DNA of 64,000 nucleotides, taken from Bacillota bacterium (lineage in GTDB: Bacteria; Bacillota; Dethiobacteria; DTU022). Under the pieces are notes generated by a model. That model was not told the origin of the DNA. It saw nothing but the letters and a program-made list of their open reading frames with translations, and did not search any database. Shown here piece by piece: positions 1 to 64,000 of the stretch; within the stretch, counting starts at the first letter, position 1; each line of letters opens with the position of its first letter. Made by a program: the position numbers and the translations under genes. Where the stretch lies: contig JAUWPV010000002.1 in assembly GCA_030611385.1 (NCBI GenBank), forward strand, positions 15,433-79,432, read 5' to 3'.

Positions 1-91
1 CCAGCTGGATATAGTTTTAAAAGATCGGGAAGGCAATCCGGTATCCGCGGATGAGCTGGATAAATTAATCGTCCGTGTCGATGGAGAAGAG

Positions 92-313
92 TTGAAAGTA
101 TGGGCTGCTGTTCTGGAATACGCGGCCAGTCAACCCACAGGCTCTTCCGGATTACCGGAAATCGATTCCTATTACGCCGCTACTGCCGGCAGGATTAATC
201 AGGTTTGGTCGATACCACTGGTGACCTGGCCTATTCTAGTTGTTCTGGCGCTGATTGCCGGGATTGTCTATCTTGTCAAGCGCAGAAAACGACGCAAAAA
301 ATTAACCAGATAA
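92..313 (+). CDS. Small C-terminal membrane-anchored protein (TM helix plus KRRKRRKK tail). The frame is open back to nt 2, so this may be the 3' end of a larger gene cut by the window edge.
   Basis: ORF track. GGAGAAGAG purine run 8-11 nt upstream of the ATG at 92. Hydrophobic segment PLVTWPILVVLALIAGIVYLV followed by a polybasic tail. Confidence 0.35.
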   Translation: MKVWAAVLEYAASQPTGSSGLPEIDSYYAATAGRINQVWSIPLVTWPILVVLALIAGIVYLVKRRKRRKKLTR

Positions 314-445
314 TCTTATAAAGGTACAGCGATGACGAAGGGTTGGGTCATTTATTGGCAGGATGAATCTTCCCTTGCCATAGACACACCCAGAGTTTTA
401 TGCTACCTTAGAGCATACAGAAACTAGAGATGGAGCTGATCGGTA

Positions 446-1300
446 TTGCGGAATCTGGCCTGGATAAACGGCACGGTAAGCGATATTAGCGAAGCAAAAG
501 TTTCCTTAGAAGACCGAGGACATCTCCTCGGCGATGGGGTATATGAGGTAACCAGGATTTACAACAGCAGGCCCTTCTATCTTTCCGCTCACCTCGAAAG
601 ATTGCATAAAAGTGCCGTAGCAATCAGGATTGACATTCCCGTTAGGATAGGCGAAATTGAAGAAATAGTGGCAGATCTGATCAAAAAAAGCGATTGCATT
701 GATGGTTATCTTTATATACAGCTGACCAGAGGCAGCGCGCAGCGTAATCACCTTTTTCCTGTCGGCGCCACACCGAACTTGACCTTGTATGTAAGAGGAT
801 TAGATCCTCTACCGGCATTGGAAGCGGTCAAACCAGCCGAATGTATCACTCTGCCAGATGAGCGGTGGCTGAACTGTCACATAAAAACAGTTAATTTGTT
901 GCCGAACCTTTTGGCGAGGCAAAAAGCCGCTGAAGCGGGAGCCCAGGAAGCGATTTTATACCGGTCCGGTGATGTTGTGACCGAAGGAACCCGCTCTAAT
1001 GTATTTATTTTGATCGACGGCAAGGTTCGAACCCATCCGGAATCGAACCTGATCTTATCCGGAATTACCAGGCGCATTGTTCTCGACATCCTGACCGAAT
1101 TAGCAATATCAAACAGTGAAGAGAATTTTACCCGACACGATCTGCAAAATGCTTCTGAAGTATGGATTACTTCTACAACTATGGAAGTCAACCCGGTTGC
1201 CAAAATCGATGGTAACCGGGTAAAAGGCACTGCACCTGGACCGATTTGCTATCGGCTAATGGAAGAATTGCGGAATAAAATAGCAGCGACCTGTTTTTAA
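446..1300 (+). CDS. dat: D-amino-acid (D-alanine) aminotransferase, fold-type IV PLP enzyme
   Basis: 284 aa. Motifs YIQLTRG, RNHLFP, RWLNCHIKTVNLL, ARQKAAEAGAQEAILYR align with the Bacillus Dat/BCAT class IV family. Confidence 0.75.
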   Translation: MRNLAWINGTVSDISEAKVSLEDRGHLLGDGVYEVTRIYNSRPFYLSAHLERLHKSAVAIRIDIPVRIGEIEEIVADLIKKSDCIDGYLYIQLTRGSAQRNHLFPVGATPNLTLYVRGLDPLPALEAVKPAECITLPDERWLNCHIKTVNLLPNLLARQKAAEAGAQEAILYRSGDVVTEGTRSNVFILIDGKVRTHPESNLILSGITRRIVLDILTELAISNSEENFTRHDLQNASEVWITSTTMEVNPVAKIDGNRVKGTAPGPICYRLMEELRNKIAATCF

Positions 1301-1328
1301 GGATGTGATCTAATTGCGAGCAAAGATT

Positions 1329-1481
1329 ATGAAGACCATTTCGTTAATTAATTTCGGACGACAAACTGCTAAATGGCCGGGTGTTGTTCGCTTAGAACAA
1401 TGGTTGGCGGAGTTATTGAAAACGGATGGTTGTAAAGCCGAGGTTTGTTTACAGATTTCGGTTCCATCCAGTTGTAGATAG
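1329..1481 (+). CDS. Hypothetical small protein (50 aa), missed by the 60-aa ORF cutoff
   Basis: ATG at 1329; translation MKTISLINFGRQTAKWPGVVRLEQWLAELLKTDGCKAEVCLQISVPSSCR; TAG stop lies 4 nt before a strong intrinsic terminator. Confidence 0.2.
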   Translation: MKTISLINFGRQTAKWPGVVRLEQWLAELLKTDGCKAEVCLQISVPSSCR

Positions 1482-1485
1482 CCGA

Positions 1486-1518
1486 AGAGAGTAGGTGAAA
1501 ACCTACTCTCTTTTTATT
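1486..1518 (+). terminator. Rho-independent terminator (AGAGAGTAGG-tgaaaa-CCTACTCTCT followed by TTTTATT)
   Basis: Perfect 10-bp stem, 6-nt loop and a T-run, read directly from the sequence. Confidence 0.7.
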
Positions 1519-1539
1519 GCATGAGAGGAGTGTTGGAGT

Positions 1540-2259
1540 GTGCAGTTGGTATTACTGTGGGACTTACAGGAGTTGGATCTCTCCATTAGCGAATTTAAGT
1601 TAAAAATAGAGGAAGCGCCTCACCTGAGCGGCGTAGAAGAAACAAATGAAAAGCTTGATGAGTTGAAAAATGAACTGTCCGAGCAGGAGCATCGGCTAGC
1701 AGAAGATCAAAAAACATTAAGACAGCTTGAAATGAAGGTGCAAAAAATTGTCGATGATTGGCAAGAACTAAGCGGCAGCCTCTATAGCGGCAAGATCACC
1801 AATGTGAAGGAATTAGAGCAGATGCAGCGCAAATTGGATCTACTTGCTGCCGAAAAGCAGAAACTGGAAGACAATATAATACTTCTGATGGAATCGGTTG
1901 AAGAACAGGAGATGGCACTGAAAGAGACTGAGACAGGGGTCAATAAAAGCGAGCAGGAATTCCAGAAAAAGGAAGGTCTGTTGGAAACAAATTTAAACCT
2001 ATTTAGAAAAGAGCTTTCCCGGCTGGAAATTGATCGAAACCGGCTCGCTGAAGATATTGAACAAAAATACTTAAAAAGATACGAGATATTGGCTCAAAAA
2101 CACCAGGGACGGGCTCTGGCAAAAGTGGACGATGACATCTGCAGCGGTTGCCGTGTTTTTGTCTCATCCGGGCTGCGCGGCCATCTTTACAATCCAGGGG
2201 CAATGGTGTATTGTGAAAACTGCGGTCGTCTGCTGGTCAAACTTGACAACCAGCAGTAA
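1540..2259 (+). CDS. Coiled-coil protein with a C-terminal C4 zinc ribbon (COG1579-like, putative nucleic-acid binding)
   Basis: GTG start 10 nt after GAGGAG. Long heptad-rich region, then CSGCRVFVSSG...YCENCGRLL zinc ribbon. Confidence 0.55.
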   Translation: MQLVLLWDLQELDLSISEFKLKIEEAPHLSGVEETNEKLDELKNELSEQEHRLAEDQKTLRQLEMKVQKIVDDWQELSGSLYSGKITNVKELEQMQRKLDLLAAEKQKLEDNIILLMESVEEQEMALKETETGVNKSEQEFQKKEGLLETNLNLFRKELSRLEIDRNRLAEDIEQKYLKRYEILAQKHQGRALAKVDDDICSGCRVFVSSGLRGHLYNPGAMVYCENCGRLLVKLDNQQ

Positions 2260-2349
2260 GGGAGCCGCTTTTTGCTGAAGATTTCATTAGTAATGTATAT
2301 TAGTGTGTACTAAAAATGTAAAGAAAAGACAAAACCGGAGGGACTACTT

Positions 2350-3156
2350 TTGGCACAAAGAAAAGTCAGAGCGAAAGATTTACGAAAACAGCGTTGGGCT
2401 GGGATAGTGGCTGCCGTGCTTGCCTTTGTTTTGATTATTTCGCTGGTTAGTGCATATATCAGTCAGGCAGTCAGAAACAGCGAAACTGCGGTGCCCGAGC
2501 AACAAACCGAACTACAGCCGGAAGATTACCTTACCTATTACCAGGGTGAGGTTGATCGCCTCGAGGAATACCTTCAGGATCACGAGGCCGACGCGGCAGC
2601 TCTTCTGGAACTGGTCGAGAATTATCGTTATTTATCATTTATTCAGCAGGCTTATTTTAATAATCAGGAAGCTTTCGAGGGCTACCAGGTAAGGTTAGTT
2701 TCTCTATACGATTCCCTGGTCAAACTGGAACCGTCGAATTTGCAGCATCGCCTGGAGCTTATTAAACTTTACGGAGAACAGAAAGTTGATCAACAGCTGA
2801 TTGATGAAGAGATTGCTGTTTTGCAGGAACAGTTACGGGAAACCCCCGATCCGTATATACACCTCTTACTGGTTGGACTGCTTTCTTCAACCGGTGAAGC
2901 CGAGCGGTTACAGGAAGAGAAAATGTGGTTATCTGCATACCTTGAAGAAAGATTAACAGCAGATCTGGCGGGCAATGAGGAGCGTTTTTATTACGCTGTT
3001 TTACTTGGGGAATACTTAGATGATCCGGATACAGCGGAAGAGATCCTTGTCGATATTCTGGAACAGGAAGATGAAGAGAGCAAGATTTACCAGGAATCGC
3101 TGAATTACCTGAACGATCTCCGGCCTGAAAACGATAATGAAGAATTAGCGCCTTAA
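2350..3156 (+). CDS. Hypothetical acidic protein with an N-terminal TM anchor
   Basis: TTG start after GGAGGG. N-terminal WAGIVAAVLAFVLIISLVSAYI helix; Glu/Asp/Leu-rich remainder. Confidence 0.45.
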   Translation: MAQRKVRAKDLRKQRWAGIVAAVLAFVLIISLVSAYISQAVRNSETAVPEQQTELQPEDYLTYYQGEVDRLEEYLQDHEADAAALLELVENYRYLSFIQQAYFNNQEAFEGYQVRLVSLYDSLVKLEPSNLQHRLELIKLYGEQKVDQQLIDEEIAVLQEQLRETPDPYIHLLLVGLLSSTGEAERLQEEKMWLSAYLEERLTADLAGNEERFYYAVLLGEYLDDPDTAEEILVDILEQEDEESKIYQESLNYLNDLRPENDNEELAP

Positions 3157-3186
3157 TTAAGGCTGGGAGGATACTGTAAAAGGCTA

Positions 3187-3948
3187 ATGGAAAAGAATAA
3201 ACTGATTAGCTTTACTGAAGATCTGCGGAAACGTTTAATTATTATTACGGCCACCGTTTTTATTTTCGCGATCGTAAGTTTTGCTTTCAGCGATCAAGTC
3301 AGGCATATCCTATTGCTGCCGGGCGAAATGGCTTATAGCATGTTGGAAACAGAAGGACTTGATTTGCAGTTAATATTTCTAACCCCTTCCGAAGCGCTTC
3401 TGGCCAATCTACGTCTTGCTTTTATCACCAGCGCTACTGTAACCCTGCCCATTATTCTCTACCAGTTGCTTGCCCTGGTCATGACTGCAGTTGGGAGGGC
3501 TAAAAAGACTGTTGTTATATTGACCATGGTTATGTACATTCTGTTTGCTTTGGGTTTATCCTTTGCATACTTTGTGGTACTGCCCTTTGCCCTGAATTTT
3601 TTTATCAGTTTTTCCGGTCCTGACCTTGTTCCGAATTTTAGTATTGCCCGCTACATTTCTTTTACCACCTCGTTTATTTTTTCATTCGGCCTTGTTTTTC
3701 AACTTCCGGTTGTCTTTTGGTTTTTGGGCAGTATAGGATTGGTAAATACGGCATTTTTACGCCGTAACCGTAAATATGCTCTCCTGATTATTGTTATTCT
3801 TGCAGCGATTCTGACTCCCCCTGATGTTTTTTCCCAGGTTTTAATGGTTATGCCACTACTACTTCTATATGAATTGGGTATTTTCATGGTCTACCTGGCT
3901 TCGCGCAAAAAGATCCATTCTGAAATAACTGATGTTTCAGCGGGTTAA
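3187..3948 (+). CDS. tatC: Sec-independent (twin-arginine) protein translocase subunit TatC
   Basis: 253 aa, six predicted TM segments. N-terminal LRKRLI motif and the TatC signature LTPPDVFSQ. Confidence 0.85.
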   Translation: MEKNKLISFTEDLRKRLIIITATVFIFAIVSFAFSDQVRHILLLPGEMAYSMLETEGLDLQLIFLTPSEALLANLRLAFITSATVTLPIILYQLLALVMTAVGRAKKTVVILTMVMYILFALGLSFAYFVVLPFALNFFISFSGPDLVPNFSIARYISFTTSFIFSFGLVFQLPVVFWFLGSIGLVNTAFLRRNRKYALLIIVILAAILTPPDVFSQVLMVMPLLLLYELGIFMVYLASRKKIHSEITDVSAG

Positions 3949-4085
3949 CCCTCTATAATTTTTATTCGACAGTGTAATCCAAAACGAGATGTTTCGGTTA
4001 ACTATATATTGGGTATGAGCAGGGAAAGTAAAATAATTTGTAGAAGTCAGATTACACATTATTTCGGGGAAGGTAGTCGATAGAG

Positions 4086-5612
4086 ATGAAAATAGCCGGT
4101 GACGGAGAATACCGGGGAGAACAAATAAACGACAAGCCGTATGGTAAGGGTACTGTAACCTGGCTGGACGGGAGTAGATATACCGGTGATTGGAAAGAAG
4201 GTCTCTTTCACGGCGAAGGTGTTTTTACCTGGTCTAACGGTGATAAATATGAGGGGCAATGGAAAGAAGATCGCATGGATGGCCATGGCACCTACCTGTT
4301 CGCTGACTGGCGCAGATATGTTGGAAAATGGCGTGAAGATCAGATCAGCGGATACGGTATTTACTATTGGCCAACTGGAGAAAAATACGAAGGCGAATTT
4401 TTAAACGGCCTCTATGAGGGTCGGGGCAGCTATTCCTGGCCGGACGGTAAATATTATAGCGGTGAGTGGAAGAAATCCTGTCGGTTTGGCCAGGGAGAAA
4501 TGACCTGGCCCGATGGAAGAAACTATACCGGCCAGTGGTATGGTGATCGCAAAGAGGGCCTCGGGACGCAGATCTGGCCGGATGGTAGGAAGTATTATGG
4601 TCAGTGGAAAGATAACCATATGCACGGCAGAGGCGTCTATACTTTTTCTGACGGCTCACGTTATGAAGGTTTCTTTATGAAAGGAAGTTTCAGTAATAGG
4701 GGAAAGTATTTCTTTTTTGATGGATCGATATATAAGGGGAATTTGCTCGAAGGATTGCCACATGGGAAAGGCAGTGTTCTGTTCCCGGATGGAAGAAAAT
4801 ACAGCGGCACATACGAGCATGGCCGCGATGTTGGTCAGGGTATATTTTTTCTCTCTGATGGTTCCAATTACAGCGGTGCGAGTAAGAATAGTTTGCCCCA
4901 CGGCAAGGGCACGCTCTTTTTCCCCGACGGATCGCGTTATTTCGGGACATTCAAAGATGGAGAACCGGCCGATAGTGGTTCTTATTATTTTGTTGATGGT
5001 TCGGTTTTCAGCGGAGACTTGAAGAAGAGTCGGCCTGATGGAAAAGGCAGGACAATCTATAGCAGTGGTATTGAGTATAATGGTGAATTCAAAGACGGAA
5101 AAAGGCACGGTCAGGGTAGCCAGCTCTTTCCTGACGGTGCTGAGTACAGCGGTGAATGGTTTGAAGATCAAATAAATGGCAGTGGTGTTTACCGTTCCTC
5201 TGGAGGAGATTGTTACACAGGAACATTTAAAAACGGTCTCTGGCACGGTGAGGGTTGTCTCGAACAAGCGGATGGTTCAATTTTCCGGGGTATCTGGGAA
5301 AGGGGACGGTTGCACGGGCGCGGCAGTTGTCTATATGTTAGAAGAGGGCAGTATGAAGGTGAGCTGAAAGAGGGTAAATTCCACGGTTGGGGAATTAGAA
5401 CCTGGGATGGTGGTAGCAGTTATTGCGGACGATGGTGGAAGGGTTTTCAGCACGGCTACGGTACTTATATTTCCGTAGTTGGAGATGAATATAAAGGAAA
5501 ATGGTTTTTAAATCGAAGGCATGGTAGCGGAATTCTTAAAAATATGGAAAAAGGAATCAGGAAAGGCATCTGGCTTTTCGGGCTTGGACCGTTCTGGACG
5601 AGAGAATTATAG
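4086..5612 (+). CDS. MORN-repeat protein with about 20 tandem repeats; no signal peptide visible
   Basis: 508 aa built almost entirely of repeating Y-x-G-x-W/F-K-x-G-x-x-H/E-G-x-G units typical of MORN. Confidence 0.7.
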   Translation: MKIAGDGEYRGEQINDKPYGKGTVTWLDGSRYTGDWKEGLFHGEGVFTWSNGDKYEGQWKEDRMDGHGTYLFADWRRYVGKWREDQISGYGIYYWPTGEKYEGEFLNGLYEGRGSYSWPDGKYYSGEWKKSCRFGQGEMTWPDGRNYTGQWYGDRKEGLGTQIWPDGRKYYGQWKDNHMHGRGVYTFSDGSRYEGFFMKGSFSNRGKYFFFDGSIYKGNLLEGLPHGKGSVLFPDGRKYSGTYEHGRDVGQGIFFLSDGSNYSGASKNSLPHGKGTLFFPDGSRYFGTFKDGEPADSGSYYFVDGSVFSGDLKKSRPDGKGRTIYSSGIEYNGEFKDGKRHGQGSQLFPDGAEYSGEWFEDQINGSGVYRSSGGDCYTGTFKNGLWHGEGCLEQADGSIFRGIWERGRLHGRGSCLYVRRGQYEGELKEGKFHGWGIRTWDGGSSYCGRWWKGFQHGYGTYISVVGDEYKGKWFLNRRHGSGILKNMEKGIRKGIWLFGLGPFWTREL

Positions 5613-5622
5613 GCGGAAAGGA

Positions 5623-6120
5623 ATGGTAACTTTGATTGCTGAATCGGAACAAAAGGTTTACAACACTCTGGATCAACTGGATATTTCATATGCCCGTTAC
5701 GAGCATCCGCCGGTTTATACCGTTGATGAAGCTAAACAATACTGGCAGGATATAAAAGGATCCCATGCAAAAAATTTGTTTTTACGCAACAATAAAGGCA
5801 GCCGTCATTACCTGGTTGTTCTGGAAGAAACAAAAACTGCTGACTTAAAGGGTCTTTCCACTCAACTTGATGCGGGTAAATTAAGCTTCGCCTCTGAGCG
5901 GAGATTAATGGAACATTTAGGGCTTGAAGCCGGCTCCGTTTCGCCATTTGGCCTGATCAATGACAGTCAAAAAGCAGTAACAGTGGTAATCGACCGTGAT
6001 CTCTCCAGGAACGGTCTGGTTAATTTCCATCCCAATGTCAACACGGCCACAATTACTGTAACTAATCAGGATTTCGAAAAATTTCTCAAACACTGTGGCA
6101 GCGAAATAATCTATATTTAG
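5623..6120 (+). CDS. proX: YbaK/ProX-type aminoacyl-tRNA trans-editing deacylase (prolyl-tRNA synthetase-associated domain)
   Basis: ATG at 5623 follows GGAAAGGA. The HAKNLFLRNNKG...YLVV motif is typical of the ProX/YbaK family. The ORF-track 5' extension overlaps the MORN gene and is probably not translated. Confidence 0.65.
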   Translation: MVTLIAESEQKVYNTLDQLDISYARYEHPPVYTVDEAKQYWQDIKGSHAKNLFLRNNKGSRHYLVVLEETKTADLKGLSTQLDAGKLSFASERRLMEHLGLEAGSVSPFGLINDSQKAVTVVIDRDLSRNGLVNFHPNVNTATITVTNQDFEKFLKHCGSEIIYI

Positions 6121-6270
6121 CTGCCAAGCAATAAGTTGATTCTGTATGCAATATATAAATAGTATAATATACCCAGCACTTTAAGAGTAGCAGAGCTAAT
6201 GGTTTTAATGAGGCAGGGGTAAATTGCTGCCTGAATATAAATAAGGGAAAAAAGGAAGGAGCATCTATTA

Positions 6271-6903
6271 ATGGCAGATTTTGAAGCTTTAGCAGGAGCA
6301 ATTATTGATTGTAATGCGGTGAGGGCCGGTGAGTTAACCCAAAAACTTGTTGACGAAGGGGTCAAACCTTTAGAGATTATCAGCAAGGGTTTAATTGGTG
6401 GTATGAACATAGTTGGTGATCGTTTCAAGAAAGGCGACATGTATGTGCCTGAGGTGATGATGGCGGCCAAGGCGATGCATGCCGGGATGAACATAGTCAA
6501 GCCTTTGTTATTGGAAGGCGAAACAGCATCGACCGGTAAGGTGATTGTTGGCACCGTTTCCGGGGACCTCCATGATATCGGTAAAAACCTGGTTGGCATG
6601 ATGATGGAAGCGAGCGGCATGGAAGTGGTTGACCTTGGAGTGGACGTAACTCCTGAGAAGTTTGCACAGGCTGTTCGTGAACACAAGCCGCAGGTAGTCG
6701 GTTTAAGCGCACTGCTGACGACCACGATGCTGTCGATGAAAGACACCATTGAGATATTGAAAGAAGAAGGTTTAAGAGATTCAGTCAAGGTGATTATCGG
6801 TGGTGCCCCGGTTACCCAGGATTTCGCTAATGAGATTGGCGCAGATGGATGGGCACCCGATGCAGCATCAGCCAAGGATCTGGCCCGTAAACTGGCCGGG
6901 TAA
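6271..6903 (+). CDS. Cobalamin-binding corrinoid protein of a methyltransferase system (MtbC/MttC/MtgC-like)
   Basis: 210 aa. B12-binding DxHxxG motif (GDLHDIGKN) and a Rossmann-like B12 domain. Size and architecture match methylotrophic corrinoid proteins. Confidence 0.8.
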   Translation: MADFEALAGAIIDCNAVRAGELTQKLVDEGVKPLEIISKGLIGGMNIVGDRFKKGDMYVPEVMMAAKAMHAGMNIVKPLLLEGETASTGKVIVGTVSGDLHDIGKNLVGMMMEASGMEVVDLGVDVTPEKFAQAVREHKPQVVGLSALLTTTMLSMKDTIEILKEEGLRDSVKVIIGGAPVTQDFANEIGADGWAPDAASAKDLARKLAG

Positions 6904-6985
6904 ACAGGGCCGCTAAGGATATCATTGCCAATACATAGTTGAAACTGAACGAGCAGCAAACCTTCTTCAATTGGTGGGATAGAAT

Positions 6986-9001
6986 ATGGCAAACTTGGCC
7001 TTGGGGATCGATACCGGTGGCACATTTACCGACGGAGTTATCTTCGATCTTGATCGAAAAACAGTTGAAGCTAAAACAAAAGTAGAAACTACCAGGCATG
7101 ATTTAACACTTGCCATAAACCGCTGCCTTGATAATCTGATTGTTGCGCTTAAAGAAAAGAAAGGCGATCAGATCGATATCAGACAACTCAAAATGGTTTC
7201 TTTATCGACAACGCTTGCCACCAATGCTATTGTCGAAGGTCAGGGAGCTGCGGTGGGCTTGATACAGATCGGGTTTGAACCCCGTCAGAGCCTGCCTACT
7301 CCTTACTACGCCGTTATTTCCGGCGGCTGTAACATTAAGGGCAGCATTACAGAAGAACTGGATTTATGCGCTGCTGAACAGGTAATTCTGAAAATGAAAG
7401 ATCATGTTGATACATTTGCTGTATCCGCGTACTTAAGTATCCGCAATCCGATCCAGGAAATTCAGATTTCCGAACTGATTCGCAGGCTGACCGGTTACCC
7501 GGTAGTGGCGGCGCATCAGCTCAGCACTGATTTGGGTATGCATGAACGGACAGTTACAGCCGTATTAAATGCCCGTTTGATGCCTTTGATTACTGATCTG
7601 ATAGATTCGGTTAAACAGGGTATGGAGCGCTTAAAAATTGAAGCACCCCTGATGGTAGTTCGTGGAGACGGTAGTTTGATCAGCGAAACGATGGCCCGCG
7701 AGAAGCCAATTGAAACAATATTGTCTGGTCCGGCAGCAAGTATCATCGGTGCCCTTACTTTAACTGGAGTTCAGGAAGGAATCGTTATCGACATGGGCGG
7801 TACTACCACTGATGTTGCCGTTCTTAATGATGGACGACCTTCTATAAGTAAAGAGGGGGCCCGGGTTGGCGGGTGGCTAACCAGGGTTAAAGCAGCCCGG
7901 ATAACCACAATTGGTTTGGGTGGCGATAGTTTAATCCATGTTTCAAAGGGTGCAGCGCTTTCAATCGGACCGCAGAGGGTATTTCCGCTTTCGTGGATTG
8001 TATCTCAATACCCTTATCTGGCCGATGAATTGGCCGCTATAGAGCCGAGTGATTATTCATCTATGGATACGCAGCCGACAATAATACTGACCTATATCAG
8101 AGATCCTCTCAATATCAAGATTACCGGGACAGAGCAGCAGATTATCGATCTGATAAAAGAGGGACCACATACGCTGCACTATATTGGTAATAAATTACAG
8201 AAAGAGATCGATCTTATATCGTGGCAACGATTGGTCAATGTTGCTTCTGTCCACCGTGCTTCACTGACACCGACTGATCTGCTGCATGTAAATGGCAAAT
8301 TAAACCTATGGGATTGTCGGGCGGCTGAATTGGGGACAGCTATGCTGGCCAGTCGCTATAAGGTATCCGTAATGGAGTTTGTGGATACCGTGATGGAAGA
8401 GATTCAGTTTAAACTGGCGGCGATTACTATTGACCGCCTGTTAGCTGAAGAAGGGGCTAAGTTTTCCCTGGTTGATGAAGAGGGCAGTTCCTACATCCTG
8501 AGAAAGATCTTGAACAAGCATAATGAAGGTAATACACAGCAGATTTCATTAATGGCAAGGTTAAAGCATCCAATAGTAGCTGTTGGCGCTCCGGTTGGAG
8601 CATATTTTCCTGATTTGGCTAAAAAGCTACAGGCAAAATTGTATCTTCCTCAAGATGCAGATGTCGCCAATGCGGTGGGTACAGTGAGCGGTAAAGCGGT
8701 TGAAAGAGTGACGATTCTTGTTAAACCGGGTGAAGGTGGTGGATTTCTGGTTCATACTCCGCGCCAGAGAGAATATTTTACGAATTTTGATGAAGCAATT
8801 GAATATGCCTGTAAGGAAGGCCAGCGATATGTTTACGAGCAGGCTGTTAATGCGGGTGCCTCAGACATAGAAACATTGGTCGAGCGGAAAGATCATTACA
8901 GCAAGCTCGCTTCCATGGTCGCTAGTGATCAATTTGAAAATAAACTATTTATTGAAAGCACAATCGAAGTATCTGCCGTAGGCAGGCCGTGGACTGATTG
9001 A
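6986..9001 (+). CDS. Hydantoinase A/oxoprolinase-like ASKHA-fold ATPase (HyuA-like, no HyuB partner)
   Basis: 671 aa. N-terminal GIDTGGTFTD motif of the Hydant_A_N family. Positioned between the corrinoid protein and the methyl-THF methyltransferase. Confidence 0.55.
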   Translation: MANLALGIDTGGTFTDGVIFDLDRKTVEAKTKVETTRHDLTLAINRCLDNLIVALKEKKGDQIDIRQLKMVSLSTTLATNAIVEGQGAAVGLIQIGFEPRQSLPTPYYAVISGGCNIKGSITEELDLCAAEQVILKMKDHVDTFAVSAYLSIRNPIQEIQISELIRRLTGYPVVAAHQLSTDLGMHERTVTAVLNARLMPLITDLIDSVKQGMERLKIEAPLMVVRGDGSLISETMAREKPIETILSGPAASIIGALTLTGVQEGIVIDMGGTTTDVAVLNDGRPSISKEGARVGGWLTRVKAARITTIGLGGDSLIHVSKGAALSIGPQRVFPLSWIVSQYPYLADELAAIEPSDYSSMDTQPTIILTYIRDPLNIKITGTEQQIIDLIKEGPHTLHYIGNKLQKEIDLISWQRLVNVASVHRASLTPTDLLHVNGKLNLWDCRAAELGTAMLASRYKVSVMEFVDTVMEEIQFKLAAITIDRLLAEEGAKFSLVDEEGSSYILRKILNKHNEGNTQQISLMARLKHPIVAVGAPVGAYFPDLAKKLQAKLYLPQDADVANAVGTVSGKAVERVTILVKPGEGGGFLVHTPRQREYFTNFDEAIEYACKEGQRYVYEQAVNAGASDIETLVERKDHYSKLASMVASDQFENKLFIESTIEVSAVGRPWTD

Positions 9002-9055
9002 TAATAAATTGAGGAGGTCTAGTTACCGGTTTGTTCAAATCCGGTAAGCATAATT

Positions 9056-9850
9056 ATGATTATCATTGGTGAATTGATTAACTCAACCCGTAAGGCGATT
9101 AAAAGGGCCATCGATGAACAGGATGTTGCATTTATTCAGGACTTGGCTGTTAAGCAGGAAGAAGCAGGCGCCGATTATATCGATGTTAATGCCGGGGCTT
9201 ATGTCCATGAAGAAGGGAAGCATTTAATTTGGCTGGTGGAAACCGTTCAGGCAGTGGTTAGCAAACCCCTGACGCTCGATAGTCCTGATCCTAAAGCTTT
9301 GGAAGCGGCGATGAAAGTGCATAAGGGAGTGCCGATGATCAATTCGATCAGCGCCGAGAAAGAACGCTATAATCAAGTTATGCCCCTGGTGAAAGAGTCA
9401 GGAGCCCAGGTTATTGCTCTTTGTATGAGCGATGATGGTATGCCCGAAACTGCCGATGAACGCCTGGAAGTAGCCAAGCGGCTGCTCAGCGATCTTGATA
9501 AAGATGGCATCGATCTGACCAATGTATTCCTTGACCCGCTGATTAAGCCGGTCAGCGTTAACGGAGAATACGGTCCGCAGGCGCTTGATGCTATTGAAAG
9601 AATTGCCGTTCTTGGCTCCGGGGCCCATATAACCAGCGGCTTGAGCAATATTTCCTTTGGATTACCGCATCGCGCCCTGTTGAACCAGGCTTTTATAGTT
9701 CTGGCGATGGGTCGGGGAATGGATTCAGCCATAGTTGACCCTCTTGATAAAAAGAAAATGAGTTTAGTCAAAGCCGTCGAGGTTATCTTAAATCTTGATC
9801 CTTATGCGATGAATTATCTAAAAGCCTCGCGGGCTGGCCGGTTAATTTAA
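9056..9850 (+). CDS. Methyltetrahydrofolate:corrinoid methyltransferase (pterin-binding, MtrH/AcsE/MtgA-like)
   Basis: 264 aa. TIM-barrel pterin-binding domain with DVNAG, VPMINSIS and GLSNISFG motifs shared with MtrH/AcsE/MetH pterin domains. Confidence 0.75.
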   Translation: MIIIGELINSTRKAIKRAIDEQDVAFIQDLAVKQEEAGADYIDVNAGAYVHEEGKHLIWLVETVQAVVSKPLTLDSPDPKALEAAMKVHKGVPMINSISAEKERYNQVMPLVKESGAQVIALCMSDDGMPETADERLEVAKRLLSDLDKDGIDLTNVFLDPLIKPVSVNGEYGPQALDAIERIAVLGSGAHITSGLSNISFGLPHRALLNQAFIVLAMGRGMDSAIVDPLDKKKMSLVKAVEVILNLDPYAMNYLKASRAGRLI

Positions 9851-10059
9851 TTAATCTGTAGTCCTAAACCAATAAAAATACTTTCCCTTTCTTGCATAGA
9901 TGGCGGTTGACTGATTTTTAAAACAGATGGCCGCTTTTTATAATAGTGAGGATTTCTCTAATTGTATAAATATACATTTATCGTACAGTTATAAAGATAA
10001 TGACGTAATTTGTGGCAATGCACTAAAGGATATCAGTGTCCTAAGTATAATACTATCTA

Positions 10060-10185
10060 TAATCGTTTATAGTCGTTGCTACTGTTTTAACGATCACTAA
10101 TAGCATCTATCTTGATGCTGTTTGACATTCATAGATTGCTATTGCTATAATTTTCTCAGGATAAAGTCGTTTAGAACTAACGATT
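10060..10185 (+). promoter_or_regulatory. Cluster of TCGTT/AACGA inverted-repeat half-sites flanking and following the promoter of the tandem-cyclase gene; candidate repressor operator
   Basis: TCGTT at 10063, 10073 and 10167; AACGA at 10089 and 10179. TCGTTTAGAACTAACGA forms a near-palindrome between the -10 element and the RBS. Confidence 0.3.
10122..10151 (+). promoter_or_regulatory. Sigma-70/SigA-type promoter (TTGACA, 18-nt spacer, TATAAT) for the tandem-cyclase gene
   Basis: Consensus hexamers read directly; 70 nt upstream of the ATG at 10222. Confidence 0.55.
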
Positions 10186-10221
10186 TTACAAGATTCAATA
10201 AACTATTAACTGGAGGTTGCC

Positions 10222-11886
10222 ATGAGTAAAAACATGATTGAGCTGCTCAGTAAGTCGAAGTGGTACGATCTGACCCAGCCTCTGAGCATCTTTACTCCAC
10301 CCGTGCCCGGTGAAATGCCGCTGCAGGTTCATTTTTTTAAGCGGGTTACCGGTTCATTTCACGGCGGGCAGGGTGCGAACGGTCAGCTGATTGAGTGGTC
10401 AAACAATACCGGCACCCACTTGGTCGGACCGACCGCTTTCCATTCCGGAATGCGTGCAATTGCCGACATCCCACTCGAAGATATTTGCGGCGAAGGTGTT
10501 ATTGTCGATATCTCCGACGAAGTTTCCGATTACAGCCTCTACACGCCCGAAATGATCGAAAAGCGAGTCAAAGTTAAAGAGGGAGATATCCTCATTATAA
10601 ATACCGGCTATCACCGCTTTGGTTACGATCAGCCGGATTCACCGAACCCACAAGCTCAGGGTGGTGTCGACAATAAAGAGTTTTCTTATATGGTCCGTCA
10701 TCCGGGTCCAGCGCCGGGATTCTTTGAATGGGCTCTGAAAAAGAAGTTGAAAGTAGTTAGTGTTGACTGCGGCTGCGCCGAGCACCCGATGAATACCAAT
10801 ATCCGCTACATGCACAGTCGTGATTTTCAGAAAGCGGAAGCGAAACTGAAAAAAACTCACGGCAAGACCTGGGATGAAATGTTTCCTCCCGATGAATATT
10901 ATAAACTGACCCACATCACCATACCGAAAGCTGGTCTGCTTCTGGCAGAATCGCTGGGCGGCCAAATCAAAGAACTGAATAATCAGCGTGCCTGGATCAT
11001 TATCGGGGCGATCCCCTTCTGCGAGGTCGAATCGGCCTGGTCGCGGGTTGCTGCCCTGCAGGCCCCTGACGGTATGAGCGAAGATGATTTTTTTGCAGCA
11101 ATGAATGGTAATAAAATGTATGACCTCTCAATTCCATTCAGTGTACAGACTCCACAGTGGGCCAACTATATACCGCTTATCCTGCAGTATACAAAACGGG
11201 TCGGTGGTCAGTATTTCGGTCTTGGACGTAATAACGCACATTGCAAAGCCAGCTTCCATCTGAGCACACACATGGACGGCGAAACACACTTCTACTCTTC
11301 CGGACGCACCATTGGACAAACCCCGCTTGATTTCTGGGTTGGCCCGGGGGCGATTGCCGATATTTCCGAATTAGTAAGTGATTCCAGTGTGTATAGCCCA
11401 GAAATGATCGAATCTGTTGTCGAGATAAAAGAGGGCGATATCCTGCTGATCAAGACCGGTTATTCCAGCTACGGTTGGTGCAGTCCTGATTCGGATGAAT
11501 TTAGATATATGATTAAGCATCCTGGTCCTTCACCGGACTTTGCAGAATGGTGCCTGAAGAAGAAAATTAAATGGATAGGTGTTGACTGTGTGGCGATGGA
11601 GCACCCGATGAATACAATTCAGCGCATCTTCCATCCGATGACTTTTGATGAGGCTAATCAGAAGCTGATCGAGAAATACGGTAAAGACTGGGATGAGATG
11701 TATCCACTGGACCAATACTATCAGGATATGCACCTCAATCTTTTCCCGCACGGCATAGTCCACGCTGAGAACCTCGGTAAAGACTTTGCTCAACTTGCCG
11801 CCGGACGCTATTACATCGGCTGTTTCCTCCAGAAAGGTATGGAGCTTGCTTCCTGCTGGGCCCGCTTTATTGCCTGGAAGGAGTAA
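10222..11886 (+). CDS. Tandem-duplicated 'putative cyclase' (kynurenine formamidase/isatin hydrolase-like) metallohydrolase-fold protein
   Basis: 554 aa with two homologous halves (YTPEMIEKRVKVKEGDILIINTGY and YSPEMIESVVEIKEGDILLIKTGY). The second half carries a HxSTHMDGETH metal motif; the first half reads NTGTHLVGPTAFH, with the Asp replaced. Confidence 0.6.
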   Translation: MSKNMIELLSKSKWYDLTQPLSIFTPPVPGEMPLQVHFFKRVTGSFHGGQGANGQLIEWSNNTGTHLVGPTAFHSGMRAIADIPLEDICGEGVIVDISDEVSDYSLYTPEMIEKRVKVKEGDILIINTGYHRFGYDQPDSPNPQAQGGVDNKEFSYMVRHPGPAPGFFEWALKKKLKVVSVDCGCAEHPMNTNIRYMHSRDFQKAEAKLKKTHGKTWDEMFPPDEYYKLTHITIPKAGLLLAESLGGQIKELNNQRAWIIIGAIPFCEVESAWSRVAALQAPDGMSEDDFFAAMNGNKMYDLSIPFSVQTPQWANYIPLILQYTKRVGGQYFGLGRNNAHCKASFHLSTHMDGETHFYSSGRTIGQTPLDFWVGPGAIADISELVSDSSVYSPEMIESVVEIKEGDILLIKTGYSSYGWCSPDSDEFRYMIKHPGPSPDFAEWCLKKKIKWIGVDCVAMEHPMNTIQRIFHPMTFDEANQKLIEKYGKDWDEMYPLDQYYQDMHLNLFPHGIVHAENLGKDFAQLAAGRYYIGCFLQKGMELASCWARFIAWKE

Positions 11887-11924
11887 GCTGTAAGCCTGGA
11901 AGCATCATTCCCGATAGCATTATG

Positions 11925-11961
11925 AGCGGCCTACCGGTTTTTCTTTTCACCGGTGGCCGCT
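11925..11961 (+). terminator. Nested hairpin: AGCGGCC...GGCCGCT enclosing ACCGGT-tttttctttc-ACCGGT; terminator-like structure after the cyclase gene
   Basis: Inverted repeats read directly. The downstream T-run is weak. Confidence 0.4.
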
Positions 11962-12053
11962 TCTCTATGATCCGGGTAAGCGGATTGGCTTGTTTTTGAA
12001 TTCAGATATTGATAAAATAGGTTTCGTAAAGTATTTTATATGTTTAGTTATAT

Positions 12054-12147
12054 GGGAGTAGTTAGCGGCCTGGTGGCGCTCCTGGACTTCAAATCCTGTG
12101 GCAGGGCATCCCCCTGCGGTGGGTTCGATTCCCATCTACTCCCGCCA
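12054..12147 (+). tRNA. selC: tRNA-Sec (selenocysteine tRNA, anticodon UCA)
   Basis: 94 nt. 8-bp acceptor stem GGGAGTAG/CTACTCCC, 5-bp T-stem with a TTCGATT loop, anticodon loop CU-UCA-AA, 6-bp long variable arm GCAGGG/CCCTGC, discriminator G and CCA end. Confidence 0.8.
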
Positions 12148-12161
12148 TCAGTCTTTAAAAG

Positions 12162-12196
12162 GGCGAGAAGGGAGATTTCCCCCTTCTCGCCTCATG
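12162..12196 (+). terminator. Hairpin GGCGAGAAGGG-agatttcc-CCCTTCTCGCC downstream of tRNA-Sec
   Basis: 11-bp perfect stem read directly. The trailing U-tract is weak (TCATGTTTG). Confidence 0.45.
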
Positions 12197-12245
12197 TTTG
12201 CTTAATCAGCGCCGATGCTTAATTCTACAACCGGACGTGACAAAA

Positions 12246-13661
12246 ATGTTCAAAATTAGAAAGAAAGATTTAGTGAATCCATTACTGGTCAGCGGTGAAA
12301 GCAATTTCAGGCCGGTGTTCAGCATACTCATTTTGGCCTGGCCGGTAGTGATCGAAATGGGGCTGCATACCTTTGTCTGGGTTTTTGACATGGCTATGGT
12401 CATGCGGCTTGGTGCACATGAGGCGACTGCAGTTGAATTCGGAGCTATATTACTCTTTAATTCGTTGATGATCCTCGGTGCGCTTGGCATCGGGGCGAAT
12501 GCCCTGGTTGCCCGCTACACCGGCGCAAAAGATATGAAAAGGGCTGCTTCAACCGGCGGACAGGCTTTGTCGATTAGCCTGGTTATTACTGCTGTTTTTA
12601 CTTTGATCAGTATCCTGCTTTACAGGCCATTTTTCAGCTGGGTTCTTAAGGATACTATTACAGTTGCTCTGACGGAAGACTATTTCTATTATGCACTGGT
12701 CAGCGGTGGTTTTGCTCTACTACCGCTGTTGGTGGCCAACGGGATTATCCGCGGTACCGGTAATACCCGTATGCCGATGGTTATCGCTTTAATCGCCAAC
12801 GCTTATAACGTTATTGGTGATTACCTGTTAATATTCGGTAATTATGGTTTCCCCGCCTTGGGGGTAAAAGGGGCAGCTTTGGCTACTGGTTCGGCTCAGT
12901 TGATTGCCTTGGTTCTTTCAGTCGGCTACCTTTTTTTGCATAAGGAGAATCTGCCGTTTTCTTTTAAATTGCTCTTTCCATTTCGTAAAGAGATAGTTAA
13001 GGAGGTTTTAAAACTCAGTGTTCCTGCCGGCGCTGAAGAACTGACCCACAATGGTAGCAGAATGTTATCAGCAAGCTGGATTACAGTTCTCGGGCCGGTT
13101 GCTTTTGCCGCTAATGGGGCAGCTATTGCCGCCGAAGCAATTTCATTTATGCCGGGACTTGCATTTGGTATTACCGCTACCACTCTGACCGGGCAATATC
13201 TGGGAGCCGGTTTTATCAGACAAGCCCGTGGTGCCGGTTATTGGGCAGTTGCCCTGGGTACAATTCTGATGAGTTCTATCGGCTTGCTGTTTTTCTTTTT
13301 CCCATATTTGATCATGAGCCTTTTTGATCCGCCGGATCCTGAAGTGCTGCACCTTGGCGTGATCTGTCTGCAAATAGCAGCTGTAGAGCAGCCTTTCATT
13401 GCGATAACAATGATTTTTTCGGGAGCGCTTAAAGGGCTGGGCGACACAAGAAGCCCCTTTAAAGTTGGCCTTTACAGCAACCTTTTTGTGCGGCTCCCTT
13501 TGATCTATGCCGTTGTTTTTGTTTTTAAGCTTGAAGTGTACTACATCTGGTGGGTGACGGCAATTCAATACGCTGTAAGCGCTCTGCTTTTATTCATCAT
13601 GTATAAGAAGAAAGACTGGGTCAGGCTGGAATCAATTTCAACGACTGGAAATCCGGATTAA
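12246..13661 (+). CDS. MATE-family multidrug/Na+ efflux transporter
   Basis: 12 predicted TM helices. NorM/MATE-like glycine-rich helices and overall length. I took the start as the ATG at 12246, internal to the ORF-track call. Confidence 0.7.
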   Translation: MFKIRKKDLVNPLLVSGESNFRPVFSILILAWPVVIEMGLHTFVWVFDMAMVMRLGAHEATAVEFGAILLFNSLMILGALGIGANALVARYTGAKDMKRAASTGGQALSISLVITAVFTLISILLYRPFFSWVLKDTITVALTEDYFYYALVSGGFALLPLLVANGIIRGTGNTRMPMVIALIANAYNVIGDYLLIFGNYGFPALGVKGAALATGSAQLIALVLSVGYLFLHKENLPFSFKLLFPFRKEIVKEVLKLSVPAGAEELTHNGSRMLSASWITVLGPVAFAANGAAIAAEAISFMPGLAFGITATTLTGQYLGAGFIRQARGAGYWAVALGTILMSSIGLLFFFFPYLIMSLFDPPDPEVLHLGVICLQIAAVEQPFIAITMIFSGALKGLGDTRSPFKVGLYSNLFVRLPLIYAVVFVFKLEVYYIWWVTAIQYAVSALLLFIMYKKKDWVRLESISTTGNPD

Positions 13662-13703
13662 CAGTCGGATTTGGTATATTATAGAATATAGGGGTGGCTA
13701 TAA

Positions 13704-15428
13704 ATGATCATGAACCGGAAAGAGCAATTGAATGAAGTAACTGACTGGTGGAAAACGGCGGTTTTTTATCAGATTTATCCACGCAGTTTTATGGACAGTA
13801 ATAATGACGGCATTGGTGATCTGGCGGGTATTATTTCACGCCTGGATTATTTGAATGATGGCACAGCCGGTTCTTTGGGTATAGACGCAATCTGGTTTAG
13901 TCCTTTTTTTACAAGTCCGGATTATGATTATGGTTACGATATTGCTGATTACTGTGCGATTGATCCCCGCTATGGTACGCTTGAAGACTTTGATAAACTT
14001 CTCGAGGCGGCCCATACGAGAAATATTAAGGTAATGCTGGATCTGGTGGTGAACCATACTTCCCACCTGCATTCCTGGTTTCAGGAATCACGTTCTTCCC
14101 GGGATAGCCAGAAACGTGATTGGTATATCTGGAGAGACGGTAGAGCTTTCGGGAAAAAACCTCCCAATAACTGGCGTAATAACTTTTTTGGGTCGGCTTG
14201 GTCCTGGGATAAAAAAACAGAGCAGTACTACCTGCACTCGTTTCTTAAGGAACAACCAGACCTCAACTGGTCCAACCCGGAGGTAAGAGAAGCAATTGCC
14301 GGAGTAATTCGCTTTTGGCTGGAACGGGGAGTGGATGGGTTTCGTCTAGACGTGGCGCACATTTACTGTAAAGACAAGAAATTTCGAAATAACCCGCCAT
14401 TTTTTGTCCGGGAAAAAATAAAAGACGGTCCCCGGTTTGGCGATCGCACCTTTATGGCCAATATTATGAAACTGCTGGCACTGCCTGAACTACAAATCAG
14501 AAAGTATAATCAGCACCAACCGGAAACTCATGAAGTATTAAGACAATTCCGTCTGGTCTTTGATGCTTACCCGGCCAGGACAAGTGTAGGGGAAATTATT
14601 GCTGAAGATCCTCAAACAATTGCTTCTTATTATGGGACCAATAATGATGAACTGCATATGAATTTTTATTTTGAGCTGCTCAACTGTCAGTGGAAGGCCG
14701 CTGCTTTTAAGCGCTGTCTGGAAAGATGGGAGCGTGCACTGCCCGCCGGTGCCTGGCCGGCTTACACTTTTAGCAATCACGATGTGGTCAGGGCGATCAG
14801 TCGATACACGAGCAGCGGAAACGAAGATAGCAGAGCCAAATTGTTAGCTCTGCTGCTTTTGACTTTAAAGGGGACTCCGTTTATTTACTACGGAGAGGAA
14901 ATTGCGATGAAGGAAGCAAAACTTCCGAAAGTTAGTTTAAAGGATCCGATTGGAGTTAAATGGTATCCACTGTACCGTGGTCGTGATGGCTGCCGTACTC
15001 CGATGCAGTGGGATAATAGTTTGCACGCCGGTTTTTCCGGTGCAGCGCCGTGGCTGCCGGTAAACCCTGATACTGAAAAATGTAATGCAGCCGCTCAGGA
15101 GAAAGATTCTCACTCTCAGCTGAATTTTTTTAAACGCTTGATCTGGCTGCGCAAAGATCTGCCTGCCCTGCTTGAGGGAAAATTCACCAGTATTAATGAA
15201 GGTGTGCCGGATAGCTGTTTTTGCTATCTCCGTGAAACCGATCAGCAAAAACTCATAATTTGTTTAAATTTCTCCTCTCACAGGCAGGAGATCAACTTAA
15301 CAAGGGCAAACGGTTATAGCGGTATGCTAATCTCAACAAACCCTGGACGTGAGTCGGGTAGTATAACCTTCCCGCTCACTCTGGAACCGGATGAAGGCTG
15401 CCTGGTCGAGTTTAGCTCAGTTAAGTGA
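13704..15428 (+). CDS. GH13 alpha-glucosidase / oligo-1,6-glucosidase-type glycoside hydrolase
   Basis: 574 aa. Conserved GH13 regions: DLVVNHTS, GFRLDVAH, EEIAM-type catalytic motifs, and N-terminal WWKTAVFYQIYPRSF. Confidence 0.8.
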   Translation: MIMNRKEQLNEVTDWWKTAVFYQIYPRSFMDSNNDGIGDLAGIISRLDYLNDGTAGSLGIDAIWFSPFFTSPDYDYGYDIADYCAIDPRYGTLEDFDKLLEAAHTRNIKVMLDLVVNHTSHLHSWFQESRSSRDSQKRDWYIWRDGRAFGKKPPNNWRNNFFGSAWSWDKKTEQYYLHSFLKEQPDLNWSNPEVREAIAGVIRFWLERGVDGFRLDVAHIYCKDKKFRNNPPFFVREKIKDGPRFGDRTFMANIMKLLALPELQIRKYNQHQPETHEVLRQFRLVFDAYPARTSVGEIIAEDPQTIASYYGTNNDELHMNFYFELLNCQWKAAAFKRCLERWERALPAGAWPAYTFSNHDVVRAISRYTSSGNEDSRAKLLALLLLTLKGTPFIYYGEEIAMKEAKLPKVSLKDPIGVKWYPLYRGRDGCRTPMQWDNSLHAGFSGAAPWLPVNPDTEKCNAAAQEKDSHSQLNFFKRLIWLRKDLPALLEGKFTSINEGVPDSCFCYLRETDQQKLIICLNFSSHRQEINLTRANGYSGMLISTNPGRESGSITFPLTLEPDEGCLVEFSSVK

Positions 15429-15436
15429 AGGGGTGA

Positions 15437-15958
15437 TTGACAGTGGATTTTGGAAAACTGAACAGAGCGCAGCTTGAGCAGTTGCTGACAGATTTCGCCA
15501 AACGCTGGCTGGCTCACGACGGCCTCTGGTTCCAACAGGTAGAACAGGCTTATGGTTTGGATGAAGCGATCAGACTCGACACAGCGGCCTGGGAACGTTT
15601 TACAGTTCTTGAAGCAGAGCGGATCATGTTATTCCTGGGCATTGAATCCGGGGGAGGCCTCAGCGCGCTCAAAGAGGCTTTACATTACAGGTTATATAAT
15701 CTGGTCAATAAGCAGGAGATTATTGAAAAAGATGAAAACAGGTTTATTTTCCGGATGAACGACTGCCGTGTTCAATCCGCTCGCCGCCGTAAACAGATGC
15801 CCGAATTTCCCTGCTGCCCGGTTGGAATCGTTGAATACAGTGGTTTTGCCCATGCCATCGATCCGCGTATTCAAACAAGGTGTCTCTATTGTCCTCCCGA
15901 TCAACACCCTGAAAACAGCTGCTGTGCCTGGGAGTTTACACTACCGAAAAATAAATAA
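15437..15958 (+). CDS. Hypothetical cysteine-rich protein (7 Cys in the C-terminal 50 residues; possible metal/FeS site)
   Basis: 173 aa, translationally coupled to the glucosidase (8-nt gap). C-terminal PCCPVG...CLYCPP...SCCAW. Confidence 0.4.
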   Translation: MTVDFGKLNRAQLEQLLTDFAKRWLAHDGLWFQQVEQAYGLDEAIRLDTAAWERFTVLEAERIMLFLGIESGGGLSALKEALHYRLYNLVNKQEIIEKDENRFIFRMNDCRVQSARRRKQMPEFPCCPVGIVEYSGFAHAIDPRIQTRCLYCPPDQHPENSCCAWEFTLPKNK

Positions 15959-16055
15959 GCTTTGATTGATCAGGTGAATTTTTAAAACATAGAGTGGTTA
16001 TACTGATACCAGAATTTTTACCGCCTGGTCAGTTTCAAAAAATATTAGAAGAGAG

Positions 16056-16083
16056 TTGCATAATTATAATATTATGATATAAT
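16056..16083 (+). promoter_or_regulatory. Promoter (TTGCAT, 16-nt spacer, TATAAT) overlapping an AT-rich palindrome ATTAT-gat-ATAAT; candidate ArsR operator
   Basis: Hexamers and inverted repeat read directly upstream of the ArsR gene. Confidence 0.45.
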
Positions 16084-16107
16084 AATATAACAGGAGGAGA
16101 ACCCGGT

Positions 16108-16389
16108 ATGGATATAGCAAGCGATATGTCATTAATCAGAGAAAAGGCGGTTCTGCTAAAAGCCCTGTCCAATCCAGTACGGCTCTGTATCGTCAGAGAA
16201 CTGATGCAACGAGAAGCATGTAACGTATCTTCTATGCAAAACTGTCTGCAACTTTCGCAGTCGACTGTTTCCCAACACCTGGGCCGTTTACGGGATATCA
16301 GAATAATTACCGGCGAACGCAAGGGAACCGAAGTTTATTACCATGTTTCCAGCGAAGAAGCAGCAAACATTATCAGGGTTCTTTTCTAA
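16108..16389 (+). CDS. ArsR/SmtB-family HTH transcriptional regulator
   Basis: 93 aa. Winged-HTH core LKALSNPVRLCIVRELM...VSSMQNCLQLSQSTVSQHL. Confidence 0.7.
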   Translation: MDIASDMSLIREKAVLLKALSNPVRLCIVRELMQREACNVSSMQNCLQLSQSTVSQHLGRLRDIRIITGERKGTEVYYHVSSEEAANIIRVLF

Positions 16390-16413
16390 ATTTCATTAAT
16401 GGGAGGTATTTTG

Positions 16414-16728
16414 ATGTTAAAAGTTACTGATGCAGCGAAAGAAAAATTTATTGAGTTTTTAGCGGAGGAGGGAAAAAAAGACGGCTATGTTCGCATATAT
16501 GTCAGTGGTGTTGGCTGAGGCGGACCTAAGTACGGCCTGACTCTGGATGAGTCGGTTCAAGAAGGTAAAGATGTTATTGAAGAATCAGGTGAGATAAAAA
16601 TTGTTTTTGATCGGGGCATCTCCGACTTTGTAGATGGTAAATCGATTGATTACCATGATGGTCCGCAGGGCGGTTTTTCAATAACGGACCCCGGGGCCAG
16701 CCAGCAGTGTGATGGCGGCTGCTGTTAA
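16414..16728 (+). CDS. HesB/IscA-like selenoprotein (in-frame TGA at 16516-16518 read as selenocysteine)
   Basis: ATG 7 nt after GGGAGG. The translation aligns with IscA across the UGA: SGVG-U-GGPKYGLTLDE against the IscA TSGCSGMAYVLEF motif, and ends in CDGGCC. The ORF track reports no ORF here because of the TGA. Confidence 0.65.
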
Positions 16729-16789
16729 GTATTTAATCAAAATAAACTTGGTTTTTAGAACTTGATTAAATCTATACAGGAGGTTAATA

Positions 16790-16912
16790 ATGGCAACACA
16801 AAAAGAACAGGTTTATAAGTGCCAGGTTTGCACTAATGTGGTTAAGGTTGTTGAAGAGGGCGTGGGAACGCTGGTCTGCTGCAACAAACCGATGGAGCTG
16901 CAGGAGAAGTAA
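16790..16912 (+). CDS. Desulforedoxin (Dx-type rubredoxin-like FeCys4 protein)
   Basis: 40 aa, MATQKEQVYKCQVCTNVVKVVEEGVGTLVCCNKPMELQEK. The C-x2-C...C-C pattern and length match desulforedoxin. RBS AGGAGG is 6 nt upstream. Confidence 0.65.
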   Translation: MATQKEQVYKCQVCTNVVKVVEEGVGTLVCCNKPMELQEK

Positions 16913-16963
16913 TAAGTAGTATTAGCATATAATTAAATATATTTATTTCAGTCGATTATGAAA

Positions 16964-17005
16964 AGCCAGGGCATTTATTGAGTAATACCCTGGCTTATAT
17001 CTTTT
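16964..17005. terminator. Bidirectional terminator hairpin AGCCAGGG-(16 nt)-CCCTGGCT followed by a T-run
   Basis: 8-bp perfect stem between the convergent desulforedoxin (+) and moaD-like (-) genes. Confidence 0.55.
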
Positions 17006-17078
17006 TCTGCTTATGTTTATCCTTTAAAAACTCCGTTGCCATTAATTTCTTTATGTATTATGATGTCCCGATCTAACT

Positions 17079-17321
17079 TTAACCTCCCGCGACACGGGGG
17101 TTAATCACGACCATTTCCCCTCCTCTGAGCGTTGCAGTCAGATCTGCTTTGTTGCCATCAATCAGAACGAAAGAAGTTGATGAGGTGGGAATGCTTAGTT
17201 TTTGCAATAGATCACGGACTGTGCATGGTTCTGCAGCAATCTCGCAATCAAACGGTTCAACTGATTGGCCGTACTTTTTCAATGGGCCTTTCAACTGCAG
17301 TTTAACAAACAATGTTCCCAC
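17079..17321 (-). CDS. MoaD/ThiS-family small sulfur-carrier-like protein (C-terminal GG)
   Basis: 80 aa ending ...RVAGG. Lies immediately downstream of the AOR gene, a common arrangement. Confidence 0.6.
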   Translation of the reverse strand: MGTLFVKLQLKGPLKKYGQSVEPFDCEIAAEPCTVRDLLQKLSIPTSSTSFVLIDGNKADLTATLRGGEMVVINPRVAGG

Positions 17322-17340
17322 CTCCCCGGGCTTTTAACCG

Positions 17341-19095
17341 TTATAGGTGCAGTTCCTTTTTCTTCGCTTCCGTTATTATACCGTTTTCATCCCAGCCACG
17401 CAGTTGATAGTAATCGGTAAGCATCTTCTCATATTCTTCACGCGGCAATAGCTTGCCTGCGGTGGTCCCAGTAGGGAGTTTCTCACTGAAGATCCGCTCA
17501 GGAAGATAGTCGTCTTTGCGGTTAAAACCTTCCCGCTCGTTGAAAAGCCGGGCCAGGTTGTAGGTACGTTCACCAATTGTGGTCAACTCTGTGGCGGTTA
17601 CTTCGCGCTCCAGGAGCAGGCTTAAGATCTCGGCCATACGCTCGGTACTCAGTGCCCAAAAATCGCAGAAGATAGCCGAAAATTTAACCGAATTATCATC
17701 CTGCATACCGATAACCAATTTGGCTTTGCCTTCACTGGTATAAGGGTCAATATCACCAAAAGCCTCGACAGCTGTTGGCCAGGCTCGCATATGGCAAGCG
17801 CCGCGGTCGGCAGTGCCGTAGGCCAGGCCCATCGCCCAGGAACCGCGCGGTTCATAACCGGGCATTTCCAACCCTTTAACCTGCATGGCAAAGTCCATGC
17901 CGCCATATTTTTCGGCCATAGCCCTGACTCCTGCTGCCAGCTCTGCTCCGACACCTTCTTTTCGGGCGATCAGCCCGGGCATTTCTAAATATTTATCTAC
18001 TTCGCCAAAATGAATTCCGAAGTCGTAAATTCCTTTTTCGGTTAGTTCCATAGCGAAGGCCACTGAGTTCCCTGCCGAGATAGTATCGAGGCAGTAATCA
18101 TCGCAGAGCCTGTTAAATTCAATAATTGCCTCGATATCGCCGATAGCACAATTGGATCCACACAGGGCCAGGGTTTCATATTCGGGGCCTTCTACCCGGG
18201 TGTCTCCTTTTTCAACATAGTTACTGCAGCCCAGTGGGCAGGCAAAGCAGGCTTTTTTCGCTTTCAGCACCCCTTTTACTGCATCAGAATTGATCTTTTT
18301 GTAGTCCTCGAATGTGCCTTCCTGAAAGTTACGGGTAGGCAGGATGCCGGAATCATGGCACAGGTCTACTAACATCGGGGTGCCGTCGCTGTAAGTCCAC
18401 ATGTTGTCATCAGTCATGGTGTCTTCGCGTTTGATTTTGTTCAAAGCTGCCGAAAATTTACGGATGTTCGGAATCTTGATTCCACCGGTTCCCCTGACTG
18501 CGATCGCTTTCAGATTTTTACTGCCCATAACAGCTCCGATACCACCCCGCCCGGCCTGGCGGTAAAGCTCTGAGCTGATGCAGGCCATCGGTAGCAGGTT
18601 TTCTCCGGCCTGGCCGATTACCATAGTGATAACATCCCCTAAGGTTTCAGCAATAATATGTTCGGTTTCATGAGCGCCTTTGCCCCAGAGGTCACCGGCG
18701 CTGCGCAATTCGACTTTCTCGTCCTCGATGTAAAGGTAAACCGGTGTTTTTGCTTTACCCTCAATGATTACGGCATCATAACCGGCGTATTTCAGCTCCG
18801 GGGCAAAGTACCCGCCAATGGAGCAATCGAGAATAGTACCGGTGGCCGGAGATTTGGCGGCGACTGCCAACTTACCGCTGTTCGGAACGATTGTACCGGT
18901 TGTCGGGCCGGTCATCAGGATCAGCTTGTTAGCCTCAGAGAGAGGATCTATCCCCGGTTCAAGTTCTTCATAGAGGTATTTAATGCTCAGACCCTTGCCC
19001 CCAAGGTAATCGCGAGCCCATTTCTCATTCAGCGGTTCTGGTTGTGCTTTTCCTGTAGAAAGATTCACTCTCAAAATCTTGCCTGTATAAGTCAT
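17341..19095 (-). CDS. aor: Aldehyde:ferredoxin oxidoreductase (tungsten-containing AOR family)
   Basis: About 585 aa. Start taken at MTYTGKILRVNLSTGK, preceded by GGAGGTGGAG. Family-typical motifs and Cys ligands (CDSG...C), the AOR N-domain and domains 2/3. Confidence 0.85.
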   Translation of the reverse strand: MTYTGKILRVNLSTGKAQPEPLNEKWARDYLGGKGLSIKYLYEELEPGIDPLSEANKLILMTGPTTGTIVPNSGKLAVAAKSPATGTILDCSIGGYFAPELKYAGYDAVIIEGKAKTPVYLYIEDEKVELRSAGDLWGKGAHETEHIIAETLGDVITMVIGQAGENLLPMACISSELYRQAGRGGIGAVMGSKNLKAIAVRGTGGIKIPNIRKFSAALNKIKREDTMTDDNMWTYSDGTPMLVDLCHDSGILPTRNFQEGTFEDYKKINSDAVKGVLKAKKACFACPLGCSNYVEKGDTRVEGPEYETLALCGSNCAIGDIEAIIEFNRLCDDYCLDTISAGNSVAFAMELTEKGIYDFGIHFGEVDKYLEMPGLIARKEGVGAELAAGVRAMAEKYGGMDFAMQVKGLEMPGYEPRGSWAMGLAYGTADRGACHMRAWPTAVEAFGDIDPYTSEGKAKLVIGMQDDNSVKFSAIFCDFWALSTERMAEILSLLLEREVTATELTTIGERTYNLARLFNEREGFNRKDDYLPERIFSEKLPTGTTAGKLLPREEYEKMLTDYYQLRGWDENGIITEAKKKELHL

Positions 19096-19487
19096 TATCG
19101 CTCCACCTCCGCAAAGATCAGTGCTTCTGTCGGGCACCAGTTAGCGCAACTGTGGCATTGGACACAAACACCAATACCCGTTTCTTTATTTACAATAACC
19201 TGGTTGGGGCAGATGTCAACGCAGATATCGCAATCAGTGCAGAGATCTTCTAAAAACGAAAGGCGCCCCTGCTTTTCTATGATCGCATCAACCGGGCATG
19301 CTTCGACGCATTTAAGGCAAAGATCGCAGGTTTGTCCTCCTACTACCAGCCCGTTGCGATCATAGCGCGAAGTTATTTTTAAACGGGCCAGGCGGGGGTT
19401 GAACTCTTCTTCATTCTGTGCGCTGCAGGCCAGGTGGCAGAGCTTGCAGCCTATGCATTTTTCAGCATGAAAAAACAATGCTTTCAA
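19095..19487 (-). CDS. Poly-[4Fe-4S] ferredoxin (four CxxCxxCxxxCP-type clusters)
   Basis: 130 aa with 16 Cys arranged in ferredoxin motifs. Its stop overlaps the AOR start (TAATG). Confidence 0.7.
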   Translation of the reverse strand: MKALFFHAEKCIGCKLCHLACSAQNEEEFNPRLARLKITSRYDRNGLVVGGQTCDLCLKCVEACPVDAIIEKQGRLSFLEDLCTDCDICVDICPNQVIVNKETGIGVCVQCHSCANWCPTEALIFAEVER

Positions 19488-19550
19488 AAAAATCCTCTCC
19501 TTTCTAATGATTATTTTTCTTCCACTTCATACTATATATTTTAACATAAA

Positions 19551-20897
19551 CTATCCCACCAGATTCTTGACGATCTCTCTGAAAACCTCCGTGTGACGAT
19601 TAATATCCTCAACCGTTGTCTGAGGCGAAATTAATGCCATGTTGTGAAATGGTGTCATCAGGATGCCTCGGTTTAAGGTCGCCAGGTGCATATAGCTATC
19701 CAGTTCCGGATCTACCGCTTCAGCTGCTTCGCTACCGTTGCGGGCAGGTTCAGGGCGAAACCAGTATTCGGCACGGCAGCCTAGCTGGGTAACATTCCAG
19801 GGTCGCCCAAACTCTTTAATTACCTCCTCAACACCGGCAACAAACCTCTCGGCCAGGGGAATGGTGATTTCGTAGGCCTCCGTGGTTAAAACATTTTCCA
19901 GGGTCGCCCGCATTGCCGCTATGGATAACGCATTTCCGGCCAGAGTTCCCCCGATACCACCCGTATCCGAATCTTCCACGGTGGTCAATTCCGTTATACG
20001 CCGGGCAATGTCTTCGGAACAACCATAAACGGCGGCAGGGATGCCGCTGGCGATCGGTTTGCCCAGGGTAAACATATCAGGTTCTAGCCCGTGCAGGGCA
20101 GTATAGCCACCCGGGCCTGCGCAGATGGTGTGGGTTTCATCGATGATCAGGATTGTTCCGGTTTTCCTGGTCAATTCGCGTAAGATCAGATGATAGCCCG
20201 GATCGGGATGGATAATTCCAATGTTGGTCATTACCGGCTCAGCCAGCACGCAGGCGACATCTTCATCCTGAAGAGCCTTTTCCAGCGCTTCTGTATCATT
20301 GAATTCGATAACTTTGGTCGTAACAGCAGGGTCGACCGGTGGCCCGAGATTGCCCTGCCTGGGAGTAACCCTACCGTCTTGGTGAAGTGTAATAAAAGAT
20401 TCGTCGACCGTACCGTGATAGCACCAGTTATAGACTAATATTTTGCTGCGGCCGGTAATGTGGCGGGCAAGGCGGATGGAGAAGCGATTAGCATCAGTTG
20501 CAGTAAGGGCAAATTGCCAGTAAGGAAGGCCAAAGCGCCTCTGCAGTTCAGTCCCGAGAAGAAGGACCTCTTCGGTAGGTAACATAAATGTGGTGCCCCT
20601 GCAAACCCGATCGACAATGGCGCCGATCGATTGATCGGGAGCATGACCGGTCATCGCCCCGGTATCTCCCAGGCACAAGTCCAGGTAGCGGTGGCCGTCG
20701 ACATCGGTGAAATATGATCTCTTGGCTGCCTCGACAAATACCGGAAAGCCACCAGCCCACTTAACCATCCAGTTCATCGGTACTCCACCGAGCAGGCTTT
20801 TCCCGGCCTTTTCGAATAAAGCCCGTGAGCGCGGATGCCGCTCGATGAAATTCCGGCGCTCACAGTCCAGGAGCTGTATTACTTTTTCTTTTTCCAA
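19551..20897 (-). CDS. Class-III (fold-type I) PLP aminotransferase, GSA-aminomutase/omega-transaminase-like
   Basis: 448 aa. AT-III family conservation across the length, including the conserved lysine-region motif. Confidence 0.65.
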   Translation of the reverse strand: MEKEKVIQLLDCERRNFIERHPRSRALFEKAGKSLLGGVPMNWMVKWAGGFPVFVEAAKRSYFTDVDGHRYLDLCLGDTGAMTGHAPDQSIGAIVDRVCRGTTFMLPTEEVLLLGTELQRRFGLPYWQFALTATDANRFSIRLARHITGRSKILVYNWCYHGTVDESFITLHQDGRVTPRQGNLGPPVDPAVTTKVIEFNDTEALEKALQDEDVACVLAEPVMTNIGIIHPDPGYHLILRELTRKTGTILIIDETHTICAGPGGYTALHGLEPDMFTLGKPIASGIPAAVYGCSEDIARRITELTTVEDSDTGGIGGTLAGNALSIAAMRATLENVLTTEAYEITIPLAERFVAGVEEVIKEFGRPWNVTQLGCRAEYWFRPEPARNGSEAAEAVDPELDSYMHLATLNRGILMTPFHNMALISPQTTVEDINRHTEVFREIVKNLVG

Positions 20898-20974
20898 GTA
20901 GGCCTGCCTCCTTTATTTATTCCCTGTCTGTAAAAGAACCATTAAAAGCCTTTAAACAGGTTTTTCGGCAATCT

Positions 20975-21017
20975 AAAAAACAAGGGTGGAGCGGTTAAAT
21001 CTCATTATCGCTCCACC
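20975..21017 (-). terminator. Rho-independent terminator of the symporter gene (GGGTGGAGCG-loop-CGCTCCACCC with a T-run on the minus strand)
   Basis: 10-bp perfect stem. On the plus strand it reads A6 followed by the hairpin. Confidence 0.65.
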
Positions 21018-21036
21018 CAATACTCAACTAATTAGT

Positions 21037-22641
21037 TTAAACATTGCTTTTCTTGTTAAAACCCCATCCGATCCAGTTTACCAACTTCATCGGTTTTCCA
21101 GCCATGTCAGCCAGAGGTTTAGCCGGGTCGCTCTTGCTGGTCAGATAGGAAGTTACTATCATCATGATAATCGAGATGAAGAAGGCTGGTACAGAGGCGA
21201 TATAGACGGCGTCCCATATGGCCCACTCGGTAAAGACCACCCCTTCTTCGATGATCCCGATATTAGCTGCTGCGGTTTCGGCAAAGTAATAGTAGTAGCT
21301 CAAAACTACCCATGAGGCAAAGCCGCTGATTAGAGCGACCAAAGCCCCGGTTTCATTACACTTTTTCCAAAAGTAGCCCGCAGCATAAGGGGCAAACACT
21401 CCCACCAGGATAATAGACCAGGCAATAACTACCAAGAAATAGATGGTTTCGGCATAAAGCGCCAGCAATAGGGAACTGATGGCTATAATCGGAACAAAGA
21501 GCCGGGTTGCTTTTAAAGTCTCCTTGGAAGTTGCCCCGGGCTTGATATATTTTAGTCCGTTGTAGCCGATGATCGAAGCAGCGGCCAGCAGGGCGCTATC
21601 CGAGCTGGACATAAGCGCTGCCACCAGAGCCGCTACAAAAACCACGGTCAGAACTGGAGGCAGAAAGTTGATTGCCAGCCAGGGCAAAATCATCTCGGTT
21701 TCAGGAATAGCCAGATCGGCACTAATTTGGAACATAACAATACCTAATATTACCGGAATCATCCCGATCACCAGGTAAAGGCCCCCGGCCACATAGGAAC
21801 TGATCACCGCTACCTTCTCATCCTTGGCTGAAAGCACTCTTTGCATCAGGTCCTGGGCTGGTATGCTTCCCAGGCCGATGGCAAACCATGCGCCGATGTA
21901 ATAGAACCAAGCGGGCACCCCGAAATACCAGAGATAACCCTCTTCTGCAGTCGGCAGCATGGCGAAGCTGGGTATTTCAGCCCAGTTGCCGGCGTTGGCA
22001 AAAAAGGCTTCCCACCCACCGATATGATTGATGGCATAGGGTAACATAACTACAACCCCCACAATCAGCACAACCATCTGGACCACGTCGGTAAGGGTTA
22101 CTGACCACATGCCGCCTAAATAAGTATAAAGAATTAAAACCGCACAGGAGATCAAAATGCCGTAAGCTAAGGGCAGGCCGGTGAAAATCTGCAAAATCAC
22201 CCCGAAAGCAACCAACTGGGCCCCCACCCAGCCGATCTCGGCGATCACCAGGACAACAGAAGCAGCGATACCCATTTTTTTGCCATAGCGAATATCGAAA
22301 AAATCAATCAGGGTAAGGTAGCCACCCCGCCGCATCAGGCGGGCAAATAAAAGGCCGGTCAATATCAGGCATAACGCTGCCCCCCAGGGATCGAAGATAA
22401 CTCCCTGGTTTCCAAAAAGATAGGCCTGGGCGGTCGCTCCCATGAGGGTGCCGGCACAAAACCAGGTGGCAAAAAGGGTGCCAATGGTGAAAAAAAGCGG
22501 CAGCTTTCTGCCAGCCACGATGTAGTCGGTACTGTTTTTTATTTTTTTTGAACTCCACCAACCGATACCTAACATTACCAGCATATAAATAATTATACCG
22601 ACTAAAACCATATTACCGTATTTGTAAATACCTATTTCCAT
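21037..22641 (-). CDS. Sodium:solute symporter family (SSF) transporter
   Basis: 534 aa, about 13 TM helices, with SSF-typical glycine-rich helices. Confidence 0.75.
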   Translation of the reverse strand: MEIGIYKYGNMVLVGIIIYMLVMLGIGWWSSKKIKNSTDYIVAGRKLPLFFTIGTLFATWFCAGTLMGATAQAYLFGNQGVIFDPWGAALCLILTGLLFARLMRRGGYLTLIDFFDIRYGKKMGIAASVVLVIAEIGWVGAQLVAFGVILQIFTGLPLAYGILISCAVLILYTYLGGMWSVTLTDVVQMVVLIVGVVVMLPYAINHIGGWEAFFANAGNWAEIPSFAMLPTAEEGYLWYFGVPAWFYYIGAWFAIGLGSIPAQDLMQRVLSAKDEKVAVISSYVAGGLYLVIGMIPVILGIVMFQISADLAIPETEMILPWLAINFLPPVLTVVFVAALVAALMSSSDSALLAAASIIGYNGLKYIKPGATSKETLKATRLFVPIIAISSLLLALYAETIYFLVVIAWSIILVGVFAPYAAGYFWKKCNETGALVALISGFASWVVLSYYYYFAETAAANIGIIEEGVVFTEWAIWDAVYIASVPAFFISIIMMIVTSYLTSKSDPAKPLADMAGKPMKLVNWIGWGFNKKSNV

Positions 22642-23050
22642 TACCTTTAAGCCTCCTTAGTTAATTAAGAATCAATACAGTAACGGGACCCGACAGCTCA
22701 CAGAGAATATAAACTCACCCCCACTCAATGATTTAGTGCACATCAATATTACAAATATTCAGTTTAATTCCGCATTCTCCTGCCTGGATAGGCCGGTTTT
22801 TTAAATAAATCTGTTTCCGGATCTATTGTACAGTTGAAATGAAAGCGTACATACCTTTGTCGGTGGGTATTCTTTGAAGGTTCTTAAGCATGTCTTTCTG
22901 AGGATTTTGTCCTTTTCCGGAGTTCTAAGGTTCATTGTGCCCGCGCACATTTTATTACGATGAAATATTCAAGATAGCACGCGGGAAAGCAGCGCAGCGG
23001 CAACCATGGTTAGCCCGGTAAACTGGTCATCTTTCGACAGAGGCTGTTCT
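22642..23050 (-). promoter_or_regulatory. Unusually long (409 nt) 5' leader/intergenic region upstream of the SSF symporter; possible cis-regulatory RNA of unidentified class
   Basis: No ORF. The symporter has its own terminator, and the leader contains several inverted repeats. It did not match the L-box, glycine or other riboswitch consensus I could recall. Confidence 0.25.
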
Positions 23051-24280
23051 TTACTTGGAATTGTCGAGATTAAAGGTTTTGTGGATTGCTCTGACCGCCA
23101 GCTCCCCATATTTTTCTTCGATTACACAGGATATACGGTATTCGGAAGTGCTGATCATCTCAATGTTAATATTTTCGGACGAGAGCGACTTAAACATGTG
23201 TGCGGCAATGCCCGGATTGGTTTTAATGCCAATACCCACCGCGGATACTTTGACAATGTTGTTATCGGCAAGCACTTCGAGAGCGCCAATTTCACTGGCC
23301 ACTTCATTAATAAGTTTGCTGGCCTTATCTAAATCAGTTGTTGGGATGGTAAAGGTAAAGTCGGCGAAGCCGTCAATACTGGCATTCTGGATAATCATAT
23401 CGACATTTATAGCTGCATCGGCGAGAGGGGACAAAATTTTATAAGCTATGCCCGGGCGGTCAAGGACGCGAATTAAAGATATTTTAGATACATTTTTTTC
23501 CAGGGTAACCCCTTTTATAATTGCGTTTTCCATAAGGTCCTCCTCGTTTACGATCCAGGTTTGTCTTTCGCTTCCGGTTGATGATCTAACTACTAACGGA
23601 ACCTGGTATTTTTGAGCAAGTTCAACCGCGCGCGCATGCAGCACTTTTGCCCCAAGCCCGGCCAGTTCGAGCATTTCAAGATAGGATATTATTTCCAGAT
23701 GGCGGGATCGGGGACAGATATTAGGGTCTGCCGTGTATACTCCATCGACGTCAGTGTAAATTTCACAGCGGTCTGCCTTCAGTGCTGCGGCGATGGAAAC
23801 TGCTGTTGTATCGGAGCCACCGCGCCCCAAGGTGGTAATACTGCCGTCTTCAGTTACTCCCTGGAAACCGGCCACGACCGGGATGATATCTTCATTGATC
23901 GTTTGCTGTAAAACAGCAGTCGGCAGATCGAGGATGCGCGCCCTGGTATGCACATTATCGGTCACCAGAGGAAGCTGGAGACCGATAAATGATTTTGCTT
24001 TATAACCAATGCTCTCAAGGGCAATAGCCAGTAAAGCTGCGCAGGCCTGTTCTCCTGTTGCTACCAGGGCATCCTGCTCCCGCTCCGAAGGATTTGCGGT
24101 AATCTCTGTTGCCATATTTAGTAGCTGATCGGTCTGGCCATTCATCGCTGAAACGACCACGACAACCTGGTTACCTTTATCCTTGGTTAAGGCCACTTTT
24201 ATCGCAACCCTCTGGATATGATCAACAGTAGCTACTGAAGTGCCACCGTATTTTTGAATGATCAAGGCCATCATCATCAC
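23051..24280 (-). CDS. lysC: Aspartate kinase (monofunctional, with C-terminal ACT domains)
   Basis: N-terminal KYGGTSV kinase motif and C-terminal tandem ACT domains. The start may lie at one of the first four in-frame GTG/ATG codons. Confidence 0.85.
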   Translation of the reverse strand: MMMMALIIQKYGGTSVATVDHIQRVAIKVALTKDKGNQVVVVVSAMNGQTDQLLNMATEITANPSEREQDALVATGEQACAALLAIALESIGYKAKSFIGLQLPLVTDNVHTRARILDLPTAVLQQTINEDIIPVVAGFQGVTEDGSITTLGRGGSDTTAVSIAAALKADRCEIYTDVDGVYTADPNICPRSRHLEIISYLEMLELAGLGAKVLHARAVELAQKYQVPLVVRSSTGSERQTWIVNEEDLMENAIIKGVTLEKNVSKISLIRVLDRPGIAYKILSPLADAAINVDMIIQNASIDGFADFTFTIPTTDLDKASKLINEVASEIGALEVLADNNIVKVSAVGIGIKTNPGIAAHMFKSLSSENINIEMISTSEYRISCVIEEKYGELAVRAIHKTFNLDNSK

Positions 24281-24368
24281 ATACCTTTACAATAAAAAAG
24301 CGCCTGTATAAAATAGATGTCCTTATTCTCTCATATTTAGAGCGGTGGCACAATAAATTAATTCCAGA

Positions 24369-25499
24369 TTACTTCAGCATCTCTATAAATGCCTGCAATC
24401 TGGTCTGAATTGCTCCGGCCGGTTCAAAGCTGTAATTATCGTCGATAAGCAGCATCGGAAAACCTTCTTTTTTCAGGTAATCCCGCAGGTCGGGATAATC
24501 AAACTTATGCGGGTCACAGAAAGAGATACTGTAACCGACTACACCATCGACCCTGTATTCACGGGCTCTCTGAAGCAGATAATCAAAGCGTTTTATGCCG
24601 GGCCCGCGGTCGGTACGGGGGCATTGAAAAGTGACAAAATAATGTTCAGTCAGTCCGTCGCGGGTGTCTTCAGTTAGCGGCACATCTTTTTCCCAAACCC
24701 GAAAACCGATGCATGTATCGTCGGCAACGACTTTACCACCCGCTTCCTCAATCATCCGATAGAGGGCCGGGTCGTCCATAATGCTGCCCCAGACCAATAT
24801 ACGGGGCGCCTTCGGCCCATCTGGTTTACGCTTTATTACGTCGTTAGTAGTTTTTTCGAGTAAAACTGTGAAATCTTCAGCAGGAAGAGTTCCTCCGGCA
24901 ATCAGCAGGTTTAGCATTTCACTGCCCTCAATAAGCGGCAGGGATTCTTTGCGTAGTTCGTATAGTTTGCGAACCAGAAAGCGGTTGTGGTTATATTTGA
25001 CAATTATATTTTTTAATTCCGGTATGGTTACTTGATGTCCGGTAAACTTTTCCAGGCTTTCCTGAAAAAAGCCCAATTCACGTTTGTAAAACCGCTGAGC
25101 CCATGGGCTGATCTGGTGTGGAACATTAAATAGATAGGAATAGGGAAGAGGGTGGCTGTAAGTCCAGATTCCGTAGAGACGCTGAACCATGTCGCAGCTG
25201 TGAGAGATGATCAAACCATCCAGAAAATCCAGCTTACCATCAACAGCGCGGGCGAGAATGTTGCGCACATATGTGCAACCGTACGGTTCAACATAGGCAT
25301 CTGCGGCCGATGTATCCATTCCGGGTTGTCCGGTGATCCTGTAGGGAATGGCGCCGGCGGCGCTGATTATCTCCGGCGGGGCAAAACAGCACAAATAGCC
25401 GATTACCGGTTTGCCGGTTTCTGCTTTAATCCGGCGGACATTTTGTTCATTTTCTTCTGCAGCCTTGTTCAACAAACCTGTATTATTTCTGACGGTCAT
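24369..25499 (-). CDS. 2-Hydroxyacyl-CoA dehydratase / benzoyl-CoA reductase BcrC/BadD/HgdB-family subunit
   Basis: Start at MTVRNNTGLL, overlapping the upstream partner by 17 nt. Conserved Cys residues and family-wide similarity. Confidence 0.6.
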   Translation of the reverse strand: MTVRNNTGLLNKAAEENEQNVRRIKAETGKPVIGYLCCFAPPEIISAAGAIPYRITGQPGMDTSAADAYVEPYGCTYVRNILARAVDGKLDFLDGLIISHSCDMVQRLYGIWTYSHPLPYSYLFNVPHQISPWAQRFYKRELGFFQESLEKFTGHQVTIPELKNIIVKYNHNRFLVRKLYELRKESLPLIEGSEMLNLLIAGGTLPAEDFTVLLEKTTNDVIKRKPDGPKAPRILVWGSIMDDPALYRMIEEAGGKVVADDTCIGFRVWEKDVPLTEDTRDGLTEHYFVTFQCPRTDRGPGIKRFDYLLQRAREYRVDGVVGYSISFCDPHKFDYPDLRDYLKKEGFPMLLIDDNYSFEPAGAIQTRLQAFIEMLK

Positions 25500-26838
25500 T
25501 GATATTTCCCCCTCTGCCCGTTTTGTCCATCGTTTCCAGAAATGCATGCAGTCTGGTCTTGATTTGGGCATCCGACCAGAGGCGGGGATCAGCCATATCA
25601 CTTTCGAAGATTAGAGAGGGCACGCCAATTTTTCCCAATCTGTTCTTGGTATGGACTTCGCCGAATGAAACAGCACGGCAGGAACGGGTCAGGTGCATTA
25701 CGGCGCCAGTCAGGCTATATTCTCCGACCAGTTCTTCAAGCAGGTTGCTGCCTGAAAAACCGCCAAACACGGCTGGATTGCAGAGTTCAGGCATTGTTTC
25801 GGCGCCGTATTCGTGCATTTTTACCGCTCTTTGCCAGGTGCGTCTGACGATTGCTTCCAGGGGATCGCTCAAATCAACCTCAAAGTAGTCACCGACATTA
25901 TATGTTGATTCATAGGCAAAGACAGCACCCAGGGATTCCAGGTAATTAAAGATACCCATGTTAAACCAGGGAGGCAGTCCGAACCAGATCAGGCGATATT
26001 TTTCCTCTTCGACGATACCAACCCCACGCTCAACCCGATCTTTAACTTCTTCGTAAATTTCCCGGTAAAAATCGACAGCTTCCTGGTCCCCGACCAGGTA
26101 CATCTGAGGGATAATGGCGTGGAAATAATCGGTTGAACCCATCGGTGTTGGCACTGCTTTACGTAAAGCCAGGGTATCCCGCCAGTAAGCCAGGGCTTCA
26201 TGAGAGAGGGCCATTATTTCCCGCAGCCGATTCAGGTCAAGTTTTTTGCCGGTATGCTTTTCAATAAAAGAGATCTGTCCGGCCAGGTCTTCACGCAGTA
26301 AAGTAAGGTAATGGTTTTCAATATGTGGATCATGCGGGTCAATATCCCATGGCGGAGCCAATGGATCGCTGCTATATACGGGTACGTCAAAGAAACGGGT
26401 AGCGATGGACTGAAACCATTTCCAACGCGGATCACAGATAAAACCTGAGCCGAGCAGCATTGCCGGTGTACCCATGCCGCCGGGCAGTGGCGATTCCGGC
26501 GGCGCCTCCCCGGTTTCTTTGAAAAGTTTACAGTAACCCATCGTATTGGTTACATACGAACAGAGTTCCGGCGAATAACCATCGCCTTCGGCAACCTCGA
26601 TAAAACGAGGGGCAACCAGTCGGCTGGCGCACATCGTACCGAAGTTTTCCGGCCATTCAAAAAGCAGATCAAAAGCTTTCAATAGTTCCGGTGGCACACC
26701 GACCATACACCAGGCCAGGGGCTCATTGCTGAATCTTCTTTCCATCATGCGCATAAAAAAGCGGGGCAGCATTTCTTTCATTCGGCTGGTTGTCTCCAGA
26801 TGACGTTTCGCCCGGCTCATTTCACTATGTGACATCAC
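25483..26838 (-). CDS. 2-Hydroxyacyl-CoA dehydratase HgdA/HadB-family subunit
   Basis: 451 aa. Dehydratase alpha-type motifs (CDPRWKWF, conserved Cys). Paired with the adjacent subunit; no activator ATPase gene nearby. Confidence 0.6.
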   Translation of the reverse strand: MMSHSEMSRAKRHLETTSRMKEMLPRFFMRMMERRFSNEPLAWCMVGVPPELLKAFDLLFEWPENFGTMCASRLVAPRFIEVAEGDGYSPELCSYVTNTMGYCKLFKETGEAPPESPLPGGMGTPAMLLGSGFICDPRWKWFQSIATRFFDVPVYSSDPLAPPWDIDPHDPHIENHYLTLLREDLAGQISFIEKHTGKKLDLNRLREIMALSHEALAYWRDTLALRKAVPTPMGSTDYFHAIIPQMYLVGDQEAVDFYREIYEEVKDRVERGVGIVEEEKYRLIWFGLPPWFNMGIFNYLESLGAVFAYESTYNVGDYFEVDLSDPLEAIVRRTWQRAVKMHEYGAETMPELCNPAVFGGFSGSNLLEELVGEYSLTGAVMHLTRSCRAVSFGEVHTKNRLGKIGVPSLIFESDMADPRLWSDAQIKTRLHAFLETMDKTGRGGNINDRQK

Positions 26839-27084
26839 TAAACCTCCTGTTATTTCACCAAATTAACATTTTAAAATGATATTTCTTGAAAACGTGTCCC
26901 TAATCCTGCTGTTCACCCAAAAAATACAGAAGTAGGTGATCAGCTGCGTTGACAGCCGAGAATCTACATGCTACTTTATTACTGCTTGCAGAAAAAGGAG
27001 TGAGAATAGGGAGAATAGTGAATTAGCTAAAGCTGAATAAATAAAAGTATTCCCTAAAATTTCAGAGAGATGAGGGTATTAACA

Positions 27085-28008
27085 ATGGAAAAAGAAACAA
27101 AAACTCCTGTTGAGCGCCTGAAAGCGCTGCTCAACCCGCAGCTGTTATTAGCGGTTATTGCCGTTCTGGTTGTTGCTGTAATCGTGCTGGGTACATTAAT
27201 GATGCAGCAGCAGCAGGATCAGGTAGCCGCCACTGTTAATGGTGAAGAGATTACAAAAGAAGAACTTTTTGAAGCAATGTATATCCAGGGTGGCAGTGGA
27301 GCTCTGGATCAGTTGATTTCCAGGCATCTGATTTTACAGGAAGGCGAGAAGTCCGGTATCATAATTAGTGAAGAAGAATTGGATGAAGAGATCAAAAGTA
27401 TTATCGATGAAAGTTTTCAGGGTTCAGAAGACGATTTCATAAGTGCACTTGAATTATATGGTATTAGCCTGGAAGCTTTTCGGAAAGATGCCATTTTAAA
27501 CCTGATGGTTCGTCAAATGGCATTAAATCGGATTGAACCTTCCGAAGAAGAGGCGCAGCAGTTTTTCGAGGAGAACCGACATCTTTTTGATCAACCGGAA
27601 AAGACAGAAGCAAAACATATCCTGGTTGAAACCGAAGAGACAGCGAATGAGGTTGTTGCCCTGCTCAGGGAGGGCGGAGATTTCGCTCAACTGGCAGCGG
27701 AATATTCGATTGACTCATCCAATAAAGATGCTGGAGGGTACCTAGGCTTTTTCAGCCGGGGTATGATGGTTGCAGAATTCGAAACAGCGGCATTTACTCT
27801 TGAGATTGGTGTGTTCAGCGATCCAATTCAGACCGATTTCGGTTTTCACATCATCGAAGTTCTTGACCGCTCAGAAGAAGTAGTAGTGATTTATGAAGAG
27901 ATCAGTGTTCAGGTTATAGAAGCCCTGGTTGAGTCTAAAATCCCAACAGTGATCAATGAATTGGTCCAGTCTCTTTTCGAGCAGGCTGTAATTGACAATA
28001 AGCTTTAA
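27085..28008 (+). CDS. prsA: PpiC/parvulin-type peptidyl-prolyl isomerase (PrsA/SurA-like foldase) with an N-terminal membrane anchor
   Basis: ATG at 27085 follows GAGGG. N-terminal TM segment, SurA-N-like domain and PpiC domain ([17 protein letters not shown]). Confidence 0.65.
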
Positions 28009-28029
28009 TCTTAAGCGGCTGTAAAAAAC

Positions 28030-28791
28030 TCAGGCCCGTGTTGACTGCAGTTTGTGCCGGCGTGAGCTGGCCAGCCTGATGGTGGCACGATGGGCTTGCT
28101 TCTCCAGGGTATCATCCAGCGATAGAAGCTGGTATTTCTGGTTGCGGTAAGACAGGGCTTTTTGTAACAGGTAGTCCGTTAACCAGGGGTTTTTCGGTAA
28201 TAGCGAACCGTGTAGATAGGTGCCGATTACATTTTTGTAAACGGCACCTTCAGTTTTATCAGTGCCATTATTGCCGTAACCGGTTATTACCTCTCCCAGC
28301 GGTTTAAGGGAAGAACCGAGATAAGTTTTACCGGCATGATTTTCAAAGCCGACCAGTGTCCGGGGCGGTTTCCACAAAGAGCAGTTGACAACAGCATTGC
28401 CAATCAGCCGTTTCTGACCCGTTTCAGTATAAAGATCGACTATTCCCAAACCGTCGATCTGCTTACCCTGACTGGTGACATAGTAATGGCCGAGCAGCTG
28501 GTAAGAACCGCAAACAGCAAAAATAGTCATCCCTGCGTCAATTGCTTTACGCATTTCATCACGGCGGCTTTTTAAATCTTCTGCTACCAACTGCTGATCA
28601 CTGTCTTGCCCACCGCCCATAAACAGCAGATCACAGCTGGAAAAGCATATTTTGTCACCTGGTTCAACAGGGATCACCGCGATATCAATGCCGTGCCAGC
28701 CGGCCCGGCGGCAGAGAGCGAGCATATTGCCACGGTCGCCGTAAAGATTTAAATGCCCGGGATAAAGATGATAAATATTGATCAGAGCCAT
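28030..28791 (-). CDS. gatD: Lipid II isoglutaminyl synthase glutaminase subunit GatD (CobQ/CobB-type GATase)
   Basis: Start at MALINIYHLYPGHLNLYGD. Catalytic Cys in AVCGSYQLLG. Sits immediately downstream of murT. Confidence 0.75.
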   Translation of the reverse strand: MALINIYHLYPGHLNLYGDRGNMLALCRRAGWHGIDIAVIPVEPGDKICFSSCDLLFMGGGQDSDQQLVAEDLKSRRDEMRKAIDAGMTIFAVCGSYQLLGHYYVTSQGKQIDGLGIVDLYTETGQKRLIGNAVVNCSLWKPPRTLVGFENHAGKTYLGSSLKPLGEVITGYGNNGTDKTEGAVYKNVIGTYLHGSLLPKNPWLTDYLLQKALSYRNQKYQLLSLDDTLEKQAHRATIRLASSRRHKLQSTRA

Positions 28792-28793
28792 CT

Positions 28794-30242
28794 TTAATCC
28801 TCCCAATAGGGTTTGCCCAGACCCATTTTATTTAAAGTACGGTGTATTTCAAGCATTGCTGTATAGGTCGGCAGAATAAAGAGCAGACCACCAGGCGGGG
28901 TTTTTTCGATGGCTTTATTGATCGCCAGGTTTGTCTCTTCCTCTATCTGGATTTGGTCGGGATTGAAGCCGGCATATTTAAAACGAACCGCCATATCCCA
29001 GGCCCGCAGCCCGGATACCAGCACTGCTGAAAGTTTATCTTTTACTGCTGAAAGCTGTTCAAAATCGACATCCCACAACCAGGAAACATCGGTACCGTCA
29101 GCGATCTTATCGTTTATAGCCATCAGTATCGCAATATTATCTTTTTGGGTAAGGATAGTTCTTAAAACTTCATTGGCTCCGACCGGGTTTTTAATCAGGG
29201 CCATAATTATTGTTTTATTGTTCAATTTAAATGTTTCCATCCTGCCGAATGAGGGGACGGCCTTCTCCAGGGCTTGCGAAATTACTCTCACAGGAATTGA
29301 AAGTGCCTGGGCACAGGTTACGGCAGCCAAAAGATTGTAAAGGTTATAGGTTCCCAGCAGAGGAAAGGCCAGTTCAATCTTTTCGTTGGGTAGGCTGATC
29401 TGCAGCACGGCAGTACCAGCGGAGTTAATCCTTCGTCCGGTCAGTTTAATGTCGGGTTCAGGCCGCCTGTAATTGCAGGAGGGGCAGTGATAATGTCCCA
29501 GATGGGCAAAGTAGATCTTGTCATAATTGAGTTTTTTTTGGCAGCGGGGGCAGGTTTTGATATCCCGGCCGGTATTCTGAAAGGTATCGGTGGGTAGATC
29601 CAGATCAAGGCCGTAAGTCCACCTTGTTGTGCAGCTGTTATTTTCAATACTGACCAGGGATGGATCATCGGCATTGATTACCTGAAAACCGCTCGTAGGC
29701 TGTGCTTCCAGGCCGCGTTTGAGCGAGTTTCGAATATTGTCGATTTCGCCGTAACGGTCCAGTTGATCTCTGAATACGTTGGTCAATACTATTCCACGAG
29801 GTTGGATGCTTTGGGTCACCCCCGGGAAAGCGCCCTCATCAACTTCCATAACAGCATAGTTTCCGGGCAGTTTTGCCGTCCAGGATGAAGCTTCAATTAA
29901 AGCCGATGCCACACCCCATGCCATGTTGGAGCCGGATTGATTATGAACGCACCTGAAGCCGGCTTCCTTGAGGATACCGGTGATCAGTGCGGTAGTGGTT
30001 GTTTTACCATTGGTGCCAGTGACGATTAGGCTGCCTTCAGCCAGTTGACCAATCAGGGATGATGAAAGACGCGGCGCAATCGTTAACGCAATTCTGCCGG
30101 GCAGGGTTGTTCCACCGCGTCCAAGAATCCTGGTTAGGATCATTAGTGTTTTACCAGCCCAAACCGCACCTAGCAGTTTTGTTACAAAAAGGCGGTCATT
30201 GAAACCGCCCGTGTGGAACTTCTGTAACTGCTCTTTCCTCAC
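28794..30242 (-). CDS. murT: Lipid II isoglutaminyl synthase MurT (Mur-ligase domain plus C-terminal DUF1727 and Cys4 zinc ribbon)
   Basis: 482 aa. GTNGKTTT P-loop, CPRC...CPSC ribbon, and murT-gatD operon arrangement. Confidence 0.8.
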   Translation of the reverse strand: MRKEQLQKFHTGGFNDRLFVTKLLGAVWAGKTLMILTRILGRGGTTLPGRIALTIAPRLSSSLIGQLAEGSLIVTGTNGKTTTTALITGILKEAGFRCVHNQSGSNMAWGVASALIEASSWTAKLPGNYAVMEVDEGAFPGVTQSIQPRGIVLTNVFRDQLDRYGEIDNIRNSLKRGLEAQPTSGFQVINADDPSLVSIENNSCTTRWTYGLDLDLPTDTFQNTGRDIKTCPRCQKKLNYDKIYFAHLGHYHCPSCNYRRPEPDIKLTGRRINSAGTAVLQISLPNEKIELAFPLLGTYNLYNLLAAVTCAQALSIPVRVISQALEKAVPSFGRMETFKLNNKTIIMALIKNPVGANEVLRTILTQKDNIAILMAINDKIADGTDVSWLWDVDFEQLSAVKDKLSAVLVSGLRAWDMAVRFKYAGFNPDQIQIEEETNLAINKAIEKTPPGGLLFILPTYTAMLEIHRTLNKMGLGKPYWED

Positions 30243-30266
30243 CTCTGACTACTCACATCCTACTTC

Positions 30267-30731
30267 TTATAGTTTTACCATGCACTGGACCATATCTGAC
30301 CTGGTCACGATCCCCACCAGCTTTTCGTTGTTGTCAACCACAGGGACACGGTTAATCTTGCGGCGGTTCATAATTTGAGCGACATCGCTACCCGTGGCAT
30401 CTTCGCCGATAGTATAGACCTTTTTAGTCATTACCTGCCCTATTTTCGTTTTATGCAGTAGTTCCAAGCCTTTGCGTACACTGGCCAGATCTGAAATGTC
30501 GGCATAAGGAGAAATCCAGCCGGAAAGGTTGGAGAGTGGAATTATATTGATCGTTTGAGAATAACGAATAATATCAGTATCAGAAATAACACCGATTACT
30601 TTATTATCTGCATCGACTACGGGAACACCACTGAAACGATGCTTGGCCAGCAGTTCAAGCACATCCTGCAGAGGCTGTTCCTCGTTAACACTGATAGCAG
30701 GTGAACTCATAATGTCTTTTACTGTATGCAT
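30267..30731 (-). CDS. CBS-domain pair protein
   Basis: Two CBS motifs. Start taken at MHTVKDIMSSP, preceded by GGGAGG. Confidence 0.6.
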   Translation of the reverse strand: MHTVKDIMSSPAISVNEEQPLQDVLELLAKHRFSGVPVVDADNKVIGVISDTDIIRYSQTINIIPLSNLSGWISPYADISDLASVRKGLELLHKTKIGQVMTKKVYTIGEDATGSDVAQIMNRRKINRVPVVDNNEKLVGIVTRSDMVQCMVKL

Positions 30732-30915
30732 TTTAAACCTCCCGATAAAATTATGATAACGATTAATGTATCCAAGATTCAACAGTCATTATTCTTGATA
30801 GACCTGGTTTTATGGGGGCAAAATTTGTTATGCCGCCTGTTCAGATTTAAATAGTTCTACAAGACATTGATCATTCCTGCTTCCGTTGACTGAAATCGTT
30901 GAAGAAATAGATCAG

Positions 30916-32754
30916 TTAATTGTTCCGGAAGGGCAGGGCATTAACAAAAATATCCTGAAAATCCGGGCGGGTGGAAAGTTCCAGATGTTCAACTTTTTCT
31001 GGGGTAGTCAGCGCCCTGGCCCGCACCGCTTTTGAAGCAAGGGCCATTTTCGATCCGTCACCGGCTGCGTTACCAACGGCAATAATTTTTTCCGGCGGTA
31101 GTTGGGGCAGTAGTCCAATAGTTAGAGCGCTTTCTTTACGCACATAGTTGCCGAAGGCGCCGGCTAACAGGACCTGATCAAGATCGTTTTCACTGATGCC
31201 GGCCTCCTTTAGCAGAATCATCAGGCCGGCGTAGATTGCCCCCTTAGCCAGCTGTAGTTCGCGTAGATCGCCCTGGGTTAGCACCAGATCATCACCGGTT
31301 TCAGATTTAGCACCGGGAACGAGAACAAATTCAAAGCCGCCCGGGCCGCGCCGCAGCCGATCCTTAAAGCAGGCGGGAACCTCATCCGGGTTTTCCTCCG
31401 GGTTGATAAAACGGCCGCTTGGCTCGATTAAGCCGGCATCGAGCAGCGCGGCGGCAGCGTCGATCAATCCCGAACCGCAGATGCCGCAGGCCGGAGTATT
31501 GCCAATAATACTCAGCTCGATATCACCATTAACGTAGCTGACCGCCTCGATCGCTCCAGCTGCGGCTCGCATACCCTGTTTGATCTGCGCTCCCTCAAAA
31601 GCAGGGCCGGCTGCGGTTGAACAGGCCGTTAGTTTGCCGTTTGCAACCAGCACCAGCTCGCCGTTGGTACCAATGTCGATTGCCGCGCAGATGTCCCTGC
31701 GCCGGTCCATATTCGTGGCCAGAATCACTCCGACGGTATCAGAACCGATATAACCGGCTATATTTGGTAGAAAAACTACTCTTCCCGCAGGGTTTATCTT
31801 TAACCCAAGTTCGGAGGCCTCCACATCCAGAGCCCGGCTGTAAGCAGGAATAAAAGGCGCGGGAGCCAGGTAGGCTGGGTCTACGCCCATAAAAAAATGA
31901 CTCATCGTTGTATTGCCGACGATGACTATTTCATAAACATGATCACGCGCAATTTTAGTTTGTCTGAGTAGATCCCTGATAATCTCGTTTGCGGACCCGA
32001 TCACTTTATCCTGCAGCTGTTTTAAGCCGCCTTTAACCTGGGAGGCGTGAGTGATCCGCGAGATCACATCGGCGCCGTAAATGTTTTGAGGGTTGGTAGC
32101 CGCTGCTACCGCCAGAACCGCAGCCGTTTTTAAATCGAGCAACGAACCGACGATCGTGGTTGTTCCGATATCGAAAGCGATTCCGTATAGCTGGTCAGTA
32201 GTATCGCCTGGTTCGATCGAGATAAGTCGGCTTCCACTGATGACCACAGTTACTGAAAAGCCGTTATTTCTCAGCAGGGCGGGTAAACCCGCAAGTTCGC
32301 GCAGGTTAACTGTAAGGTTCGGGCGATCCAACTTTATGAGCAGCCTTTCTAAGTCGGCCACCTGGTCTTTAAGCGCCGGTAGGTCCAGTTTGACTGCTAT
32401 TTTTTCCACGAACGGTTCTGCCTCAAGGTTTTCCACTCCACCGGGCATAGTTGTTTTTCGGGTGTAGGCGTCTCTTTGCAGAGGCACTTCAACAACACAA
32501 TTCTGTTCAACTTTCCTCGTGCAGGCCAGCACCCAGCCGGCTTTCAGTTCACTGTCTGATAGCTGTTCTTTTTCGGCGTCCGTGGGGTCGCCGCGGTTTC
32601 CTTCGATAACCTTTACCCGACACTTGCCACAGGTGCCCTTGCCGGCGCAATCTCCTTCAACATATAGGCCAGCCTGGTCAGCTGCTTTAAGTAAATTTGT
32701 TCCGCTTTCAACTTCGATTAATTTGTTTTGGGGGATAAATTTAACTTTAAGCAT
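30916..32754 (-). CDS. RACo/AcsV-like reductive activator of corrinoid enzymes (N-terminal plant-type [2Fe-2S] ferredoxin domain plus ASKHA ATPase/DUF4445)
   Basis: 612 aa. N-terminal CAGKGTCGKCRV...C ferredoxin motif followed by an ASKHA-fold domain typical of RACE proteins. Confidence 0.7.
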   Translation of the reverse strand: MLKVKFIPQNKLIEVESGTNLLKAADQAGLYVEGDCAGKGTCGKCRVKVIEGNRGDPTDAEKEQLSDSELKAGWVLACTRKVEQNCVVEVPLQRDAYTRKTTMPGGVENLEAEPFVEKIAVKLDLPALKDQVADLERLLIKLDRPNLTVNLRELAGLPALLRNNGFSVTVVISGSRLISIEPGDTTDQLYGIAFDIGTTTIVGSLLDLKTAAVLAVAAATNPQNIYGADVISRITHASQVKGGLKQLQDKVIGSANEIIRDLLRQTKIARDHVYEIVIVGNTTMSHFFMGVDPAYLAPAPFIPAYSRALDVEASELGLKINPAGRVVFLPNIAGYIGSDTVGVILATNMDRRRDICAAIDIGTNGELVLVANGKLTACSTAAGPAFEGAQIKQGMRAAAGAIEAVSYVNGDIELSIIGNTPACGICGSGLIDAAAALLDAGLIEPSGRFINPEENPDEVPACFKDRLRRGPGGFEFVLVPGAKSETGDDLVLTQGDLRELQLAKGAIYAGLMILLKEAGISENDLDQVLLAGAFGNYVRKESALTIGLLPQLPPEKIIAVGNAAGDGSKMALASKAVRARALTTPEKVEHLELSTRPDFQDIFVNALPFRNN

Positions 32755-32816
32755 AGCTTCAGAACTCCTTTACAAGTACAAATAAAAGCAACCTTAAGCC
32801 GGTTGCTCCTGAAAGA

Positions 32817-32891
32817 TGGTGCGCCCGCAGGGATTCGAACCCTGACTTCAGGCTCCGGAGGCCTGCGTGATATCCCTTTCACCACGGGCGC
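32817..32891 (-). tRNA. tRNA-Arg (anticodon CCG)
   Basis: 75 nt on the minus strand. Acceptor GCGCCCG/CGGGCGC, anticodon arm CAGGC-CUCCGGA-GCCUG, T-loop TTCGAAT, discriminator A plus CCA. Confidence 0.8.
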
Positions 32892-33094
32892 CTGGCACTT
32901 TTGAACAATGCCATAATAACATCAAGCCCCGGTCAAGTCAAACCGGAAAAGCGCCAGAAGTGATTCTCTTTCCCATCTCACAATCAGCAGAAGCAATTAA
33001 AGGCGCCTGTCCCCCGATCGATTTTGATTTGAACGAGGGGCATAAACTGATTTCCCGGGCAGGAAAAGACAGGATCAGTATGGAATTAAATTTA

Positions 33095-33133
33095 AATGCG
33101 CCGTAGGAAGGGCTTTTCGTGGCGCATTTTATT
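33095..33133 (+). promoter_or_regulatory. Terminator-like hairpin AATGCGCC-(18 nt)-GGCGCATT plus T-run immediately 5' of the RBS of the M16 peptidase operon; possible attenuator
   Basis: 8-bp stem plus TTTTATT, ending 6 nt before GAGGAGG. Follows a roughly 200-nt ORF-free leader. Confidence 0.35.
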
Positions 33134-33151
33134 AAGTGAGGAGGTTTGGTT

Positions 33152-34459
33152 TTGCCGGAAGAATATTTGTACCACTATTTACCTAATGGAATCAGGTTAA
33201 TCTTTATGCCGATCAAGAAGTTTAAAACAATTTCGATGGGATTATTCTTGCATCAGGAGCTGACCCCGGAAGTTGCTGCTGCAAATGCTCTCCTGCCGGC
33301 AGTACTCGAACAGGGCAGTCGGCTCTACCCCGATTATCTGACCCTGCAGCGGGAACTTGAAAACCTCTACGGTGCCGAATTGGACACAGATATCATTAAA
33401 AGCGGTGAACGACATATTCTTGCCTTTACTCTGGAAATGGCCCATAACCGTTATTTAGGAGAAAATGACAGACTGTTGCGTAAAGGAATGTCCGTTCTCG
33501 GTTCGGTGGTTAGTGATCCGCTCGTCATCGATGGTTCTTTCAGGGAAGATTATGTGGCCCAGGAGAAGACCCAGTTGATTAAAGATATCAAAGCGCTGCT
33601 TAACGATAAAGCAGCTTATGCCCTTGAACGCTGTCTGGCTTTGATGTGTGCGGAAGAGAGATTTGGCATCAACAAACTTGGCCGGGTCGAAGATTACAGG
33701 TCGATTGGTGCGGACAGGTTATACAGCTATTATCAAGATCTCTTCTTGCACAACCCCATTGATTTATATGTCATTGGTGACCTGGAAGAAGAAGAGGTAG
33801 TCAGTGCAGCCGGTGATCTGTTTAACTTTACCCACAACGTAGAGGGGAAAGCACTTCCTGAAACTGAGATTATGCAACAGGTTTCGGAAGTAAAATTAAG
33901 TGAAGAAGCGATGACTGTCAATCAGGGCAAACTGGTCCTTGGTTTTCGCACCTATACTGGTTACCAGGACGAGCTGTACTGTTCACTGCTCGTATACAAC
34001 GGTGTATTAGGTGGGTTTCCGCATTCCAAGCTCTTCATGAAGGTACGGGAAGAAGCGGGTCTGGCCTACTATATTAATACCCGTCTGGAAAGGCACAAGG
34101 GGCTTATGGTTATGACGGCCGGAATCAATTATGCAGATTACCAAAAGGTGCGGAAAATCATCGATCGTCAGCTTGAGGATATGGCCTCGGGGAAAATCAG
34201 TGATGTCGAACTCGACAATACCAGGCGAGGCCTGATCAACCAGCTGCGTTCTCAACAGGACAGCCCTAACCAGCTGATCGCTGTTCACCTTGACGGTTCT
34301 GTCGGAGGTAAAACGTATACCATTGAAGAACTCAGCGCCGGTATTGACGCGGTTGGGCGGGAAGAGGTTATGGCTGCAGCCGAACGGGTTAAACTGGATA
34401 CGGTTTACCTGCTGCGGCCCCGGGAAGGAGAAATGGAAAACAATGGCTGTTCACTGTAA
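33152..34459 (+). CDS. M16-family (pitrilysin/insulinase-like) peptidase subunit lacking the HxxEH zinc motif (non-catalytic partner type)
   Basis: Start taken at the in-frame TTG 7 nt after GGAGG. Peptidase_M16 N and C domains; no HxxEH. Confidence 0.6.
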   Translation: MPEEYLYHYLPNGIRLIFMPIKKFKTISMGLFLHQELTPEVAAANALLPAVLEQGSRLYPDYLTLQRELENLYGAELDTDIIKSGERHILAFTLEMAHNRYLGENDRLLRKGMSVLGSVVSDPLVIDGSFREDYVAQEKTQLIKDIKALLNDKAAYALERCLALMCAEERFGINKLGRVEDYRSIGADRLYSYYQDLFLHNPIDLYVIGDLEEEEVVSAAGDLFNFTHNVEGKALPETEIMQQVSEVKLSEEAMTVNQGKLVLGFRTYTGYQDELYCSLLVYNGVLGGFPHSKLFMKVREEAGLAYYINTRLERHKGLMVMTAGINYADYQKVRKIIDRQLEDMASGKISDVELDNTRRGLINQLRSQQDSPNQLIAVHLDGSVGGKTYTIEELSAGIDAVGREEVMAAAERVKLDTVYLLRPREGEMENNGCSL

Positions 34460-35750
34460 TTTGATTGAGAATGGTGCTCTGCAGGAAACTCTTTATTACT
34501 ACCGGCTTTACCCGGGTTTGGATCTCTATGTTTTGCCTAAGCCGGGTTACTATAAAAAATACGCCATTTTTTCGACCCGCTTCGGATCAATCGATAACCG
34601 CTTCCGGGTGGAAACGGGAGGGGAGATTAGCATAGTGCCGGATGGGGTGGCTCATTTCCTCGAGCATAAACTTTTTGAAGACGACCGGGGTAATGTCTTT
34701 GACCGTTTCGCCGCACTTGGGGGTTCGGCCAATGCCTTTACCTCTTTTACACAGACTGCTTACCTCTTTTCCTGTACTGCTAATTTTGAGAAAAACTTTC
34801 AGCTGCTGCTCGATTTTGTACAGGAACCCTATTTTACGGAACAAACAGTACAGAAAGAGCAGGGGATTATCGGTCAGGAGATCAAGATGTACGAAGATCA
34901 CCCGCACTGGAGAGTCTTTTTTAACCTGCTGGAGGCGCTTTACCGTGAGCATCCGGTACGCAATGATATCGCCGGTACAGCGGAAAGCATCGCCATGATT
35001 ACCCCGGAACTTTTGTATCGCTGTTATAACACCTTCTATCATCCCAGCAATATGGCTCTCTTTGTAGTTGGGGATTTGACGCCGGACGATGTGAGCCGAC
35101 AGGTGGAAGCGAACCTGGCTGGACGCGATTACCAGCCGATGGGCTCGATCGTGCGCATCTATCCGCAGGAACCGGCAGAGATAACCAGAGATCGCACGGT
35201 CCAGGAACTGGTAGTTTCCGAGCCGATTTTTTTCCTTGGGTTTAAAGATATGGTTGTGGAGAAATTGGCTGGGCGGGATCTGATGCGCCGGGAAATCCTG
35301 ATGGAACTGGTTCTTGATATCATGTTTGGAACCAGCGAAGCGCTCTACAATGATCTCTATCGCGACGATCTGATTGACATAAACTTTGGAGCGGAATATA
35401 CTGCCGAAAACAACTATGCCTATACCATGATCGGTGGCGAAACGAAGGAACCCGAGCAGCTATATCAAAGGATTATGGAGACGGTGCTTAAAGCTAAAAA
35501 GGAAGGGATCACGTCAGAGCAGTTTGAGCGCCACCGCCGTAAAATTTTGGGAGGTTATATCAGACGATTCAACTCGCTTGAAGTTATTGCCAATAATTTC
35601 CTGGCATACCGTTTTAGGGACACGGATCTTTTCGAACTGCCGTCAATCCTACATGAAATCAGACGTGAAGAGGCCATCGCTTTGATTGAGGAAAACTTCG
35701 AACCGGCCCGTCATGCCGTTTCCCTGATTCTGCCTCAGGCGGACGGGTAG
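34443..35750 (+). CDS. M16-family zinc peptidase (HFLEH zinc-binding motif present)
   Basis: Start at MAVHCNLIENG, overlapping the upstream stop. HxxEH motif at VAHFLEHKLFE. Confidence 0.7.
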   Translation: MAVHCNLIENGALQETLYYYRLYPGLDLYVLPKPGYYKKYAIFSTRFGSIDNRFRVETGGEISIVPDGVAHFLEHKLFEDDRGNVFDRFAALGGSANAFTSFTQTAYLFSCTANFEKNFQLLLDFVQEPYFTEQTVQKEQGIIGQEIKMYEDHPHWRVFFNLLEALYREHPVRNDIAGTAESIAMITPELLYRCYNTFYHPSNMALFVVGDLTPDDVSRQVEANLAGRDYQPMGSIVRIYPQEPAEITRDRTVQELVVSEPIFFLGFKDMVVEKLAGRDLMRREILMELVLDIMFGTSEALYNDLYRDDLIDINFGAEYTAENNYAYTMIGGETKEPEQLYQRIMETVLKAKKEGITSEQFERHRRKILGGYIRRFNSLEVIANNFLAYRFRDTDLFELPSILHEIRREEAIALIEENFEPARHAVSLILPQADG

Positions 35751-35861
35751 CTTACAGTAAAATTCAGTAAAACCCCGAAGGTTGATTTTTATTTTAGGTC
35801 AGGTTAAAATAGGACCATTGAGGTGCACATAACTGTGCACAGGGCAACAGGAGGCCTGACC

Positions 35862-38483
35862 ATGAGCAACAACTACAGTATGTATGTAAACCCGCATTTA
35901 GGCGAGATGCTCGAAAGCATCAAACTCGATCAAAAATATGTGCGTGGCGAAGGTTGTCACCTTTATGATGTTCAGGGTAACCGCTACCTTGACTGTATCG
36001 CTGCTTACGGCGCACTGCCCTTCGGGCATAACCCCGAACTGATCTGGGAAGCGATTAATGATTTTCGTAATTCCGGTGAACCCAGCTTTATCCAGCCGTC
36101 TGCATTGGAAGCCGCGGGTGAATTGGCTCGCCGCCTGATCGAGGTTGCGCCGGAAGGTCTCGAATATGTTACTTTCGCTAACAGCGGCGCCGAAGCAGTT
36201 GAAGCGGCGATCAAACTCTGCCGATCCGCTTCGGGCCGTCCCGGTATCCTCGCCACCGAAAACAGCTTTCACGGAAAAACTTTCGGTGCCCTTTCCGCTA
36301 CGGGTAATCCCGCCTACCAGTCGGTTTTTAATGCACCAGCTGAGCATTTTAACCATATTCCGTTCGGTGATGCTGCTGCTCTGGAAGAAGAACTCAAGGC
36401 CCGGTCCGATTATTATGCCGCGTTTATCATCGAACCGATCCAGGGTGAGGGCGGAATCGTCGAACCGCCTGTCGGCTACCTGCCCCGGGTAAAAGATATC
36501 TGTAAAGAGAACAGTGTACTTCTTATATTTGATGAAGTTCAAACCGGCCTGGGTCGCACCGGAAGCTTGTTTGCCTGCGAGCAGGAACAAGTTTCGCCTG
36601 ATGTTATGGTTCTGGCCAAGGCGTTAGGCGGCGGAATTATGCCTATTGGAGCCTGCCTCTGTTCGGCGGAAGCCTACAGCGAAGATTTCGGATTGAAACA
36701 TTCTTCAACCTTTGCCGGCAACTCTCTGGCCTGCCGGGTTGGCCTGAAAGTGTTGGATCTGCTTACCAACGACCACAGCGCCCTGCTGAAGAAAGTGCGG
36801 ATCAGGGGAGAACTGCTTAAAGCAGGTCTTATTGAACTGCAAAAAAAATATCCCTACCAGATCAAAACAGTTCGCGGACGCGGCCTGCTGCTTGGTCTGG
36901 AATTCAATATGGATCGCGATCATTTCCCGGGCAGCCTTCTGGGAGTTATGGCCGAACAGGAACTGCTTACTCCGGCCATTTCATCTTACCTGCTTAATGT
37001 GAAAAAAATCAGAGTTGCCCCCACCCTTAACGGCAATGCGATCATCCGCATCGAACCGCCCCTGATAATCAGTGAGGCGCAGTGCCGGGAAGCTCTCCAG
37101 GGGATAGATTCAATGCTGGAAGTTCTCGGTCAGGGCAGCACGGCGCGCTTTCTCTCTTACCTGGTTAGACCGCAAAACGAAGAAAATTATCCACCTTATA
37201 CTCCCTACCATGCTAAAAAAGTTGTACCCAGCGGAAAGCCGGAAGAGGGGCGTTTTGCCTTTCTGGTCCATGCTCTCGATTTGAAAAGTTACCACCAGTT
37301 TGACAACAGCCTGCTTGCTTTCAGCGACGACGAACTGGCCGAACTGACCGGCAAGTTTAATGGCCTGATTGAACCTTTTGTTGCCGGGAAAACAGTGATC
37401 AATTCGACTGCCGGCCGAAGCGCCTACGGTGAATTTATTGCTTTGTCCCGAACGACCGATGAATTTATTCAAATGCCGCGCAGCCAGGCTCTTGCTGAAC
37501 TGAAAGCAGCTGTTGCCCTGGCCCGTGAAAGAGGCGCTCGCATCGTTGGCCTGGGCGCTTTTACAGCTGTTGCCTCGATGGGCGGTCTTTACTTGAAGAA
37601 CGAGAAAATCCCCATTACCACCGGTAACAGCTATACTGTGGTTTCTGCAGTCGATGCCGTCACCACGGCTACTGATAAACTGCAGATCGATCGCTCGCAG
37701 ACAACTGCTGCCATTGTTGGGGCAGCCGGCTCAATCGGCCGGGGCATATCGCTGCTGTTATCGGAAACTGTGCCTCGCCTGATCCTGATCGGCAATCCAA
37801 ATAATCAAACTTCCAGTGACAGGTTACATTTGGTTGCCGCTGAAATTTACCGCTACCAGTCAGCACTTCTGAAACAGGGTCGAACCTTGAAGCCGGGCAG
37901 TATGGGTCACCTGCTTGCCGATTGCTCTGAGCTGCCTGCCCCTGATGCTACGATGGATGATTTTGAAGCATTTGTCGGCGGTGAAGGTAGTCGCAGAGGA
38001 CTGATCGGGTTTTCTACCGATATCAATGCTGTCCTGGCCAGGGCAGACATTGTGATCAGCGCCACCAGCGCAACCGAAAAAGTAATCCATGCCGGTAACC
38101 TGAAAACCGGGGCGATCGTCTGTGACATTTCCCGCCCGGCTAATGTCAGCGAAGAGGTCGACCGAGCCCGGCCAGACGTTTTGGTAATCGATGGCGGGGT
38201 GATCGAAGTGCCCGGCCTGCCCTCTCTCGGTTGGGATTTTGGTTTTGAAGAAGGCCTTGCCTATGCCTGCATGGCTGAGACAATGATGCTTGCTCTTGAG
38301 CAGCGTTACAAGCACCACAGTCTCGGGTCATCCGGAGTTAATCTTGAAACAATTCTCCAGACCAGGTATTGGGCAGCCGAGCATGGTTTTAAATTGGCAA
38401 ATTTCCGTAGTTTTAACCGTCCACTAAGCGAAGAAAGCTGGCAGAAACTGCTGCAAACCCGCCAGAAATTGGTTGTTCGCTAA
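35862..38483 (+). CDS. Two-domain fusion: N-terminal class-III aminotransferase (ornithine/acetylornithine/GABA-AT-like) plus C-terminal acyl-ACP reductase (AAR)-like NAD(P)H thioester reductase domain
   Basis: ATG at 35862 follows CAGGAGG. The N-terminal roughly 440 aa are AT-III. The C-terminal roughly 420 aa align with cyanobacterial AAR (FTTGNxxT, GAAGSIGRG Rossmann motif, catalytic-Cys region LAYACMAETMMLALE against AAR MFACFAEAMLLEFE). Confidence 0.6.
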   Translation: MSNNYSMYVNPHLGEMLESIKLDQKYVRGEGCHLYDVQGNRYLDCIAAYGALPFGHNPELIWEAINDFRNSGEPSFIQPSALEAAGELARRLIEVAPEGLEYVTFANSGAEAVEAAIKLCRSASGRPGILATENSFHGKTFGALSATGNPAYQSVFNAPAEHFNHIPFGDAAALEEELKARSDYYAAFIIEPIQGEGGIVEPPVGYLPRVKDICKENSVLLIFDEVQTGLGRTGSLFACEQEQVSPDVMVLAKALGGGIMPIGACLCSAEAYSEDFGLKHSSTFAGNSLACRVGLKVLDLLTNDHSALLKKVRIRGELLKAGLIELQKKYPYQIKTVRGRGLLLGLEFNMDRDHFPGSLLGVMAEQELLTPAISSYLLNVKKIRVAPTLNGNAIIRIEPPLIISEAQCREALQGIDSMLEVLGQGSTARFLSYLVRPQNEENYPPYTPYHAKKVVPSGKPEEGRFAFLVHALDLKSYHQFDNSLLAFSDDELAELTGKFNGLIEPFVAGKTVINSTAGRSAYGEFIALSRTTDEFIQMPRSQALAELKAAVALARERGARIVGLGAFTAVASMGGLYLKNEKIPITTGNSYTVVSAVDAVTTATDKLQIDRSQTTAAIVGAAGSIGRGISLLLSETVPRLILIGNPNNQTSSDRLHLVAAEIYRYQSALLKQGRTLKPGSMGHLLADCSELPAPDATMDDFEAFVGGEGSRRGLIGFSTDINAVLARADIVISATSATEKVIHAGNLKTGAIVCDISRPANVSEEVDRARPDVLVIDGGVIEVPGLPSLGWDFGFEEGLAYACMAETMMLALEQRYKHHSLGSSGVNLETILQTRYWAAEHGFKLANFRSFNRPLSEESWQKLLQTRQKLVVR

Positions 38484-38544
38484 AATCTATGTTAGAATGA
38501 GCAAGTGTTAATTAAGGGATTGATAAGTGGAAAGGATGTTTTAA

Positions 38545-40017
38545 GTGGAGCAAAAAGCCGGGCATGAGAAAACAGCACAGGACAAAGATTTCGTTAAAGA
38601 AATAACCCCGAAAGCAGTTGACTATTCGCAGTGGTACATCGACGTAATTTTAAAAACAAAAATGATGGATTACTCCCCGGTGAAGGGCTTTATGGCTATC
38701 CGTCCCGCTGGTTTTGCCATATGGGAAAAAATACAGGAGTTAATGGACAGGCGGTTTAAGGAAACCGGGCATCAGAACGCTTACTTTCCGCTTTTAATTC
38801 CACAAAGCCTGCTGCAGAAAGAAGCTGAGCATGTTGAGGGGTTTGCTCCAGAATTAGCTTGGGTGACTAAGGGAGGTAGCGAAATTTTAGCCGAGCCGTT
38901 GCTGATCCGCCCGACTTCGGAAGCAATTATTTGCGACTTTTATTCGCGCTGGGTTCAATCTTGGCGCGATTTGCCGATTTTGATTAACCAGTGGTGCAAT
39001 GTTGTGCGGTGGGAGAAATCGACCAAGCCATTCCTGCGCACTTCTGAGTTTTTATGGCAGGAAGGTCATACCTGTCACCGTACCGAGGAGGAAGCGGAGG
39101 CAGAAACCCTTCAAATACTCGAGATCTACCGGGAGTTTTTAGAAACAGAAATGGCCATACCGGCGATTGCCGGACGTAAATCTGAACGTGAGAAATTCGC
39201 CGGTGCGCTGCGCACCTATTCTGTAGAGGCCCTGATGAGCGATGGTAAGGCTCTACAGGCAGGAACCTCCCACAACCTGGGTCAGCATTTTGCCAAAGTA
39301 TTTGATATTACTTTCCTCGATCAGGACGATCAGCTAAAACATGTCTGGCAGACCTCCTGGGGTGTTTCGACCAGACTGATCGGCGCTCTGATCATGGTTC
39401 ACGGCGATGACCGCGGTTTAGTGCTCCCGCCGCGCATGGCTCCAATCCAGGTAGTGATCGTTCCAATCTTGACTAAAAAGGACCGGGATCGTGTTTTAGA
39501 AGCGGTCAGTGAACTGTCCGCTAAGCTGAAAGAAGATCTCCGGATCAAGCTGGATGACCGTGAGGAATACTCGCCGGGGTGGAAATTTAACGAATGGGAA
39601 ATGCGGGGCATTCCGGTCCGTATAGAAGTGGGCCCCCGTGATCTTGATAAAAATCAGGTTATTCTTGTCCGCCGGGATACCGGTGAAAAAGAGGTCATCC
39701 TGCGTGGCGAACTGTCTGCACGCCTGCCACAGCTGCTCGAACAAATTCAGAGCGATATGCTGAAGCGGGCTCTTGAATTCCGCGAAGCAAATACCCGCTG
39801 CTGTTCCGATTATGAAGAGTTCAAGAAGATAGTAGAGGAAGAACGCGGTTTCGTTATAGTGTCCTGGTGTGGTGATGCTGCCTGTGAAGAAAAGGTGAAA
39901 AACGACACAAAGGCGACTATCCGCTGCATCCCCTTCGATAAAAAGCCTGAAAGCGATCAGTGTATCGTCTGCGGCCAAAAGGCTGTTGCAACCGCTTATT
40001 TCGCCCGGGCTTACTAA
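38545..40017 (+). CDS. proS: Proline--tRNA ligase, archaeal/eukaryote-like type without a cis editing domain and with a C-terminal Zn-binding domain
   Basis: 490 aa. Class II motifs and C-terminal CxxC...CxxC; no INS editing insertion. Confidence 0.85.
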   Translation: MEQKAGHEKTAQDKDFVKEITPKAVDYSQWYIDVILKTKMMDYSPVKGFMAIRPAGFAIWEKIQELMDRRFKETGHQNAYFPLLIPQSLLQKEAEHVEGFAPELAWVTKGGSEILAEPLLIRPTSEAIICDFYSRWVQSWRDLPILINQWCNVVRWEKSTKPFLRTSEFLWQEGHTCHRTEEEAEAETLQILEIYREFLETEMAIPAIAGRKSEREKFAGALRTYSVEALMSDGKALQAGTSHNLGQHFAKVFDITFLDQDDQLKHVWQTSWGVSTRLIGALIMVHGDDRGLVLPPRMAPIQVVIVPILTKKDRDRVLEAVSELSAKLKEDLRIKLDDREEYSPGWKFNEWEMRGIPVRIEVGPRDLDKNQVILVRRDTGEKEVILRGELSARLPQLLEQIQSDMLKRALEFREANTRCCSDYEEFKKIVEEERGFVIVSWCGDAACEEKVKNDTKATIRCIPFDKKPESDQCIVCGQKAVATAYFARAY

Positions 40018-40133
40018 CGGGCTACGGTGAGCCACAGCAATTCTGCGCGAGCGATCATGAGCGAAGTTCTCAGTAACATTTACAAATGACACGGAGGTCT
40101 ACTTTTTCAACAGGGCACTAGAGAGGATTGTAA

Positions 40134-40712
40134 ATGACCAAAAGGGAGCTTCGCAGGAAGATCATTGAGCTGCGCGATCAGCTGTCTCCTGAAGAAATAA
40201 AGGGGAAAAGCCGCCGTCTAGCCGAGAACCTCTACAGCTTATCCGCCTACCGGGAAGCCAAGGTGGTTATGTTTTTTATCTCTTTCGGTAGTGAAGTTGA
40301 TACCAGGGTGATGCTCGAAGAAACAATCCGCCGAGGCAAGCTGGCGCTTGCCCCGAAAGCTTTGCCGAAAACCCGCGAACTGCTTCCCTCACAAATTCTC
40401 GACTGGGATCAGGATTTAGCTCCGGGTGCCTATAACATACCGGAACCACGGGAAGATAAGGTCCGTCCTTATACTCCCGAAGCGATCGACCTGCTGCTCG
40501 TCCCCGGTGTTGCTTTTGACCAAAAAGGAAACCGCCTTGGTTACGGAGGCGGTTATTATGATCGTTTTTTTCCCCTGCTAAAACCGACAACCCCGCTGGT
40601 TGCCCTGGTTTTTGATTTGCAGATTCAACACAGGGTTCCGGTTGACGAATGGGATCGCCGGGTTGACTTTATTATCACCGAGGAACGAATTATCAAAAGC
40701 AAGCAGGGTTAA
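40134..40712 (+). CDS. 5-Formyltetrahydrofolate cyclo-ligase
   Basis: 192 aa. The GYGGGYYDRF motif is characteristic of 5-FCL. Confidence 0.8.
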   Translation: MTKRELRRKIIELRDQLSPEEIKGKSRRLAENLYSLSAYREAKVVMFFISFGSEVDTRVMLEETIRRGKLALAPKALPKTRELLPSQILDWDQDLAPGAYNIPEPREDKVRPYTPEAIDLLLVPGVAFDQKGNRLGYGGGYYDRFFPLLKPTTPLVALVFDLQIQHRVPVDEWDRRVDFIITEERIIKSKQG

Positions 40713-40779
40713 TAACAGAAGATTGTTCAACATCAAATTATTTTGTCCAACTCAGGGGCCGTTAAAGACGATTCTTTTA

Positions 40780-41409
40780 CTATTTTGCTTTTTCTCCGGG
40801 AATAAAAAGGCCATAAAAAAACATATCGATGATTGTTTTAGCGATAAGCTCCAGATTGTCTTCCTTTTCATCAACCACTTCCCAGATAAAACGATCCACT
40901 AGAAGTATATAGGCTTTAGCCCCGAGCTGGATATCAAACTTTTTGGCCAGACCCTTATTCTGAGAGTAAGCAAATGAAAGAGCAGAGCTCTTAATAAACT
41001 GTTCCTTAACACCGTGCCAGTGAGCGGCGACTGATGGCGATTGGCCAAACGCTTCCTGAAATACTTTCATTATCGGGCGGTGCTGTTCGGAAAGGCGGAA
41101 AGAGGTTAAAACTAACTCATAATAGGTACCGTGTGCTTCTTCGAGTGTTTCCGGGGTAAAAGGAATTTCCAGAAGATTGTAGAATTCATCCAAAACATTG
41201 TCGACAACTTTATTCAGAATGTCGTCCTTGCCTTTAAAATGGCTGTAGACTGTACCATAACCAACTTTTGCCCGTTGGCTGATCTTGGCGATAGTAGTTT
41301 TGGCGTATCCTTCACTGAGAAAAACATCCAGGGCAGTATCCAGAATTAATTTACGGGTAATCCGGCTGCGCAGGTAGCGGCGTGGTCTTCTGAGGGTATT
41401 GTTTTCCAC
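40780..41409 (-). CDS. TetR/AcrR-family transcriptional regulator
   Basis: N-terminal HTH (ITRKLILDTALDVFLSEGYAKTTIAKISQRAKVGYGTVYSHF). Confidence 0.7.
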   Translation of the reverse strand: MENNTLRRPRRYLRSRITRKLILDTALDVFLSEGYAKTTIAKISQRAKVGYGTVYSHFKGKDDILNKVVDNVLDEFYNLLEIPFTPETLEEAHGTYYELVLTSFRLSEQHRPIMKVFQEAFGQSPSVAAHWHGVKEQFIKSSALSFAYSQNKGLAKKFDIQLGAKAYILLVDRFIWEVVDEKEDNLELIAKTIIDMFFYGLFIPGEKAK

Positions 41410-41624
41410 GGAGTGGTTGCCTCCTTAATTGTATATTAAAAATAATTGAGTCGTAGTGACATTATATCATTTTATAAAAATATTTGCAAAGCTTAGTTTT
41501 AGCCATAGAATGTTTCAATGGGCAGAAAAAAGGACCTTTTGCATTTCAGCCATCACTTTAGTAATATAAAATAGCGGACGCCGGAAATATATTTTTAAAC
41601 TTGAATTATTGCGGGGTTTAAACC

Positions 41625-42317
41625 TTGGCCATTTATGCAATTGGAGATTTGCATCTCTCTCATTATCAGAGCAAGCCCATGGATATTTTCGGACCTGAAT
41701 GGGCAAATCATCCGGAGAAGATTAAAGCAAACTGGGATCGTATCGTTAGTGAAGACGATTTGATTATTATTCCCGGTGATATTTCCTGGGCAATGCATCT
41801 TGCCGAAGCAGAACCTGATTTACATTGGATAGCGGAACTGAAAGGAACCAAACTGCTGATTAGGGGTAATCACGATTACTGGTGGGCTTCAATCGGCAAG
41901 GTTCGTACGCAGCTGCCAATATCTCTTTTTGCCCTGCAGAATGACCATTTTGCCTGGGAGAACCGGGCTGTGTGCGGCACCAGGGGCTGGCTCTGCCCGG
42001 GGGAAGAAGGCTTTGACAATGATCAGGATCAAAAAATCTATATACGGGAAGTCCGGCGACTGCAGTTCTCCCTGGAGAGCGTCGGTCGGAAATCATATTC
42101 CGATATAATCGCCGCTCTTCACTTTCCACCATTTAACCGGATCGGTCAGTCGAGTGCTTTTACCGATCTTCTGGAACAGTATAATGTTAAAATATGTGTA
42201 TTTGGCCATATCCATGACAGCAGTAGCAATAATATTTTCCAAGGCGTAAGAAACGGCATTGATTACCGTTTTGTTGCTGCCGACGGGATCAATTTTACCC
42301 CGTTGAAACTAGTTTAA
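41625..42317 (+). CDS. Calcineurin-like metallophosphoesterase (YfcE/MPP superfamily)
   Basis: GDLH, IIIPGD and GNHD motifs in order. Confidence 0.65.
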   Translation: MAIYAIGDLHLSHYQSKPMDIFGPEWANHPEKIKANWDRIVSEDDLIIIPGDISWAMHLAEAEPDLHWIAELKGTKLLIRGNHDYWWASIGKVRTQLPISLFALQNDHFAWENRAVCGTRGWLCPGEEGFDNDQDQKIYIREVRRLQFSLESVGRKSYSDIIAALHFPPFNRIGQSSAFTDLLEQYNVKICVFGHIHDSSSNNIFQGVRNGIDYRFVAADGINFTPLKLV

Positions 42318-42398
42318 TCTTTTTTGGGTCACGGCAGGATTGCCACTATAAATAGAGTAATAGTTAATGGGTCTATTTAGAAATGGGAGGTCGGCAAT

Positions 42399-42890
42399 TT
42401 GAACACAGACGCTGAAGCTACAGCAATCAATCAGGAAATTGATTTACACCAGGTCGATTCTATCATTGAGCCATATATCGGCAGGAAAGAAATGATTATA
42501 CCAGTTTTGCAAAAATTACAGGAACATTTCGGTTATCTGCCCCGACAGACCATGGAACAGGTATCCTACCGGATGCATATTCCCTTGAGCCGCATCTATG
42601 GCGTGGCTACTTTCTATGCCCAGTTTAAGATGAGACCGCGGGGTCGCAATATCATCAGGGTTTGTAAAGGTACCGCCTGTCATATTCAGGGCAGTCCGAA
42701 GATTGCCGAACGGATTGAAGAGAACCTCGCTATCCAAAATGGGGAGACCACAACCGACCTGCGGTTTACCCTTGAAGAGGTTGCCTGTATCGGGGCTTGT
42801 GCCTTAGCTCCGGTTATTATGATTAACGACAATCCGCATGGCCGGCTGACCGCAGACAAGATTAAAGATATCCTGGCGAGCTACAAATAA
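42399..42890 (+). CDS. NuoE/FdsG-like [2Fe-2S] thioredoxin-fold subunit of an NAD-linked dehydrogenase
   Basis: TTG start 8 nt after GGGAGG. Four Cys (CKGTAC...C...C) in the NuoE pattern. Confidence 0.75.
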   Translation: MNTDAEATAINQEIDLHQVDSIIEPYIGRKEMIIPVLQKLQEHFGYLPRQTMEQVSYRMHIPLSRIYGVATFYAQFKMRPRGRNIIRVCKGTACHIQGSPKIAERIEENLAIQNGETTTDLRFTLEEVACIGACALAPVIMINDNPHGRLTADKIKDILASYK

Positions 42891-42916
42891 AGAATAGAGC
42901 TGGAGGAGGTGGCCTT

Positions 42917-43096
42917 GTGAACAAGTTTATTGATCAATGCTGCGACAAATGCACCCACACCAGAAGCACACCCTGTAAAGACTTTATCAGATGCTGCGTG
43001 GAAGGACCTGTTTGCCATGAAGATCTGGTTTGTTCTGCCAAAAGAAAGGCGATTATTGAAAAGGTTGCCCTGAATGAAAATTTTGTGATCTGTTAA
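42917..43096 (+). CDS. Small cysteine-rich protein (59 aa, 10 Cys) between the NuoE-like and NuoF-like genes
   Basis: GTG start after GGAGGAGGTGG. Translation VNKFIDQCCDKCTHTRSTPCKDFIRCCVEGPVCHEDLVCSAKRKAIIEKVALNENFVIC. Below the ORF-track cutoff. Confidence 0.35.
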   Translation: MNKFIDQCCDKCTHTRSTPCKDFIRCCVEGPVCHEDLVCSAKRKAIIEKVALNENFVIC

Positions 43097-43129
43097 TAGC
43101 TATGTTCAGGCAAAGGGGGGTACCGGATT

Positions 43130-44947
43130 TTGTATGAAAAACATCTAATGATTTGTGGAGCCACGGGTTGTATTTCATCAGGTTCGCGCTCGGTTGAGCA
43201 GGCCCTGGTTAAAGAACTCGAAAATCATGGCATCAGAGATAGATACCGTCTGGTCATGGGTGGTTGCCCCGGATTTTGTGAGGTAGGGCCTATTCTGGTG
43301 ATCTACCCGGATGAAGTTTTCTACTGCCACCTGACACCGAAAGACATGGTCGAACTGGTTGAAAAGCACCTGGTCGGCGGTGAGATTGTTGAACGGCTGC
43401 TCTACAAGGGTCCGGATGTTGCTGTGCCGGTTCGCTTCTACGATTCAATTCCTTTCTATGCCAAGCAGAAATTCAATGTTCTGCACAACAGCGGCATCAT
43501 TGACCCGGAAAGCATCGATGAGTATATAATGCGCGGTGGTTACCGCGCTTTTACACGCGCCCTGACTATTGATTCGCTGACAATTTGTGAAGAAGTTAAA
43601 GAGTCTGGTCTGCGTGGTCGCGGAGGCGCTGGATTTTCGACCGGTCAGAAGTGGGAATTCACCAATAAGGCTCCCGGACCGAAAAAGTATGTTGTCTGTA
43701 ACGCTGATGAAGGCGACCCAGGGGCATTTATGGATCGCAGCATTCTCGAAGGCGATCCTCATGCTATACTCGAAGGGATGCTGATTTGCGGCCGGGCTAT
43801 TGGTTCCAACGAAGGCTATATCTACTGCCGGGCTGAATACCCTCTGGCCATAAAAAGACTGAAAATCGCCATTAGCCAGGCCTTAGAATACGGCCTGTTG
43901 GGAGAAAACATACTCGGTTATGGCTTCAACTTCAAGATCAATATCAAGGAAGGGGCCGGCGCTTTTGTTTGCGGTGAAGAAACCGCTTTGCTTGCTTCGA
44001 TTGAAGGCAAGAGGGGTATACCCCGCCCGCGTCCGCCATTTCCGGCTCAGTCCGGTCTTTTTGGTAAACCGACTACGATCAACAATGTCGAAACCCTGGC
44101 CAATATTCCCCTGATCGTCAGGGAGGGCGGTGCGGCCGAGTTCGCGCAGATTGGCACAGCGGGCAGTAAGGGCACGAAAGTGTTTGCCCTGGCTGGAAAG
44201 ATTCGCAATACCGGGCTCTGCGAGGTGCCGATGGGCATTACTTTCAGGGAGATTATCTATGATGTCGGTGGAGGAATTAAAGGCGGACGGGAATTCAAGG
44301 CAGTTCAGGCTGGGGGCCCGTCGGGTGGATGTATTCCGACAGAACTGCTTGATTTGCCGATTGATTACGACTCACTGAATAAAGCCGGAGCGATCATGGG
44401 TTCAGGCGGCTTGGTGGTTATGGATGAAAGTACCTGCATGGTTGATCTGGCCCGTTACTTTTTAAGCTTCACACAAAAAGAATCATGCGGCAAGTGCACA
44501 CCCTGTCGTGAAGGAACCATGCGCATGCTCGAGATTCTGAACCGTATCACCGGGGGTTTTGGTAATCCGGAAGATCTTGATACTCTCGACAGTCTGGCGC
44601 ACAGTATCAAAGACAGTTCTTTGTGCGGTCTCGGACAGACCTGTCCAAACCCGGTCTTGAGCACGATCCGTTATTTCAGGCACGAATACGAAGAACATAT
44701 TGAAGAAAAGTACTGCCGTGCCGGTGTCTGTAAGGCGCTTTTCAGCTATAAAATTGATCAGGAGCGATGTACCGGCTGCAGGGCTTGTGTGAAAGCCTGT
44801 CCTGTTGATGCAATCACGGGCGAGAAAAAGGAACCTCATGAAATTGATCAGGGGCGCTGCACCCACTGTGGCAGCTGTATTGAAAAATGCCGACAGGATT
44901 GCATTCTGATCACTCGCGTAGGGAGGGAAGCCGATGTCAGCAATTAA
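43130..44947 (+). CDS. NuoF/FdsB/HndC-like NAD(H)-binding flavoprotein subunit (N-terminal Trx-like [2Fe-2S] domain plus FMN/NADH domain plus C-terminal 2x[4Fe-4S])
   Basis: 605 aa. GxGxxG FMN/NADH motifs, SLBB domain, C-terminal CxxCxxCxxxCP pair. Confidence 0.8.
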   Translation: MYEKHLMICGATGCISSGSRSVEQALVKELENHGIRDRYRLVMGGCPGFCEVGPILVIYPDEVFYCHLTPKDMVELVEKHLVGGEIVERLLYKGPDVAVPVRFYDSIPFYAKQKFNVLHNSGIIDPESIDEYIMRGGYRAFTRALTIDSLTICEEVKESGLRGRGGAGFSTGQKWEFTNKAPGPKKYVVCNADEGDPGAFMDRSILEGDPHAILEGMLICGRAIGSNEGYIYCRAEYPLAIKRLKIAISQALEYGLLGENILGYGFNFKINIKEGAGAFVCGEETALLASIEGKRGIPRPRPPFPAQSGLFGKPTTINNVETLANIPLIVREGGAAEFAQIGTAGSKGTKVFALAGKIRNTGLCEVPMGITFREIIYDVGGGIKGGREFKAVQAGGPSGGCIPTELLDLPIDYDSLNKAGAIMGSGGLVVMDESTCMVDLARYFLSFTQKESCGKCTPCREGTMRMLEILNRITGGFGNPEDLDTLDSLAHSIKDSSLCGLGQTCPNPVLSTIRYFRHEYEEHIEEKYCRAGVCKALFSYKIDQERCTGCRACVKACPVDAITGEKKEPHEIDQGRCTHCGSCIEKCRQDCILITRVGREADVSN

Positions 44948-47363
44948 TCTGACTATTAATGAACTTGCGGTTGAAGTAACTCCGGGAACGACGATTTTGC
45001 AGGCGGCCAGGCAGCTGGACATCGATATCCCAACCTTTTGTTACGATCCGGAGTTGGCTCCGAATGGCGCCTGCCGGATCTGTGTGGTTGAAGTTGAGAA
45101 TGCACGGACGCTGATTGCTTCGTGTGTTACCCCGGTCGCGCCGGGAATGGTTATACATACTGAGTCCGAGCGGGTCATAAATGCCCGGAAAGTGATATTA
45201 AGCCTGATGGTGGCAAACCATCCCCTGGTCTGTATCACTTGTGAAAAAACCGGGGAATGCAGGCTGCAGGACTACTGCTACCGTTATGGTGTGACTGACA
45301 GCAAATATTCAGGTGAAGTCAAGGAACTGTCTCTTGATGATACAAATACATTTTTTGTTCGTGATATGAATAAATGCATCCTTTGCGGTATTTGTGTCGG
45401 CAAATGCCAGGAAGTTGTCGGAGCCGGCGCTATAGACTTTACCAGGCGCGGTTTCATATCAAATGTCGGTCCTGCTTTCGAAGATTCTATTGAAGATTCG
45501 ACTTGCGTTTTCTGCGGGCTCTGTATCGACAACTGCCCGGTAGGAGCATTAACCCCAAAATACAGCCTTGGGCAGGGTCGCCCCTGGCAGGTGAAACAGG
45601 TCAGGGCTATCTGTCCGTACTGCGGTATTGGCTGTAATATAAACCTGCAGGTCAAAGATGATCAGGTGATCGGCGTCAAACCAGTCAAAGAGAGTCCGGT
45701 TAACCGGGGGCACCTTTGTGTAAGGGGTAAGTTCGGCTGGGATTATTTAAAAAGTAGTGATCGTCTTACGGCGCCACTTGTCAAATCGGATGGTGTATTT
45801 GTCGAGGTCAGCTGGGAAGAGGCCTTTGGTTTAATCGTTGATCAAATTGAAGAAGTCAAGCTTCGCTGCGGGGATGATGCCCTGTTCGGCCTTTGTTCGC
45901 CGAAGGCCAGCAACGAAGAGGCCTATCTTTTCCAGAAGTTGATCCGTTCACTTGGCTCAAATAATGTCGACAGTTTTACCCGGCACTGCCATGCTCCGGC
46001 GGTTAATGCCCTGATGGAAGCATTCGGCAGTGCGTCAATGACCAACAGCATTGAAGAACTGGCCGAAACCGGGGCTATCCTCGTTGTCGGAGCAAATCTG
46101 GCGGAGAGTCATCCGGTTTTAAACTACCGTGTGCGTGAAGCAGTCCGCCGCAGCGGGGCCAGGCTGATTGTTGCCCATTCTGAAACTATTGATCTGGTGG
46201 ATATAGCGCACCACTACCTGCCGCTCCGGATGGGCAGTGCTGTAGCCCTGGTTAATTCCCTGGCTAATTTCATTATCGAAGAAGGGCTGCATGATCGAGC
46301 CTTTATTGATAAGCGTACCGAAGGTTTTGAGATATTCAGGAAAGAGGTGTCTGGTTATACTATAAAGTATGCAGCAGAAGTAACCGGTCTGGCGGAAGAT
46401 GAACTGCGCGCTGCAGCCCGGGCTTATGCTGTTGCAGAAAGAGCTGCCATCGTCTCGGCAGTTGATACAGATAGGCACGCTGACAGCGCTAACCTGGTTT
46501 TGGCTCTGGCCAACCTGGCTCTGCTTACCGGCAATCTGGGTAGAGAGGCGGCCGGTCTTTACCTGCCTTACGGTGAAAATAACCTGCAGGGTATCGCCGA
46601 TATGGGTGCCCTGCCTGGTGTCCTGACCGGTTATCAATCGATCAAAGAAAAAAATGTTCGCGAAAAATTTGCCCGGGCCTGGGGCGTTAGCATAAACGTA
46701 AAGCCCGGCTTTACTGTGACAGATATATTTAAGCACGGTAAAAAGTCTGGTATTAAGGCGATGTACATTCTCGGCGAAAACCCGGTTACCTGTTCCGGAG
46801 AGCACCTGGAGACCGCAGCTTTCCTTACTGATCTCGATTTACTGGTTGTTCAGGATATCTATATGACCGAGACAGCTTCTCTTGCTGACATTGTTTTACC
46901 TGCAGCCGCCTTTGCTGAACAGGAGGGCACCTACACTAATACTGAACGGCGGGTACAGCTCAGCCGGAAGGCGGTCGAACCTCCCGGGGAAGCATTTCCC
47001 GGCTGGGCGATCCTTGCTGAACTGGCCGGGTGGTTGGGATTTGACTGGAATTATGACGGCCCGCAGGATATCTTTGCAGAGATCGCTTCACTGACCCATC
47101 AATATGCCGGTATTGATTATGAGCGTCTTAACGAACAGGGTCTGCAGTGGCCCTGCCCCAAAGGAGATCATCCGGGGACCAAATTTCTTCACAACGGCCG
47201 CTTCAGCCGCGGCCTCGGCCGCTTTTCTGTCGTCGATTATGAACCACAGGCTGCCGATAATCTGTCGATCTGTTGTTCCAAGGGACACTTTAACTGTCAG
47301 TGCCTGAGCGAAAACTTGAGCAGGCATTCGGTAATTAACACGCTCAGAAATAACAATGTTTAA
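44934..47363 (+). CDS. Formate dehydrogenase alpha subunit fused to a NuoG-like N-terminus (Cys-type, not selenocysteine); reading frame ends about 100 residues before the expected C-terminus
   Basis: 809 aa. N-terminal 2Fe-2S plus 4Fe-4S ferredoxin domains; MopB FDH domain with TRHCHAPAV aligning to E. coli FdhF ARVUHGPSV (Cys at the Sec position). The alignment runs to ...KGHFNCQC (FdhF VGHYSCRS) and then stops; the final Molydop_binding barrel is absent. Confidence 0.75.
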   Translation: MSAINLTINELAVEVTPGTTILQAARQLDIDIPTFCYDPELAPNGACRICVVEVENARTLIASCVTPVAPGMVIHTESERVINARKVILSLMVANHPLVCITCEKTGECRLQDYCYRYGVTDSKYSGEVKELSLDDTNTFFVRDMNKCILCGICVGKCQEVVGAGAIDFTRRGFISNVGPAFEDSIEDSTCVFCGLCIDNCPVGALTPKYSLGQGRPWQVKQVRAICPYCGIGCNINLQVKDDQVIGVKPVKESPVNRGHLCVRGKFGWDYLKSSDRLTAPLVKSDGVFVEVSWEEAFGLIVDQIEEVKLRCGDDALFGLCSPKASNEEAYLFQKLIRSLGSNNVDSFTRHCHAPAVNALMEAFGSASMTNSIEELAETGAILVVGANLAESHPVLNYRVREAVRRSGARLIVAHSETIDLVDIAHHYLPLRMGSAVALVNSLANFIIEEGLHDRAFIDKRTEGFEIFRKEVSGYTIKYAAEVTGLAEDELRAAARAYAVAERAAIVSAVDTDRHADSANLVLALANLALLTGNLGREAAGLYLPYGENNLQGIADMGALPGVLTGYQSIKEKNVREKFARAWGVSINVKPGFTVTDIFKHGKKSGIKAMYILGENPVTCSGEHLETAAFLTDLDLLVVQDIYMTETASLADIVLPAAAFAEQEGTYTNTERRVQLSRKAVEPPGEAFPGWAILAELAGWLGFDWNYDGPQDIFAEIASLTHQYAGIDYERLNEQGLQWPCPKGDHPGTKFLHNGRFSRGLGRFSVVDYEPQAADNLSICCSKGHFNCQCLSENLSRHSVINTLRNNNV

Positions 47364-47399
47364 GAAGTGAGAACTGAATATAACCGGAGGTGACCGGTA

Positions 47400-48752
47400 A
47401 TGGCAAAGTTTTTATTTCCCGAAGGCTTCCTCTGGGGAGCGGCCACCGCTTCCTACCAGATCGAAGGTTCACTGGATGCCGACAGCAAGGGAGAATCGAT
47501 TTGGGACCGGTTTTCACATACAAAAGGTAATATCTGGAATGAAGAAACCGGTGATATTGCCTGTGATCACTACCGCCGCTGTGCAGAAGATGTCAGGCTG
47601 ATGGCAGATATTGGCCTGAACGCTTATCGGTTTTCAATCTCCTGGTCGCGTATTTTCCCCCAGGGCAGTGGAAAGGCAAATAAAAAAGGCCTCGACTTTT
47701 ACCGCCGCCTGGTTGAACAGCTGAACAGTAATAAAATAAAATCGTCTGTAACCCTATACCACTGGGATCTTCCTCAGACACTGCAGGATAAAGGCGGCTG
47801 GAACAACCGCGACACAGCAAAATATTTCGCTGAGTATGCCGCCTACGTCTACGCCAATCTTGATTTGCCTGTCGATATGTGGATTACGCTTAACGAGCCC
47901 TGGGTTATTGCTATTTTGGGGCATGCATTTGGTATACATGCTCCCGGATTAAATGATTTCAATATTGCCCTGCAGGTATCCCACAACCTCCTGCTCGGGC
48001 ATGGACTGGCGGTCAAAGCATTTCGGGAAGCGGGTCGTAAAGATGAACCAATCGGTATAACCCTGAATCTCGCTCCGATCCAATCTTTAACCGAAAAACC
48101 GGCCGATCTTGAAGCTGCCCGTCGTTCAGACGGCTTTATGAACCGCTGGTTTTTAGATCCGATCTTTAAAGGCAGTTACCCGCAGGATATGGTTGAAATC
48201 TTTTCCCGTACCTTTAGCCTTCCTGCTACTGAAGAAGGCGATGCTGCCATTATCGCTGAGCCGATTGATTTTCTGGGCATCAATAACTATACAAGAATTC
48301 TCGTCGAAGCAAGCGGTTCGGAAGATGCTTTCATGGGCAACCCGATCAATCCGCCCGATGCCGAATATACCGAGATGGGTTGGGAAGTCTACCCGCAGGG
48401 TCTTTATGAATTACTGATCCGCGTACACCGCGACTATGGCCCCCTGCCGCTCTATATTACCGAAAACGGGGCCGCTTTTCCTGACGAATTAAAGAAAGAC
48501 GGAACCATTGATGATCCACGCAGGATTAACTACCTGCAGACTTACCTGCTGGAAACCTGGAAAGCCGTCGAAGATGGGGTGCCCCTGAAAGGATACTTCG
48601 TCTGGACCCTGATGGACAACTTTGAATGGGCTTTCGGTTTCAGCAAACGATTTGGCCTGATCTATGTCGACCACCCGACCCAGAAGCGTTACCTGAAAAA
48701 CAGTGCGCATTGGTACAAAAAAATGATCAGCAGAAACGGGCTGGAGGCTTAA
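47400..48752 (+). CDS. bglA: GH1 beta-glucosidase / 6-phospho-beta-glucosidase
   Basis: 450 aa. N-terminal FLWGAATASYQIEG, acid/base TLNEP and nucleophile ITENG motifs. RBS GGAGGTG 7 nt upstream. Confidence 0.85.
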   Translation: MAKFLFPEGFLWGAATASYQIEGSLDADSKGESIWDRFSHTKGNIWNEETGDIACDHYRRCAEDVRLMADIGLNAYRFSISWSRIFPQGSGKANKKGLDFYRRLVEQLNSNKIKSSVTLYHWDLPQTLQDKGGWNNRDTAKYFAEYAAYVYANLDLPVDMWITLNEPWVIAILGHAFGIHAPGLNDFNIALQVSHNLLLGHGLAVKAFREAGRKDEPIGITLNLAPIQSLTEKPADLEAARRSDGFMNRWFLDPIFKGSYPQDMVEIFSRTFSLPATEEGDAAIIAEPIDFLGINNYTRILVEASGSEDAFMGNPINPPDAEYTEMGWEVYPQGLYELLIRVHRDYGPLPLYITENGAAFPDELKKDGTIDDPRRINYLQTYLLETWKAVEDGVPLKGYFVWTLMDNFEWAFGFSKRFGLIYVDHPTQKRYLKNSAHWYKKMISRNGLEA

Positions 48753-48763
48753 AGAGTATTTCA

Positions 48764-49555
48764 ATGGAACAGAAAAGAGCGGTGCACAAAACGATCATCA
48801 GGATTCGACAGGGCGAGCGGGAAGAGAAGCAGGATCTGATCACAGTCGAAGCCCCCGTGACCATCTATCTTAACGGTAGAGAACTGGTCACTTTGCTCTG
48901 TACTCCGGAAAAGATCGATCGCCTTGCTTTAGGGTTTTTACGCTCTGAAGGTATAATTACTGCGATTGACGATGTGGCTTCCATTCGCGTTAGGGATGAA
49001 GAAGGATTAGTCGAGATCGACCTGAAATGCGAAACAGACTTGATCGAGAAACTCTATGGTAAACGGACGATAACTTCGGGTTGCGGTAAAGGAACCGTTT
49101 TTTTTAATGTGCTCGATTCACTACGCAGCAGCCCACTTGAAGGCGACCTGAAGATCAGCGCTGGCAAAATCTGGTTTCTGATGGAGTCGCTGGAGGAAAG
49201 AGCGGAGCTGTTCAAATCAACCGGTTGTGTACATAGTGCTGCCCTGGCCGATCAAGAACAGATTCTCTGTTTTTTTGAAGACATCGGTCGTCACAACGCT
49301 ATTGATAAAATTATCGGCGAGTGCCTGCTGGCCGGAATCCCAACTGATGATAAGATTATTGTGTCGAGTGGCCGTTTAAGTTCGGAGATTTTGCTGAAAG
49401 CTGCCAAGTTGAAAATACAGCTGCTCGTTTCCCGGGCTGCTCCGACCTCTCTTTGCATCGAACTGGCCGAGAGTTTAAATGTCACCCTGGCCGGTTTTGT
49501 CAGGGGAAAACGAACAAATATATACACTCATGGATGGAGGATTACAGCAGACTGA
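48764..49555 (+). CDS. fdhD: Formate dehydrogenase accessory sulfurtransferase FdhD
   Basis: Start at MEQKRAVHK, 12 nt after the bglA stop. Catalytic-Cys loop TSGCGKG and GRHNAIDK motif. Confidence 0.75.
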   Translation: MEQKRAVHKTIIRIRQGEREEKQDLITVEAPVTIYLNGRELVTLLCTPEKIDRLALGFLRSEGIITAIDDVASIRVRDEEGLVEIDLKCETDLIEKLYGKRTITSGCGKGTVFFNVLDSLRSSPLEGDLKISAGKIWFLMESLEERAELFKSTGCVHSAALADQEQILCFFEDIGRHNAIDKIIGECLLAGIPTDDKIIVSSGRLSSEILLKAAKLKIQLLVSRAAPTSLCIELAESLNVTLAGFVRGKRTNIYTHGWRITAD

Positions 49556-49589
49556 GAACAAGATCTGAGAAACTGTGTTTCCGGCTGGA

Positions 49590-50468
49590 TCAGGGTTTAA
49601 TGAATTTACGTAAGGTTTCCTTATCTTTAACCAGTTTTTCGTCCAAGTGGATCTTTTTGGCGTAGACATTGACCTCGTCCAGATAGAAACCGGTTTGGTA
49701 TTCAACCTCTTCTTTAACTGATTGTTGAACCTCGCGCAGGAGAAGATCTATTCTCATATTCGGTATCCGTACCAGATCAACAGCTATGTCAATATTTATA
49801 AGAACCCTGCTTTTACCGTTCTGTAGTTCAACATCAACAGTCTTGTAAACGCCGGGAATATTGGAAATAATGAACTCTACCAGGTTGGTAATAACATGCT
49901 CGGCAATATAGAAAGAACCTAGTGTACTGAAGATAGGTCGGATAACTGAACGTTCAACAGGGGAACCGGCAGTCTGATAAGTTGGAAAGCTGAAAAAAGT
50001 ACGAAGTGGATCGATAATGTAGCCGGGAAATTCTTTTTTTATGGCGAAAGTGGGCAGCGGTATGACATGGCGGTTTTCTTTAGCCCTTAAAGTCAGGGCG
50101 GTTTTAATTGACTCGGGATCAGATACTTCTTCGATAGTGTAATAATAAGCAGGAAGATCAAGCCCAAGATTCTCGGCGATCATATCGGCCATGCGTCTGG
50201 ATGTGCTCAAAATCAAGAGGCGTCCCGGCATGATTTCAGTCAGCTTGGTCTTAACCCGTCCGGCATGTTCGGGATCCTTAAAAAGGGCTCTTTTTATTGC
50301 TCCAAAGCGGGTATTTTCCCTTTTTGCCGAACGCCCGGCCAGGATCATGGCACCTTTAATAAGGAGGCCATCATCGATCATATATTCAATATTATATTGC
50401 CTGGCTAATACCGGGGCCTGGTGGCTCTTACCTGTGCCGCTGTGGCCAATTAATGCATATACTTCCAT
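49590..50468 (-). CDS. Two-domain protein: N-terminal P-loop NTPase/kinase-like domain plus C-terminal Asp23/Gls24-family domain
   Basis: Walker A GHSGTGKS. The C-terminal roughly 110 aa resemble Asp23 (alkaline shock protein) family. Start taken at MEVYALIGH after GGAAG. Confidence 0.5.
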   Translation of the reverse strand: MEVYALIGHSGTGKSHQAPVLARQYNIEYMIDDGLLIKGAMILAGRSAKRENTRFGAIKRALFKDPEHAGRVKTKLTEIMPGRLLILSTSRRMADMIAENLGLDLPAYYYTIEEVSDPESIKTALTLRAKENRHVIPLPTFAIKKEFPGYIIDPLRTFFSFPTYQTAGSPVERSVIRPIFSTLGSFYIAEHVITNLVEFIISNIPGVYKTVDVELQNGKSRVLINIDIAVDLVRIPNMRIDLLLREVQQSVKEEVEYQTGFYLDEVNVYAKKIHLDEKLVKDKETLRKFIKP

Positions 50469-50634
50469 AGGTCTACTTCCGCGCTTCATTTATTCCGGTA
50501 TTTGCGTCCGGTAGTAAAACTGCTCTATTATTATAGCATACAGAAGAAGCTTATATGGAGAAACGCTCATTGATCATCTGATTGTCCGCGACAGAGCTTT
50601 TACCGGCCGATCACACTGTTAAGGAGGGTTTGTT

Positions 50635-51123
50635 TTGTCAGAGTTCTATCATGATCTGATCGATACGTCAAAAGGTGTTTTTACGATTCTTTTCAGCCGT
50701 GCAGGGATCTACGAAATTTTTTTCCCCGGTTCCGATCCGGATCCGCAATATACGCGCCGCCACTTGCCATGGCCGCAATTGACTGACGATCTGAACCGCT
50801 ATCTTCAGGGTGAAAATGTCGACTGGGACCAATATCCTCTTGATTGCAGCGGTTATCGGCCCTTTACGGCAGCTTTGCTCGGTATAGTGCGCCGCATACC
50901 TCATGGGCAGGTCTATACCTATCGACAAGCAGCTGAGCTCGCCGGTTCTCCGCTGGCCTGGCGGGCAGCAGGACAGGCTCTTAGTGCGAACCGACACCCG
51001 ATTATCGTTCCCTGCCACCGTATCGTTGGCAGTAATGGTAAACTGGGTGGGTTCAGCGGTTCCCCCGGATGGAAGAAGATGCTCCTCGAGACTGAGAAGT
51101 GTGCAGTAAGGAGTTGGCAGTAA
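50635..51123 (+). CDS. ogt: Methylated-DNA--protein-cysteine methyltransferase (Ogt/MGMT)
   Basis: IVPCHRIVG active-site motif and DNA-binding HTH region. Confidence 0.75.
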   Translation: MSEFYHDLIDTSKGVFTILFSRAGIYEIFFPGSDPDPQYTRRHLPWPQLTDDLNRYLQGENVDWDQYPLDCSGYRPFTAALLGIVRRIPHGQVYTYRQAAELAGSPLAWRAAGQALSANRHPIIVPCHRIVGSNGKLGGFSGSPGWKKMLLETEKCAVRSWQ

Positions 51124-51303
51124 AATAATTAAGCGGGTGAGACAGCTTAAAAATCCTCAGGTGGGCTTGACCGCAGAGGAAGTAATCGATAAACTAAGGC
51201 AGGATAAAAAGAGCCGGGAAAGCGAGATTTATTTGTTTGGTCTCGATTTATTGTAAGTAGTTGAATTAGATGATATTATTGCAGTCGTTGTAGAGAATGG
51301 AGA

Positions 51304-52551
51304 GTGGTAGAGATGAAGCCAACTGTAAAACCGGGCCGCCTTTTAATTCTGATCGCCCTGTGCCTGTTTATAATTGTTTCAGGTTATTGGGCTTTTCTAA
51401 ATGCGGCCGATCAGGAAACGGGGATTAAGCGGGGTTTGGATATTGCCGGGGGACTTTATGTGCTCCTCGAAACGGTTGAAACAGGAGATCAGGAACTGGA
51501 CGAAGATGCGATCGAACGGGCGATTACTGTTATTCGCATGCGTGTTGACGAACTTGGTGTTGCCGAACCGATTATAGCAGCTCAGGGTGATAACCGGATT
51601 CGCATTGAACTGCCGGATATTGATGATGTTGAGCAGGCCCGTACGATTATTGGGCGGACTGCCCTGCTTCAATTTGTTGGACCTGATGGTGTTGAAATTG
51701 TTACCGGTGCTCATCTGATTCGGGCCATAGCTGAAAGAAATCCGGAAGCCACTCCGTACCCTTATATCAGCCTTGAATTTGATCAGGAAGGAGCCCGTCT
51801 TTTTGCCGAAGCAACCGGTAAGTTTTTAAACCAGCCTATTGTTATTGTCCTTGACGATGAAGTGATTTCTTCGCCCGTTGTCAGGGCAGTTATTACCGAC
51901 GGAAAGGCAACAATCGAAGGAAATTTTGAATTCGAAGAGGCTGCCAATCTGGCGCTGCTACTGCGTAGTGGTTCTCTACCTGTTGAACTGCGTGAACTTG
52001 AGTCCCGTTTAATCGGGCCAACCCTTGGTCAGCGAACAGAAGAGATTGCTGTTTATGCTGCCGCTGTAGGTCTGTCCCTGGTTTTACTGTTTATGATTAT
52101 CTATTATCGGATTGCCGGAATAATTGCCGGAATAGCCCTGATATTCTACATGTCCTTAGTTCTGTGGGCTCTGGCCTATTTACCGGTAACCCTGACTTTA
52201 CCGGGCATGGGCGGCCTTATCTTATCCATTGGTATGGCCGTAGATGCCAATGTGATTATATTTGAAAGAATCAAAGATGAACTGCGCTCTGGCCGGACAC
52301 CGCGCAGCGCCATGGAAGACGGTTTTCGGCGTGCTTTCCGGGCGATTCTTGATGCCAACGTGACTACACTGATTGTGACTGTTGTACTATTCAGCCTGGC
52401 CAGTGGGCCAGTCAGAGGTTTTGCAGTAACCCTCTTTATCGGGATTACCTGCAGTATGTTTACGGCCATAGCTTTAACCCGCTTGCTGCTGCGTATGGCT
52501 TTTAAAGCCGGCATTATCAGAAGCGGGGCTTATGTGGGGGTGAAAGTATAA
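51304..52551 (+). CDS. secD: Protein translocase subunit SecD
   Basis: 415 aa; periplasmic domain plus 6 TM helices; adjacent secF. Confidence 0.85.
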   Translation: MVEMKPTVKPGRLLILIALCLFIIVSGYWAFLNAADQETGIKRGLDIAGGLYVLLETVETGDQELDEDAIERAITVIRMRVDELGVAEPIIAAQGDNRIRIELPDIDDVEQARTIIGRTALLQFVGPDGVEIVTGAHLIRAIAERNPEATPYPYISLEFDQEGARLFAEATGKFLNQPIVIVLDDEVISSPVVRAVITDGKATIEGNFEFEEAANLALLLRSGSLPVELRELESRLIGPTLGQRTEEIAVYAAAVGLSLVLLFMIIYYRIAGIIAGIALIFYMSLVLWALAYLPVTLTLPGMGGLILSIGMAVDANVIIFERIKDELRSGRTPRSAMEDGFRRAFRAILDANVTTLIVTVVLFSLASGPVRGFAVTLFIGITCSMFTAIALTRLLLRMAFKAGIIRSGAYVGVKV

Positions 52552-53474
52552 TGATAAATTTTATCGGTAACCGTCGAAAAGCCTACTTGCTGTCATTGAT
52601 TATGGTTGTCGCCAGCATTTTATCAATAGCCTTCATGGGATTAAACCTTGGGCTTGATTTTACCGGTGGCACAGTACTGAACCTGAACCTGGGGGAAGAT
52701 TTTTCTTTGGAAGAAATCGAAGAGGTGATTGCTCCTTTTGAGGAACTGAAGGGAGCGGTAGTACAGATAGTCCAGGGAAGAGATTTAACCGGAAAACTGA
52801 CTGAGGAAGGGTTGGTAATCAAAGCGCCTTATATTGAAGAAAGCCGGCGTAATGAGCTGATGGACGCCTTACGAACCCGGTGGCCGAATCTTGATTCTGC
52901 TGATTTAAGAATCGAAAGTGTTGGGGCTGTTGTCGGTGGTGAACTGACCCGCCAGGCTCTTATTTCGCTGGCCGTGGCGATAGTTTTAATGGTTGCCTAT
53001 ATTACCTTTCGATTTGAATTTAAATTTGCAGTGGCCACAATCGTTTCTCTGCTGCACAATATCATCATTGTGATCGGTATTTTTTCCATTCTTAGGATGG
53101 AAATAAATGTTCCTTTTGTAGCAGCGATCCTGACTGTTTTCGGTTACTCGGTCAATGACACGATCGTTATTTTCGATCGGATACGCGAAAATATTAGGCA
53201 CAAACGGAAGAGTGATTACGCTGAAGTGGTTAACCAGAGCATTAACCAGAATCTGGTGCGTTCAATCAACACTTCATTGACGACTCTTATTGTGTTGATC
53301 GCCCTGCTCGTTGGTTTTAACTATTTTATCGGCAGTATTGATCTGGTTGTCTTTGTGGTTGCCCTGATCCTGGGGGTTTTTATAGGCACCTACTCGTCAA
53401 TATTTGTTGCCAGTCCTGTATGGCTGAACTTACAAGAGCTGAAGTTTAGGCGAACCCGCCGTAAAGCGGCTTAA
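52551..53474 (+). CDS. secF: Protein translocase subunit SecF
   Basis: 307 aa; SecF TM core; start overlaps the secD stop. Confidence 0.85.
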   Translation: MINFIGNRRKAYLLSLIMVVASILSIAFMGLNLGLDFTGGTVLNLNLGEDFSLEEIEEVIAPFEELKGAVVQIVQGRDLTGKLTEEGLVIKAPYIEESRRNELMDALRTRWPNLDSADLRIESVGAVVGGELTRQALISLAVAIVLMVAYITFRFEFKFAVATIVSLLHNIIIVIGIFSILRMEINVPFVAAILTVFGYSVNDTIVIFDRIRENIRHKRKSDYAEVVNQSINQNLVRSINTSLTTLIVLIALLVGFNYFIGSIDLVVFVVALILGVFIGTYSSIFVASPVWLNLQELKFRRTRRKAA

Positions 53475-53498
53475 TATCATTATAGGGGAGGGATAAAA

Positions 53499-53888
53499 AT
53501 GGGCTCGTTTTACCTGATTTTAGGTCTGATTTTCAGCCTGGTCATCGCTATTATCGCCCTGGTCAACAATGAAACTGTAACCGTCAATTATGTTTTTGGC
53601 CGCACTGAGATATCACTGATTCTATTGATCCTTGGCTCGGCAGTAACCGGAGCTCTGGCGATGGGTCTCTTCAGCCTTTTCCGCAGTATTCGCACCGCCT
53701 TTGTTTTTCGTAAACTGCGGCAGCAGCAGAAAGTCCTGCAGAAGCAGGTTAAAGTTCTGCAGGAAGAAAAAATATTCCTCGAAGCTGAACTGAGCAAGGC
53801 TGTATCTGTCGCTGAAGAGAAAGATATGTCTGAGGCTGAAGCAGAGATTACGCCTGCAGAAGTAGAGGTTGAAGAGGAACCTTTATGA
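53499..53888 (+). CDS. LapA/YrvD-like DUF1049 membrane protein
   Basis: Two N-terminal TM helices plus a coiled-coil tail. Same position as B. subtilis yrvD between secDF and recJ. Confidence 0.55.
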   Translation: MGSFYLILGLIFSLVIAIIALVNNETVTVNYVFGRTEISLILLILGSAVTGALAMGLFSLFRSIRTAFVFRKLRQQQKVLQKQVKVLQEEKIFLEAELSKAVSVAEEKDMSEAEAEITPAEVEVEEEPL

Positions 53889-56314
53889 GTCTTCGCGGTA
53901 AACAGTGGGTCTGGCCTGATCATAAGTATGATCAGGTGATTGAGCTTGCCCGAAACCTCAAACTTCCATCTGCCCTGGCCCGGTTGCTGATCAACCGCGG
54001 GATTGAAGATCCTGTGCAGGCCAGGGCGTTTTTATCCCCCTCGGCAGACCAATTTTATCCTCCATGGTTAATGCTGGGCATGGAACAGGCAGTCAGGAGA
54101 CTGCTTGAAGCCATCTCTAAAAATGAAAGAATTATGATCCATGGGGATTATGACGCTGACGGTATTGCTGCTTCAGTAATTATGGTTGAAACATTGCAGC
54201 AGCTCGGAGGTACCGTTGATTACTTTCTGCCCAGCCGTTTCGACGAGGGTTATGGTTTGCATATTGATCCCTTGAATCAGTTCAGGGAAACCGGAGTTAC
54301 GCTGGTGGTAACTGTCGATTGCGGTATCAATGCTGCTGAAGAAGTCTCCCATGCCGCTAAAATCGGGCTTGACCTGATTGTTACCGATCACCATCAACCG
54401 CTTGGTCAGCTCCAGGGGGCAGTTTCAGTTATTAACCCTCTGCAAAAAAATTGTTTATACCCCTTTAAAGAGCTTTCTGGAGCGGGGGTTGCTTTTAAAC
54501 TTGCTACAGCCCTGATGGAAAAGTCCGGCTGTTCCTTTCCGACTCATTTGCTGGATCTGGCTGCCCTGGGTACAGCCGCTGATGTGGTTCCCTTGCTTGC
54601 CGAAAACCGGGTTATTGTTTCTGCCGGCCTCGCTGTCTTGCGTGATCTGCAGCGGGTTGGTTTTAAAGCACTGGCTGAAGCAGTCAACCTTGATCAAGAT
54701 CGTATCAACAGCACTGCTCTTTCTTATATTCTGGCCCCGGCAGTCAATGCCGCCGGGCGGATGGGTGAAGCTCTGCCGGCAGCAAAGCTGCTGCTGGAAA
54801 AAGATGCGGCAAAAGCAGCGGATTTGGCCGCATATCTGCACAGGACAAATCAATTACGCCGGGCCACAGAACTTAAGATCCTTAAGGAGGCTGAAGAGGC
54901 CGCCCTCGATTTGCTGGCGACAGATAACCAGGGCATTATCACTCTGGCCGGTACGAACTGGCATCATGGTGTGATCGGCATTGTCGCCTCTCGTCTGGTA
55001 GAGAAATTTAACCGACCAGTTGCCATGATTGCCATTGAAGGCGAAGAAGGGCGCGGATCGGCACGCAGCATTCCCGGTTTCGATATAACTGCCGCCCTGG
55101 CTGAAAATGCTTCTCTCCTGGATCGTTTTGGTGGTCATGAGCAGGCGGCGGGATTTACCATTAAGGGTGACAACATTGGCAATCTGCGCGCTAGTTTGAA
55201 TCAATACGCCCATCTTAACTTGAAAGACAAACAATTTAATGCCAGGTTATATATTGAAGCGGAACTGGATGAAGCAGAAATTGATTTTGACCTGACTGCC
55301 AATCTCGAACAGCTGCAGCCTTTCGGCACGGCTAACCCCGTTCCGCTTTTTGGAAGCCGGGACTGGGAGGTAAAATCCTGGCGCCTGGTTGGTGCAGATC
55401 AGCGGCACCTGAAACTTAAGGTTCTAAAGGGTAAGCGGATCTTAACACCAATATTTTTTTCCGGATCAGACCTTGTACCGTATTTAGAAGAAGGTCGCCA
55501 TGTCGATCTTGCCTTCAAGTTGAAAAACGGATTCTTCAGGAATGAGAAGACCCTTGAAGTTGAAATTAAAGATTTAAGCTACAGTGATTGCTTTTCAAAC
55601 AGCATAATGGAACTGATTGACCGGCGAGGCTGTCAGGATCGCTCCAGCTGTTTAGAGGGCGGAATTCTTAAGCAAAAAGAGGCACAGATGGCAGTTTTTG
55701 TTTCGACCCTTTCCCGGCTGAAAAAAATCGAGAAGAGCGGCTTAAACGGAATGCATCCCTGTTTTATCACCAGCGGGTCATTTAATAACTCCCCTGAACT
55801 GCCGCCCGAATTAGATACAATTGTCATTTACGATTTGCCTCTCCATGAGGGTATCCTGCAGCCTGTTTTTGAAAAGTGTTTCTCAAATGGCTCTGTGACC
55901 GTTTATTTGCTTTATAGTGATGATGATCTCGAACGAAACTGCCTGCTCCTGGATCACTCCCTGCCGACGGAGCAGCAGCTCATGGAAATATTAACCGCCC
56001 TGGTCGGGGTAGCAACAGAAAATAACGACTTAAGCTTACCCGGGCCGGTTGCCGGAATCCTTGGATTCACGCCTGTCCCCAATTTTTGGGAGCGTGTAAC
56101 AAAAATATTTACCGAAATTGGTTTGCTCGAGAATAACCAACTCTCCCCGGATTGGAAAAGGATCGAAGAATCATGGCTCAAATGTTTAGATTTATCTCCC
56201 ACCCATCTTGCCACCAGGGAATTGCGTAATAACTGCGAACAATTTCAAAAGCTGCTTCTGGAAGGTAGCCTTGAAGAAATCGCTGCCCGTTTGAACAATT
56301 TATCAGGCTGCTGA
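53885..56314 (+). CDS. recJ: Single-stranded-DNA-specific exonuclease RecJ (DHH/DHHA1)
   Basis: DHH motifs (HGDYDADG, DHH) and C-terminal OB-fold region. Confidence 0.85.
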   Translation: MSLRGKQWVWPDHKYDQVIELARNLKLPSALARLLINRGIEDPVQARAFLSPSADQFYPPWLMLGMEQAVRRLLEAISKNERIMIHGDYDADGIAASVIMVETLQQLGGTVDYFLPSRFDEGYGLHIDPLNQFRETGVTLVVTVDCGINAAEEVSHAAKIGLDLIVTDHHQPLGQLQGAVSVINPLQKNCLYPFKELSGAGVAFKLATALMEKSGCSFPTHLLDLAALGTAADVVPLLAENRVIVSAGLAVLRDLQRVGFKALAEAVNLDQDRINSTALSYILAPAVNAAGRMGEALPAAKLLLEKDAAKAADLAAYLHRTNQLRRATELKILKEAEEAALDLLATDNQGIITLAGTNWHHGVIGIVASRLVEKFNRPVAMIAIEGEEGRGSARSIPGFDITAALAENASLLDRFGGHEQAAGFTIKGDNIGNLRASLNQYAHLNLKDKQFNARLYIEAELDEAEIDFDLTANLEQLQPFGTANPVPLFGSRDWEVKSWRLVGADQRHLKLKVLKGKRILTPIFFSGSDLVPYLEEGRHVDLAFKLKNGFFRNEKTLEVEIKDLSYSDCFSNSIMELIDRRGCQDRSSCLEGGILKQKEAQMAVFVSTLSRLKKIEKSGLNGMHPCFITSGSFNNSPELPPELDTIVIYDLPLHEGILQPVFEKCFSNGSVTVYLLYSDDDLERNCLLLDHSLPTEQQLMEILTALVGVATENNDLSLPGPVAGILGFTPVPNFWERVTKIFTEIGLLENNQLSPDWKRIEESWLKCLDLSPTHLATRELRNNCEQFQKLLLEGSLEEIAARLNNLSGC

Positions 56315-56427
56315 CAGTTAGTGTAAAGCTACTGTAGGGGCACCCTATAGAATTTAGAACCTTATTTTGGTATTATAGATTATAAGTTTTCTGACTCCTG
56401 AATTCTATTCTTCCGAGGGAAAAAGCT

Positions 56428-58617
56428 ATGGTTGTAAAAGAAACAAAACTCAGCGATCTGAAAAAAAGAATCCAGCGCTACTATCCCGATCTGGAAGATT
56501 GGGACATGGTCGAAAAAGCTTATAATTATTCAATGAAAGCCCATTCCGGACAGATGCGTGAATCCGGTGAAACCTTTATTAGCCATCCTCTCGGCGTCGT
56601 GATGATCCTCGCTGAGCTCGAGATTGACCTGATTACCATTATTGCCGGACTGCTGCATGATGTGGTTGAAGATACCGACATTACCCTGGAAGAAATCAGA
56701 CAGGAATTTGGCGATGATGTGGCTGCTTTGGTTGATGGTGTAACCAAGCTGAGCCGGCTAGACTTTACCTCCAGGGAAGAGCAACAGGCGGAAACACTGC
56801 GTAAAATGTTTATAGCCATGGCTCAGGATATTCGGGTAGTTTTGATCAAGCTGGCCGACCGGACCCATAATCTGCGCACTCTTCGTTATCTCAATACTTT
56901 CAAACAAAAAGAGATTGCCCGGGAAACTCTGGAAATATATGCTCCGTTGGCTCACCGCCTCGGCATCTATATGATCAAATGGGAGCTTGAAGATCTTGCT
57001 TTTCGCTATATGCAACCTACAGAGTATTTTCAACTGGTTGAGAAATTGGATAAGAAAAGAAAAGAGCGTGAGCATTTTATCAACCAGATTATCCGGGTTT
57101 TACAGGATCAGCTTGCTGAAGCATCGATCGAAGCAGAAATTCAGGGCCGTCCCAAGCATCTTTTCAGTATTTATAATAAAATGAAAACTCAGGACAAAGA
57201 ATTAAGTGAGATCTATGACCTGACTGCGGTTCGGATTATTGTTAATTCGGTGAAAGACTGCTATCATACCCTCGGCATAGTCCATACAATCTGGAAACCG
57301 ATTCCCGGCCGTTTTAAAGATTTTATTGCCATGCCTAAACCTAACATGTACCAGTCTCTGCACACCACGGTTTTCGCCGCCGAGAACGAACTGGCTGAAA
57401 TTCAAATCAGAACATTGGAAATGCACCGCACTGCTGAGTATGGCATTGCTGCCCACTGGCGTTATAAAGAGAAGATCAAAAATTCCGGAGAGCTCGATGA
57501 TAAACTGACCTGGCTGCGCCAACTGCTCGAGTGGCAACATGATTACCGTGATGCCCGCGAGTTTATCCGGGAAATCAAAGGAGATCTCTTTACCGACGAA
57601 GTTTTTGTTTTCACGCCGAAGGGTGATGTCATCGATCTGCCTGCTGGCTCAGTTACACTTGATTTTGCTTACCGGATTCATACCGATATTGGCAACCGCT
57701 GTACCGGAGCCCGGATCAATGGGCGTCTTGTTCAGCTCAGTTATCAATTAAAGACCGGTGATATGGTCGAGGTAGTCACTTCCAAGCAGGGCTCGCCGAG
57801 TCGTGACTGGCTTAACTATGTTAAAACCTCCCATGCCAAGAATAAAATCCGCACCTGGTTTAAAAAAGAACGCCGTGATGAGAATATTGAAAAAGGTCGT
57901 GAAATGATTGAGAGAGAGATCAGGCGGATCAATGTCGAACAGCGTATTTTACTGAAAAGCGATCTGTTTGAAGATGTCGGGATTACCTTTAACCTGATGT
58001 CAGTTGAAGACCTCTATGCTGCTGTCGGCTATGGTGGAATTTCGGTTCATCAGGTAATCAGCCGCCTGCGGGAGGAGTATAATCGCAAACGTACCGATAA
58101 AGAACAGGGAGAGGATGATTTACCGGAACTTAAACTGGTTAAGCATTTCAAGCAGGCTACTCAGGGTGTTTCCGTTCAGGGTATGGACAACCTGCTGATG
58201 AGGGTTGCCCGCTGTTGCAACCCTGTTCCAGGCGACGAGATAGTTGGCTTGATTACCCGCGGGAGGGGTGTTTCTATTCACCGCCGCGATTGTCCCAACA
58301 TTCTCCAATACCAGGGAGAAAGCGGACGTTTATTGGAAGCATCCTGGGATGTAGAAGCTGGTATTTCGTATCCGGTTGGGATTGAGGTTGATGCCAATGA
58401 TCGTAAGAATCTGCTGGCCGATGTTATGATAACGGTAAACGAAAGCAAGGTCGAAATAACTGCTGTCTCAGCCCGGATCGATAAAAATAGAAACGCCACT
58501 ATCCATATGACCTTGATTGTGCGCGATCAGGTTCATCTCGATCAGATTATGAGCAAGATTAAAAAGGTCAACGAAGTTTACTCCGTTCGCCGTTATGTTT
58601 ACGGTTCGAATAACTAA
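56428..58617 (+). CDS. relA: Bifunctional (p)ppGpp synthetase/hydrolase RelA/SpoT
   Basis: 729 aa; HD hydrolase, synthetase, TGS and ACT domains in order. Confidence 0.9.
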   Translation: MVVKETKLSDLKKRIQRYYPDLEDWDMVEKAYNYSMKAHSGQMRESGETFISHPLGVVMILAELEIDLITIIAGLLHDVVEDTDITLEEIRQEFGDDVAALVDGVTKLSRLDFTSREEQQAETLRKMFIAMAQDIRVVLIKLADRTHNLRTLRYLNTFKQKEIARETLEIYAPLAHRLGIYMIKWELEDLAFRYMQPTEYFQLVEKLDKKRKEREHFINQIIRVLQDQLAEASIEAEIQGRPKHLFSIYNKMKTQDKELSEIYDLTAVRIIVNSVKDCYHTLGIVHTIWKPIPGRFKDFIAMPKPNMYQSLHTTVFAAENELAEIQIRTLEMHRTAEYGIAAHWRYKEKIKNSGELDDKLTWLRQLLEWQHDYRDAREFIREIKGDLFTDEVFVFTPKGDVIDLPAGSVTLDFAYRIHTDIGNRCTGARINGRLVQLSYQLKTGDMVEVVTSKQGSPSRDWLNYVKTSHAKNKIRTWFKKERRDENIEKGREMIEREIRRINVEQRILLKSDLFEDVGITFNLMSVEDLYAAVGYGGISVHQVISRLREEYNRKRTDKEQGEDDLPELKLVKHFKQATQGVSVQGMDNLLMRVARCCNPVPGDEIVGLITRGRGVSIHRRDCPNILQYQGESGRLLEASWDVEAGISYPVGIEVDANDRKNLLADVMITVNESKVEITAVSARIDKNRNATIHMTLIVRDQVHLDQIMSKIKKVNEVYSVRRYVYGSNN

Positions 58618-58855
58618 TGTTGTGTACATGCCTGCTACCGTAGGGTACAATAAGGTGGAATATTATAACTGCTCAGACTGAGCAGGCGGAAGGGCTCTAC
58701 GATCATTTTTGCCAAAGCCAGCACAGCTGCGGTATACTATTGGCTACAGGCCGCTTCCAGGTAAATATGCGCATTATTGTCGACAATGATGGCCCGGTTA
58801 CAATGATACTCGACAGCAAAAAGCAATTTTAAGAGAATTGGAGAGGAAAACGAAG

Positions 58856-61800
58856 ATGAACTACAAGGCACCCCGCGGAACACGCGACATATTACCGGAT
58901 GAATCAATGAAATGGCAACACCTTGAAGAGAGATTCAGGGATTTCTGCAATCTCTATGGTTTTGGGGAAATCAGAACCCCTATTTTTGAACAAACTGATC
59001 TTTTTATTCGCAGTGTCGGTGAAGAGAGCGACATTGTTTCGAAAGAGATGTATTCTTTCAAGGACCGCAGTGGCCGCGAACTAACATTACGCCCCGAGCT
59101 GACCGCCGCCGTAGCGCGGGCCTATCTTGAACATAACCTTAACGAGCAGCCGCAGCCGATCAAACTATATTACAGTGGACCGATGTTTCGTTATGACCGA
59201 CCCCAGGCCGGCCGTTACCGCCAGTTCCATCAATTTGGACTGGAGATCTTCGGGGCAGCCAATGCCGTTGCCGATGCTGAAATAATTGCTTTCTGCTATC
59301 ATTTCTTTAAATCATTGCAGATTGAAAATCTATCAATCGAACTGAACAGTGTCGGCTGCCCGGCCTGCCGCCCCCAATTTCGAGATATTCTGGTACCTTA
59401 CCTTGAAAACATTGAAAAGGGTCTCTGTTCCGACTGTATCAAACGCTATAAGCATAACCCGATGCGTGTTCTTGATTGCAAACAGGAAAGCTGCCAGATC
59501 CAGGTAGAAACAGCACCAAGAATGTCCGATCATCTGTGTCCCGACTGTGACCGTCATTTTATAGCTCTCAAAGAGCTGTTGACCAGACTACAGATTCCTT
59601 ATAATCTGAGCAGCCGGCTTGTACGCGGCCTCGATTACTATACCAGGACCGCTTTTGAAGTTGTTGCCGGTGATTTGGGCGCCCAGGCTTCATTATGCGG
59701 CGGCGGGCGCTACGATCACCTGGTAGAGCATTGCGGCGGGCCGCATACGCCTGGAGTGGGAGTTGCTTTTGGCGTTGAGAGAATCATACTGAGTATGGAC
59801 TGGAGCAAGCAGATGCCTGAGCCCCGGTCGTCGGTCTATCTAGCCACTGCCGGTGAGAATTTGGAAGGGGAATCTTTACTCCTGGCTTCCGAACTGCGGC
59901 AGCGTAATATCGCAGTCGATACCGAATTGATGGAACGCAGTCTCAAAGCGCAGATGAAGTATGCCGGAAAGCATAACTGCAAATATGTTGTGATCATCGG
60001 TGAAGATGAAATTGCCAGCGGCCGGGTAACCCTGCGTGATATGGAAAGCGGAGACCAACAGGAACTGACCCGTGAAGCTGTTTTCGAGCTGCTGATCAAA
60101 GACGAACCTGTATCAAAAGAAGAGCCTGCTTCGCCCACCGGGGCAGAAGTCATACTGCCTTCAAAGGGTAAACCGACGCAGAAAAGCCACTACTGTGGAT
60201 TGCTGAATTTGAGTGATGTTAACAATACTGTTAAGCTGGCCGGTTGGGTCGGCAGGCGCCGCGACCACGGCGGGTTGATCTTTATTGATTTAAGAGATCG
60301 CAGTGGTATGATGCAGCTGGTATTCGATCAGAAACTGGGTGTTGAACTTTTCAATCAGAGTGAGAGCCTGCGTAATGAATATGTAGTCGCTGTCGAGGGG
60401 AAGGTTGTCAAAAGATCCGCGGATAATATTAATCCATCTCTGCCAACTGGTGAAATCGAAGTGCGGGTTGCTAATATGGAAATATTAAACAGCTCGAAAA
60501 CACCGCCTTTCTATATCGAAGATAATCTTAATGTTGATGAAAACCTGCGCCTGCGTTACCGCTATCTTGATTTGAGGCGCCCGGAAATGTTAAATCGTCT
60601 TATGCTGCGTCACCGTGCGGTCAAGCTTGTTCGCGACTACATGGATCGCTTCGACTTTTTAGAAGTGGAGACGCCAATGCTGACCCGCAGCACACCGGAA
60701 GGCGCACGGGACTTCCTTGTGCCCAGTCGCCCTCATCCGGGCTTTTTTTACGCTCTGCCTCAATCACCGCAGCTGTTCAAGCAGCTGCTGATGGTCAGTG
60801 GCCTGGAGCGCTATTTTCAAATTGTCCGTTGTTTTCGGGATGAAGATTTACGGGCAGACCGACAGCCGGAATTTACCCAGGTTGATATCGAAACTTCCTT
60901 TTTCGGCAGCGAGAACCTTTTTGCCCTGATCGAAGGGTTGATGGAGCTGTTGTGGAAAGAGATTCATGGTGTTGAGCTTGAACTGCCTTTCCTGCGCATG
61001 CCTTATAAGGAAGCGATGGAACGGTTTGGCTCTGACAAGCCTGACCTGCGCTTTGCCATGGAACTGGTTGATATCGGTGAGCTGGCCGCAAAAAGCGCTT
61101 TCAGGGTTTTTACTACTGCCCTCGAAAACGGCGGAGTGGTCAAAGGTCTGCGTATACCCGGTGGTAGCCGCTTTAGCCGCAAGGAATTGGATGACCTGAC
61201 TTTGCTGGCCCGACAGCTCGGTGCCAAAGGACTGGCCTGGACTTATATTGAAGATAGCGGTTGGCGTTCGCCGATCGTTAAGTACTTCGATCCGGTTTTA
61301 CTTGATCAAATCAGTGCAAAAATGCAGGCTGAACCGGGTGATGTTCTGCTCTTTGTTGCCGACCGCCGGGAAACCACCTGCCAGGTGTTGGGTAGCCTGC
61401 GCCGCCATCTGGCCCCGGAAAATATTTCTGATGAACCAAATTTCCTCTGGGTGGTCGACTTCCCACTTTTTCACTTTAATGAAGCGGAACAGCGCTGTGA
61501 TTCAGATCACCACCCCTTTACTGCGCCCCGGGTTGAGGATATGCCTCTGCTGGAAAGCGATCCCCTTGCTGTACGTGCTCAGGCTTACGATCTGGTGCTG
61601 AACGGAGTGGAACTTGGCGGAGGCAGCACCAGAATTCACGACAGCGAAACTCAGGCCAAAATCTTTAAACTACTCGGGCTGTCGGAAGAAGAGAGTCGGG
61701 AAAAATTCGGTTTTCTGCTGGAAGCTCTTTCATTTGGAGCACCGCCGCATGGTGGAATTGCTCTTGGTCTCGACAGACTGGTCGCTCTATTAACCGGTGA

Positions 61801-61945
61801 TGAATCGATCCGACAGGTCATTCCCTTTCCCAAAACGGCTGCGGCCAACTGCCTGATGACCGGCGCCCCGGCTTTTGTAGAGACCAGCCAACTGGATGAA
61901 CTAAAAATTCAACTGCAACCGCAGGAAGAGGAAGAAGTAAAGTAA
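58856..61945 (+). CDS. hisS-aspS: Single in-frame ORF encoding histidyl-tRNA synthetase (residues ~1-415) joined by a ~28-aa Pro/Glu/Lys/Ser linker to aspartyl-tRNA synthetase (~586 aa): an apparent HisRS-AspRS fusion
   Basis: ATG at 58856, 9 nt after GGAGAGG. HisRS motifs up to ...RVTLRDMESGDQQELTREAVFELLIKD. There is no stop codon and no ATG/GTG/TTG start before the AspRS N-terminus (SHYCGLLNLSDV..., GWVGRRRDHGGLIFIDLRDRSG). Confidence 0.7.
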   Translation: MNYKAPRGTRDILPDESMKWQHLEERFRDFCNLYGFGEIRTPIFEQTDLFIRSVGEESDIVSKEMYSFKDRSGRELTLRPELTAAVARAYLEHNLNEQPQPIKLYYSGPMFRYDRPQAGRYRQFHQFGLEIFGAANAVADAEIIAFCYHFFKSLQIENLSIELNSVGCPACRPQFRDILVPYLENIEKGLCSDCIKRYKHNPMRVLDCKQESCQIQVETAPRMSDHLCPDCDRHFIALKELLTRLQIPYNLSSRLVRGLDYYTRTAFEVVAGDLGAQASLCGGGRYDHLVEHCGGPHTPGVGVAFGVERIILSMDWSKQMPEPRSSVYLATAGENLEGESLLLASELRQRNIAVDTELMERSLKAQMKYAGKHNCKYVVIIGEDEIASGRVTLRDMESGDQQELTREAVFELLIKDEPVSKEEPASPTGAEVILPSKGKPTQKSHYCGLLNLSDVNNTVKLAGWVGRRRDHGGLIFIDLRDRSGMMQLVFDQKLGVELFNQSESLRNEYVVAVEGKVVKRSADNINPSLPTGEIEVRVANMEILNSSKTPPFYIEDNLNVDENLRLRYRYLDLRRPEMLNRLMLRHRAVKLVRDYMDRFDFLEVETPMLTRSTPEGARDFLVPSRPHPGFFYALPQSPQLFKQLLMVSGLERYFQIVRCFRDEDLRADRQPEFTQVDIETSFFGSENLFALIEGLMELLWKEIHGVELELPFLRMPYKEAMERFGSDKPDLRFAMELVDIGELAAKSAFRVFTTALENGGVVKGLRIPGGSRFSRKELDDLTLLARQLGAKGLAWTYIEDSGWRSPIVKYFDPVLLDQISAKMQAEPGDVLLFVADRRETTCQVLGSLRRHLAPENISDEPNFLWVVDFPLFHFNEAEQRCDSDHHPFTAPRVEDMPLLESDPLAVRAQAYDLVLNGVELGGGSTRIHDSETQAKIFKLLGLSEEESREKFGFLLEALSFGAPPHGGIALGLDRLVALLTGDESIRQVIPFPKTAAANCLMTGAPAFVETSQLDELKIQLQPQEEEEVK

Positions 61946-62261
61946 TTCTTGCGCCAGAATCGGTTTTATGCTATCATTTTTATAGAGGCAGCTTGATAAT
62001 TACGAGCTTAGCCCTGCTGTGTTCGTGACAACCGATTAAGTTTTGAGCTAACACTTTTTATATGGGAACCCGTACTTCAGCTGCAGCGTAGCAGCCTTTG
62101 TAAAGAGGACCTATAAACCAGTTGAGAAGGTACCCACCTTTCGGGGGAACAGTTCAAAACAACGGCCCACGGCACGGCGGGGTTTTTTAATGCCTTTCAG
62201 CGTGTTATAAACTGAGTTGTTTAACCGTGATTGTCTTGTTTTATGCAGGGAGGTGAGAGCA
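61946..62261 (+). promoter_or_regulatory. 316-nt ORF-free structured leader upstream of mgtE ending in a GC-rich hairpin plus GGGGTTTTTT; possible Mg2+-responsive attenuator (M-box not confirmed)
   Basis: Position upstream of mgtE, GC-rich inverted repeats, and a terminal T-run (about 62170-62190). Confidence 0.3.
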
Positions 62262-63587
62262 TTGTCTGTTGAAAATATTTATCTGCAAATTAACAGGGAA
62301 TTGAAGGAAGGCGCTCATCCGAGTGATCTTCACGACCTGATTGAAGAGCTGGATATCGGGCAAAAAGTGGAGCTGATGCAGCGGTTGGCTGATACCGATG
62401 CGGCTCTCATCTTGCAGGAAATGGAGGATTATGAGCAGGCCGATATTCTCCGGCTCTTGAGCAAAGAGCGAGCCAAGGAAATTCTGAAAAACCTGGCTTC
62501 TGACGATGCTGCTGACCTGATCGGCGAATTGTCTGTAGAAGAAGCCCAGGAAATGCTGCAGTTGATCGAGGAAGAAGAGGAGTCGCTGGATTTAGGCGAA
62601 CTCTTGAAATACCCGGAAGATAGTGCCGGGGGGATTATGACAACCGAGTACATCTCACTTCCCGCCGATATTCCGGTGGAAGATGCCATTGCCCGGTTAA
62701 GAGAAGTTGCTCCCAAAGCAGAAACCATTTATTACGTCTACGTTGTTGACGAAGAAGGACTCCTGATCGGGGTGCTTTCCCTCCGCGACCTGATTGCTTC
62801 TTCTGACGGCACCCTGCTGAAAAACATCATGCGCCATAATGTGATCAGTGTTAATGCCGGGCTTGACCAGGAGGAAGTAGCGCGGATCGTTTCTAAGTAC
62901 GATCTGCTGGCTGTGCCGGTTGTTGATGATCAGGAGAGAATGCTCGGTATCGTTACCGTTGACGACGTCATTGATGTCTTGGAGCAGGAAGCGACTGAAG
63001 ATATTTACCACCTGGCCGGAGCCAGTGAAATTGAAGGGATGGAACTAACCGAGGCTCCGGTGAACAAAGTTGTCCGCCTTCGACTACCCTGGCTGTTGAT
63101 CACCATGATTGGCGGTGTCATCTCCGGAAGCGTTATCGGGGTCTACAAAGACACTCTGGAAGCGATCGTCATGCTGGCTATTTTTATTCCTGTGGTTATG
63201 GGCATGGGCGGCAATGTTGGCACCCAATCATCGACAATATTTATACGCGGACTAGCGACCGGTGAAATCGATCGTTCAGAAGTCTGGCCATATTTTTTCC
63301 GGGAAATCAAGATTGGCGTGGTTATGGGCGTTATTTGCGGGATATTGATTTCGATTACTGCATTTATCTGGCAGGGCAATCCTTATCTCGGTTTAGTTGT
63401 TGGCTTATCAATGCTGATTACAATCAGTGTGGCTACCATGATCGGTACACTCGTTCCCCTTTTGCTAAATAAAGTCAATATAGATCCGGCGATTACCGCC
63501 GGTCCGTTTGTGACTATGATCAAAGATTTCACTGGTCTTGTGATCTACTTCGGTATCGCCTCTATCTTCCTCAAACACCTGCGCTAA
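62262..63587 (+). CDS. mgtE: Magnesium transporter MgtE (MgtE-N, CBS pair, 5-TM pore domain)
   Basis: TTG start 6 nt after GGAGGTG. Domain order typical of MgtE. Confidence 0.8.
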   Translation: MSVENIYLQINRELKEGAHPSDLHDLIEELDIGQKVELMQRLADTDAALILQEMEDYEQADILRLLSKERAKEILKNLASDDAADLIGELSVEEAQEMLQLIEEEEESLDLGELLKYPEDSAGGIMTTEYISLPADIPVEDAIARLREVAPKAETIYYVYVVDEEGLLIGVLSLRDLIASSDGTLLKNIMRHNVISVNAGLDQEEVARIVSKYDLLAVPVVDDQERMLGIVTVDDVIDVLEQEATEDIYHLAGASEIEGMELTEAPVNKVVRLRLPWLLITMIGGVISGSVIGVYKDTLEAIVMLAIFIPVVMGMGGNVGTQSSTIFIRGLATGEIDRSEVWPYFFREIKIGVVMGVICGILISITAFIWQGNPYLGLVVGLSMLITISVATMIGTLVPLLLNKVNIDPAITAGPFVTMIKDFTGLVIYFGIASIFLKHLR

Positions 63588-63593
63588 GTAAAT

Positions 63594-63635
63594 CAGGAGT
63601 CAGGAGTCAGGATTCAGGATTCAGGGGTCAGAATT
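63594..63635 (+). repeat. Six tandem 7-bp units (CAGGAGT x2, CAGGATT x2, CAGGGGT, CAGAATT) immediately after the mgtE stop
   Basis: Read directly. A complementary CTGACTCCTG lies about 110 nt downstream (63713-63722). Confidence 0.6.
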
Positions 63636-63877
63636 AAAACTAAATATTTAAAGCTAAACAGATCAAAGCAGGCCAAAATCAACACCCTGTTTTTTTTGTG
63701 TTTTGTTTTATACTGACTCCTGCCTCTTCCACACAGCCGATCTTCCAAACAAATCATCAAGAGTATTATGGAAATATATGTCTAAATTGCATGTATTTTA
63801 TGGTTAATCTTCTCATTTTTATAATTATTTTTTATATTTTAGCAGGAATATGTAAATAAAGGTTGAAAAATAAAGGA

Positions 63878-63915
63878 AAGTGGTGTAAAGTGGTGAAAAG
63901 TGGTTGTAAGTGTCT
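63878..63915 (+). promoter_or_regulatory. MraZ-box-like direct repeats (GTGGTG / GTGGTG / GTGGTT / GTG at 10-bp period) in the mraZ promoter region
   Basis: aaGTGGTGtaaaGTGGTGaaaaGTGGTTgtaaGTG read directly; 20 nt upstream of the mraZ ATG. Confidence 0.55.
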
Positions 63916-63932
63916 CAAACGGAGGCGAACAG

Positions 63933-64000
63933 ATGTTTACAGGTGAATATCAGCATTCTCTGGATGGAAAGGGAAGGGTCATCATTCCTTCGCGCCTGCG
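63933..64000 (+). CDS. mraZ: Transcriptional regulator MraZ (5' fragment; continues past the window)
   Basis: MFTGEYQHSLDGKGRVIIPSRL matches the MraZ N-terminus. RBS GGAGG 7 nt upstream. Confidence 0.6.
   Translation, partial: MFTGEYQHSLDGKGRVIIPSRL

Follow-up and report, generated by a model that had tools for sequence, protein, structure and literature searches.

In anoxic sediments, in guts and in the ocean, corrinoid methyltransferase systems turn over betaine, methylamines, methanol and methoxy-aromatic compounds and supply methanogenesis. The components generally recognised are a substrate methyltransferase (MTI), a corrinoid protein, a methylcorrinoid:tetrahydrofolate methyltransferase (MTII) and a RACo/RamA-type activase. 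In addition, a conserved HyuA-like ATPase is encoded in or beside such systems in Firmicutes, Chloroflexi, Deltaproteobacteria, alphaproteobacteria and methylotrophic methanogens. Described examples are the MtgBCA clusters with a 'HydA' gene in 'Ca. Formimonas warabiya' DCMF (Ga0180325_114734-114742), 'Ca. Frackibacter' and Sporomusa ovata (PMC9768040). The betaine-induced cluster of 'Ca. Formimonas warabiya' has the order MtgC-MtgB-MtgC-MtgB-'?'-MtgA-MtgB, in which '?' denotes a 668-aa HyuA-like homologue that is itself betaine-induced (LFC -7.2) and was entered as "Unknown", so that the occurrence of HyuA-like genes in betaine methyltransferase clusters is already on record, without a function (PMC9768040). 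MttB-type systems of E. limosum have been fully reconstituted in vitro with MTI, corrinoid protein, MTII, RamQ, ATP and Ti(III) (PMC12155760), and the HyuA-like factor is therefore unneeded for core catalysis.

The 64-kb stretch of DNA analyzed here (the window) contains a compact version of such a cluster, made up of three intact open reading frames on the forward strand. The first (6271-6903) encodes a 210-aa MtgC-like corrinoid (cobamide-binding) protein with B12-binding_2 and B12-binding domains (Pfam) and a DxHxxG motif in the form GDLHDIGK. It reaches 222 bits on the NCBIfam model pyl_corrinoid (cut-off 215), with MtgC models as its top matches. The second (6986-9001) encodes a 671-aa HyuA-like ASKHA ATPase, matching Hydant_A_N and the first half of Hydantoinase_A. 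The third (9056-9850) encodes a 264-aa MtgA/MtqA-like MTII with a Pterin_bind domain, scoring 336 bits on PRK07535 (methyl-THF:corrinoid methyltransferase; cut-off 259). The order of corrinoid protein (210 aa), HyuA-like protein (~668-671 aa) and MtgA-like MTII (264-265 aa) is the same as in the MtgBCA clusters. Unlike these, the window has neither an MttB gene nor a second corrinoid gene, and it lacks both the BCCT transporter and the sigma54 activator. Thus, of the constituents of an MtgBCA/MtqBCA-type system, the locus retains a cognate corrinoid protein and a pterin-binding MTII and shares its descent, as judged by orthology and synteny, whereas an MttB-superfamily MTI is missing from the 64 kb, apart from a 42-nt relic. 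These results bear out the sequence-only reading in that both the corrinoid protein and the methyl-THF:corrinoid methyltransferase are present and that a substrate methyltransferase of the MttB, MtaB or URO-D type is absent nearby. Pfam scans of all ORFs of at least 120 aa in the 64 kb returned no MttB, MtaB, URO-D, DUF1638, BCCT or Hydantoinase_B match, the absence of MtaB and Hydantoinase_B being based on these scans alone. Home-built HMMs run on all ORFs of at least 40 aa in the 64 kb likewise gave no MttB, URO-D, BCCT or DUF1638 hit, and for MttB there was neither a tblastn match to an intact gene nor a PF06253 match in the 64 kb.

Comparison with relatives explains this composition. Intact clusters were found in relatives at 82, 80, 78, 72, 60 and 56% identity, with the gene order tRNA_edit, sigma54 activator, BCCT, corrinoid protein, MttB, corrinoid protein, MttB, HyuA-like, MtgA and MttB, mostly followed by a cyclase gene. 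The closest of them thus combine BCCT transporters with a CoP-MttB-CoP-MttB-HyuA-MtgA-MttB layout identical to that of the MtgBCA clusters. The flanking and internal genes of the window are 82-91% identical to those of one such relative, L009, in conserved order and with defined junctions. The corrinoid protein shares 90% identity with each of the two L009 corrinoid proteins and the MTII 91% with its L009 counterpart. The left anchor of the locus is a YbaK/tRNA_edit-domain gene (5521-6120, forward strand; Pfam tRNA_edit; 85% amino acid identity to the L009 homologue), which is kept in all close relatives and, in L005, L009 and L094, lies ahead of the sigma54 activator. It is followed by the left deletion junction, which consists of ~130 nt of unrelated AT-rich sequence (6120-6249; alignment A5). 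Here, window positions 6119 and 6250 correspond to L009 positions 1734 and 5620 (blastn), so that L009 segment 1735-5619 is absent, and with it the genes for the sigma54 activator and the BCCT betaine transporter as well as a sigma54-type promoter. The sigma54-type site of L009 (TGGCATGAATATTGCT, at 3731-3746) lies upstream of BCCT, and no comparable site is found in window 6120-6270. Downstream of the corrinoid gene, window positions 6912 and 6915 correspond to L009 8480 and 9931 (blastn). This junction retains the last ~14 codons (42 nt) of an MttB-superfamily gene (6915-6956, forward strand), which are interrupted by an in-frame TAG and align with the 3' ends of the L009, L005 and L013 MttB genes (DNA alignment A4); consistently, amino acids 467-484 of MttB2 map to window 6900-6953 in tblastn searches. 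At the right junction (9835-10111), 277 nt replace the third MttB gene (L009 12935-14663), with window positions 9834 and 10112 corresponding to L009 12934 and 14664 (blastn); no MttB remnant was detected at 9835-10111 by tblastn or home-built HMMs. An assembly artefact can be dismissed as the source of this layout, because an independent ENA contig from another sample (L012) has the identical reduced order, with 97.1% identity over 7.6 kb. The trio is thus a reduced derivative of a corrinoid methyltransferase operon of the glycine-betaine type (non-pyrrolysine MttB superfamily). At least three deletions removed the activator together with the sigma54 promoter, the transporter, one of the two corrinoid genes and every MttB gene, leaving the corrinoid protein, the HyuA-like protein and MTII. 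Three observations support betaine as the ancestral type of substrate: the L009 MttB paralogues stay under the cut-off of the trimethylamine equivalog, the transporter matches the betaine BCCT model with 625 bits, and the betaine-induced cluster of 'Ca. Formimonas warabiya' shows the corresponding architecture.

This history changes how the ATPase is to be seen. It had been read as standing in place of a substrate methyltransferase, but intact relatives carry the ATPase in addition to their MttB genes, and it is the latter that were deleted in the window. The adjacent tandem cyclase had been put forward as a candidate for an unrecognised substrate methyltransferase used by the module, a proposal that now appears highly improbable. 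This 554-aa protein (10222-11886, forward strand) comprises two Pfam Cyclase domains (PF04199, kynurenine-formamidase-type hydrolases). The argument in its favor is positional, given that the gene lies downstream of the module in the same orientation and that this adjacency is conserved in the closest relatives. However, in L005, L009, L013, L093 and L094 the cyclase gene comes after the third MttB gene, and hence after clusters that already hold three such genes, and it is missing from the clusters at 56-60% identity. Moreover, it is preceded by a perfect sigma70-type promoter of its own (10122-10151, forward strand; TTGACA-18-TATAAT with a TG extension, 12/12 matches), in a region conserved with L009 from 10112 onward. 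[quoted passage not shown] On these sequence features, we regard the cyclase as a separately transcribed neighbor outside the methyl-transfer module.

The extent of the losses raises the question of whether the trio is a decaying remnant, functionless and heading to pseudogenization now that its transporter, regulator, promoter and substrate methyltransferases are gone. In line with such a scenario, BCCT and all three MttB genes have disappeared along with the sigma54 promoter and its activator, and upstream of 6271 no strong promoter is predicted and no convincing replacement promoter for the trio was found. In addition, codon 35 of MtgA is a stop codon (E35*) in the sister contig L012, which is 97% identical, and the dN/dS of MtgA may be 2-3 times above the long-term value (~0.11 versus 0.04). 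However, all three window ORFs are intact, and E35* comes down to one base of one metagenome contig and could reflect an error or a strain-specific loss. Importantly, whereas neutral decay predicts a dN/dS of ~1, the divergence accumulated after the deletions is strongly biased toward synonymous changes. Relative to L012, dN/dS is 0.016 for the corrinoid protein (17 synonymous, 1 nonsynonymous), 0.129 for the HyuA-like protein (21 synonymous, 9 nonsynonymous) and ~0.11 for MTII (13 synonymous, 5 missense), compared with long-term values of 0.02-0.10 for the three genes. The trio is thus still under purifying selection after the deletions, and we consider its decay unlikely. This persisting constraint suggests that it most likely serves as a methyl relay, which would transfer methyl groups between methyl-corrinoid and THF in a substrate-independent manner for methyltransferases encoded elsewhere.

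The HyuA-like protein belongs to a large family, of which 1131 cluster representatives were recovered at E<1e-30 and which occupies at least 561 genome loci. Its fold is HyuA-class throughout, over ~500 residues, and its ASKHA ATP motifs are invariant across the family. Of the 291 positions of the Hydantoinase_A profile, it matches only 1-145, and residues 331-671 gave zero Pfam matches even at E 0.1. Compared with the enzymes of the HyuA superfamily, the C-terminal 340 residues are family-specific, and the genomic context is corrinoid methyl transfer instead of lactam or ketone metabolism. Unlike HyuA, OplA, acetone carboxylase beta and caprolactamase alpha, it also stands without a HyuB-type partner, both in the window and in the relative loci checked: Hydantoinase_B is absent from 13 Pfam-annotated relative loci and is not among the top families of 150 neighbors at 46 other HyuA-like loci. 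An adjacent HyuB had been named as the sign of a true 5-oxoprolinase; there is none in the window, and the top NCBIfam match, caprolactamase alpha, reaches 113 bits where the cut-off is 1000. The protein is therefore neither a hydantoinase nor an oxoprolinase but a member of a large, partner-less HyuA-like ASKHA family, and HyuA-like genes in this setting should not carry N-methylhydantoinase or oxoprolinase names.

B12-enzyme reactivases (DdrA/GdrA and EutA) and RACo/RamA are ASKHA-fold ATPases as well. Like RACo, RamA and RamQ, the HyuA-like protein is an ASKHA ATPase encoded with or near corrinoid methyltransferase genes, and the ATP-driven servicing of a corrinoid protein that we propose for it would be analogous to theirs. 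Unlike them, it has no Fe-S domain or cysteine motif: there is no Fer2, Fer4 or RACo_C_ter/DUF4445 match in Pfam, and the broad family alignment contains no invariant cysteine. In the absence of an Fe-S motif, it cannot itself deliver electrons. As recognised from the sequence alone, it is thus not of the RACo/RamA type, and a true RACo/RamQ-type reductive activase is encoded separately at 30916-32754 on the reverse strand, unlinked to the trio. The latter contains a [2Fe-2S] ferredoxin domain (Fer2), RACo_linker, Raco_middle and RACo_C_ter as well as an ASKHA domain, and it scores 770 bits on a home-built HMM.

The genomic contexts of the family show co-occurrence with corrinoid systems in other organisms, both bacteria and methanogens. 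In every intact relative examined, the HyuA-like gene has an MttB gene on one side and the MtgA-like gene on the other. Across the family, it adjoins MttB systems (L013-L018, L027, L028, L071, L083, L090), URO-D systems (L031, L033, L035, L091) or, in Methanosarcina, MtaC-MtaB (L038, a locus equivalent to MA4395/MA4396; PMC11619418). About 46 of 80 HyuA-like genome loci, mostly from Proteobacteria, have no corrinoid gene within 10 kb. The common element of the contexts is the corrinoid protein and no particular substrate. A second recurrent partner is DUF1638 (PF07796), which is fused N-terminally to the HyuA-like protein in many homologues of ~930-960 aa and is encoded by the next gene after it in L015, L017, L025, L095 and L097. 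DUF1638 is needed for split B12 methionine synthase and co-occurs with a RamA-like activase (PMC5764234), and it is induced by methylated amines (PMC12478193). It shares its functional neighborhood, split methionine synthase and MtgBCD systems, with the HyuA-like protein. Unlike the latter, its ~215 residues form a separate alpha/beta protein, in which Cys, His and Asp residues are invariant and for which there is no solved homologue. The window has the HyuA-like gene but no DUF1638 gene. The extra requirements of the split MetH of P. inhibens are RamA-like and DUF1638 genes only, with no hydantoinase-like gene (Price et al., PMC5764234). In R. pomeroyi, SPO3739, HyuA-like by annotation only ('hydantoinase/oxoprolinase family protein'), increases by 3.5-4.8 log2 on carnitine, choline and betaine, and MtgC, RamA and DUF1638 rise alongside it.

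These contexts also bear on whether the HyuA-like protein acts on the substrate side, as a kinase or activating enzyme that would use ATP to prepare the methyl donor or recycle it, and not as a factor for the corrinoid protein. HyuA-class enzymes do phosphorylate small carbonyl or lactam substrates with ATP (structures 5svb, 6yra, 5l9w), the choline kinase MthK provides a kinase precedent in an MttB-type pathway, acting for the MttB-family protein MthB (PMC12155760), and the gene is both located in betaine clusters and induced by betaine. However, we judge such a role improbable, as the protein accompanies three unrelated methyltransferase classes (MttB, MtaB and URO-D-type), has no HyuB partner to complete HyuA chemistry, is fused or adjacent to a DUF1638 protein tied to methionine synthase and not to a methyl-donor substrate, and in the window is under purifying selection after the loss of the transporter and all MttB genes. 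The window thus represents a natural experiment, in which the ATPase, the corrinoid protein and MTII have remained under selection after all substrate-specific parts were lost, which argues that the ATPase serves the corrinoid side.

Taken together, we favor, with some confidence, the reading that the locus is a reduced betaine operon whose trio acts as a methyl-corrinoid:THF relay and whose HyuA-like ATPase services the corrinoid protein. The ATPase is probably an ATP-dependent maintenance factor of corrinoid proteins, a role we infer from its contexts, fusions and conservation. It would bind and hydrolyze ATP either to help inactive Co(II) or damaged cofactor back into the active cycle or to load or exchange the corrinoid cofactor. 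In many lineages it may work with DUF1638, and it would act alongside, not instead of, a RACo/RamQ-type activase. The earlier suggestion of an alternative activase or chaperone therefore pointed in the direction that the evidence favors, and whereas the data directly show the deletion history, the synteny, the fusions, the fold and the selection, the biochemical role itself stays at the level of inference. More tentatively, the partner-less HyuA-like family, including the gene studied here, Formimonas Ga0180325_114738, Methanosarcina MA4395/MA4396 and the roseobacter and rhizobial homologues, might be a widespread and hitherto unrecognised maintenance component of corrinoid proteins and a second ATP-dependent system beside RACo/RamA, which would preserve cofactor loading and activity of methyltransferase corrinoid proteins, with the MTI-less trio as a shared relay. 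DUF1638, often its partner, could then hold a metal or an Fe-S cluster in its invariant Cys3-His-Asp site. The co-induction of HyuA-like genes with corrinoid systems and their fusion to the equally unexplained DUF1638 point to a missing maintenance function that is directly testable.

Several findings count against the favored reading. For the relay, these are the loss of the trio's native promoter and activator and the E35* codon in the MtgA gene of L012; for the maintenance role, they are the in vitro reconstitution of E. limosum systems from other components, the differing requirements of split MetH in P. inhibens, the HyuA-like loci with no corrinoid gene within 10 kb and the lack of an Fe-S motif. 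With respect to the GlmL/MutL-type accessory proteins of B12 mutases, the HyuA-like protein also matches MutL (PF13941) with 29.3 bits (cut-off 27), over residues 6-66 only and with no stretch passing alone, and scores 27 bits on GlmL (NF040745) against a cut-off of 475. Judged from these profile scores, its similarity to MutL and GlmL probably reflects no more than a common ASKHA phosphate-1 motif.

The corrinoid module comprises three intact, co-oriented genes on the plus strand. The first (6271-6903) encodes a 210-aa corrinoid protein with B12-binding_2 and B12-binding domains, in which the DxHxxG motif takes the form GDLHDIG; it scores 222 bits against the NCBIfam model pyl_corrinoid (cut-off 215), and the MtgC models are its best matches. 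It is followed by the gene for the 671-aa HyuA-like ATPase (6986-9001), whose Hydant_A_N domain is accompanied by a Hydantoinase_A match covering profile positions 1-145 of 291; residues 331-671 gave no Pfam match, even at an E-value of 0.1. The third gene (9056-9850) encodes a 264-aa methyl-THF:corrinoid methyltransferase (MTII) with a Pterin_bind domain and a PRK07535 score of 336 bits (cut-off 259). A tRNA_edit (YbaK-like) gene precedes the trio (5521-6120, plus strand), and a gene for a 554-aa protein with tandem PF04199 cyclase domains lies downstream (10222-11886, plus strand). As the sequence-only reading had proposed, no substrate:corrinoid methyltransferase accompanies the module. Pfam scans of all ORFs of at least 120 aa in the 64-kb window revealed no MttB, MtaB, URO-D, BCCT, DUF1638 or Hydantoinase_B gene, the result for MtaB and Hydantoinase_B being that of the Pfam scans only. 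Profile HMMs for MttB, URO-D, BCCT and DUF1638, built from the relatives, identified no such gene among window ORFs of at least 40 aa, and tblastn searches with MttB, BCCT and sigma54-activator queries returned a single remnant, an MttB 3' relic at 6900-6956. The separate position of the RACo-type activase gene was likewise borne out: it is complete (30916-32754, minus strand), including the Fer2, RACo linker, middle and C-terminal domains.

Deletion accounts for the lack of a substrate methyltransferase. The ATPase has many collinear homologues, whose genomic surroundings we inspected at 82% (P0003), 80% (P0004), 78% (P0016), 72% (P0078), 60% (P0099) and 56% (P0117) identity. Where contigs are long enough, the closest relatives show the order tRNA_edit, sigma54 enhancer-binding protein, BCCT transporter, corrinoid protein, MttB, corrinoid protein, MttB, HyuA-like ATPase, Pterin_bind MTII, MttB and cyclase (554 aa). 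The closest match among GTDB genomes, a Syntrophomonadaceae MAG (72%), retains MttB, HyuA-like ATPase, MTII, MttB and cyclase, and the relatives at 56-60% identity keep the core of corrinoid protein, MttB, HyuA-like ATPase and MTII and have no cyclase, P0117 also being devoid of the third MttB. The HyuA-like ATPase is thus a regular member of betaine-type operons, and its presence together with MttB genes in intact relatives contradicts the earlier suggestion that it stands in for a substrate methyltransferase. Alignment by blastn of window positions 5401-12300 with the intact cluster L009 yielded three clean junctions. At 6119|6250 (L009 1734|5620), the activator and BCCT genes are missing; at 6912|6915 (L009 8480, or 6282, and 9931), two MttB genes and one duplicated corrinoid gene; and at 9834|10112 (L009 12934|14664), the third MttB gene. 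Window positions 6915-6956 align with the final 14 codons of the MttB genes in the intact clusters L009, L005 and L013 (window, AAGGATATCATTGCCAATACATAGTTGAAACTGAAC; L009, AAGGATATCATTGCCAATGCAGAATCAAAACTGAAC) and now contain an in-frame TAG; this coding relic shows loss in the window rather than gain in the relatives. We also considered a misassembly in which the duplicated corrinoid genes had collapsed into one. It was rejected, because all junctions recur in the independent ENA contig L012 and two of the deletions do not fall between repeats. L012 shares the reduced gene order and 97.1% identity over 7.6 kb in one alignment, and in the Logan contig L008 the corrinoid and HyuA-like genes are likewise 82 nt apart, so the reduced layout is real and older than the strain split. 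Our results thus show that deletions within a betaine-type operon gave rise to this locus. In L009, the MttB paralogues fall below the trimethylamine (pyrrolysine) equivalog cut-off and the transporter reaches 625 bits with the model for glycine betaine BCCT transporters, which identifies the ancestral operon as one of the betaine or quaternary-amine type. A near-consensus sigma54 promoter (TGGCATGAATATTGCT) is located between the activator and BCCT genes of L009, within a segment deleted in the window; a search upstream of 6271 revealed no sigma54 promoter, GGCAGGGGTAAATTGC being wrongly spaced, and a sigma70 scan upstream of the corrinoid gene produced nothing convincing.

Since the window and L012 have the deletions in common, the differences between them arose later and report on selection after the loss. 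Direct codon comparison of the two, with dN/dS by NG86, gave 17 synonymous and 1 nonsynonymous changes for the corrinoid protein (dN/dS 0.016), 21 and 9 for the HyuA-like ATPase (0.129) and 39 and 10 for the cyclase (0.067); comparisons between intact lineages (L009/L005 and window/L009) gave 0.02-0.06, 0.10 and 0.045-0.05, respectively. These low values since the shared deletions demonstrate continued purifying selection on the corrinoid protein and the ATPase, and the latter is still constrained after the loss of all substrate-specific genes. MTII shows 13 synonymous, 5 missense and 1 nonsense changes, corresponding to a dN/dS of about 0.11 by direct codon counts, as compared with 0.04 between intact lineages; it may be somewhat relaxed. 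The numbers of changes in this comparison are small. The nonsense change, GAA to TAA at codon 35 of the L012 gene (3720-4514, the counterpart of window 9056-9850), may reflect strain-specific pseudogenisation of MTII following the loss of MttB, the stop codon being a single base in one metagenome assembly. That the whole trio is a functionless remnant appears unlikely to us; the most economical reading is that corrinoid protein, HyuA-like ATPase and MTII remain functional, presumably in concert with substrate methyltransferases whose genes lie elsewhere. Along window 6271-11886, dS relative to L012 is uneven (0.128 for the corrinoid gene, 0.045 for the HyuA-like gene and 0.132 for the cyclase gene), suggesting recombination between strains.

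The tandem cyclase had been put forward as a positional candidate for the missing methyltransferase. Such a hidden activity is highly improbable, given that the gene has its own consensus promoter at 10122-10151, also adjoins clusters already holding three MttB genes and encodes a member of a hydrolase family. The promoter is a perfect extended sigma70 element; the metal motif H..TH.D...H (HLSTHMDGETH) is found only in the C-terminal half of the protein, the N-terminal half being degenerate (NTGTHLVGPTAFH), and the gene adjoins the betaine cluster in the closest clade only.

The ATPase belongs to a large family, with 1131 representatives of 50% identity clusters at E<1e-30; species-representative genomes contain at least 561 loci. 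Across an alignment of homologues with 33-80% identity, the ASKHA phosphate motifs D9xGGTxTD and D269xGGTTxD, the stretch G312-G313-D314-S315 and the family-specific T428-P429-x-D431 are invariant, and no cysteine is. HyuA-class enzymes pair with a HyuB-type partner. No such partner was detected in the window or in 13 Pfam-annotated relative loci, nor was it among the commonest families of 150 neighbours at 46 further loci. The product of 6986-9001 is an ATPase of the HyuA fold that retains its nucleotide motifs and lacks a HyuB partner.

Its genomic contexts point to the corrinoid protein as their common element. HyuA-like genes occur in MttB clusters of Firmicutes, Halanaerobiales, Anaerolineae and Deltaproteobacteria (L013-L018, L027, L028, L071, L083, L090), beside corrinoid and URO-D-type pairs (L031, L033, L035, L091) and, in Methanosarcina (L038), as tandem paralogues between MtaC-MtaB (upstream) and an Msr-type regulator (downstream); in four loci (L025, L033, L058, L083), a RACo gene adjoins the HyuA-like gene. 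Tandem pairs are present in several methylotrophic methanogens (L038 7832-11920; L024, L059, L078, L084, L088), the first paralogue covering nearly the whole Hydantoinase_A profile and the second only its first half. The L038 arrangement corresponds to MA4395/MA4396 beside mtaCB2 (PMC11619418), and a frameshift in MA4396 appeared in laboratory evolution of M. acetivorans (bioRxiv 10.1101/2025.05.05.652248). At about 46 of 80 loci, mainly from Proteobacteria, there was no corrinoid gene within 10 kb; the proteobacterial neighbours were heterogeneous in the Pfam scan of 150 neighbours, and annotation by single-seed phmmer and iterated HMMs added little. In roseobacters, queG (epoxyqueuosine reductase) immediately precedes the HyuA-like gene and has the same orientation (L096 6893-10004 of Roseobacter denitrificans and four similar loci, which, as close relatives, represent a single lineage). 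QueG, too, is a cobalamin enzyme.

A second recurrent associate is DUF1638 (PF07796), which has no gene in the window. It forms the N-terminal domain of many HyuA-like homologues of about 930-960 aa (nine genome loci), is encoded by the very next gene in L015 and L017 (Halanaerobiaceae) and L025, overlaps the HyuA-like stop codon in the MttB cluster L095 and completes the order EutH, HyuA-like ATPase, DUF1638 at a second Formimonas locus (L097). The HyuA-like ATPase is thus associated with DUF1638 as well as with the corrinoid proteins from three classes of methyltransferase. Phaeobacter inhibens needs DUF1638 for its split B12-dependent methionine synthase; in its occurrence, DUF1638 tracks the RamA-like activase, no role having been assigned to it (PMC5764234). 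In Ruegeria pomeroyi, it is induced on methylated amines (PMC12478193), and SPO3739, a 'Hydantoinase/oxoprolinase family protein' absent from the main-text discussion, rises by 3.5-4.8 log2 units on carnitine, choline and betaine, ranking alongside MtgC, RamA and DUF1638 (PMC12478193 Dataset S1); R. pomeroyi is not among the 120 matches listed for the family, which makes SPO3739 a candidate member only. DUF1638 alignments contain three conserved cysteines, one histidine and one aspartate, each just after a beta-strand of a Rossmann-like sheet, a placement that would fit a putative metal or cluster site; a search for a solved structure of a relative found none.

ASKHA ATPases with maintenance functions include RACo/RamA and the reactivases DdrA/GdrA and EutA. 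We propose that the HyuA-like ATPase similarly uses ATP to service the corrinoid protein, perhaps by helping to bring Co(II) or damaged cofactor back into the cycle or by promoting cobamide loading and exchange. It would work together with the product of the RACo gene at 30916-32754, which has the electron-transfer domain that is missing from the HyuA-like protein. A function as a substrate-side kinase in the manner of MthK seems considerably less probable than such a servicing role, and we regard it as doubtful. The protein is an uncharacterised accessory that has already been noticed in passing. Its Formimonas homologue Ga0180325_114738 (668 aa), encoded between MtgB and MtgA and listed as 'Unknown', was 2^7.2-fold more abundant on betaine, and the homologue in the syntenic clusters of Frackibacter and Sporomusa was drawn as 'HydA' (Holland et al., PMC9768040); our literature search found no functional study. 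MttB-type systems of E. limosum were reconstituted with substrate methyltransferase, corrinoid protein, MTII, the RACo-type RamQ, ATP and Ti(III) (PMC12155760), and the omission of a HyuA-like protein from this mixture shows that it cannot be essential for core catalysis. What the present analysis adds is the reconstruction of the deletions, evidence for the persistence of the corrinoid-side trio under selection, the spread of the family over different methyltransferase classes and its repeated fusion to, or proximity with, DUF1638. In itself, the locus represents a variant of a known system, yet it points to a gap, amenable to testing, in the known component list of corrinoid methyltransferase systems.

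Several other features of the window deserve mention. A single 1035-aa ORF (58838-61945, plus strand) contains a complete HisRS (tRNA-synt_His and anticodon domain) and a complete AspRS (OB, class II core and GAD domains) joined by a stop-free linker (…KDEPVSKEEPASPTGAEVILPSKGKPTQKSHYCGLL…). This is either a genuine hisS-aspS fusion or the product of stop-codon loss or a sequencing error. An unusual fusion of 886 aa (35823-38483, plus strand) combines a class-III aminotransferase with a C-terminal region of weak similarity to Shikimate_DH and THF-dehydrogenase NAD(P)-binding domains. A pair of adjacent HGD-D (2-hydroxyacyl-CoA dehydratase D-component-like) genes adjoins an aspartate kinase gene (24369-26838, minus strand); a gene for a BcrAD/BadFG-type activator ATPase was not seen in the ORFs around them. 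Immediately upstream of the tRNA_edit gene, a 508-aa protein consisting almost entirely of MORN repeats (at least nine) is encoded at 4086-5612 (plus strand), its C-terminal end overlapping the listed start of the tRNA_edit ORF.

Follow-up and report, generated by a model that had tools for sequence, protein, structure and literature searches.

Organization of the arsR–hesB(U)–dx locus

We analysed a 64 000-nucleotide stretch of DNA from a Bacillota bacterium (hereafter, the window), in which three genes on the same strand, arsR, hesB(U) and dx, are arranged between one promoter with an overlapping putative operator and one terminator-like hairpin (Table 1). A previous sequence-only reading of this DNA had proposed an arsR gene followed by a HesB/IscA-like gene and a 40-aa desulforedoxin gene; all three were present, with small refinements of the coordinates. 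As that reading had also pointed out, the middle gene escapes the ORF track, since the ORF lister gives just a 39-aa stub (16399–16518). The gap between arsR and hesB(U) is 24 nt and that between hesB(U) and dx is 61 nt, and each gene is preceded by its own ribosome-binding site, namely, AGGAGGAG (16092–16099) for arsR, GGGAGG (16401–16406) for hesB(U) and AGGAGG (16778–16783) for dx.

Table 1. Features of the arsR–hesB(U)–dx locus and the linked tRNA-Sec gene (window coordinates)
Feature	Position	Strand	Basis or remark
selC (tRNA-Sec, anticodon UCA)	12054–12147	+	ARAGORN and Rfam RF01852
Promoter and overlapping putative operator	16056–16086	+	Sequence and inverted repeats
arsR	16108–16389	+	93-aa ArsR-family ORF
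hesB(U)	16414–16728	+	HesB/IscA-like, 104 codons, one in-frame TGA
UGA, codon 35 of hesB(U), predicted Sec codon	16516–16518	+	
Predicted bacterial SECIS hairpin	16537–16555	+	
dx (desulforedoxin)	16790–16912	+	40-aa ORF
Terminator-like hairpin	16964–17008	+	Fold; putative terminator

The terminator-like hairpin is located between the last gene of the cassette and the convergent MoaD-like and AOR genes. Its arms, AGCCAGGG (16964–16971) and CCCUGGCU (16988–16995), are followed by UAUAUCUUUUUCU, and the fold of the region 16913–17015 has a free energy of −25.9 kcal/mol with a z-score of −3.66. A scan with the terminator consensus did not pick up this hairpin, because its loop exceeds 8 nt. Another candidate hairpin, in the 61-nt spacer between hesB(U) and dx, was rejected; its z-score of 0.25 was non-significant, and the length of the spacer varies from 17 to 63 nt across loci.

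The arsR–hesB(U)–dx cassette is conserved in approximately 35 related genomes. Based on the gene spacing, the single conserved promoter/operator and the single terminator-like hairpin, the three genes are probably co-transcribed as one operon. Literature searches yielded no description of a cassette of desulforedoxin, ArsR and HesB, and both the cassette and the conservation of its operator appear to be unreported.

Decoding of the in-frame UGA

The translation of hesB(U) reads YVSGVG up to the in-frame TGA at codon 35 and GGPKYGLTLDES after it. Position 35 was aligned with the ligand Cys35 of IscA and also with a ligand Cys of HI1723, in agreement with the earlier proposal that the UGA takes the place of the first Cys that serves as a cluster ligand in IscA/HesB proteins. 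A TGA was detected at the identical codon in all of the 40 homologous loci first examined with a readable position, at protein identities of 43–99 %, and the same codon was TGA in every further Sec-type locus or lineage found later. Distant homologues carry a Cys at the UGA position, within the sequence GGGCSG. The column holds Cys or TGA in the homologues and never a gap. A gap there, or the lack of a SECIS-like hairpin, would by the terms of the sequence-only reading have spoken against its proposal, and both checks came out in its favour.

If the TGA were a genuine stop, hesB(U) would be a pseudogene or two short unrelated ORFs, as may be read from standard ORF calling, which ends at 16518, and from public annotations, which give a 34-aa stub. 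However, every locus conserves the TGA, together with the frame before and after it, over the same range of identities, protein-level selection persists 3′ of the TGA, and a dedicated hairpin follows it. The comparative data already refute the pseudogene reading, the likelihood of which we regard as negligible.

Reassignment of the genetic code, by which UGA would encode Trp or some other standard amino acid, is suggested by nine database homologues with W stored at the Sec position. The DNA of these Trp-bearing entries, however, has TGA, the stored translations do not match table 11, and the contigs are only approximately 0.7–2 kb long. In the window, 7 of 48 ORFs end at TGA as an ordinary stop, table 11 leaves the long ORFs uninterrupted, and the Trp content is normal; moreover, a tRNA-Sec gene is present. 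Reassignment is extremely improbable on these grounds, and the Trp in the database entries would represent an artefact of gene calling with code 4.

The tRNA-Sec gene, which lies 4.4 kb upstream on the same strand, close to the 4 kb given previously, was recognized by ARAGORN and, with 70 bits (gathering score, 47), by Rfam. A scan of the window for long frames with a single interrupting TGA gave no convincing further selenoprotein gene. Taken together with the comparative evidence, which is strong, the TGA at codon 35 is predicted to be decoded as selenocysteine.

The SECIS hairpin downstream of the UGA

Folding of the sequence downstream of the UGA, the check put forward in the sequence-only reading, identified the hairpin CUGACUC-UGGAU-GAGUCGG. 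We used the four published constraints of the bSECIS consensus model as a membership test, and the hairpin agreed with all four: a 5-nt UGGAU loop on a 7-bp stem (3–9 nt on an upper stem of 4–16 bp); a loop of U-G-G-A-U (G in position 1 or 2, then G or U); a distance of 25 nt from the UGA, which ends at 16518, to the apical loop at 16544–16548 (16–37 nt); and a minimum free energy of −11.0 kcal/mol for the 26-nt element at 16534–16559 (−7.5 kcal/mol or lower). The z-score of this element was −3.27, and none of 200 shuffled sequences matched it. The significance is confined to the 26-nt element, as the 76-nt region 16505–16580 folded as a whole was no more stable than its shuffles (z-score of −0.16).

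The normalized codon entropy was 0.096 for the codons of the hairpin and 0.74 for those outside it (permutation P<1e-5), and the synonymous sites of the hairpin are frozen in the clade, with ACT, CTG and GAG each found in 35 of 35 sequences; outside the hairpin, approximately 90 % of the Glu codons of the gene are GAA. The two G residues of the loop do not vary among 39 clade and 27 diverse sequences. Covariation was uninformative within the clade, as the stem is unchanged throughout it, and the wider Sec-type family was needed. Among the 27 diverse Sec-type sequences, compensatory changes were detected at five of the seven pairs, a result matched by none of 500 shuffles, and the hairpin is absent at the SECIS site of Cys-type homologues.

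Rfam gave no SECIS family and only noise matches, both in a gathering scan of the window and in a permissive scan of 15900–17100; bacterial SECIS elements vary too much to be captured by the Rfam library. The first hairpin after the UGA, GGNGGNCCN...GGNC, which RNAfold draws in many of the sequences, was rejected because the third-codon positions vary freely (1.7–1.9 bits) and the pairing is not kept. The comparative data strongly support the hairpin at 16537–16555 as a bacterial SECIS element maintained by evolution, and it provides a clean example of such an element, backed by covariation as well as by the freezing of its synonymous sites.

HesB(U) and the HesB-like selenoprotein family

The predicted product, HesB(U), consists of 104 residues, with the motif G-U-G-G-P and the C-terminal tail C99-DGG-C103-C104. 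It scored 34.3 bits against Pfam PF01521 (threshold 26.3) and, with U replaced by C in the query for NCBIfam scoring, 65.3 bits against TIGR00049 (cut-off 58.8), clearly predicting the A-type-carrier (HesB/IscA) fold. Under the same conditions, the scores were 46.2 bits for TIGR01911 and 57.2 bits for NF038090, under the cut-offs of 66.35 and 85, respectively. The U-x-G-P motif described for HesB-like selenoproteins (PMC13188914, Table 1) is present in the window as G-U-G-G-P and is invariant across all Sec-type sequences.

HesB-like selenoproteins have been included in every prokaryotic selenoproteome survey since approximately 2004, and are known from M. maripaludis, Desulfitobacterium hafniense, Geobacter and Symbiobacterium (PMC1794560, PMC11097638, PMC13188914); in this literature, only the member from Methanococcus maripaludis has been confirmed by 75Se labelling (PMC1794560, PMC11097638, PMC13188914). 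The sequence-only reading had rightly called this a known family, and two curated models exist, TIGR01911 (HesB_rel_seleno) and NF038090 (IscA_HesB_Se), though the window clade scores below both. Like HesB(U), the members of the family are small proteins of the HesB/IscA fold with UGA at the first conserved Cys; they share with the window locus the U-x-G-P motif (UGGP here), the SECIS directly downstream and the occurrence in anaerobes. HesB(U) differs from them in its sub-cut-off scores, its Cys-rich tail and its cassette with ArsR and desulforedoxin. HesB(U) is a well-supported member of the known family, with a new genomic context. In public protein databases, the entries for these selenoproteins either contain a Trp or are stubs of 34 residues, so that surveys relying on predicted proteins will overlook or mislabel them.

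HesB(U) has its fold and family in common with IscA, SufA and ErpA (E. coli IscA, 1s98/1r94; H. influenzae HI1723, 2apn). Sec35 and C99 were aligned with the IscA ligands Cys35 and Cys99, but the triad of C35 and C99-x-C101 is not retained: HesB(U) carries U35, C99, C103 and C104, and no CxC. The window clade has at least three tail cysteines, spaced as C-x3-CC or C-x2-C-x-C. Among complete Sec forms outside the clade, the C-terminal Cys was found in 20 of 20, and 13 of these 20 have no other Cys after the Sec. In place of the canonical three-Cys triad, the Sec forms conserve a pair made up of Sec and the C-terminal Cys, a feature that appears to be unreported.

These features bear on the possibility that HesB(U) is a canonical A-type Fe–S carrier, in which Sec35 and the tail Cys would bind iron or a cluster, desulforedoxin would supply electrons or iron, and ArsR would tune the operon to Fe–S demand or damage. 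The scores above the PF01521 and TIGR00049 thresholds, the placement of Sec35 and C99 on the IscA ligands, and the presence of desulforedoxin, an iron–cysteine redox protein, all fit this function, and the window clade may bind a cluster since it keeps at least three tail cysteines. Against it, the second and third ligands are no longer spaced as CxC, most Sec-type relatives have a single Cys after the Sec, and no isc, suf or nif genes were seen adjoining any Sec-type locus examined, a context in which HesB(U) also departs from IscA, SufA and ErpA. In addition, N2 fixation was unimpaired in a disruption mutant of the M. maripaludis HesB-like gene, according to an unpublished result cited in PMC11097638. 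We consider an Fe–S carrier function a serious but doubtful alternative.

The ArsR repressor and its promoter and putative operator

The promoter upstream of arsR consists of a −35 element TTGCAT (16056–16061), a 16-nt spacer and an extended −10 element, TG (16075–16076) and TATAAT (16078–16083). It is overlapped by an AT-rich imperfect dyad, for example with 12-nt arms at 16064–16075 and 16079–16090 that are 92 % complementary. The palindromic, operator-like promoter of the sequence-only reading was thus recovered, beginning at 16056 as proposed. The promoter/operator block TTGCATaATTatAATATTATGATATAATaAT is kept in 34 loci, including the spacer, while the sequence upstream is unconserved. 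In the distant loci L040 and L041, the clade operator motif was not found 5′ of either hesB(U) or arsR.

The encoded protein scored 38.1 bits with HTH_20 and 34.2 bits with HTH_5 of Pfam, and 80.2 bits with NCBIfam NF033788 (cut-off 55). These matches uphold the earlier assignment to the ArsR/SmtB family, whose repressors are of the winged-helix type, but not the metal sensing that had been attached to it, as the canonical metal sites (α3 CVC-x2-C, α3N and α5 D-x-H-x10-H-x2-E) are absent by inspection of the alignment. At the CVC position the protein has just one Cys; it lacks α5 His or Asp ligands and ends at residue 93. Its closest solved relatives, PagR (the closest), HlyU, BigR, NolR and YgaV, are non-metal members of the family. 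Three Cys residues, C27, C38 and C46, are invariant in approximately 35 orthologues and point to a thiol-based sensor.

Among thiol-based members, BigR, SqrR and HlyU are persulfide sensors with Cys in α2 and α5, and RexT is a peroxide sensor with a Cys pair in α3 (PMC10054925). Like these proteins, the window ArsR has a short fold lacking metal sites and Cys in α2/α3, and it likewise occupies the first, autoregulatory position of its operon; persulfide sensors adjoin rhodanese-containing reductases, as does the window-type ArsR in relatives. Nevertheless, its Cys residues (C27 in α2, C38 and C46 in α3, none in α5) match neither dithiol arrangement. The α2 Cys is offset by three residues from that of BigR, the α5 Cys of the BigR/SqrR/HlyU pair is absent, and the score against the BigR model NF040642 was 57.7 bits, with a cut-off of 155.

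The affiliation with the ArsR/SmtB family also raises the possibility of a soft-metal or metalloid response, in which As(III), Cd, Hg or a similar ion would release ArsR, and HesB(U) and desulforedoxin would sequester or buffer the ion via Sec and Cys. The three invariant Cys of ArsR could form a trigonal thiolate site, and both other products are rich in Cys or Sec. However, given the lack of α3 (CVC), α3N and α5 metal sites, the non-metal nearest relatives, and a cassette with no transporter, arsenate reductase or efflux gene, we judge this response very improbable.

The stand-alone desulforedoxin

The dx product scored 61.5 bits against PF06397 (threshold 23) and 59.4 bits against TIGR00319 (cut-off 36.05), and matches Desulfovibrio gigas desulforedoxin (1cfw/1dxg) and the N-terminal domain of desulfoferrodoxin. 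From the sequence, its Fe(Cys)4 ligands are C11, C14, C30 and C31. It is a stand-alone protein lacking a superoxide-reductase domain, as the ORF ends at 16912 and the terminator-like hairpin is next. D. gigas desulforedoxin is of the same type, the two being stand-alone proteins of 36–40 residues with C-x2-C...C-C ligands for Fe(Cys)4; in contrast to it, dx shares its probable operon with the genes for a selenoprotein and an ArsR repressor. The gene is found downstream of hesB(U) in nearly all loci of the clade, and the Bacillota that carry it come from anoxic sediments, including those of soda lakes. Its place in the cassette makes desulforedoxin a candidate redox partner of HesB(U).

Linkage to Sec machinery and reductases in relatives

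Of 39 related genome loci, 19 have a tRNA-Sec gene 0.2–5.7 kb upstream of hesB(U) and in the same orientation; many of the loci from a metagenome scan with a four-sequence alignment as the query also carry one upstream. The search for selA, selB and selD suggested in the sequence-only reading gave a divided answer: none was detected among 46 ORFs scanned in the window, but in distant relatives these genes are directly upstream of the orthologue. In L040 and L041, hesB(U) directly follows selD–selA–selB, with selC ahead in L040, and in L091/L092 and L114/L115 it is within 1.3–2.6 kb of sel clusters. No sel neighbour was found in the 8-kb flanks of the Sec-type lineages L103, L079/L080, L090 and L117. 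Two representative proteins, P0011 and P0014, are encoded on contigs shorter than 1 kb, which yielded no neighbouring genes.

Reductase genes are also found in these neighbourhoods. A CoA-disulfide-reductase (CoADR)/rhodanese fusion is located behind the three-Cys ArsR subtype in two relatives (L131 and L041), and thioredoxin-reductase-like and peroxiredoxin-like genes are recurring neighbours of Sec-type hesB. At L124, a three-Cys ArsR of 72 % identity, which likewise has an AT-rich operator of similar kind, lies immediately upstream of another small selenoprotein. This selenoprotein belongs to the CC/Se-motif (seleno)protein family NF041239, originally predicted in Moorella; the family, with its C-x-x-U motif, is unrelated to HesB(U) and absent from the window. 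The linkage to selC and selD–selA–selB and these partners of the three-Cys ArsR appear to be unreported.

The same neighbourhoods could indicate selenium trafficking, whereby Sec35 and the terminal Cys would carry an Se–Se or Se–S adduct toward SelD, ArsR would sense selenium species, and desulforedoxin or the CoADR–rhodanese of relatives would reduce the adduct. The position of hesB(U) after or near sel genes, the selC linkage in 19 of 39 clade genomes, the ArsR subtype ahead of another selenoprotein (L124) and the rhodanese-containing reductase partner are in line with such a pathway. Linkage of selenoprotein and sel genes can, however, stem from co-transfer; several Sec-type lineages have no sel neighbour in their 8-kb flanks, selD is absent from the window, and the HesB fold has no biochemical precedent as a selenium carrier. 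A dedicated selenium-trafficking pathway is quite unlikely on this balance.

Proposed mechanism and function

Taken together, the protein identities, the Sec decoding and the operon organization are, as a set, very probably correct. The explanation that best accounts for the whole locus, to which we assign a probability of roughly 0.8, is an autoregulated arsR–hesB(U)–dx operon with a Sec-containing HesB. Transcription would start at the sigma-70-type promoter, TTGCAT-16 nt-TGnTATAAT, with a dimer of ArsR bound to the overlapping AT-rich dyad. An oxidant or thiophile would then modify C27, C38 and C46 and thereby release the repressor. At UGA codon 35, SelB with Sec-tRNA(Sec) is predicted to act on the hairpin, the loop of which is 25 nt downstream, resulting in the insertion of Sec. 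The product would be a protein of 104 residues with the A-type-carrier fold and Sec in place of the ligand Cys35, beside a Cys-rich C-terminal tail, and the co-expressed 40-residue Fe(Cys)4 desulforedoxin would be its likely redox partner.

With regard to function, the sequence-only reading had suggested a metal- or redox-responsive unit for Fe/S or Se handling. Metal sensing was not sustained, and plain Fe–S assembly is disfavoured by gene context. The linkage to selC, selD–selA–selB and the CoADR–rhodanese fusion leads us to favour redox or chalcogen handling over classical Fe–S delivery. Our tentative proposal, at a little under even odds, is a selenol/thiol redox module for reactive chalcogens or oxidants (persulfide/polysulfide, selenium species or peroxide), in which Sec35 and the C-terminal Cys would form the reactive pair. 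This proposal has to accommodate two observations. Desulforedoxin is a one-electron iron protein, which suits an iron or Fe–S role at least as well as Se–S chemistry, and selenoprotein genes adjacent to sel genes often reflect co-inheritance rather than a shared function.

HesB-like selenoproteins have been recorded for twenty years, and this locus offers several handles on their function. The repressor and its strongly conserved operator provide a route to the inducer via EMSA or reporter assays. In a bolder form, which we consider unlikely, HesB-like selenoproteins as a family would not be Fe–S carriers but would carry sulfane sulfur or selenium by selenol/thiol chemistry, with Sec35 and a C-terminal Cys as reactive residues, and would work alongside the Sec machinery, for instance in selenium delivery or buffering for SelD; a new three-Cys ArsR subtype that senses reactive chalcogens would govern them, and a reductase, either desulforedoxin or, in relatives, the CoADR/rhodanese fusion, would be their partner. 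If true, this would give HesB-like selenoproteins a function and would define a selenium- or persulfide-responsive regulon.

Organization of the operon

At 16056–17008 of the window, the forward strand carries three short genes, all preceded by a good ribosome-binding site read from the sequence: arsR, the HesB/IscA-like gene hesB(U), where U denotes selenocysteine (Sec), and the desulforedoxin gene dx. Every element noticed in the sequence-only reading (the three genes, the in-frame TGA and a tRNA-Sec gene upstream) was recovered by translation, domain models, ARAGORN and Rfam. The same reading had stated that the ORF track misses hesB(U), and indeed the mechanical ORF list holds only a 39-aa stub ending at the TGA. 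With the stop replaced by Cys in the query, HesB(U) scored 34.3 bits against Pfam PF01521 (threshold 26.3) and 65.3 bits against NCBIfam TIGR00049 (threshold 58.8). The dx product carries the same C-x2-C...C-C ligand set as D. gigas desulforedoxin. The order arsR-hesB(U)-dx, on a single strand, was found in nearly all loci with sufficient flank among the related loci (hereafter, the clade). For gene identity, Sec decoding and operon organization together, we estimate a probability of about 0.85.

Features of the operon and of other regions of the window
Feature	Position	Strand	Remarks
Methyltetrahydrofolate:corrinoid/iron-sulfur protein methyltransferase	9056–9850	+	
tRNA-Sec (selC)	12054–12147		ARAGORN and Rfam
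DUF6125 protein	15437–15958	+	257.9 bits; immediately upstream of arsR; Cys-rich C-terminus ..FPCCP..CLYCPP..SCCAWEF
arsR	16108–16389	+	93 aa; passes HTH_5, HTH_20 and NF033788
hesB(U)	16414–16728	+	104 codons, one in-frame TGA
In-frame TGA of hesB(U)	16516–16518	+	Codon 35; translated context ...YVSGVG*GGPKYGLTLDES...
SECIS hairpin	16537–16555	+	CUGACUC-UGGAU-GAGUCGG; loop begins 25 nt past the UGA
dx	16790–16912	+	40 aa; passes PF06397 and TIGR00319
GC-rich hairpin, then U-run	16964–17008	+	z −3.66; between operon and convergent MoaD-like/AOR genes
MoaD/ThiS-like ORF (80 aa) and aldehyde:ferredoxin-oxidoreductase (AOR)-like gene	17079–19137	−	Convergent with operon
RACo-type corrinoid activase	30916–32754	−	
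Two M16-peptidase-like ORFs	33146–35750	+	Listed overlap about 170 nt
NuoF-like gene, formate-dehydrogenase-alpha (FdhA)-like gene (809 aa), then GH1 glycosidase and FdhD	42399–49555	+	
6S RNA	62008–62187	+	Rfam RF00013, 99.6 bits

The DUF6125 gene is kept upstream of arsR in most clade loci, and is often the sole gene between selC and arsR. Many related loci also carry the MoaD/ThiS-like and AOR-like pair, 2–6 kb downstream and with inserts that vary, so its proximity is probably only synteny. Elsewhere in the window, the FdhA-like ORF has Fer2_4, NADH-G and molybdopterin domains and contains no in-frame TGA, and thus appears to encode an enzyme of the Cys type in an organism that decodes Sec. 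The methyltransferase and the RACo-type activase hint at Wood-Ljungdahl or corrinoid-dependent metabolism, and the second M16-peptidase-like ORF probably begins at a later codon than listed.

UGA as the selenocysteine codon

Nine full-length HesB(U) homologues (59–99% identity) were retrieved from 5.8 billion predicted proteins, all stored with Trp at the UGA position; their DNA reads TGA. Since the contigs of these entries are only about 0.7–2 kb long, the Trp is most likely an artefact of table-4 gene calling. Two other loci, L127 (4326–4430) and L128 (967–1071), are stored as 34-residue stubs cut off at the UGA. Public protein collections hold these selenoproteins in two wrong forms, Trp-containing full length and 34-residue stub.

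Scanning one genome per GTDB species yielded 39 loci, mostly titled Syntrophomonadaceae or Bacillota MAGs and in many cases from soda-lake sediment. Codon 35 is TGA in all 38 readable genome loci and in two metagenome contigs, at protein identities of 43% to 99%. The metagenome scan added dozens of loci, including about 20 lineages outside the clade, each with TGA in G-U-G-G-P. More distant homologues have Cys there instead, in GGGCSG. In alignment to E. coli IscA, position 35 falls on ligand Cys35 and C99 on Cys99, which bears out the earlier placement of the UGA at the first cluster-ligand Cys. Taken together, the UGA of hesB(U) is predicted to be a selenocysteine codon. Reassignment of UGA was excluded because TGA is an ordinary stop for 7 of the 48 ORFs in the window and Trp content is normal; a pseudogene was excluded because the reading frame is conserved on both sides of the TGA.

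SECIS hairpin

The SECIS-like hairpin sought after the UGA was found, and stability, frozen synonymous sites and covariation all bear on it. The isolated hairpin folds at −11.0 kcal/mol (z −3.27; 0 of 200 shuffles match). The published bacterial SECIS model, as quoted in PMC13188914, calls for a loop of 3–9 nt capping 4–16 bp of stem, a G at loop position 1 or 2 with G or U directly after it, a spacing of 16–37 nt, and an MFE no higher than −7.5 kcal/mol; the window hairpin agrees with all four constraints. Within the clade the stem is invariant, and pair covariation gave no information. Across 35 clade sequences, ACT is the sole codon at Thr43, CTG at Leu44 and GAG at Glu46, whereas Glu at other conserved Glu columns of hesB(U) is GAA in ~90% of cases. 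Val48 is GTT without exception, and the Gly-Gly-Pro codons directly 3′ of the UGA are nearly saturated (1.7–1.9 bits). Normalized codon entropy was 0.096 for the hairpin codons versus 0.74 elsewhere (permutation p<1e-5), the lowest among all contiguous windows of the gene.

Among 27 diverse Sec-type sequences, compensatory double changes occurred at 5 of 7 stem pairs, including A-U to G-C, G-C to U-A or A-U, and U-A to A-U. In this wider family, 91.5% of stem cells were paired, and none of 500 shuffles reached any of five measures; when the 3′ stem partners were slid as a control, pairing fell to 20–43%. The equivalent place in Cys-type homologues formed no hairpin (0 to −3.8 kcal/mol). Computation alone could hardly give stronger support for a predicted SECIS.

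Linkage to selenocysteine machinery

In 19 of the 39 genome loci, and likewise in many metagenome loci, hesB(U) is preceded on its own strand by a tRNA-Sec gene at a distance of 0.2–5.7 kb. The DUF6125 gene alone intervenes in some loci, and no gene in L028. On one contig (L054), two tRNA-Sec genes precede hesB(U), at distances of 2.7 and 7.7 kb. Among the Bacillota homologues, the two most distant have hesB(U) directly after the Sec machinery, as selC-selD-selA-selB-hesB(U) in L040 (643–6297) and selD-selA-selB-hesB(U) in L041 (285–5493). In two further lineages, an oppositely oriented cluster, selC-selA-selB-selD (L091/L092) or selC-selA-selB (L114/L115), is found 1.3–2.6 kb from hesB(U). 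Other Sec-type lineages with long flanks showed no sel neighbour, nor did Cys-type loci. This linkage may be functional, or a selenoprotein gene may simply have been inherited together with the genes that decode it; the more specific reading of HesB(U) as acting in selenium delivery seems improbable.

Putative operator and ArsR subtype

The block TTGCATaATTatAATATTATGATATAATaAT upstream of arsR is conserved in 34 loci, and sequence farther upstream is not alignable. We read a −35 element (TTGCAT) and an extended −10 element (TGnTATAAT) in it, with a spacer of 16 nt. Conservation is as high in this spacer as in the hexamers, and AT-rich inverted repeats are nested within it. We infer that the block may be an ArsR repressor-binding site overlapping the promoter of arsR itself. 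Upstream of hesB(U) in L040 (5851–6003) and L041 (5043–5200), a GATAAT −10-like element precedes a short GC palindrome (ACCCCUGGGGGU or ACCCGUAGGG), which could be a shared leader hairpin.

Three ArsR cysteines, C27 (alpha2), C38 and C46 (both alpha3), are invariant in about 35 orthologues. The earlier designation as an ArsR/SmtB metal-sensing repressor is supported for the family but not for metal sensing: the window ArsR has none of the classical metal sites (alpha3, alpha3N, alpha5), and its nearest solved relatives, PagR, HlyU, BigR, NolR and YgaV, belong to the non-metal branch. Its cysteines match neither the pair in alpha2 and alpha5 of persulfide sensors (BigR model, 57.7 vs 155) nor the alpha3 pair reported for RexT, which senses peroxide.

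Rhodanese-containing reductases typically adjoin persulfide-sensing ArsR proteins, and NADH oxidoreductases peroxide-sensing ones (PMC10054925). In L131 (4001–6661), an ArsR of this three-Cys subtype is followed directly by a 558-aa CoA-disulfide-reductase (CoADR)-like protein with a C-terminal rhodanese domain and then hesB(U), with no desulforedoxin; in L041, an ArsR of the subtype and, directly after it, the same CoADR-rhodanese fusion (together 6954–9080) lie 1.5 kb beyond hesB(U). In L124 (3940–4643), a three-Cys ArsR sharing 72% identity, whose AT-rich operator is similar, precedes a different small selenoprotein, of CC/Se-motif family NF041239 (55.5 bits, cut-off 40; in-frame TGA in C-R-S-U), after which lies a DsbD-transmembrane-like fragment. 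An MscS-type channel gene follows an ArsR of the subtype in L129. The absent metal sites, non-metal relatives and reductase-rhodanese neighbours suggest that this ArsR is more likely a thiol-based redox or chalcogen sensor than a metal sensor, and a metal or metalloid response of the operon appears very unlikely.

Comparison with A-type Fe-S carriers

IscA-type proteins carry Cys35, Cys99 and Cys101, whereas the window protein has U35, C99, C103 and C104; the tail of other clade members is C-x2-C-x-C. All 20 complete non-clade Sec-type sequences end in Cys (last residue, or second-to-last in two), and 13 have no other Cys after Sec, which points to Sec and the C-terminal Cys as the conserved pair of the Sec forms. 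Such a pair resembles a redox-active selenenylsulfide more closely than it does a cluster-binding triad. Beside the Sec-type loci examined, isc, suf and nif genes were not seen at all; neighbours besides sel genes include a thioredoxin-reductase-like and a peroxiredoxin-like gene. A classical Fe-S carrier is a rather unlikely role. We tentatively favour a selenol/thiol redox or chalcogen-handling module, at somewhat less than even odds.

Relation to known HesB-like selenoproteins

HesB-like proteins have long been recognized as a family of selenoproteins; eleven members were counted in 2006 (PMC1794560), and a 2026 review lists the family with the motif UxGP and model TIGR01911 (PMC13188914). 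In the M. maripaludis member, Sec was confirmed by 75Se labelling; its function is 'not clear', and the mutant fixes nitrogen normally (PMC11097638). The window protein shares the UGA position, motif and SECIS that define the family. With both curated Sec-type models it scores under the trusted cut-off, and we class it as a new family member from a distinct subclade. In the searchable literature, which is incomplete, we found neither the arsR-hesB(U)-dx cassette nor its operator described, and likewise nothing on the CoADR-rhodanese variant or on linkage to sel genes. The selenoprotein itself is unsurprising; the conserved regulatory cassette and its genomic context make the function of HesB-like selenoproteins, a question of long standing, experimentally approachable.

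Follow-up and report, generated by a model that had tools for sequence, protein, structure and literature searches.

Enzymes in which a transaminase (TA) and a thioester reductase (TR) share one polypeptide have been described from pigment biosynthesis. PtTamH, from the tambjamine YP1 pathway of Pseudoalteromonas tunicata, is a TA-TR protein whose TR domain resembles acyl-ACP reductase (AAR). It turns TamA-loaded acyl-ACP into amines using L-Glu and NADH and, together with TamA, converts fatty acids to amines, while acyl-CoA is not accepted in vitro (PMC9594044). PigE, from the MAP pathway of prodigiosin biosynthesis in Serratia, has the arrangement TR-TA and is proposed to carry a thioester through an aldehyde to an amine; with the purified protein in vitro, NAD(P)H absorbance showed no measurable change (PMC8341465). 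Biochemical behaviour within the TA-TR/TR-TA family is not straightforward.

The window analysed here, a stretch of 64 kb of DNA, carries a gene that, judged from its sequence, probably encodes a bifunctional enzyme of the TamH type, converting an acyl-thioester to an aldehyde and then to a primary amine. The initial annotation had described a single polypeptide joining an aminotransferase to an AAR-like reductase, and this holds: the ORF is uninterrupted from 35862 to 38483, and the domain searches it had proposed match the two halves to Aminotran_3 and AAR-family models. Its further remark that no characterised example of the architecture is known was mistaken, as TamH has the same order, with the TA domain N-terminal and the TR domain C-terminal, and PigE has the reverse order. 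The gene and its parts are as follows.

35862 to 38483, + strand: TA-TR fusion gene, from ORF and translation; 873 aa plus stop codon
35934 to 37115 (aa 25-418), + strand: class-III (omega) aminotransferase domain, Pfam PF00202
37116 to 37241 (aa ~419-460), + strand: interdomain linker, poorly conserved
37242 to 38480 (aa ~461-873), + strand: AAR-superfamily thioester reductase domain, from TIGR04058, PDB and Foldseek matches
aa 461-610, + strand: N-terminal acyl-binding subdomain of the TR domain
37719 to 37739 (aa 620-626), + strand: Rossmann GxxGxxG of the TR domain
aa ~651-715, + strand: variable helical insert in the TR domain
38268 to 38270, + strand: catalytic Cys803 of the TR domain, from alignment with AAR Cys294

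A ribosome-binding site, AGGAGG at 35849-35854, lies 5' of the ATG. The full-length model of the 873-aa protein has a pLDDT of 87.5, which drops in the linker, where identity to orthologues is 0-30% vs 45-67% in the flanking domains. It is extremely improbable that an assembly or frameshift error has united two separate genes here. The same unbroken ORF of ~870 aa recurs in at least 202 species-level genomes, in which full-length homologues share 44-88% identity with the window protein, and in thousands of metagenomic proteins, with the domain boundary kept across homologues. Searched exactly, the window protein was not on record for any public contig; a cluster entry identical to it at 100% exists, whose partial member carries the label 'Clostridia bacterium'. 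A search for the same fusion in other genomes had also been proposed at the outset. Because the full-length ORF is so widely shared, the fusion is no sequencing artefact; nothing in favour of an artefactual origin was found, and the comparative data refute it.

The TA half matches Pfam PF00202 (Aminotran_3) with an E-value of 1.8e-94 and 317 bits against a gathering cutoff of 30.5, over aa 25-418, which correspond to model positions 12-402 of 403. Lys253 (nt 36618-36620), within LAKALGGG, aligns with K300 of the putrescine aminotransferase YgjG, which we take to be the PLP lysine of that enzyme. K253 is invariant in 46 homologues together with D224, E225 and Q227, giving both the Schiff-base lysine and the D-E-x-Q-T-G motif. 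The best solved relatives of this domain are the TA domain of PigE (4PPM) and YgjG, to which it is about equally near. Given this closeness to putrescine aminotransferase, the substrate may also be polar or a polyamine. It also lends some support to a catabolic direction, since putrescine aminotransferases are the closest solved and curated TA relatives after PigE: the TA domain would then deaminate a primary amine (a polyamine or alkylamine) to an aldehyde, and the AAR-like domain would act as an acylating aldehyde dehydrogenase that traps the product as a thioester. We regard this as unlikely. The match to the putrescine aminotransferase models falls well short of the cutoff (317 vs 612), and the characterised enzymes of the AAR superfamily, namely AAR, TamH and PigE, are all reductive.

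The TR half was matched to the long-chain acyl-ACP reductase model TIGR04058 with an E-value of 2.5e-21, at 76.4 bits against a cutoff of 449.7, and to the N-domain of PigE with 157 bits. A phmmer search of the PDB gave PigE at 5e-23 and the AAR chains 6JZQ/6JZU at 7e-13; in the PDB-search alignment C803 sits opposite C294 of SeAAR, the residue named as catalytic in AAR (PMC9594044). The motifs GAAGSIGRG (G620-A-A-G623-S-I-G626) and YACMAET (containing C803) are present, and C803, G620, G623, G626 and T586-x-G588-N589 are invariant in the 46 homologues. Since matches to the TA domain swamp a Foldseek search with the whole chain, the TR half was searched alone, as an AF2 model (pLDDT 87.2). Its top matches were AAR chains (6JZU, E 8e-20; target TM 0.74-0.76), followed by the terminal amidation domain of carmabin biosynthesis, and generic Rossmann folds appeared only from an E-value of about 1e-4. 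In this model the TR half has the two-subdomain AAR fold. The initial annotation had recognised an AAR homologue in the C-terminal half from GAAGSIGRG and the catalytic-Cys region, and had set against this a merely generic shikimate-DH fold; profile, structure and the C803/C294 pairing all bear out the former, AAR being the best structural match. On the profile scores the TR half reads as a distant homologue, and not an orthologue, of AAR. The PigE equivalog NF053554 likewise falls short, at 551 bits vs a cutoff of 850 and in three pieces, the match being split because the domain order is swapped. Since the protein scores below both curated cutoffs (551 vs 850; 76 vs 450), a substrate is not transferable from either PigE or AAR.

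In the proposed mechanism, Cys803 of the C-terminal AAR-like domain would receive the acyl group of a thioester whose carrier is most likely phosphopantetheinyl, for example an acyl-ACP. NAD(P)H, bound in the Rossmann site G620-x-x-G-x-x-G, would reduce the acyl-enzyme and the aldehyde would be released, whereupon the N-terminal class-III transaminase, with PLP on Lys253 and an amino donor, would turn it into a primary amine; the domain fusion would keep the reactive aldehyde local. We infer this mechanism from the homologous AAR, TamH and PigE, and the same goes for reaction direction, carrier and acyl chain. Direct observation covers which domains are present, their catalytic residues and fold, the size of the family, and the repeated fusion or adjacency to acyl-AMP-ligase and carrier modules. 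The route from acyl-thioester through aldehyde to amine in one polypeptide, as first suggested for this gene, is the best-supported reading and agrees with PtTamH (PMC9594044) and with the PigE proposal (PMC8341465).

The family as a whole is informative about direction. Among Chloroflexota and Acidobacteriota, TA-TR is fused to or adjoins an acyl-AMP ligase and a carrier protein. Across orthologous loci of other phyla the loader is fused to TA-TR in four loci (L061, L063, L072 and L077), one of which (L063) encodes a single AMP-binding/PP-binding/Aminotran_3/TR polypeptide, and lies in an adjoining gene in two others (L075 and L079), with a separate FAAL-ACP gene directly upstream of TA-TR in L075. 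Of the 150 cluster representatives nearest in the TR domain, about 85 have TA-TR, with an additional fusion to AMP-binding modules in at least 20 of them. Fusion of orthologues of ~50% identity to carboxylate-activating and carrier domains is sensible only in the direction from thioester to amine and argues against the catabolic alternative, even though an aldehyde dehydrogenase gene directly downstream of TA-TR in three loci (L047 of Sporotomaculum syntrophicum, L021 and L078) would suit it. In the window, tblastn gave no match to an acyl-AMP ligase, FAAL-ACP, acpP, ACAD or HTH protein, a weak test with E. coli queries. The orthologue of Thermohalobacter berrensis, WP_120168306.1, adjoins a bacterial-microcompartment locus; a link was rejected, as the two are set apart by a hairpin resembling a terminator and by 200 nt of AT-rich spacer, and the context is absent from other loci.

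For the forward reaction, the leading guess for the substrate is a fatty acyl chain, to which we would give somewhat less than an even chance. FAAL-type ligases as a rule load fatty acids of medium or long chain length. Measured against the window protein, the FAAL-fused Chloroflexota orthologue has 55-56% identity over the TA domain and likewise over the acyl-binding subdomain of the TR domain, which is as near as the stand-alone orthologues of Peptococcaceae come. The same chemistry might instead act on a small polar housekeeping thioester, such as succinyl-, malonyl- or glutaryl-CoA, to give GABA, beta-alanine or 5-aminovalerate, following a logic like that of GluTR and GSAM. The Firmicute-type gene has neither a biosynthetic-cluster context nor a local loading module, it retains 50-60% identity across Firmicute classes, as in a housekeeping enzyme, and the fold family of the TR half has GluTR among its relatives (weak hemA matches in the Rossmann region in our profile search; discussion in PMC8341465). 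Such a substrate nevertheless seems improbable, as the acyl-binding subdomain is equally similar to FAAL-fused and to other stand-alone orthologues, the loading preference of the ligases points to longer chains, and the aldehyde dehydrogenase neighbouring TA-TR in the three loci above is of the class-3, MdlD-like or fatty-aromatic, type.

The region just upstream of the fusion gene contains two candidate regulatory elements.

35782 to 35810, + strand: promoter-like site TTGATT-17-TAAAAT, from a consensus scan with 9/12 matches
35823 to 35840, no strand assigned: operator-like palindrome GTGCACA-TAAC-TGTGCAC, conserved, directly 5' of the fusion RBS

Nine matches of 12 are not above chance alone, and the promoter-like site is plausible because the conserved palindrome and the RBS follow it directly. 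The palindrome has no second match in the 64-kb window, even at 2 mismatches, and the exact palindrome was found in 29 loci, once per locus and always just upstream of the fusion, with invariant arms and a variable spacer; it goes with this gene in different Firmicute classes. Peptococcaceae-type loci have an HTH gene ahead of the fusion, encoding a 188-aa protein (in L054, at 8325-8891), and the motif upstream of that HTH gene is a related one, GAGCACA-N4-TGTGCAC. From these sequence patterns, the palindrome is probably an operator bound by an XRE-type HTH repressor, which is encoded beside the gene in Peptococcaceae and not in this window. A DNA operator is preferred to an RNA hairpin because the fold energy is no better than that of shuffled sequences (z -0.84), the arms never covary and the Peptococcaceae version has an uncompensated A.A mismatch. 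Rfam at gathering thresholds, run across the whole window, matched only 6S RNA, tRNA-Sec and one tRNA, and neither the fusion nor the downstream proS gene showed a T-box or riboswitch leader.

A lone gene controlled through its own repressor-like operator is a typical arrangement for inducible catabolism and is to that extent in keeping with amine degradation. Within the preferred, amine-forming direction, we tentatively suggest, as an idea with perhaps a slim chance of proving correct, that the stand-alone TA-TR of Firmicutes is a regulated route outside any gene cluster, drawing on housekeeping acyl-ACP as AAR does and leading to primary fatty amines in free form or to some other amine derived from a thioester, under a dedicated XRE-type repressor acting at GTGCACA-N4-TGTGCAC. 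If this is true, anaerobic and often alkaliphilic Firmicutes would possess a class of amine metabolite, or of precursor for lipid head groups, that has gone unrecognised.

Three neighbouring genes bear on the question of whether the fusion belongs to a larger unit.

33146 to 34459, + strand: YmfF-family M16 protein, outside the unit; NCBIfam NF047422, 433 bits vs cutoff 285; Pfam Peptidase_M16_C
34443 to 35750, + strand: YmfH-family M16 peptidase, outside the unit; NCBIfam NF047421, 538 bits vs cutoff 250
38545 to 40017, + strand: proline-tRNA ligase (archaeal/type-I form), downstream neighbour; TIGR00408, 623 bits vs cutoff 437

The probable start of ymfH is the ATG at 34443 (RBS GGAAGGAG), which overlaps the ymfF stop; the longest ORF runs from 34290, and the NF047421 match begins at residue 63 of this long ORF. 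Translational coupling of the fusion to the M16 pair, as originally claimed, is contradicted by the upstream ORF ending at 35750, which leaves a 111-nt spacer holding the promoter-like site and the conserved palindrome. Of the attenuator-like hairpin reported in the M16 leader, the hairpin itself exists, at 33094-33129, but it is no more stable than shuffled sequence (z -1.8) and is not kept in most related loci. An operon with the M16 pair was rejected on account of the promoter-like site and operator of the fusion gene itself, clade-restricted synteny and intervening genes. Only one clade (fusion identity ~60% or more) shows synteny of the fusion with ymfFH and proS, and no ymfFH adjacency is seen in Dethiobacter, Halanaerobiales, Peptococcaceae or any of the other phyla. 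On the downstream side, proS starts 61 nt past the fusion stop and no + strand terminator was found between 38335 and 38961; the two may be co-transcribed.

The identity of these neighbours raises a further alternative, in which the fusion, at the position of ymfI in Bacillus subtilis, would join YmfF and YmfH in modification of elongation factor P and supply reductase and aminotransferase steps (cf. YmfI and GsaB). The upstream genes pass NCBIfam equivalogs named 'EF-P 5-aminopentanol modification-associated' YfmF and YfmH, ProRS is encoded directly downstream, and the still incompletely assigned B. subtilis pathway uses the class-III aminotransferase paralogue GsaB and the reductase YmfI (PMC5885033, PMC13602936). 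We consider this very unlikely. The adjacency to ymfFH is seen only in the one clade, where in several genomes it is interrupted by unrelated or opposite-strand genes (FBP aldolase/phosphatase-like, GDP-mannose dehydratase-like and reverse-strand genes), the conserved operator follows the fusion and not ymfFH, and ymfF carries a conserved sigma-H-like promoter motif of its own. Moreover, the connection described for YmfF and YmfH is with the inner membrane of the spore, not with EF-P (PMC13393411), they fall outside the experimentally implicated EF-P modification genes of B. subtilis (PMC5885033, PMC13602936), and the proposed 5-aminopentanol intermediates require no thioester reduction. The window shows no linkage of the fusion to EF-P modification genes (ymfI, gsaB, ynbB) or efp, and tblastn for efp and a FabG/YmfI-like SDR found no match in its 64 kb, again a weak test with E. 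coli queries. The fusion gene is a stand-alone unit with no functional tie to the YmfF/YmfH pair.

The TA-TR design reaches far beyond pigment pathways, to hundreds of species in at least five phyla, often with its own acid-activating module, yet public annotation masks these proteins as 'class III aminotransferase'. A chain of thioester reductase and transaminase is of biocatalytic interest for turning fatty acids into amines, and TamA/TamH have already been exploited. Within the Firmicute subgroup, the cultured Thermohalobacter berrensis, Sporotomaculum syntrophicum and Dethiobacter, together with the conserved operator and the sometimes adjoining HTH gene, offer a direct experimental handle on which amine these anaerobes produce and under what circumstances. 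The TA-TR finding alone opens no long-standing question.

Set against the known systems, the window protein resembles more distantly several proteins without a fused transaminase. It has in common with cyanobacterial AAR (PDB 6JZQ/6JZU/6JZY; TIGR04058) the two-subdomain fold, the catalytic Cys, the Rossmann GxxGxxG and a T-T-G-N motif, but identity is only ~22%, the window TR has an extra ~60-aa helical insert in the Rossmann subdomain, and AAR is a single-domain protein whose aldehyde passes to the deformylating oxygenase ADO. The terminal amidation domain (TAD) of carmabin CarI (PDB 9E4S/9E4U; bioRxiv 10.1101/2024.10.28.620694) has an AAR-like fold with an invariant Cys beside NAD(H) and matches with an E-value of about 1e-16; it differs in its 14-17% identity and in being a C-terminal domain of NRPS modules for which amide formation is proposed. 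GluTR (HemA) and GSAM (HemL) follow the same principle, a Cys-dependent thioester/ester reductase passing an aldehyde to a class-III PLP enzyme, but as separate proteins, with a tRNA ester substrate, an aminomutase in GSAM and marginal sequence similarity.

By sequence, both halves find their top NCBIfam and PDB match in PigE (PDB 4PPM; NCBIfam NF053554). The TA domains are 40% identical by Foldseek and the proposed chemistry is the same, but PigE has the reversed order, and the window gene has no pig cluster context. The nearest counterpart in architecture, by published description, is PtTamH, which likewise combines an N-terminal class-III PLP transaminase with a C-terminal AAR-like TR, GxxGxxG and catalytic Cys in one chain; no member was named TamH among the cluster representatives. 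TamH has 941 aa vs 873 aa for the window protein, and its gene shares a pigment biosynthesis cluster with that of the loader TamA, whereas the window gene stands alone under its own operator, with no TamA-like adenylation-carrier partner in the 64 kb. Such a partner does occur in orthologous loci of other phyla (L075, L077 and L079), as an adenylation-ACP loader and even with an acyl-CoA-dehydrogenase-like gene. The TA-TR design was thus described earlier, in the TamH and PigE enzymes of pigment pathways, and what is new here is its widespread, separately regulated version in anaerobic Firmicutes.

The fusion gene is an uninterrupted open reading frame that encodes, in one polypeptide, an N-terminal class-III aminotransferase (TA) and a C-terminal thioester reductase (TR) of the cyanobacterial acyl-ACP reductase (AAR) superfamily, with AGGAGG 7 nt 5' of its ATG. 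It is found among the following features of the window:

12054-12143, tRNA-Sec (70 bits)
30916-32754, minus strand, RACo corrinoid activase
32820-32891, minus strand, ordinary tRNA
33146-35750, pair of M16 peptidase genes, ymfF and ymfH
35823-35840, palindrome GTGCACA-TAAC-TGTGCAC
35862-38483, plus strand, fusion gene (873 aa; stop codon 38481-38483)
37812-38006, helical insert of about 60 aa in the Rossmann subdomain of the fusion (aa ~651-715)
38545-40017, type-I (archaeal-like) proline-tRNA ligase (proS), 61 nt after the fusion stop
40134-40712, 5-formyl-THF cyclo-ligase
43130-44947, NuoF-like flavoprotein
62008-62187, 6S RNA (99.6 bits)

By Pfam, residues 25-418 form a complete class-III aminotransferase (E = 1.8e-94), and the C-terminal half draws only a weak Shikimate_DH-type match. 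Searched alone, this half scores 157 bits with the PigE model, in the N-terminal domain of that model, and is matched by TIGR04058, long-chain acyl-ACP reductase (E = 2.5e-21), its 76 bits lying far under the equivalog cutoff of 450 bits; in the PDB it matches PigE (E = 5e-23) and Synechococcus AAR (E = 7e-13). The whole chain is modelled by AlphaFold with pLDDT 87.5 and pTM 0.84. A TR-only model (pLDDT 87.2) has the AAR structures 6JZU, 6JZY and 6JZQ as its top structural matches (E = 8e-20, target TM ~0.75), followed by the carmabin terminal amidation domain and then a steep fall to generic Rossmann proteins, which rules out a merely generic dehydrogenase fold. For this reason the core observation of the initial annotation, that a class-III aminotransferase and an AAR homologue are joined in one polypeptide, stands.

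The catalytic residues can be placed in both halves. C803 (in YACMAET) lies opposite Cys294 of AAR, which is the catalytic residue of that enzyme (PMC9594044), and K253 (in LAKALGGG) aligns with Lys300 of the putrescine aminotransferase YgjG. Both are invariant in a 46-member family alignment, as are D224/E225/Q227, T586-x-G588-N589 and G620/G623/G626. The helical insert, which AAR and PigE lack, differs in length among orthologues (9-46% identity) and is shorter in Chloroflexota and Limnochordales.

Sought in other genomes, the same fusion recurs as full-length homologues (44-88% identity) in 202 or more species-level genomes as well as in thousands of proteins from metagenomes; an origin as an assembly artefact is thereby ruled out. 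When 1.84 billion cluster representatives were searched with the TR half by phmmer, 2,780 matched at E <= 1e-3, of which 496 reached E <= 1e-30. When the best 150 were sorted using the window TA domain, the TR domain and a FAAL-ACP (acyl-AMP ligase plus carrier protein) probe, TA-TR was present in about 85, and at least 20 of these also carry a fused AMP-binding module, N-terminal (FAAL-ACP-TA-TR) or C-terminal (TA-TR-AMP-binding) to the TA-TR unit, each type being confirmed on representatives by Pfam. One representative of 2,624 aa (P0134) comprises AMP-binding, PP-binding, class I/II aminotransferase, AMP-binding, PP-binding, Aminotran_3 and TR domains, that is, FAAL-ACP-(class I/II aminotransferase)-FAAL-ACP-TA-TR; its class I/II aminotransferase is alpha-oxoamine-synthase-like. 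Among 80 fetched loci, single AMP-binding/PP-binding/Aminotran_3/TR polypeptides occur in Chloroflexota (L061, L063) and Acidobacteriota (L072, L077), L075 and L079 have a separate FAAL-ACP gene immediately 5' of TA-TR and an acyl-CoA-dehydrogenase-like gene 3', and L051 has a FAAL-ACP-KS gene 3' of the fusion. In the TA domain a Chloroflexota FAAL-fused orthologue is 56% identical to the window protein, and in the acyl-binding subdomain of TR 55%; the stand-alone Peptococcaceae orthologues are equally close. The strongest argument for a thioester-to-aldehyde-to-amine direction in the family, acting on carrier-bound acyl groups, is this recurrent physical link to carboxylate activation and a carrier domain. 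New here are the breadth of the family, the recurrent fusion of TA-TR to acid-activating modules, and the finding that public annotation overlooks the reductase half of these proteins.

In the proposed mechanism, the acyl group would pass from a phosphopantetheinyl thioester to Cys803 and be reduced there by NAD(P)H to the aldehyde, which Lys253-PLP would transaminate to a primary amine. Fatty acyl-ACP is the favoured substrate because of the FAAL-fused orthologues, the structural homology to AAR, itself crystallised with a stearoyl group, and the class-3, MdlD-like aldehyde dehydrogenase encoded directly 3' of the fusion in three unrelated lineages (L047 12621-14093, L021 8464-9857, L078 1-1028). 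This dehydrogenase could serve as an aldehyde-overflow valve or belong to a catabolic route. The TA domain is no less similar to putrescine aminotransferase than to PigE, and the fusion has neither a local loader nor cluster context; we therefore retain the readings that it acts on a small polar thioester, which we consider unlikely, and that it runs in the catabolic direction, to which we give the same low weight.

In Acidobacteriota, L075 (7823-18736) presents a cluster-like set comprising FAAL-ACP, TA-TR, an acyl-CoA-dehydrogenase-like protein, a 319-aa protein with a weak R2-like oxidase match, an APH-type kinase, a FemAB/GNAT-like acyltransferase and an NAD_binding_4 reductase, with comparable sets in L072, L077 and L079; such a set points to a lipid amine product, N-acylated or tailored in some other way. 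Directly 5' of the fusion in two distant loci (L037 3482-4435, L021 4697-5638) is a protein of about 315 aa with the motif SLGSSKRNH near its N-terminus and no match in Pfam or NCBIfam. In the cultured Thermohalobacter berrensis (L081 88-7797), a bacterial-microcompartment locus (BMC shell proteins, PTAC, EutN, acylating ALDH, RnfC-like) immediately precedes the fusion, the two being separated by a terminator-like hairpin.

The M16 pair passes the NCBIfam equivalogs YfmF_fam and YfmH_fam, whose curated name, 'EF-P 5-aminopentanol modification-associated', seems to rest on association only. Translational coupling of the fusion to this pair had been proposed, but 111 nt separate the ymfH stop (35750) from the fusion start, so the two are not coupled in translation. 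Adjacency to ymfF-ymfH and proS is confined to the closest clade (fusion identity roughly >=60%), where the whole block from the RACo gene through 5-formyl-THF cyclo-ligase is syntenic and where proS may be co-transcribed with the fusion; neither a terminator-like site nor an Rfam leader such as a T-box lies in the gap between these two. A conserved motif 5' of ymfF (AGGAAAA, 12-14 nt, ATGGAAT; window ~33000-33075, GGGCAGGAAAAG...TATGGAATTA), which resembles a sigma-H-type promoter, recurs at the equivalent position in L005-L010, L022, L024, L029, L031 and L052. The attenuator-like hairpin described in the ymfF leader (33094-33129) is present, with a 9-10 bp stem and a T-rich tail, but its stability is not significant (z = -1.8) and only a few related loci (L006, L010) have a recognisable counterpart.

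With an EF-P-named pair on one side and type-I proS on the other, the idea was tested that the fusion takes the place of ymfI and acts in EF-P modification. Against it, ymfH and the fusion are separated in several closest-clade genomes by unrelated genes, in part on the opposite strand, which from their sequence look like FBP aldolase/phosphatase and GDP-mannose dehydratase genes, and ymfFH is absent within 10 kb of the fusion in Dethiobacter, Halanaerobiales, Peptococcaceae and all non-Firmicute loci. YmfF and YmfH are located at the spore inner membrane in B. subtilis (PMC13393411), a spore-associated role that a separate sigma-H-like ymfF promoter would fit, and the literature of 2018-2026 covered here assigns EF-P modification to GsaB, YnbB and YmfI (with YaaO, YfkA and YwlG), without YmfF/H. 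Given the restricted and broken synteny, the separate promoter motif and the spore literature, we treat the link as unsupported and the idea as very improbable.

The palindrome lies between a promoter-like site in the ymfH-fusion spacer (TTGATT-17-TAAAAT, not above chance by itself) and the ribosome-binding site of the fusion, and GTGCACA-N4-TGTGCAC occurs nowhere else in the window with up to two mismatches allowed. Exact copies occur in 29 loci, one in each ~20-kb locus and without exception immediately 5' of the fusion; among these loci are Dethiobacter (L026) and L031, in which ymfFH does not adjoin the fusion. The palindrome sits at about -36 from the ATG in L001-L036, L052, L062, L026 and L031, with invariant arms and a drifting 4-nt spacer and flanks, and at -36 to -50 in Halanaerobiales and Limnochordales (one mismatch allowed). 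Peptococcaceae-type loci carry the variant GAGCACA-N4-TGTGCAC between the -10 and ribosome-binding site of a 188-aa HTH_3 gene, which lies directly 5' of the fusion in L054 (8325-8891) and 15 other such loci (e.g. L042, L047, L059, L067). No FAAL-associated locus in other phyla has the palindrome, nor does the T. berrensis locus. Since the arms show no covariation, the Peptococcaceae form has an uncompensated mismatch and the RNA is not unusually stable, a putative DNA operator for a dimeric regulator is the better reading, and the fusion gene would be repressed through it. The HTH protein, whose C-terminal part is covered by no family in Pfam or NCBIfam, is the obvious candidate regulator and a candidate autoregulated repressor; a homologue was not found within the 64-kb window. 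Also new is this conserved putative operator, which, together with an HTH gene in certain lineages, marks out a Firmicute subtype of the fusion. The locus has its closest relatives in soda-lake sediment MAGs that carry the label Syntrophomonadaceae or Bacillota, the gene content around the fusion is typical for acetogen- or syntroph-like anaerobic Firmicutes, and the organism evidently uses selenocysteine.

The best curated and solved relative of both halves is PigE, reported as a thioester reductase plus transaminase (PMC8341465), in which the domain order is opposite to that of the fusion. In PtTamH of the tambjamine pathway, a class-III transaminase forms the N-terminal part and an AAR-like thioester reductase, bearing GxxGxxG and a catalytic Cys, the C-terminal part; together with the adenylation-ACP protein TamA, this enzyme turns fatty acids into amines using L-Glu and NADH (PMC9594044). 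Because its domain order is exactly that of the fusion, the initial annotation was incorrect in knowing no characterised example, while the chemistry it deduced is that of these two enzymes. The gene set of L075 and L079 reproduces the TamA/TamT/TamH triad. The architecture is thus not new; the fusion is real, was read correctly, and is a new, so far uncharacterised bifunctional enzyme of the TamH/PigE kind.
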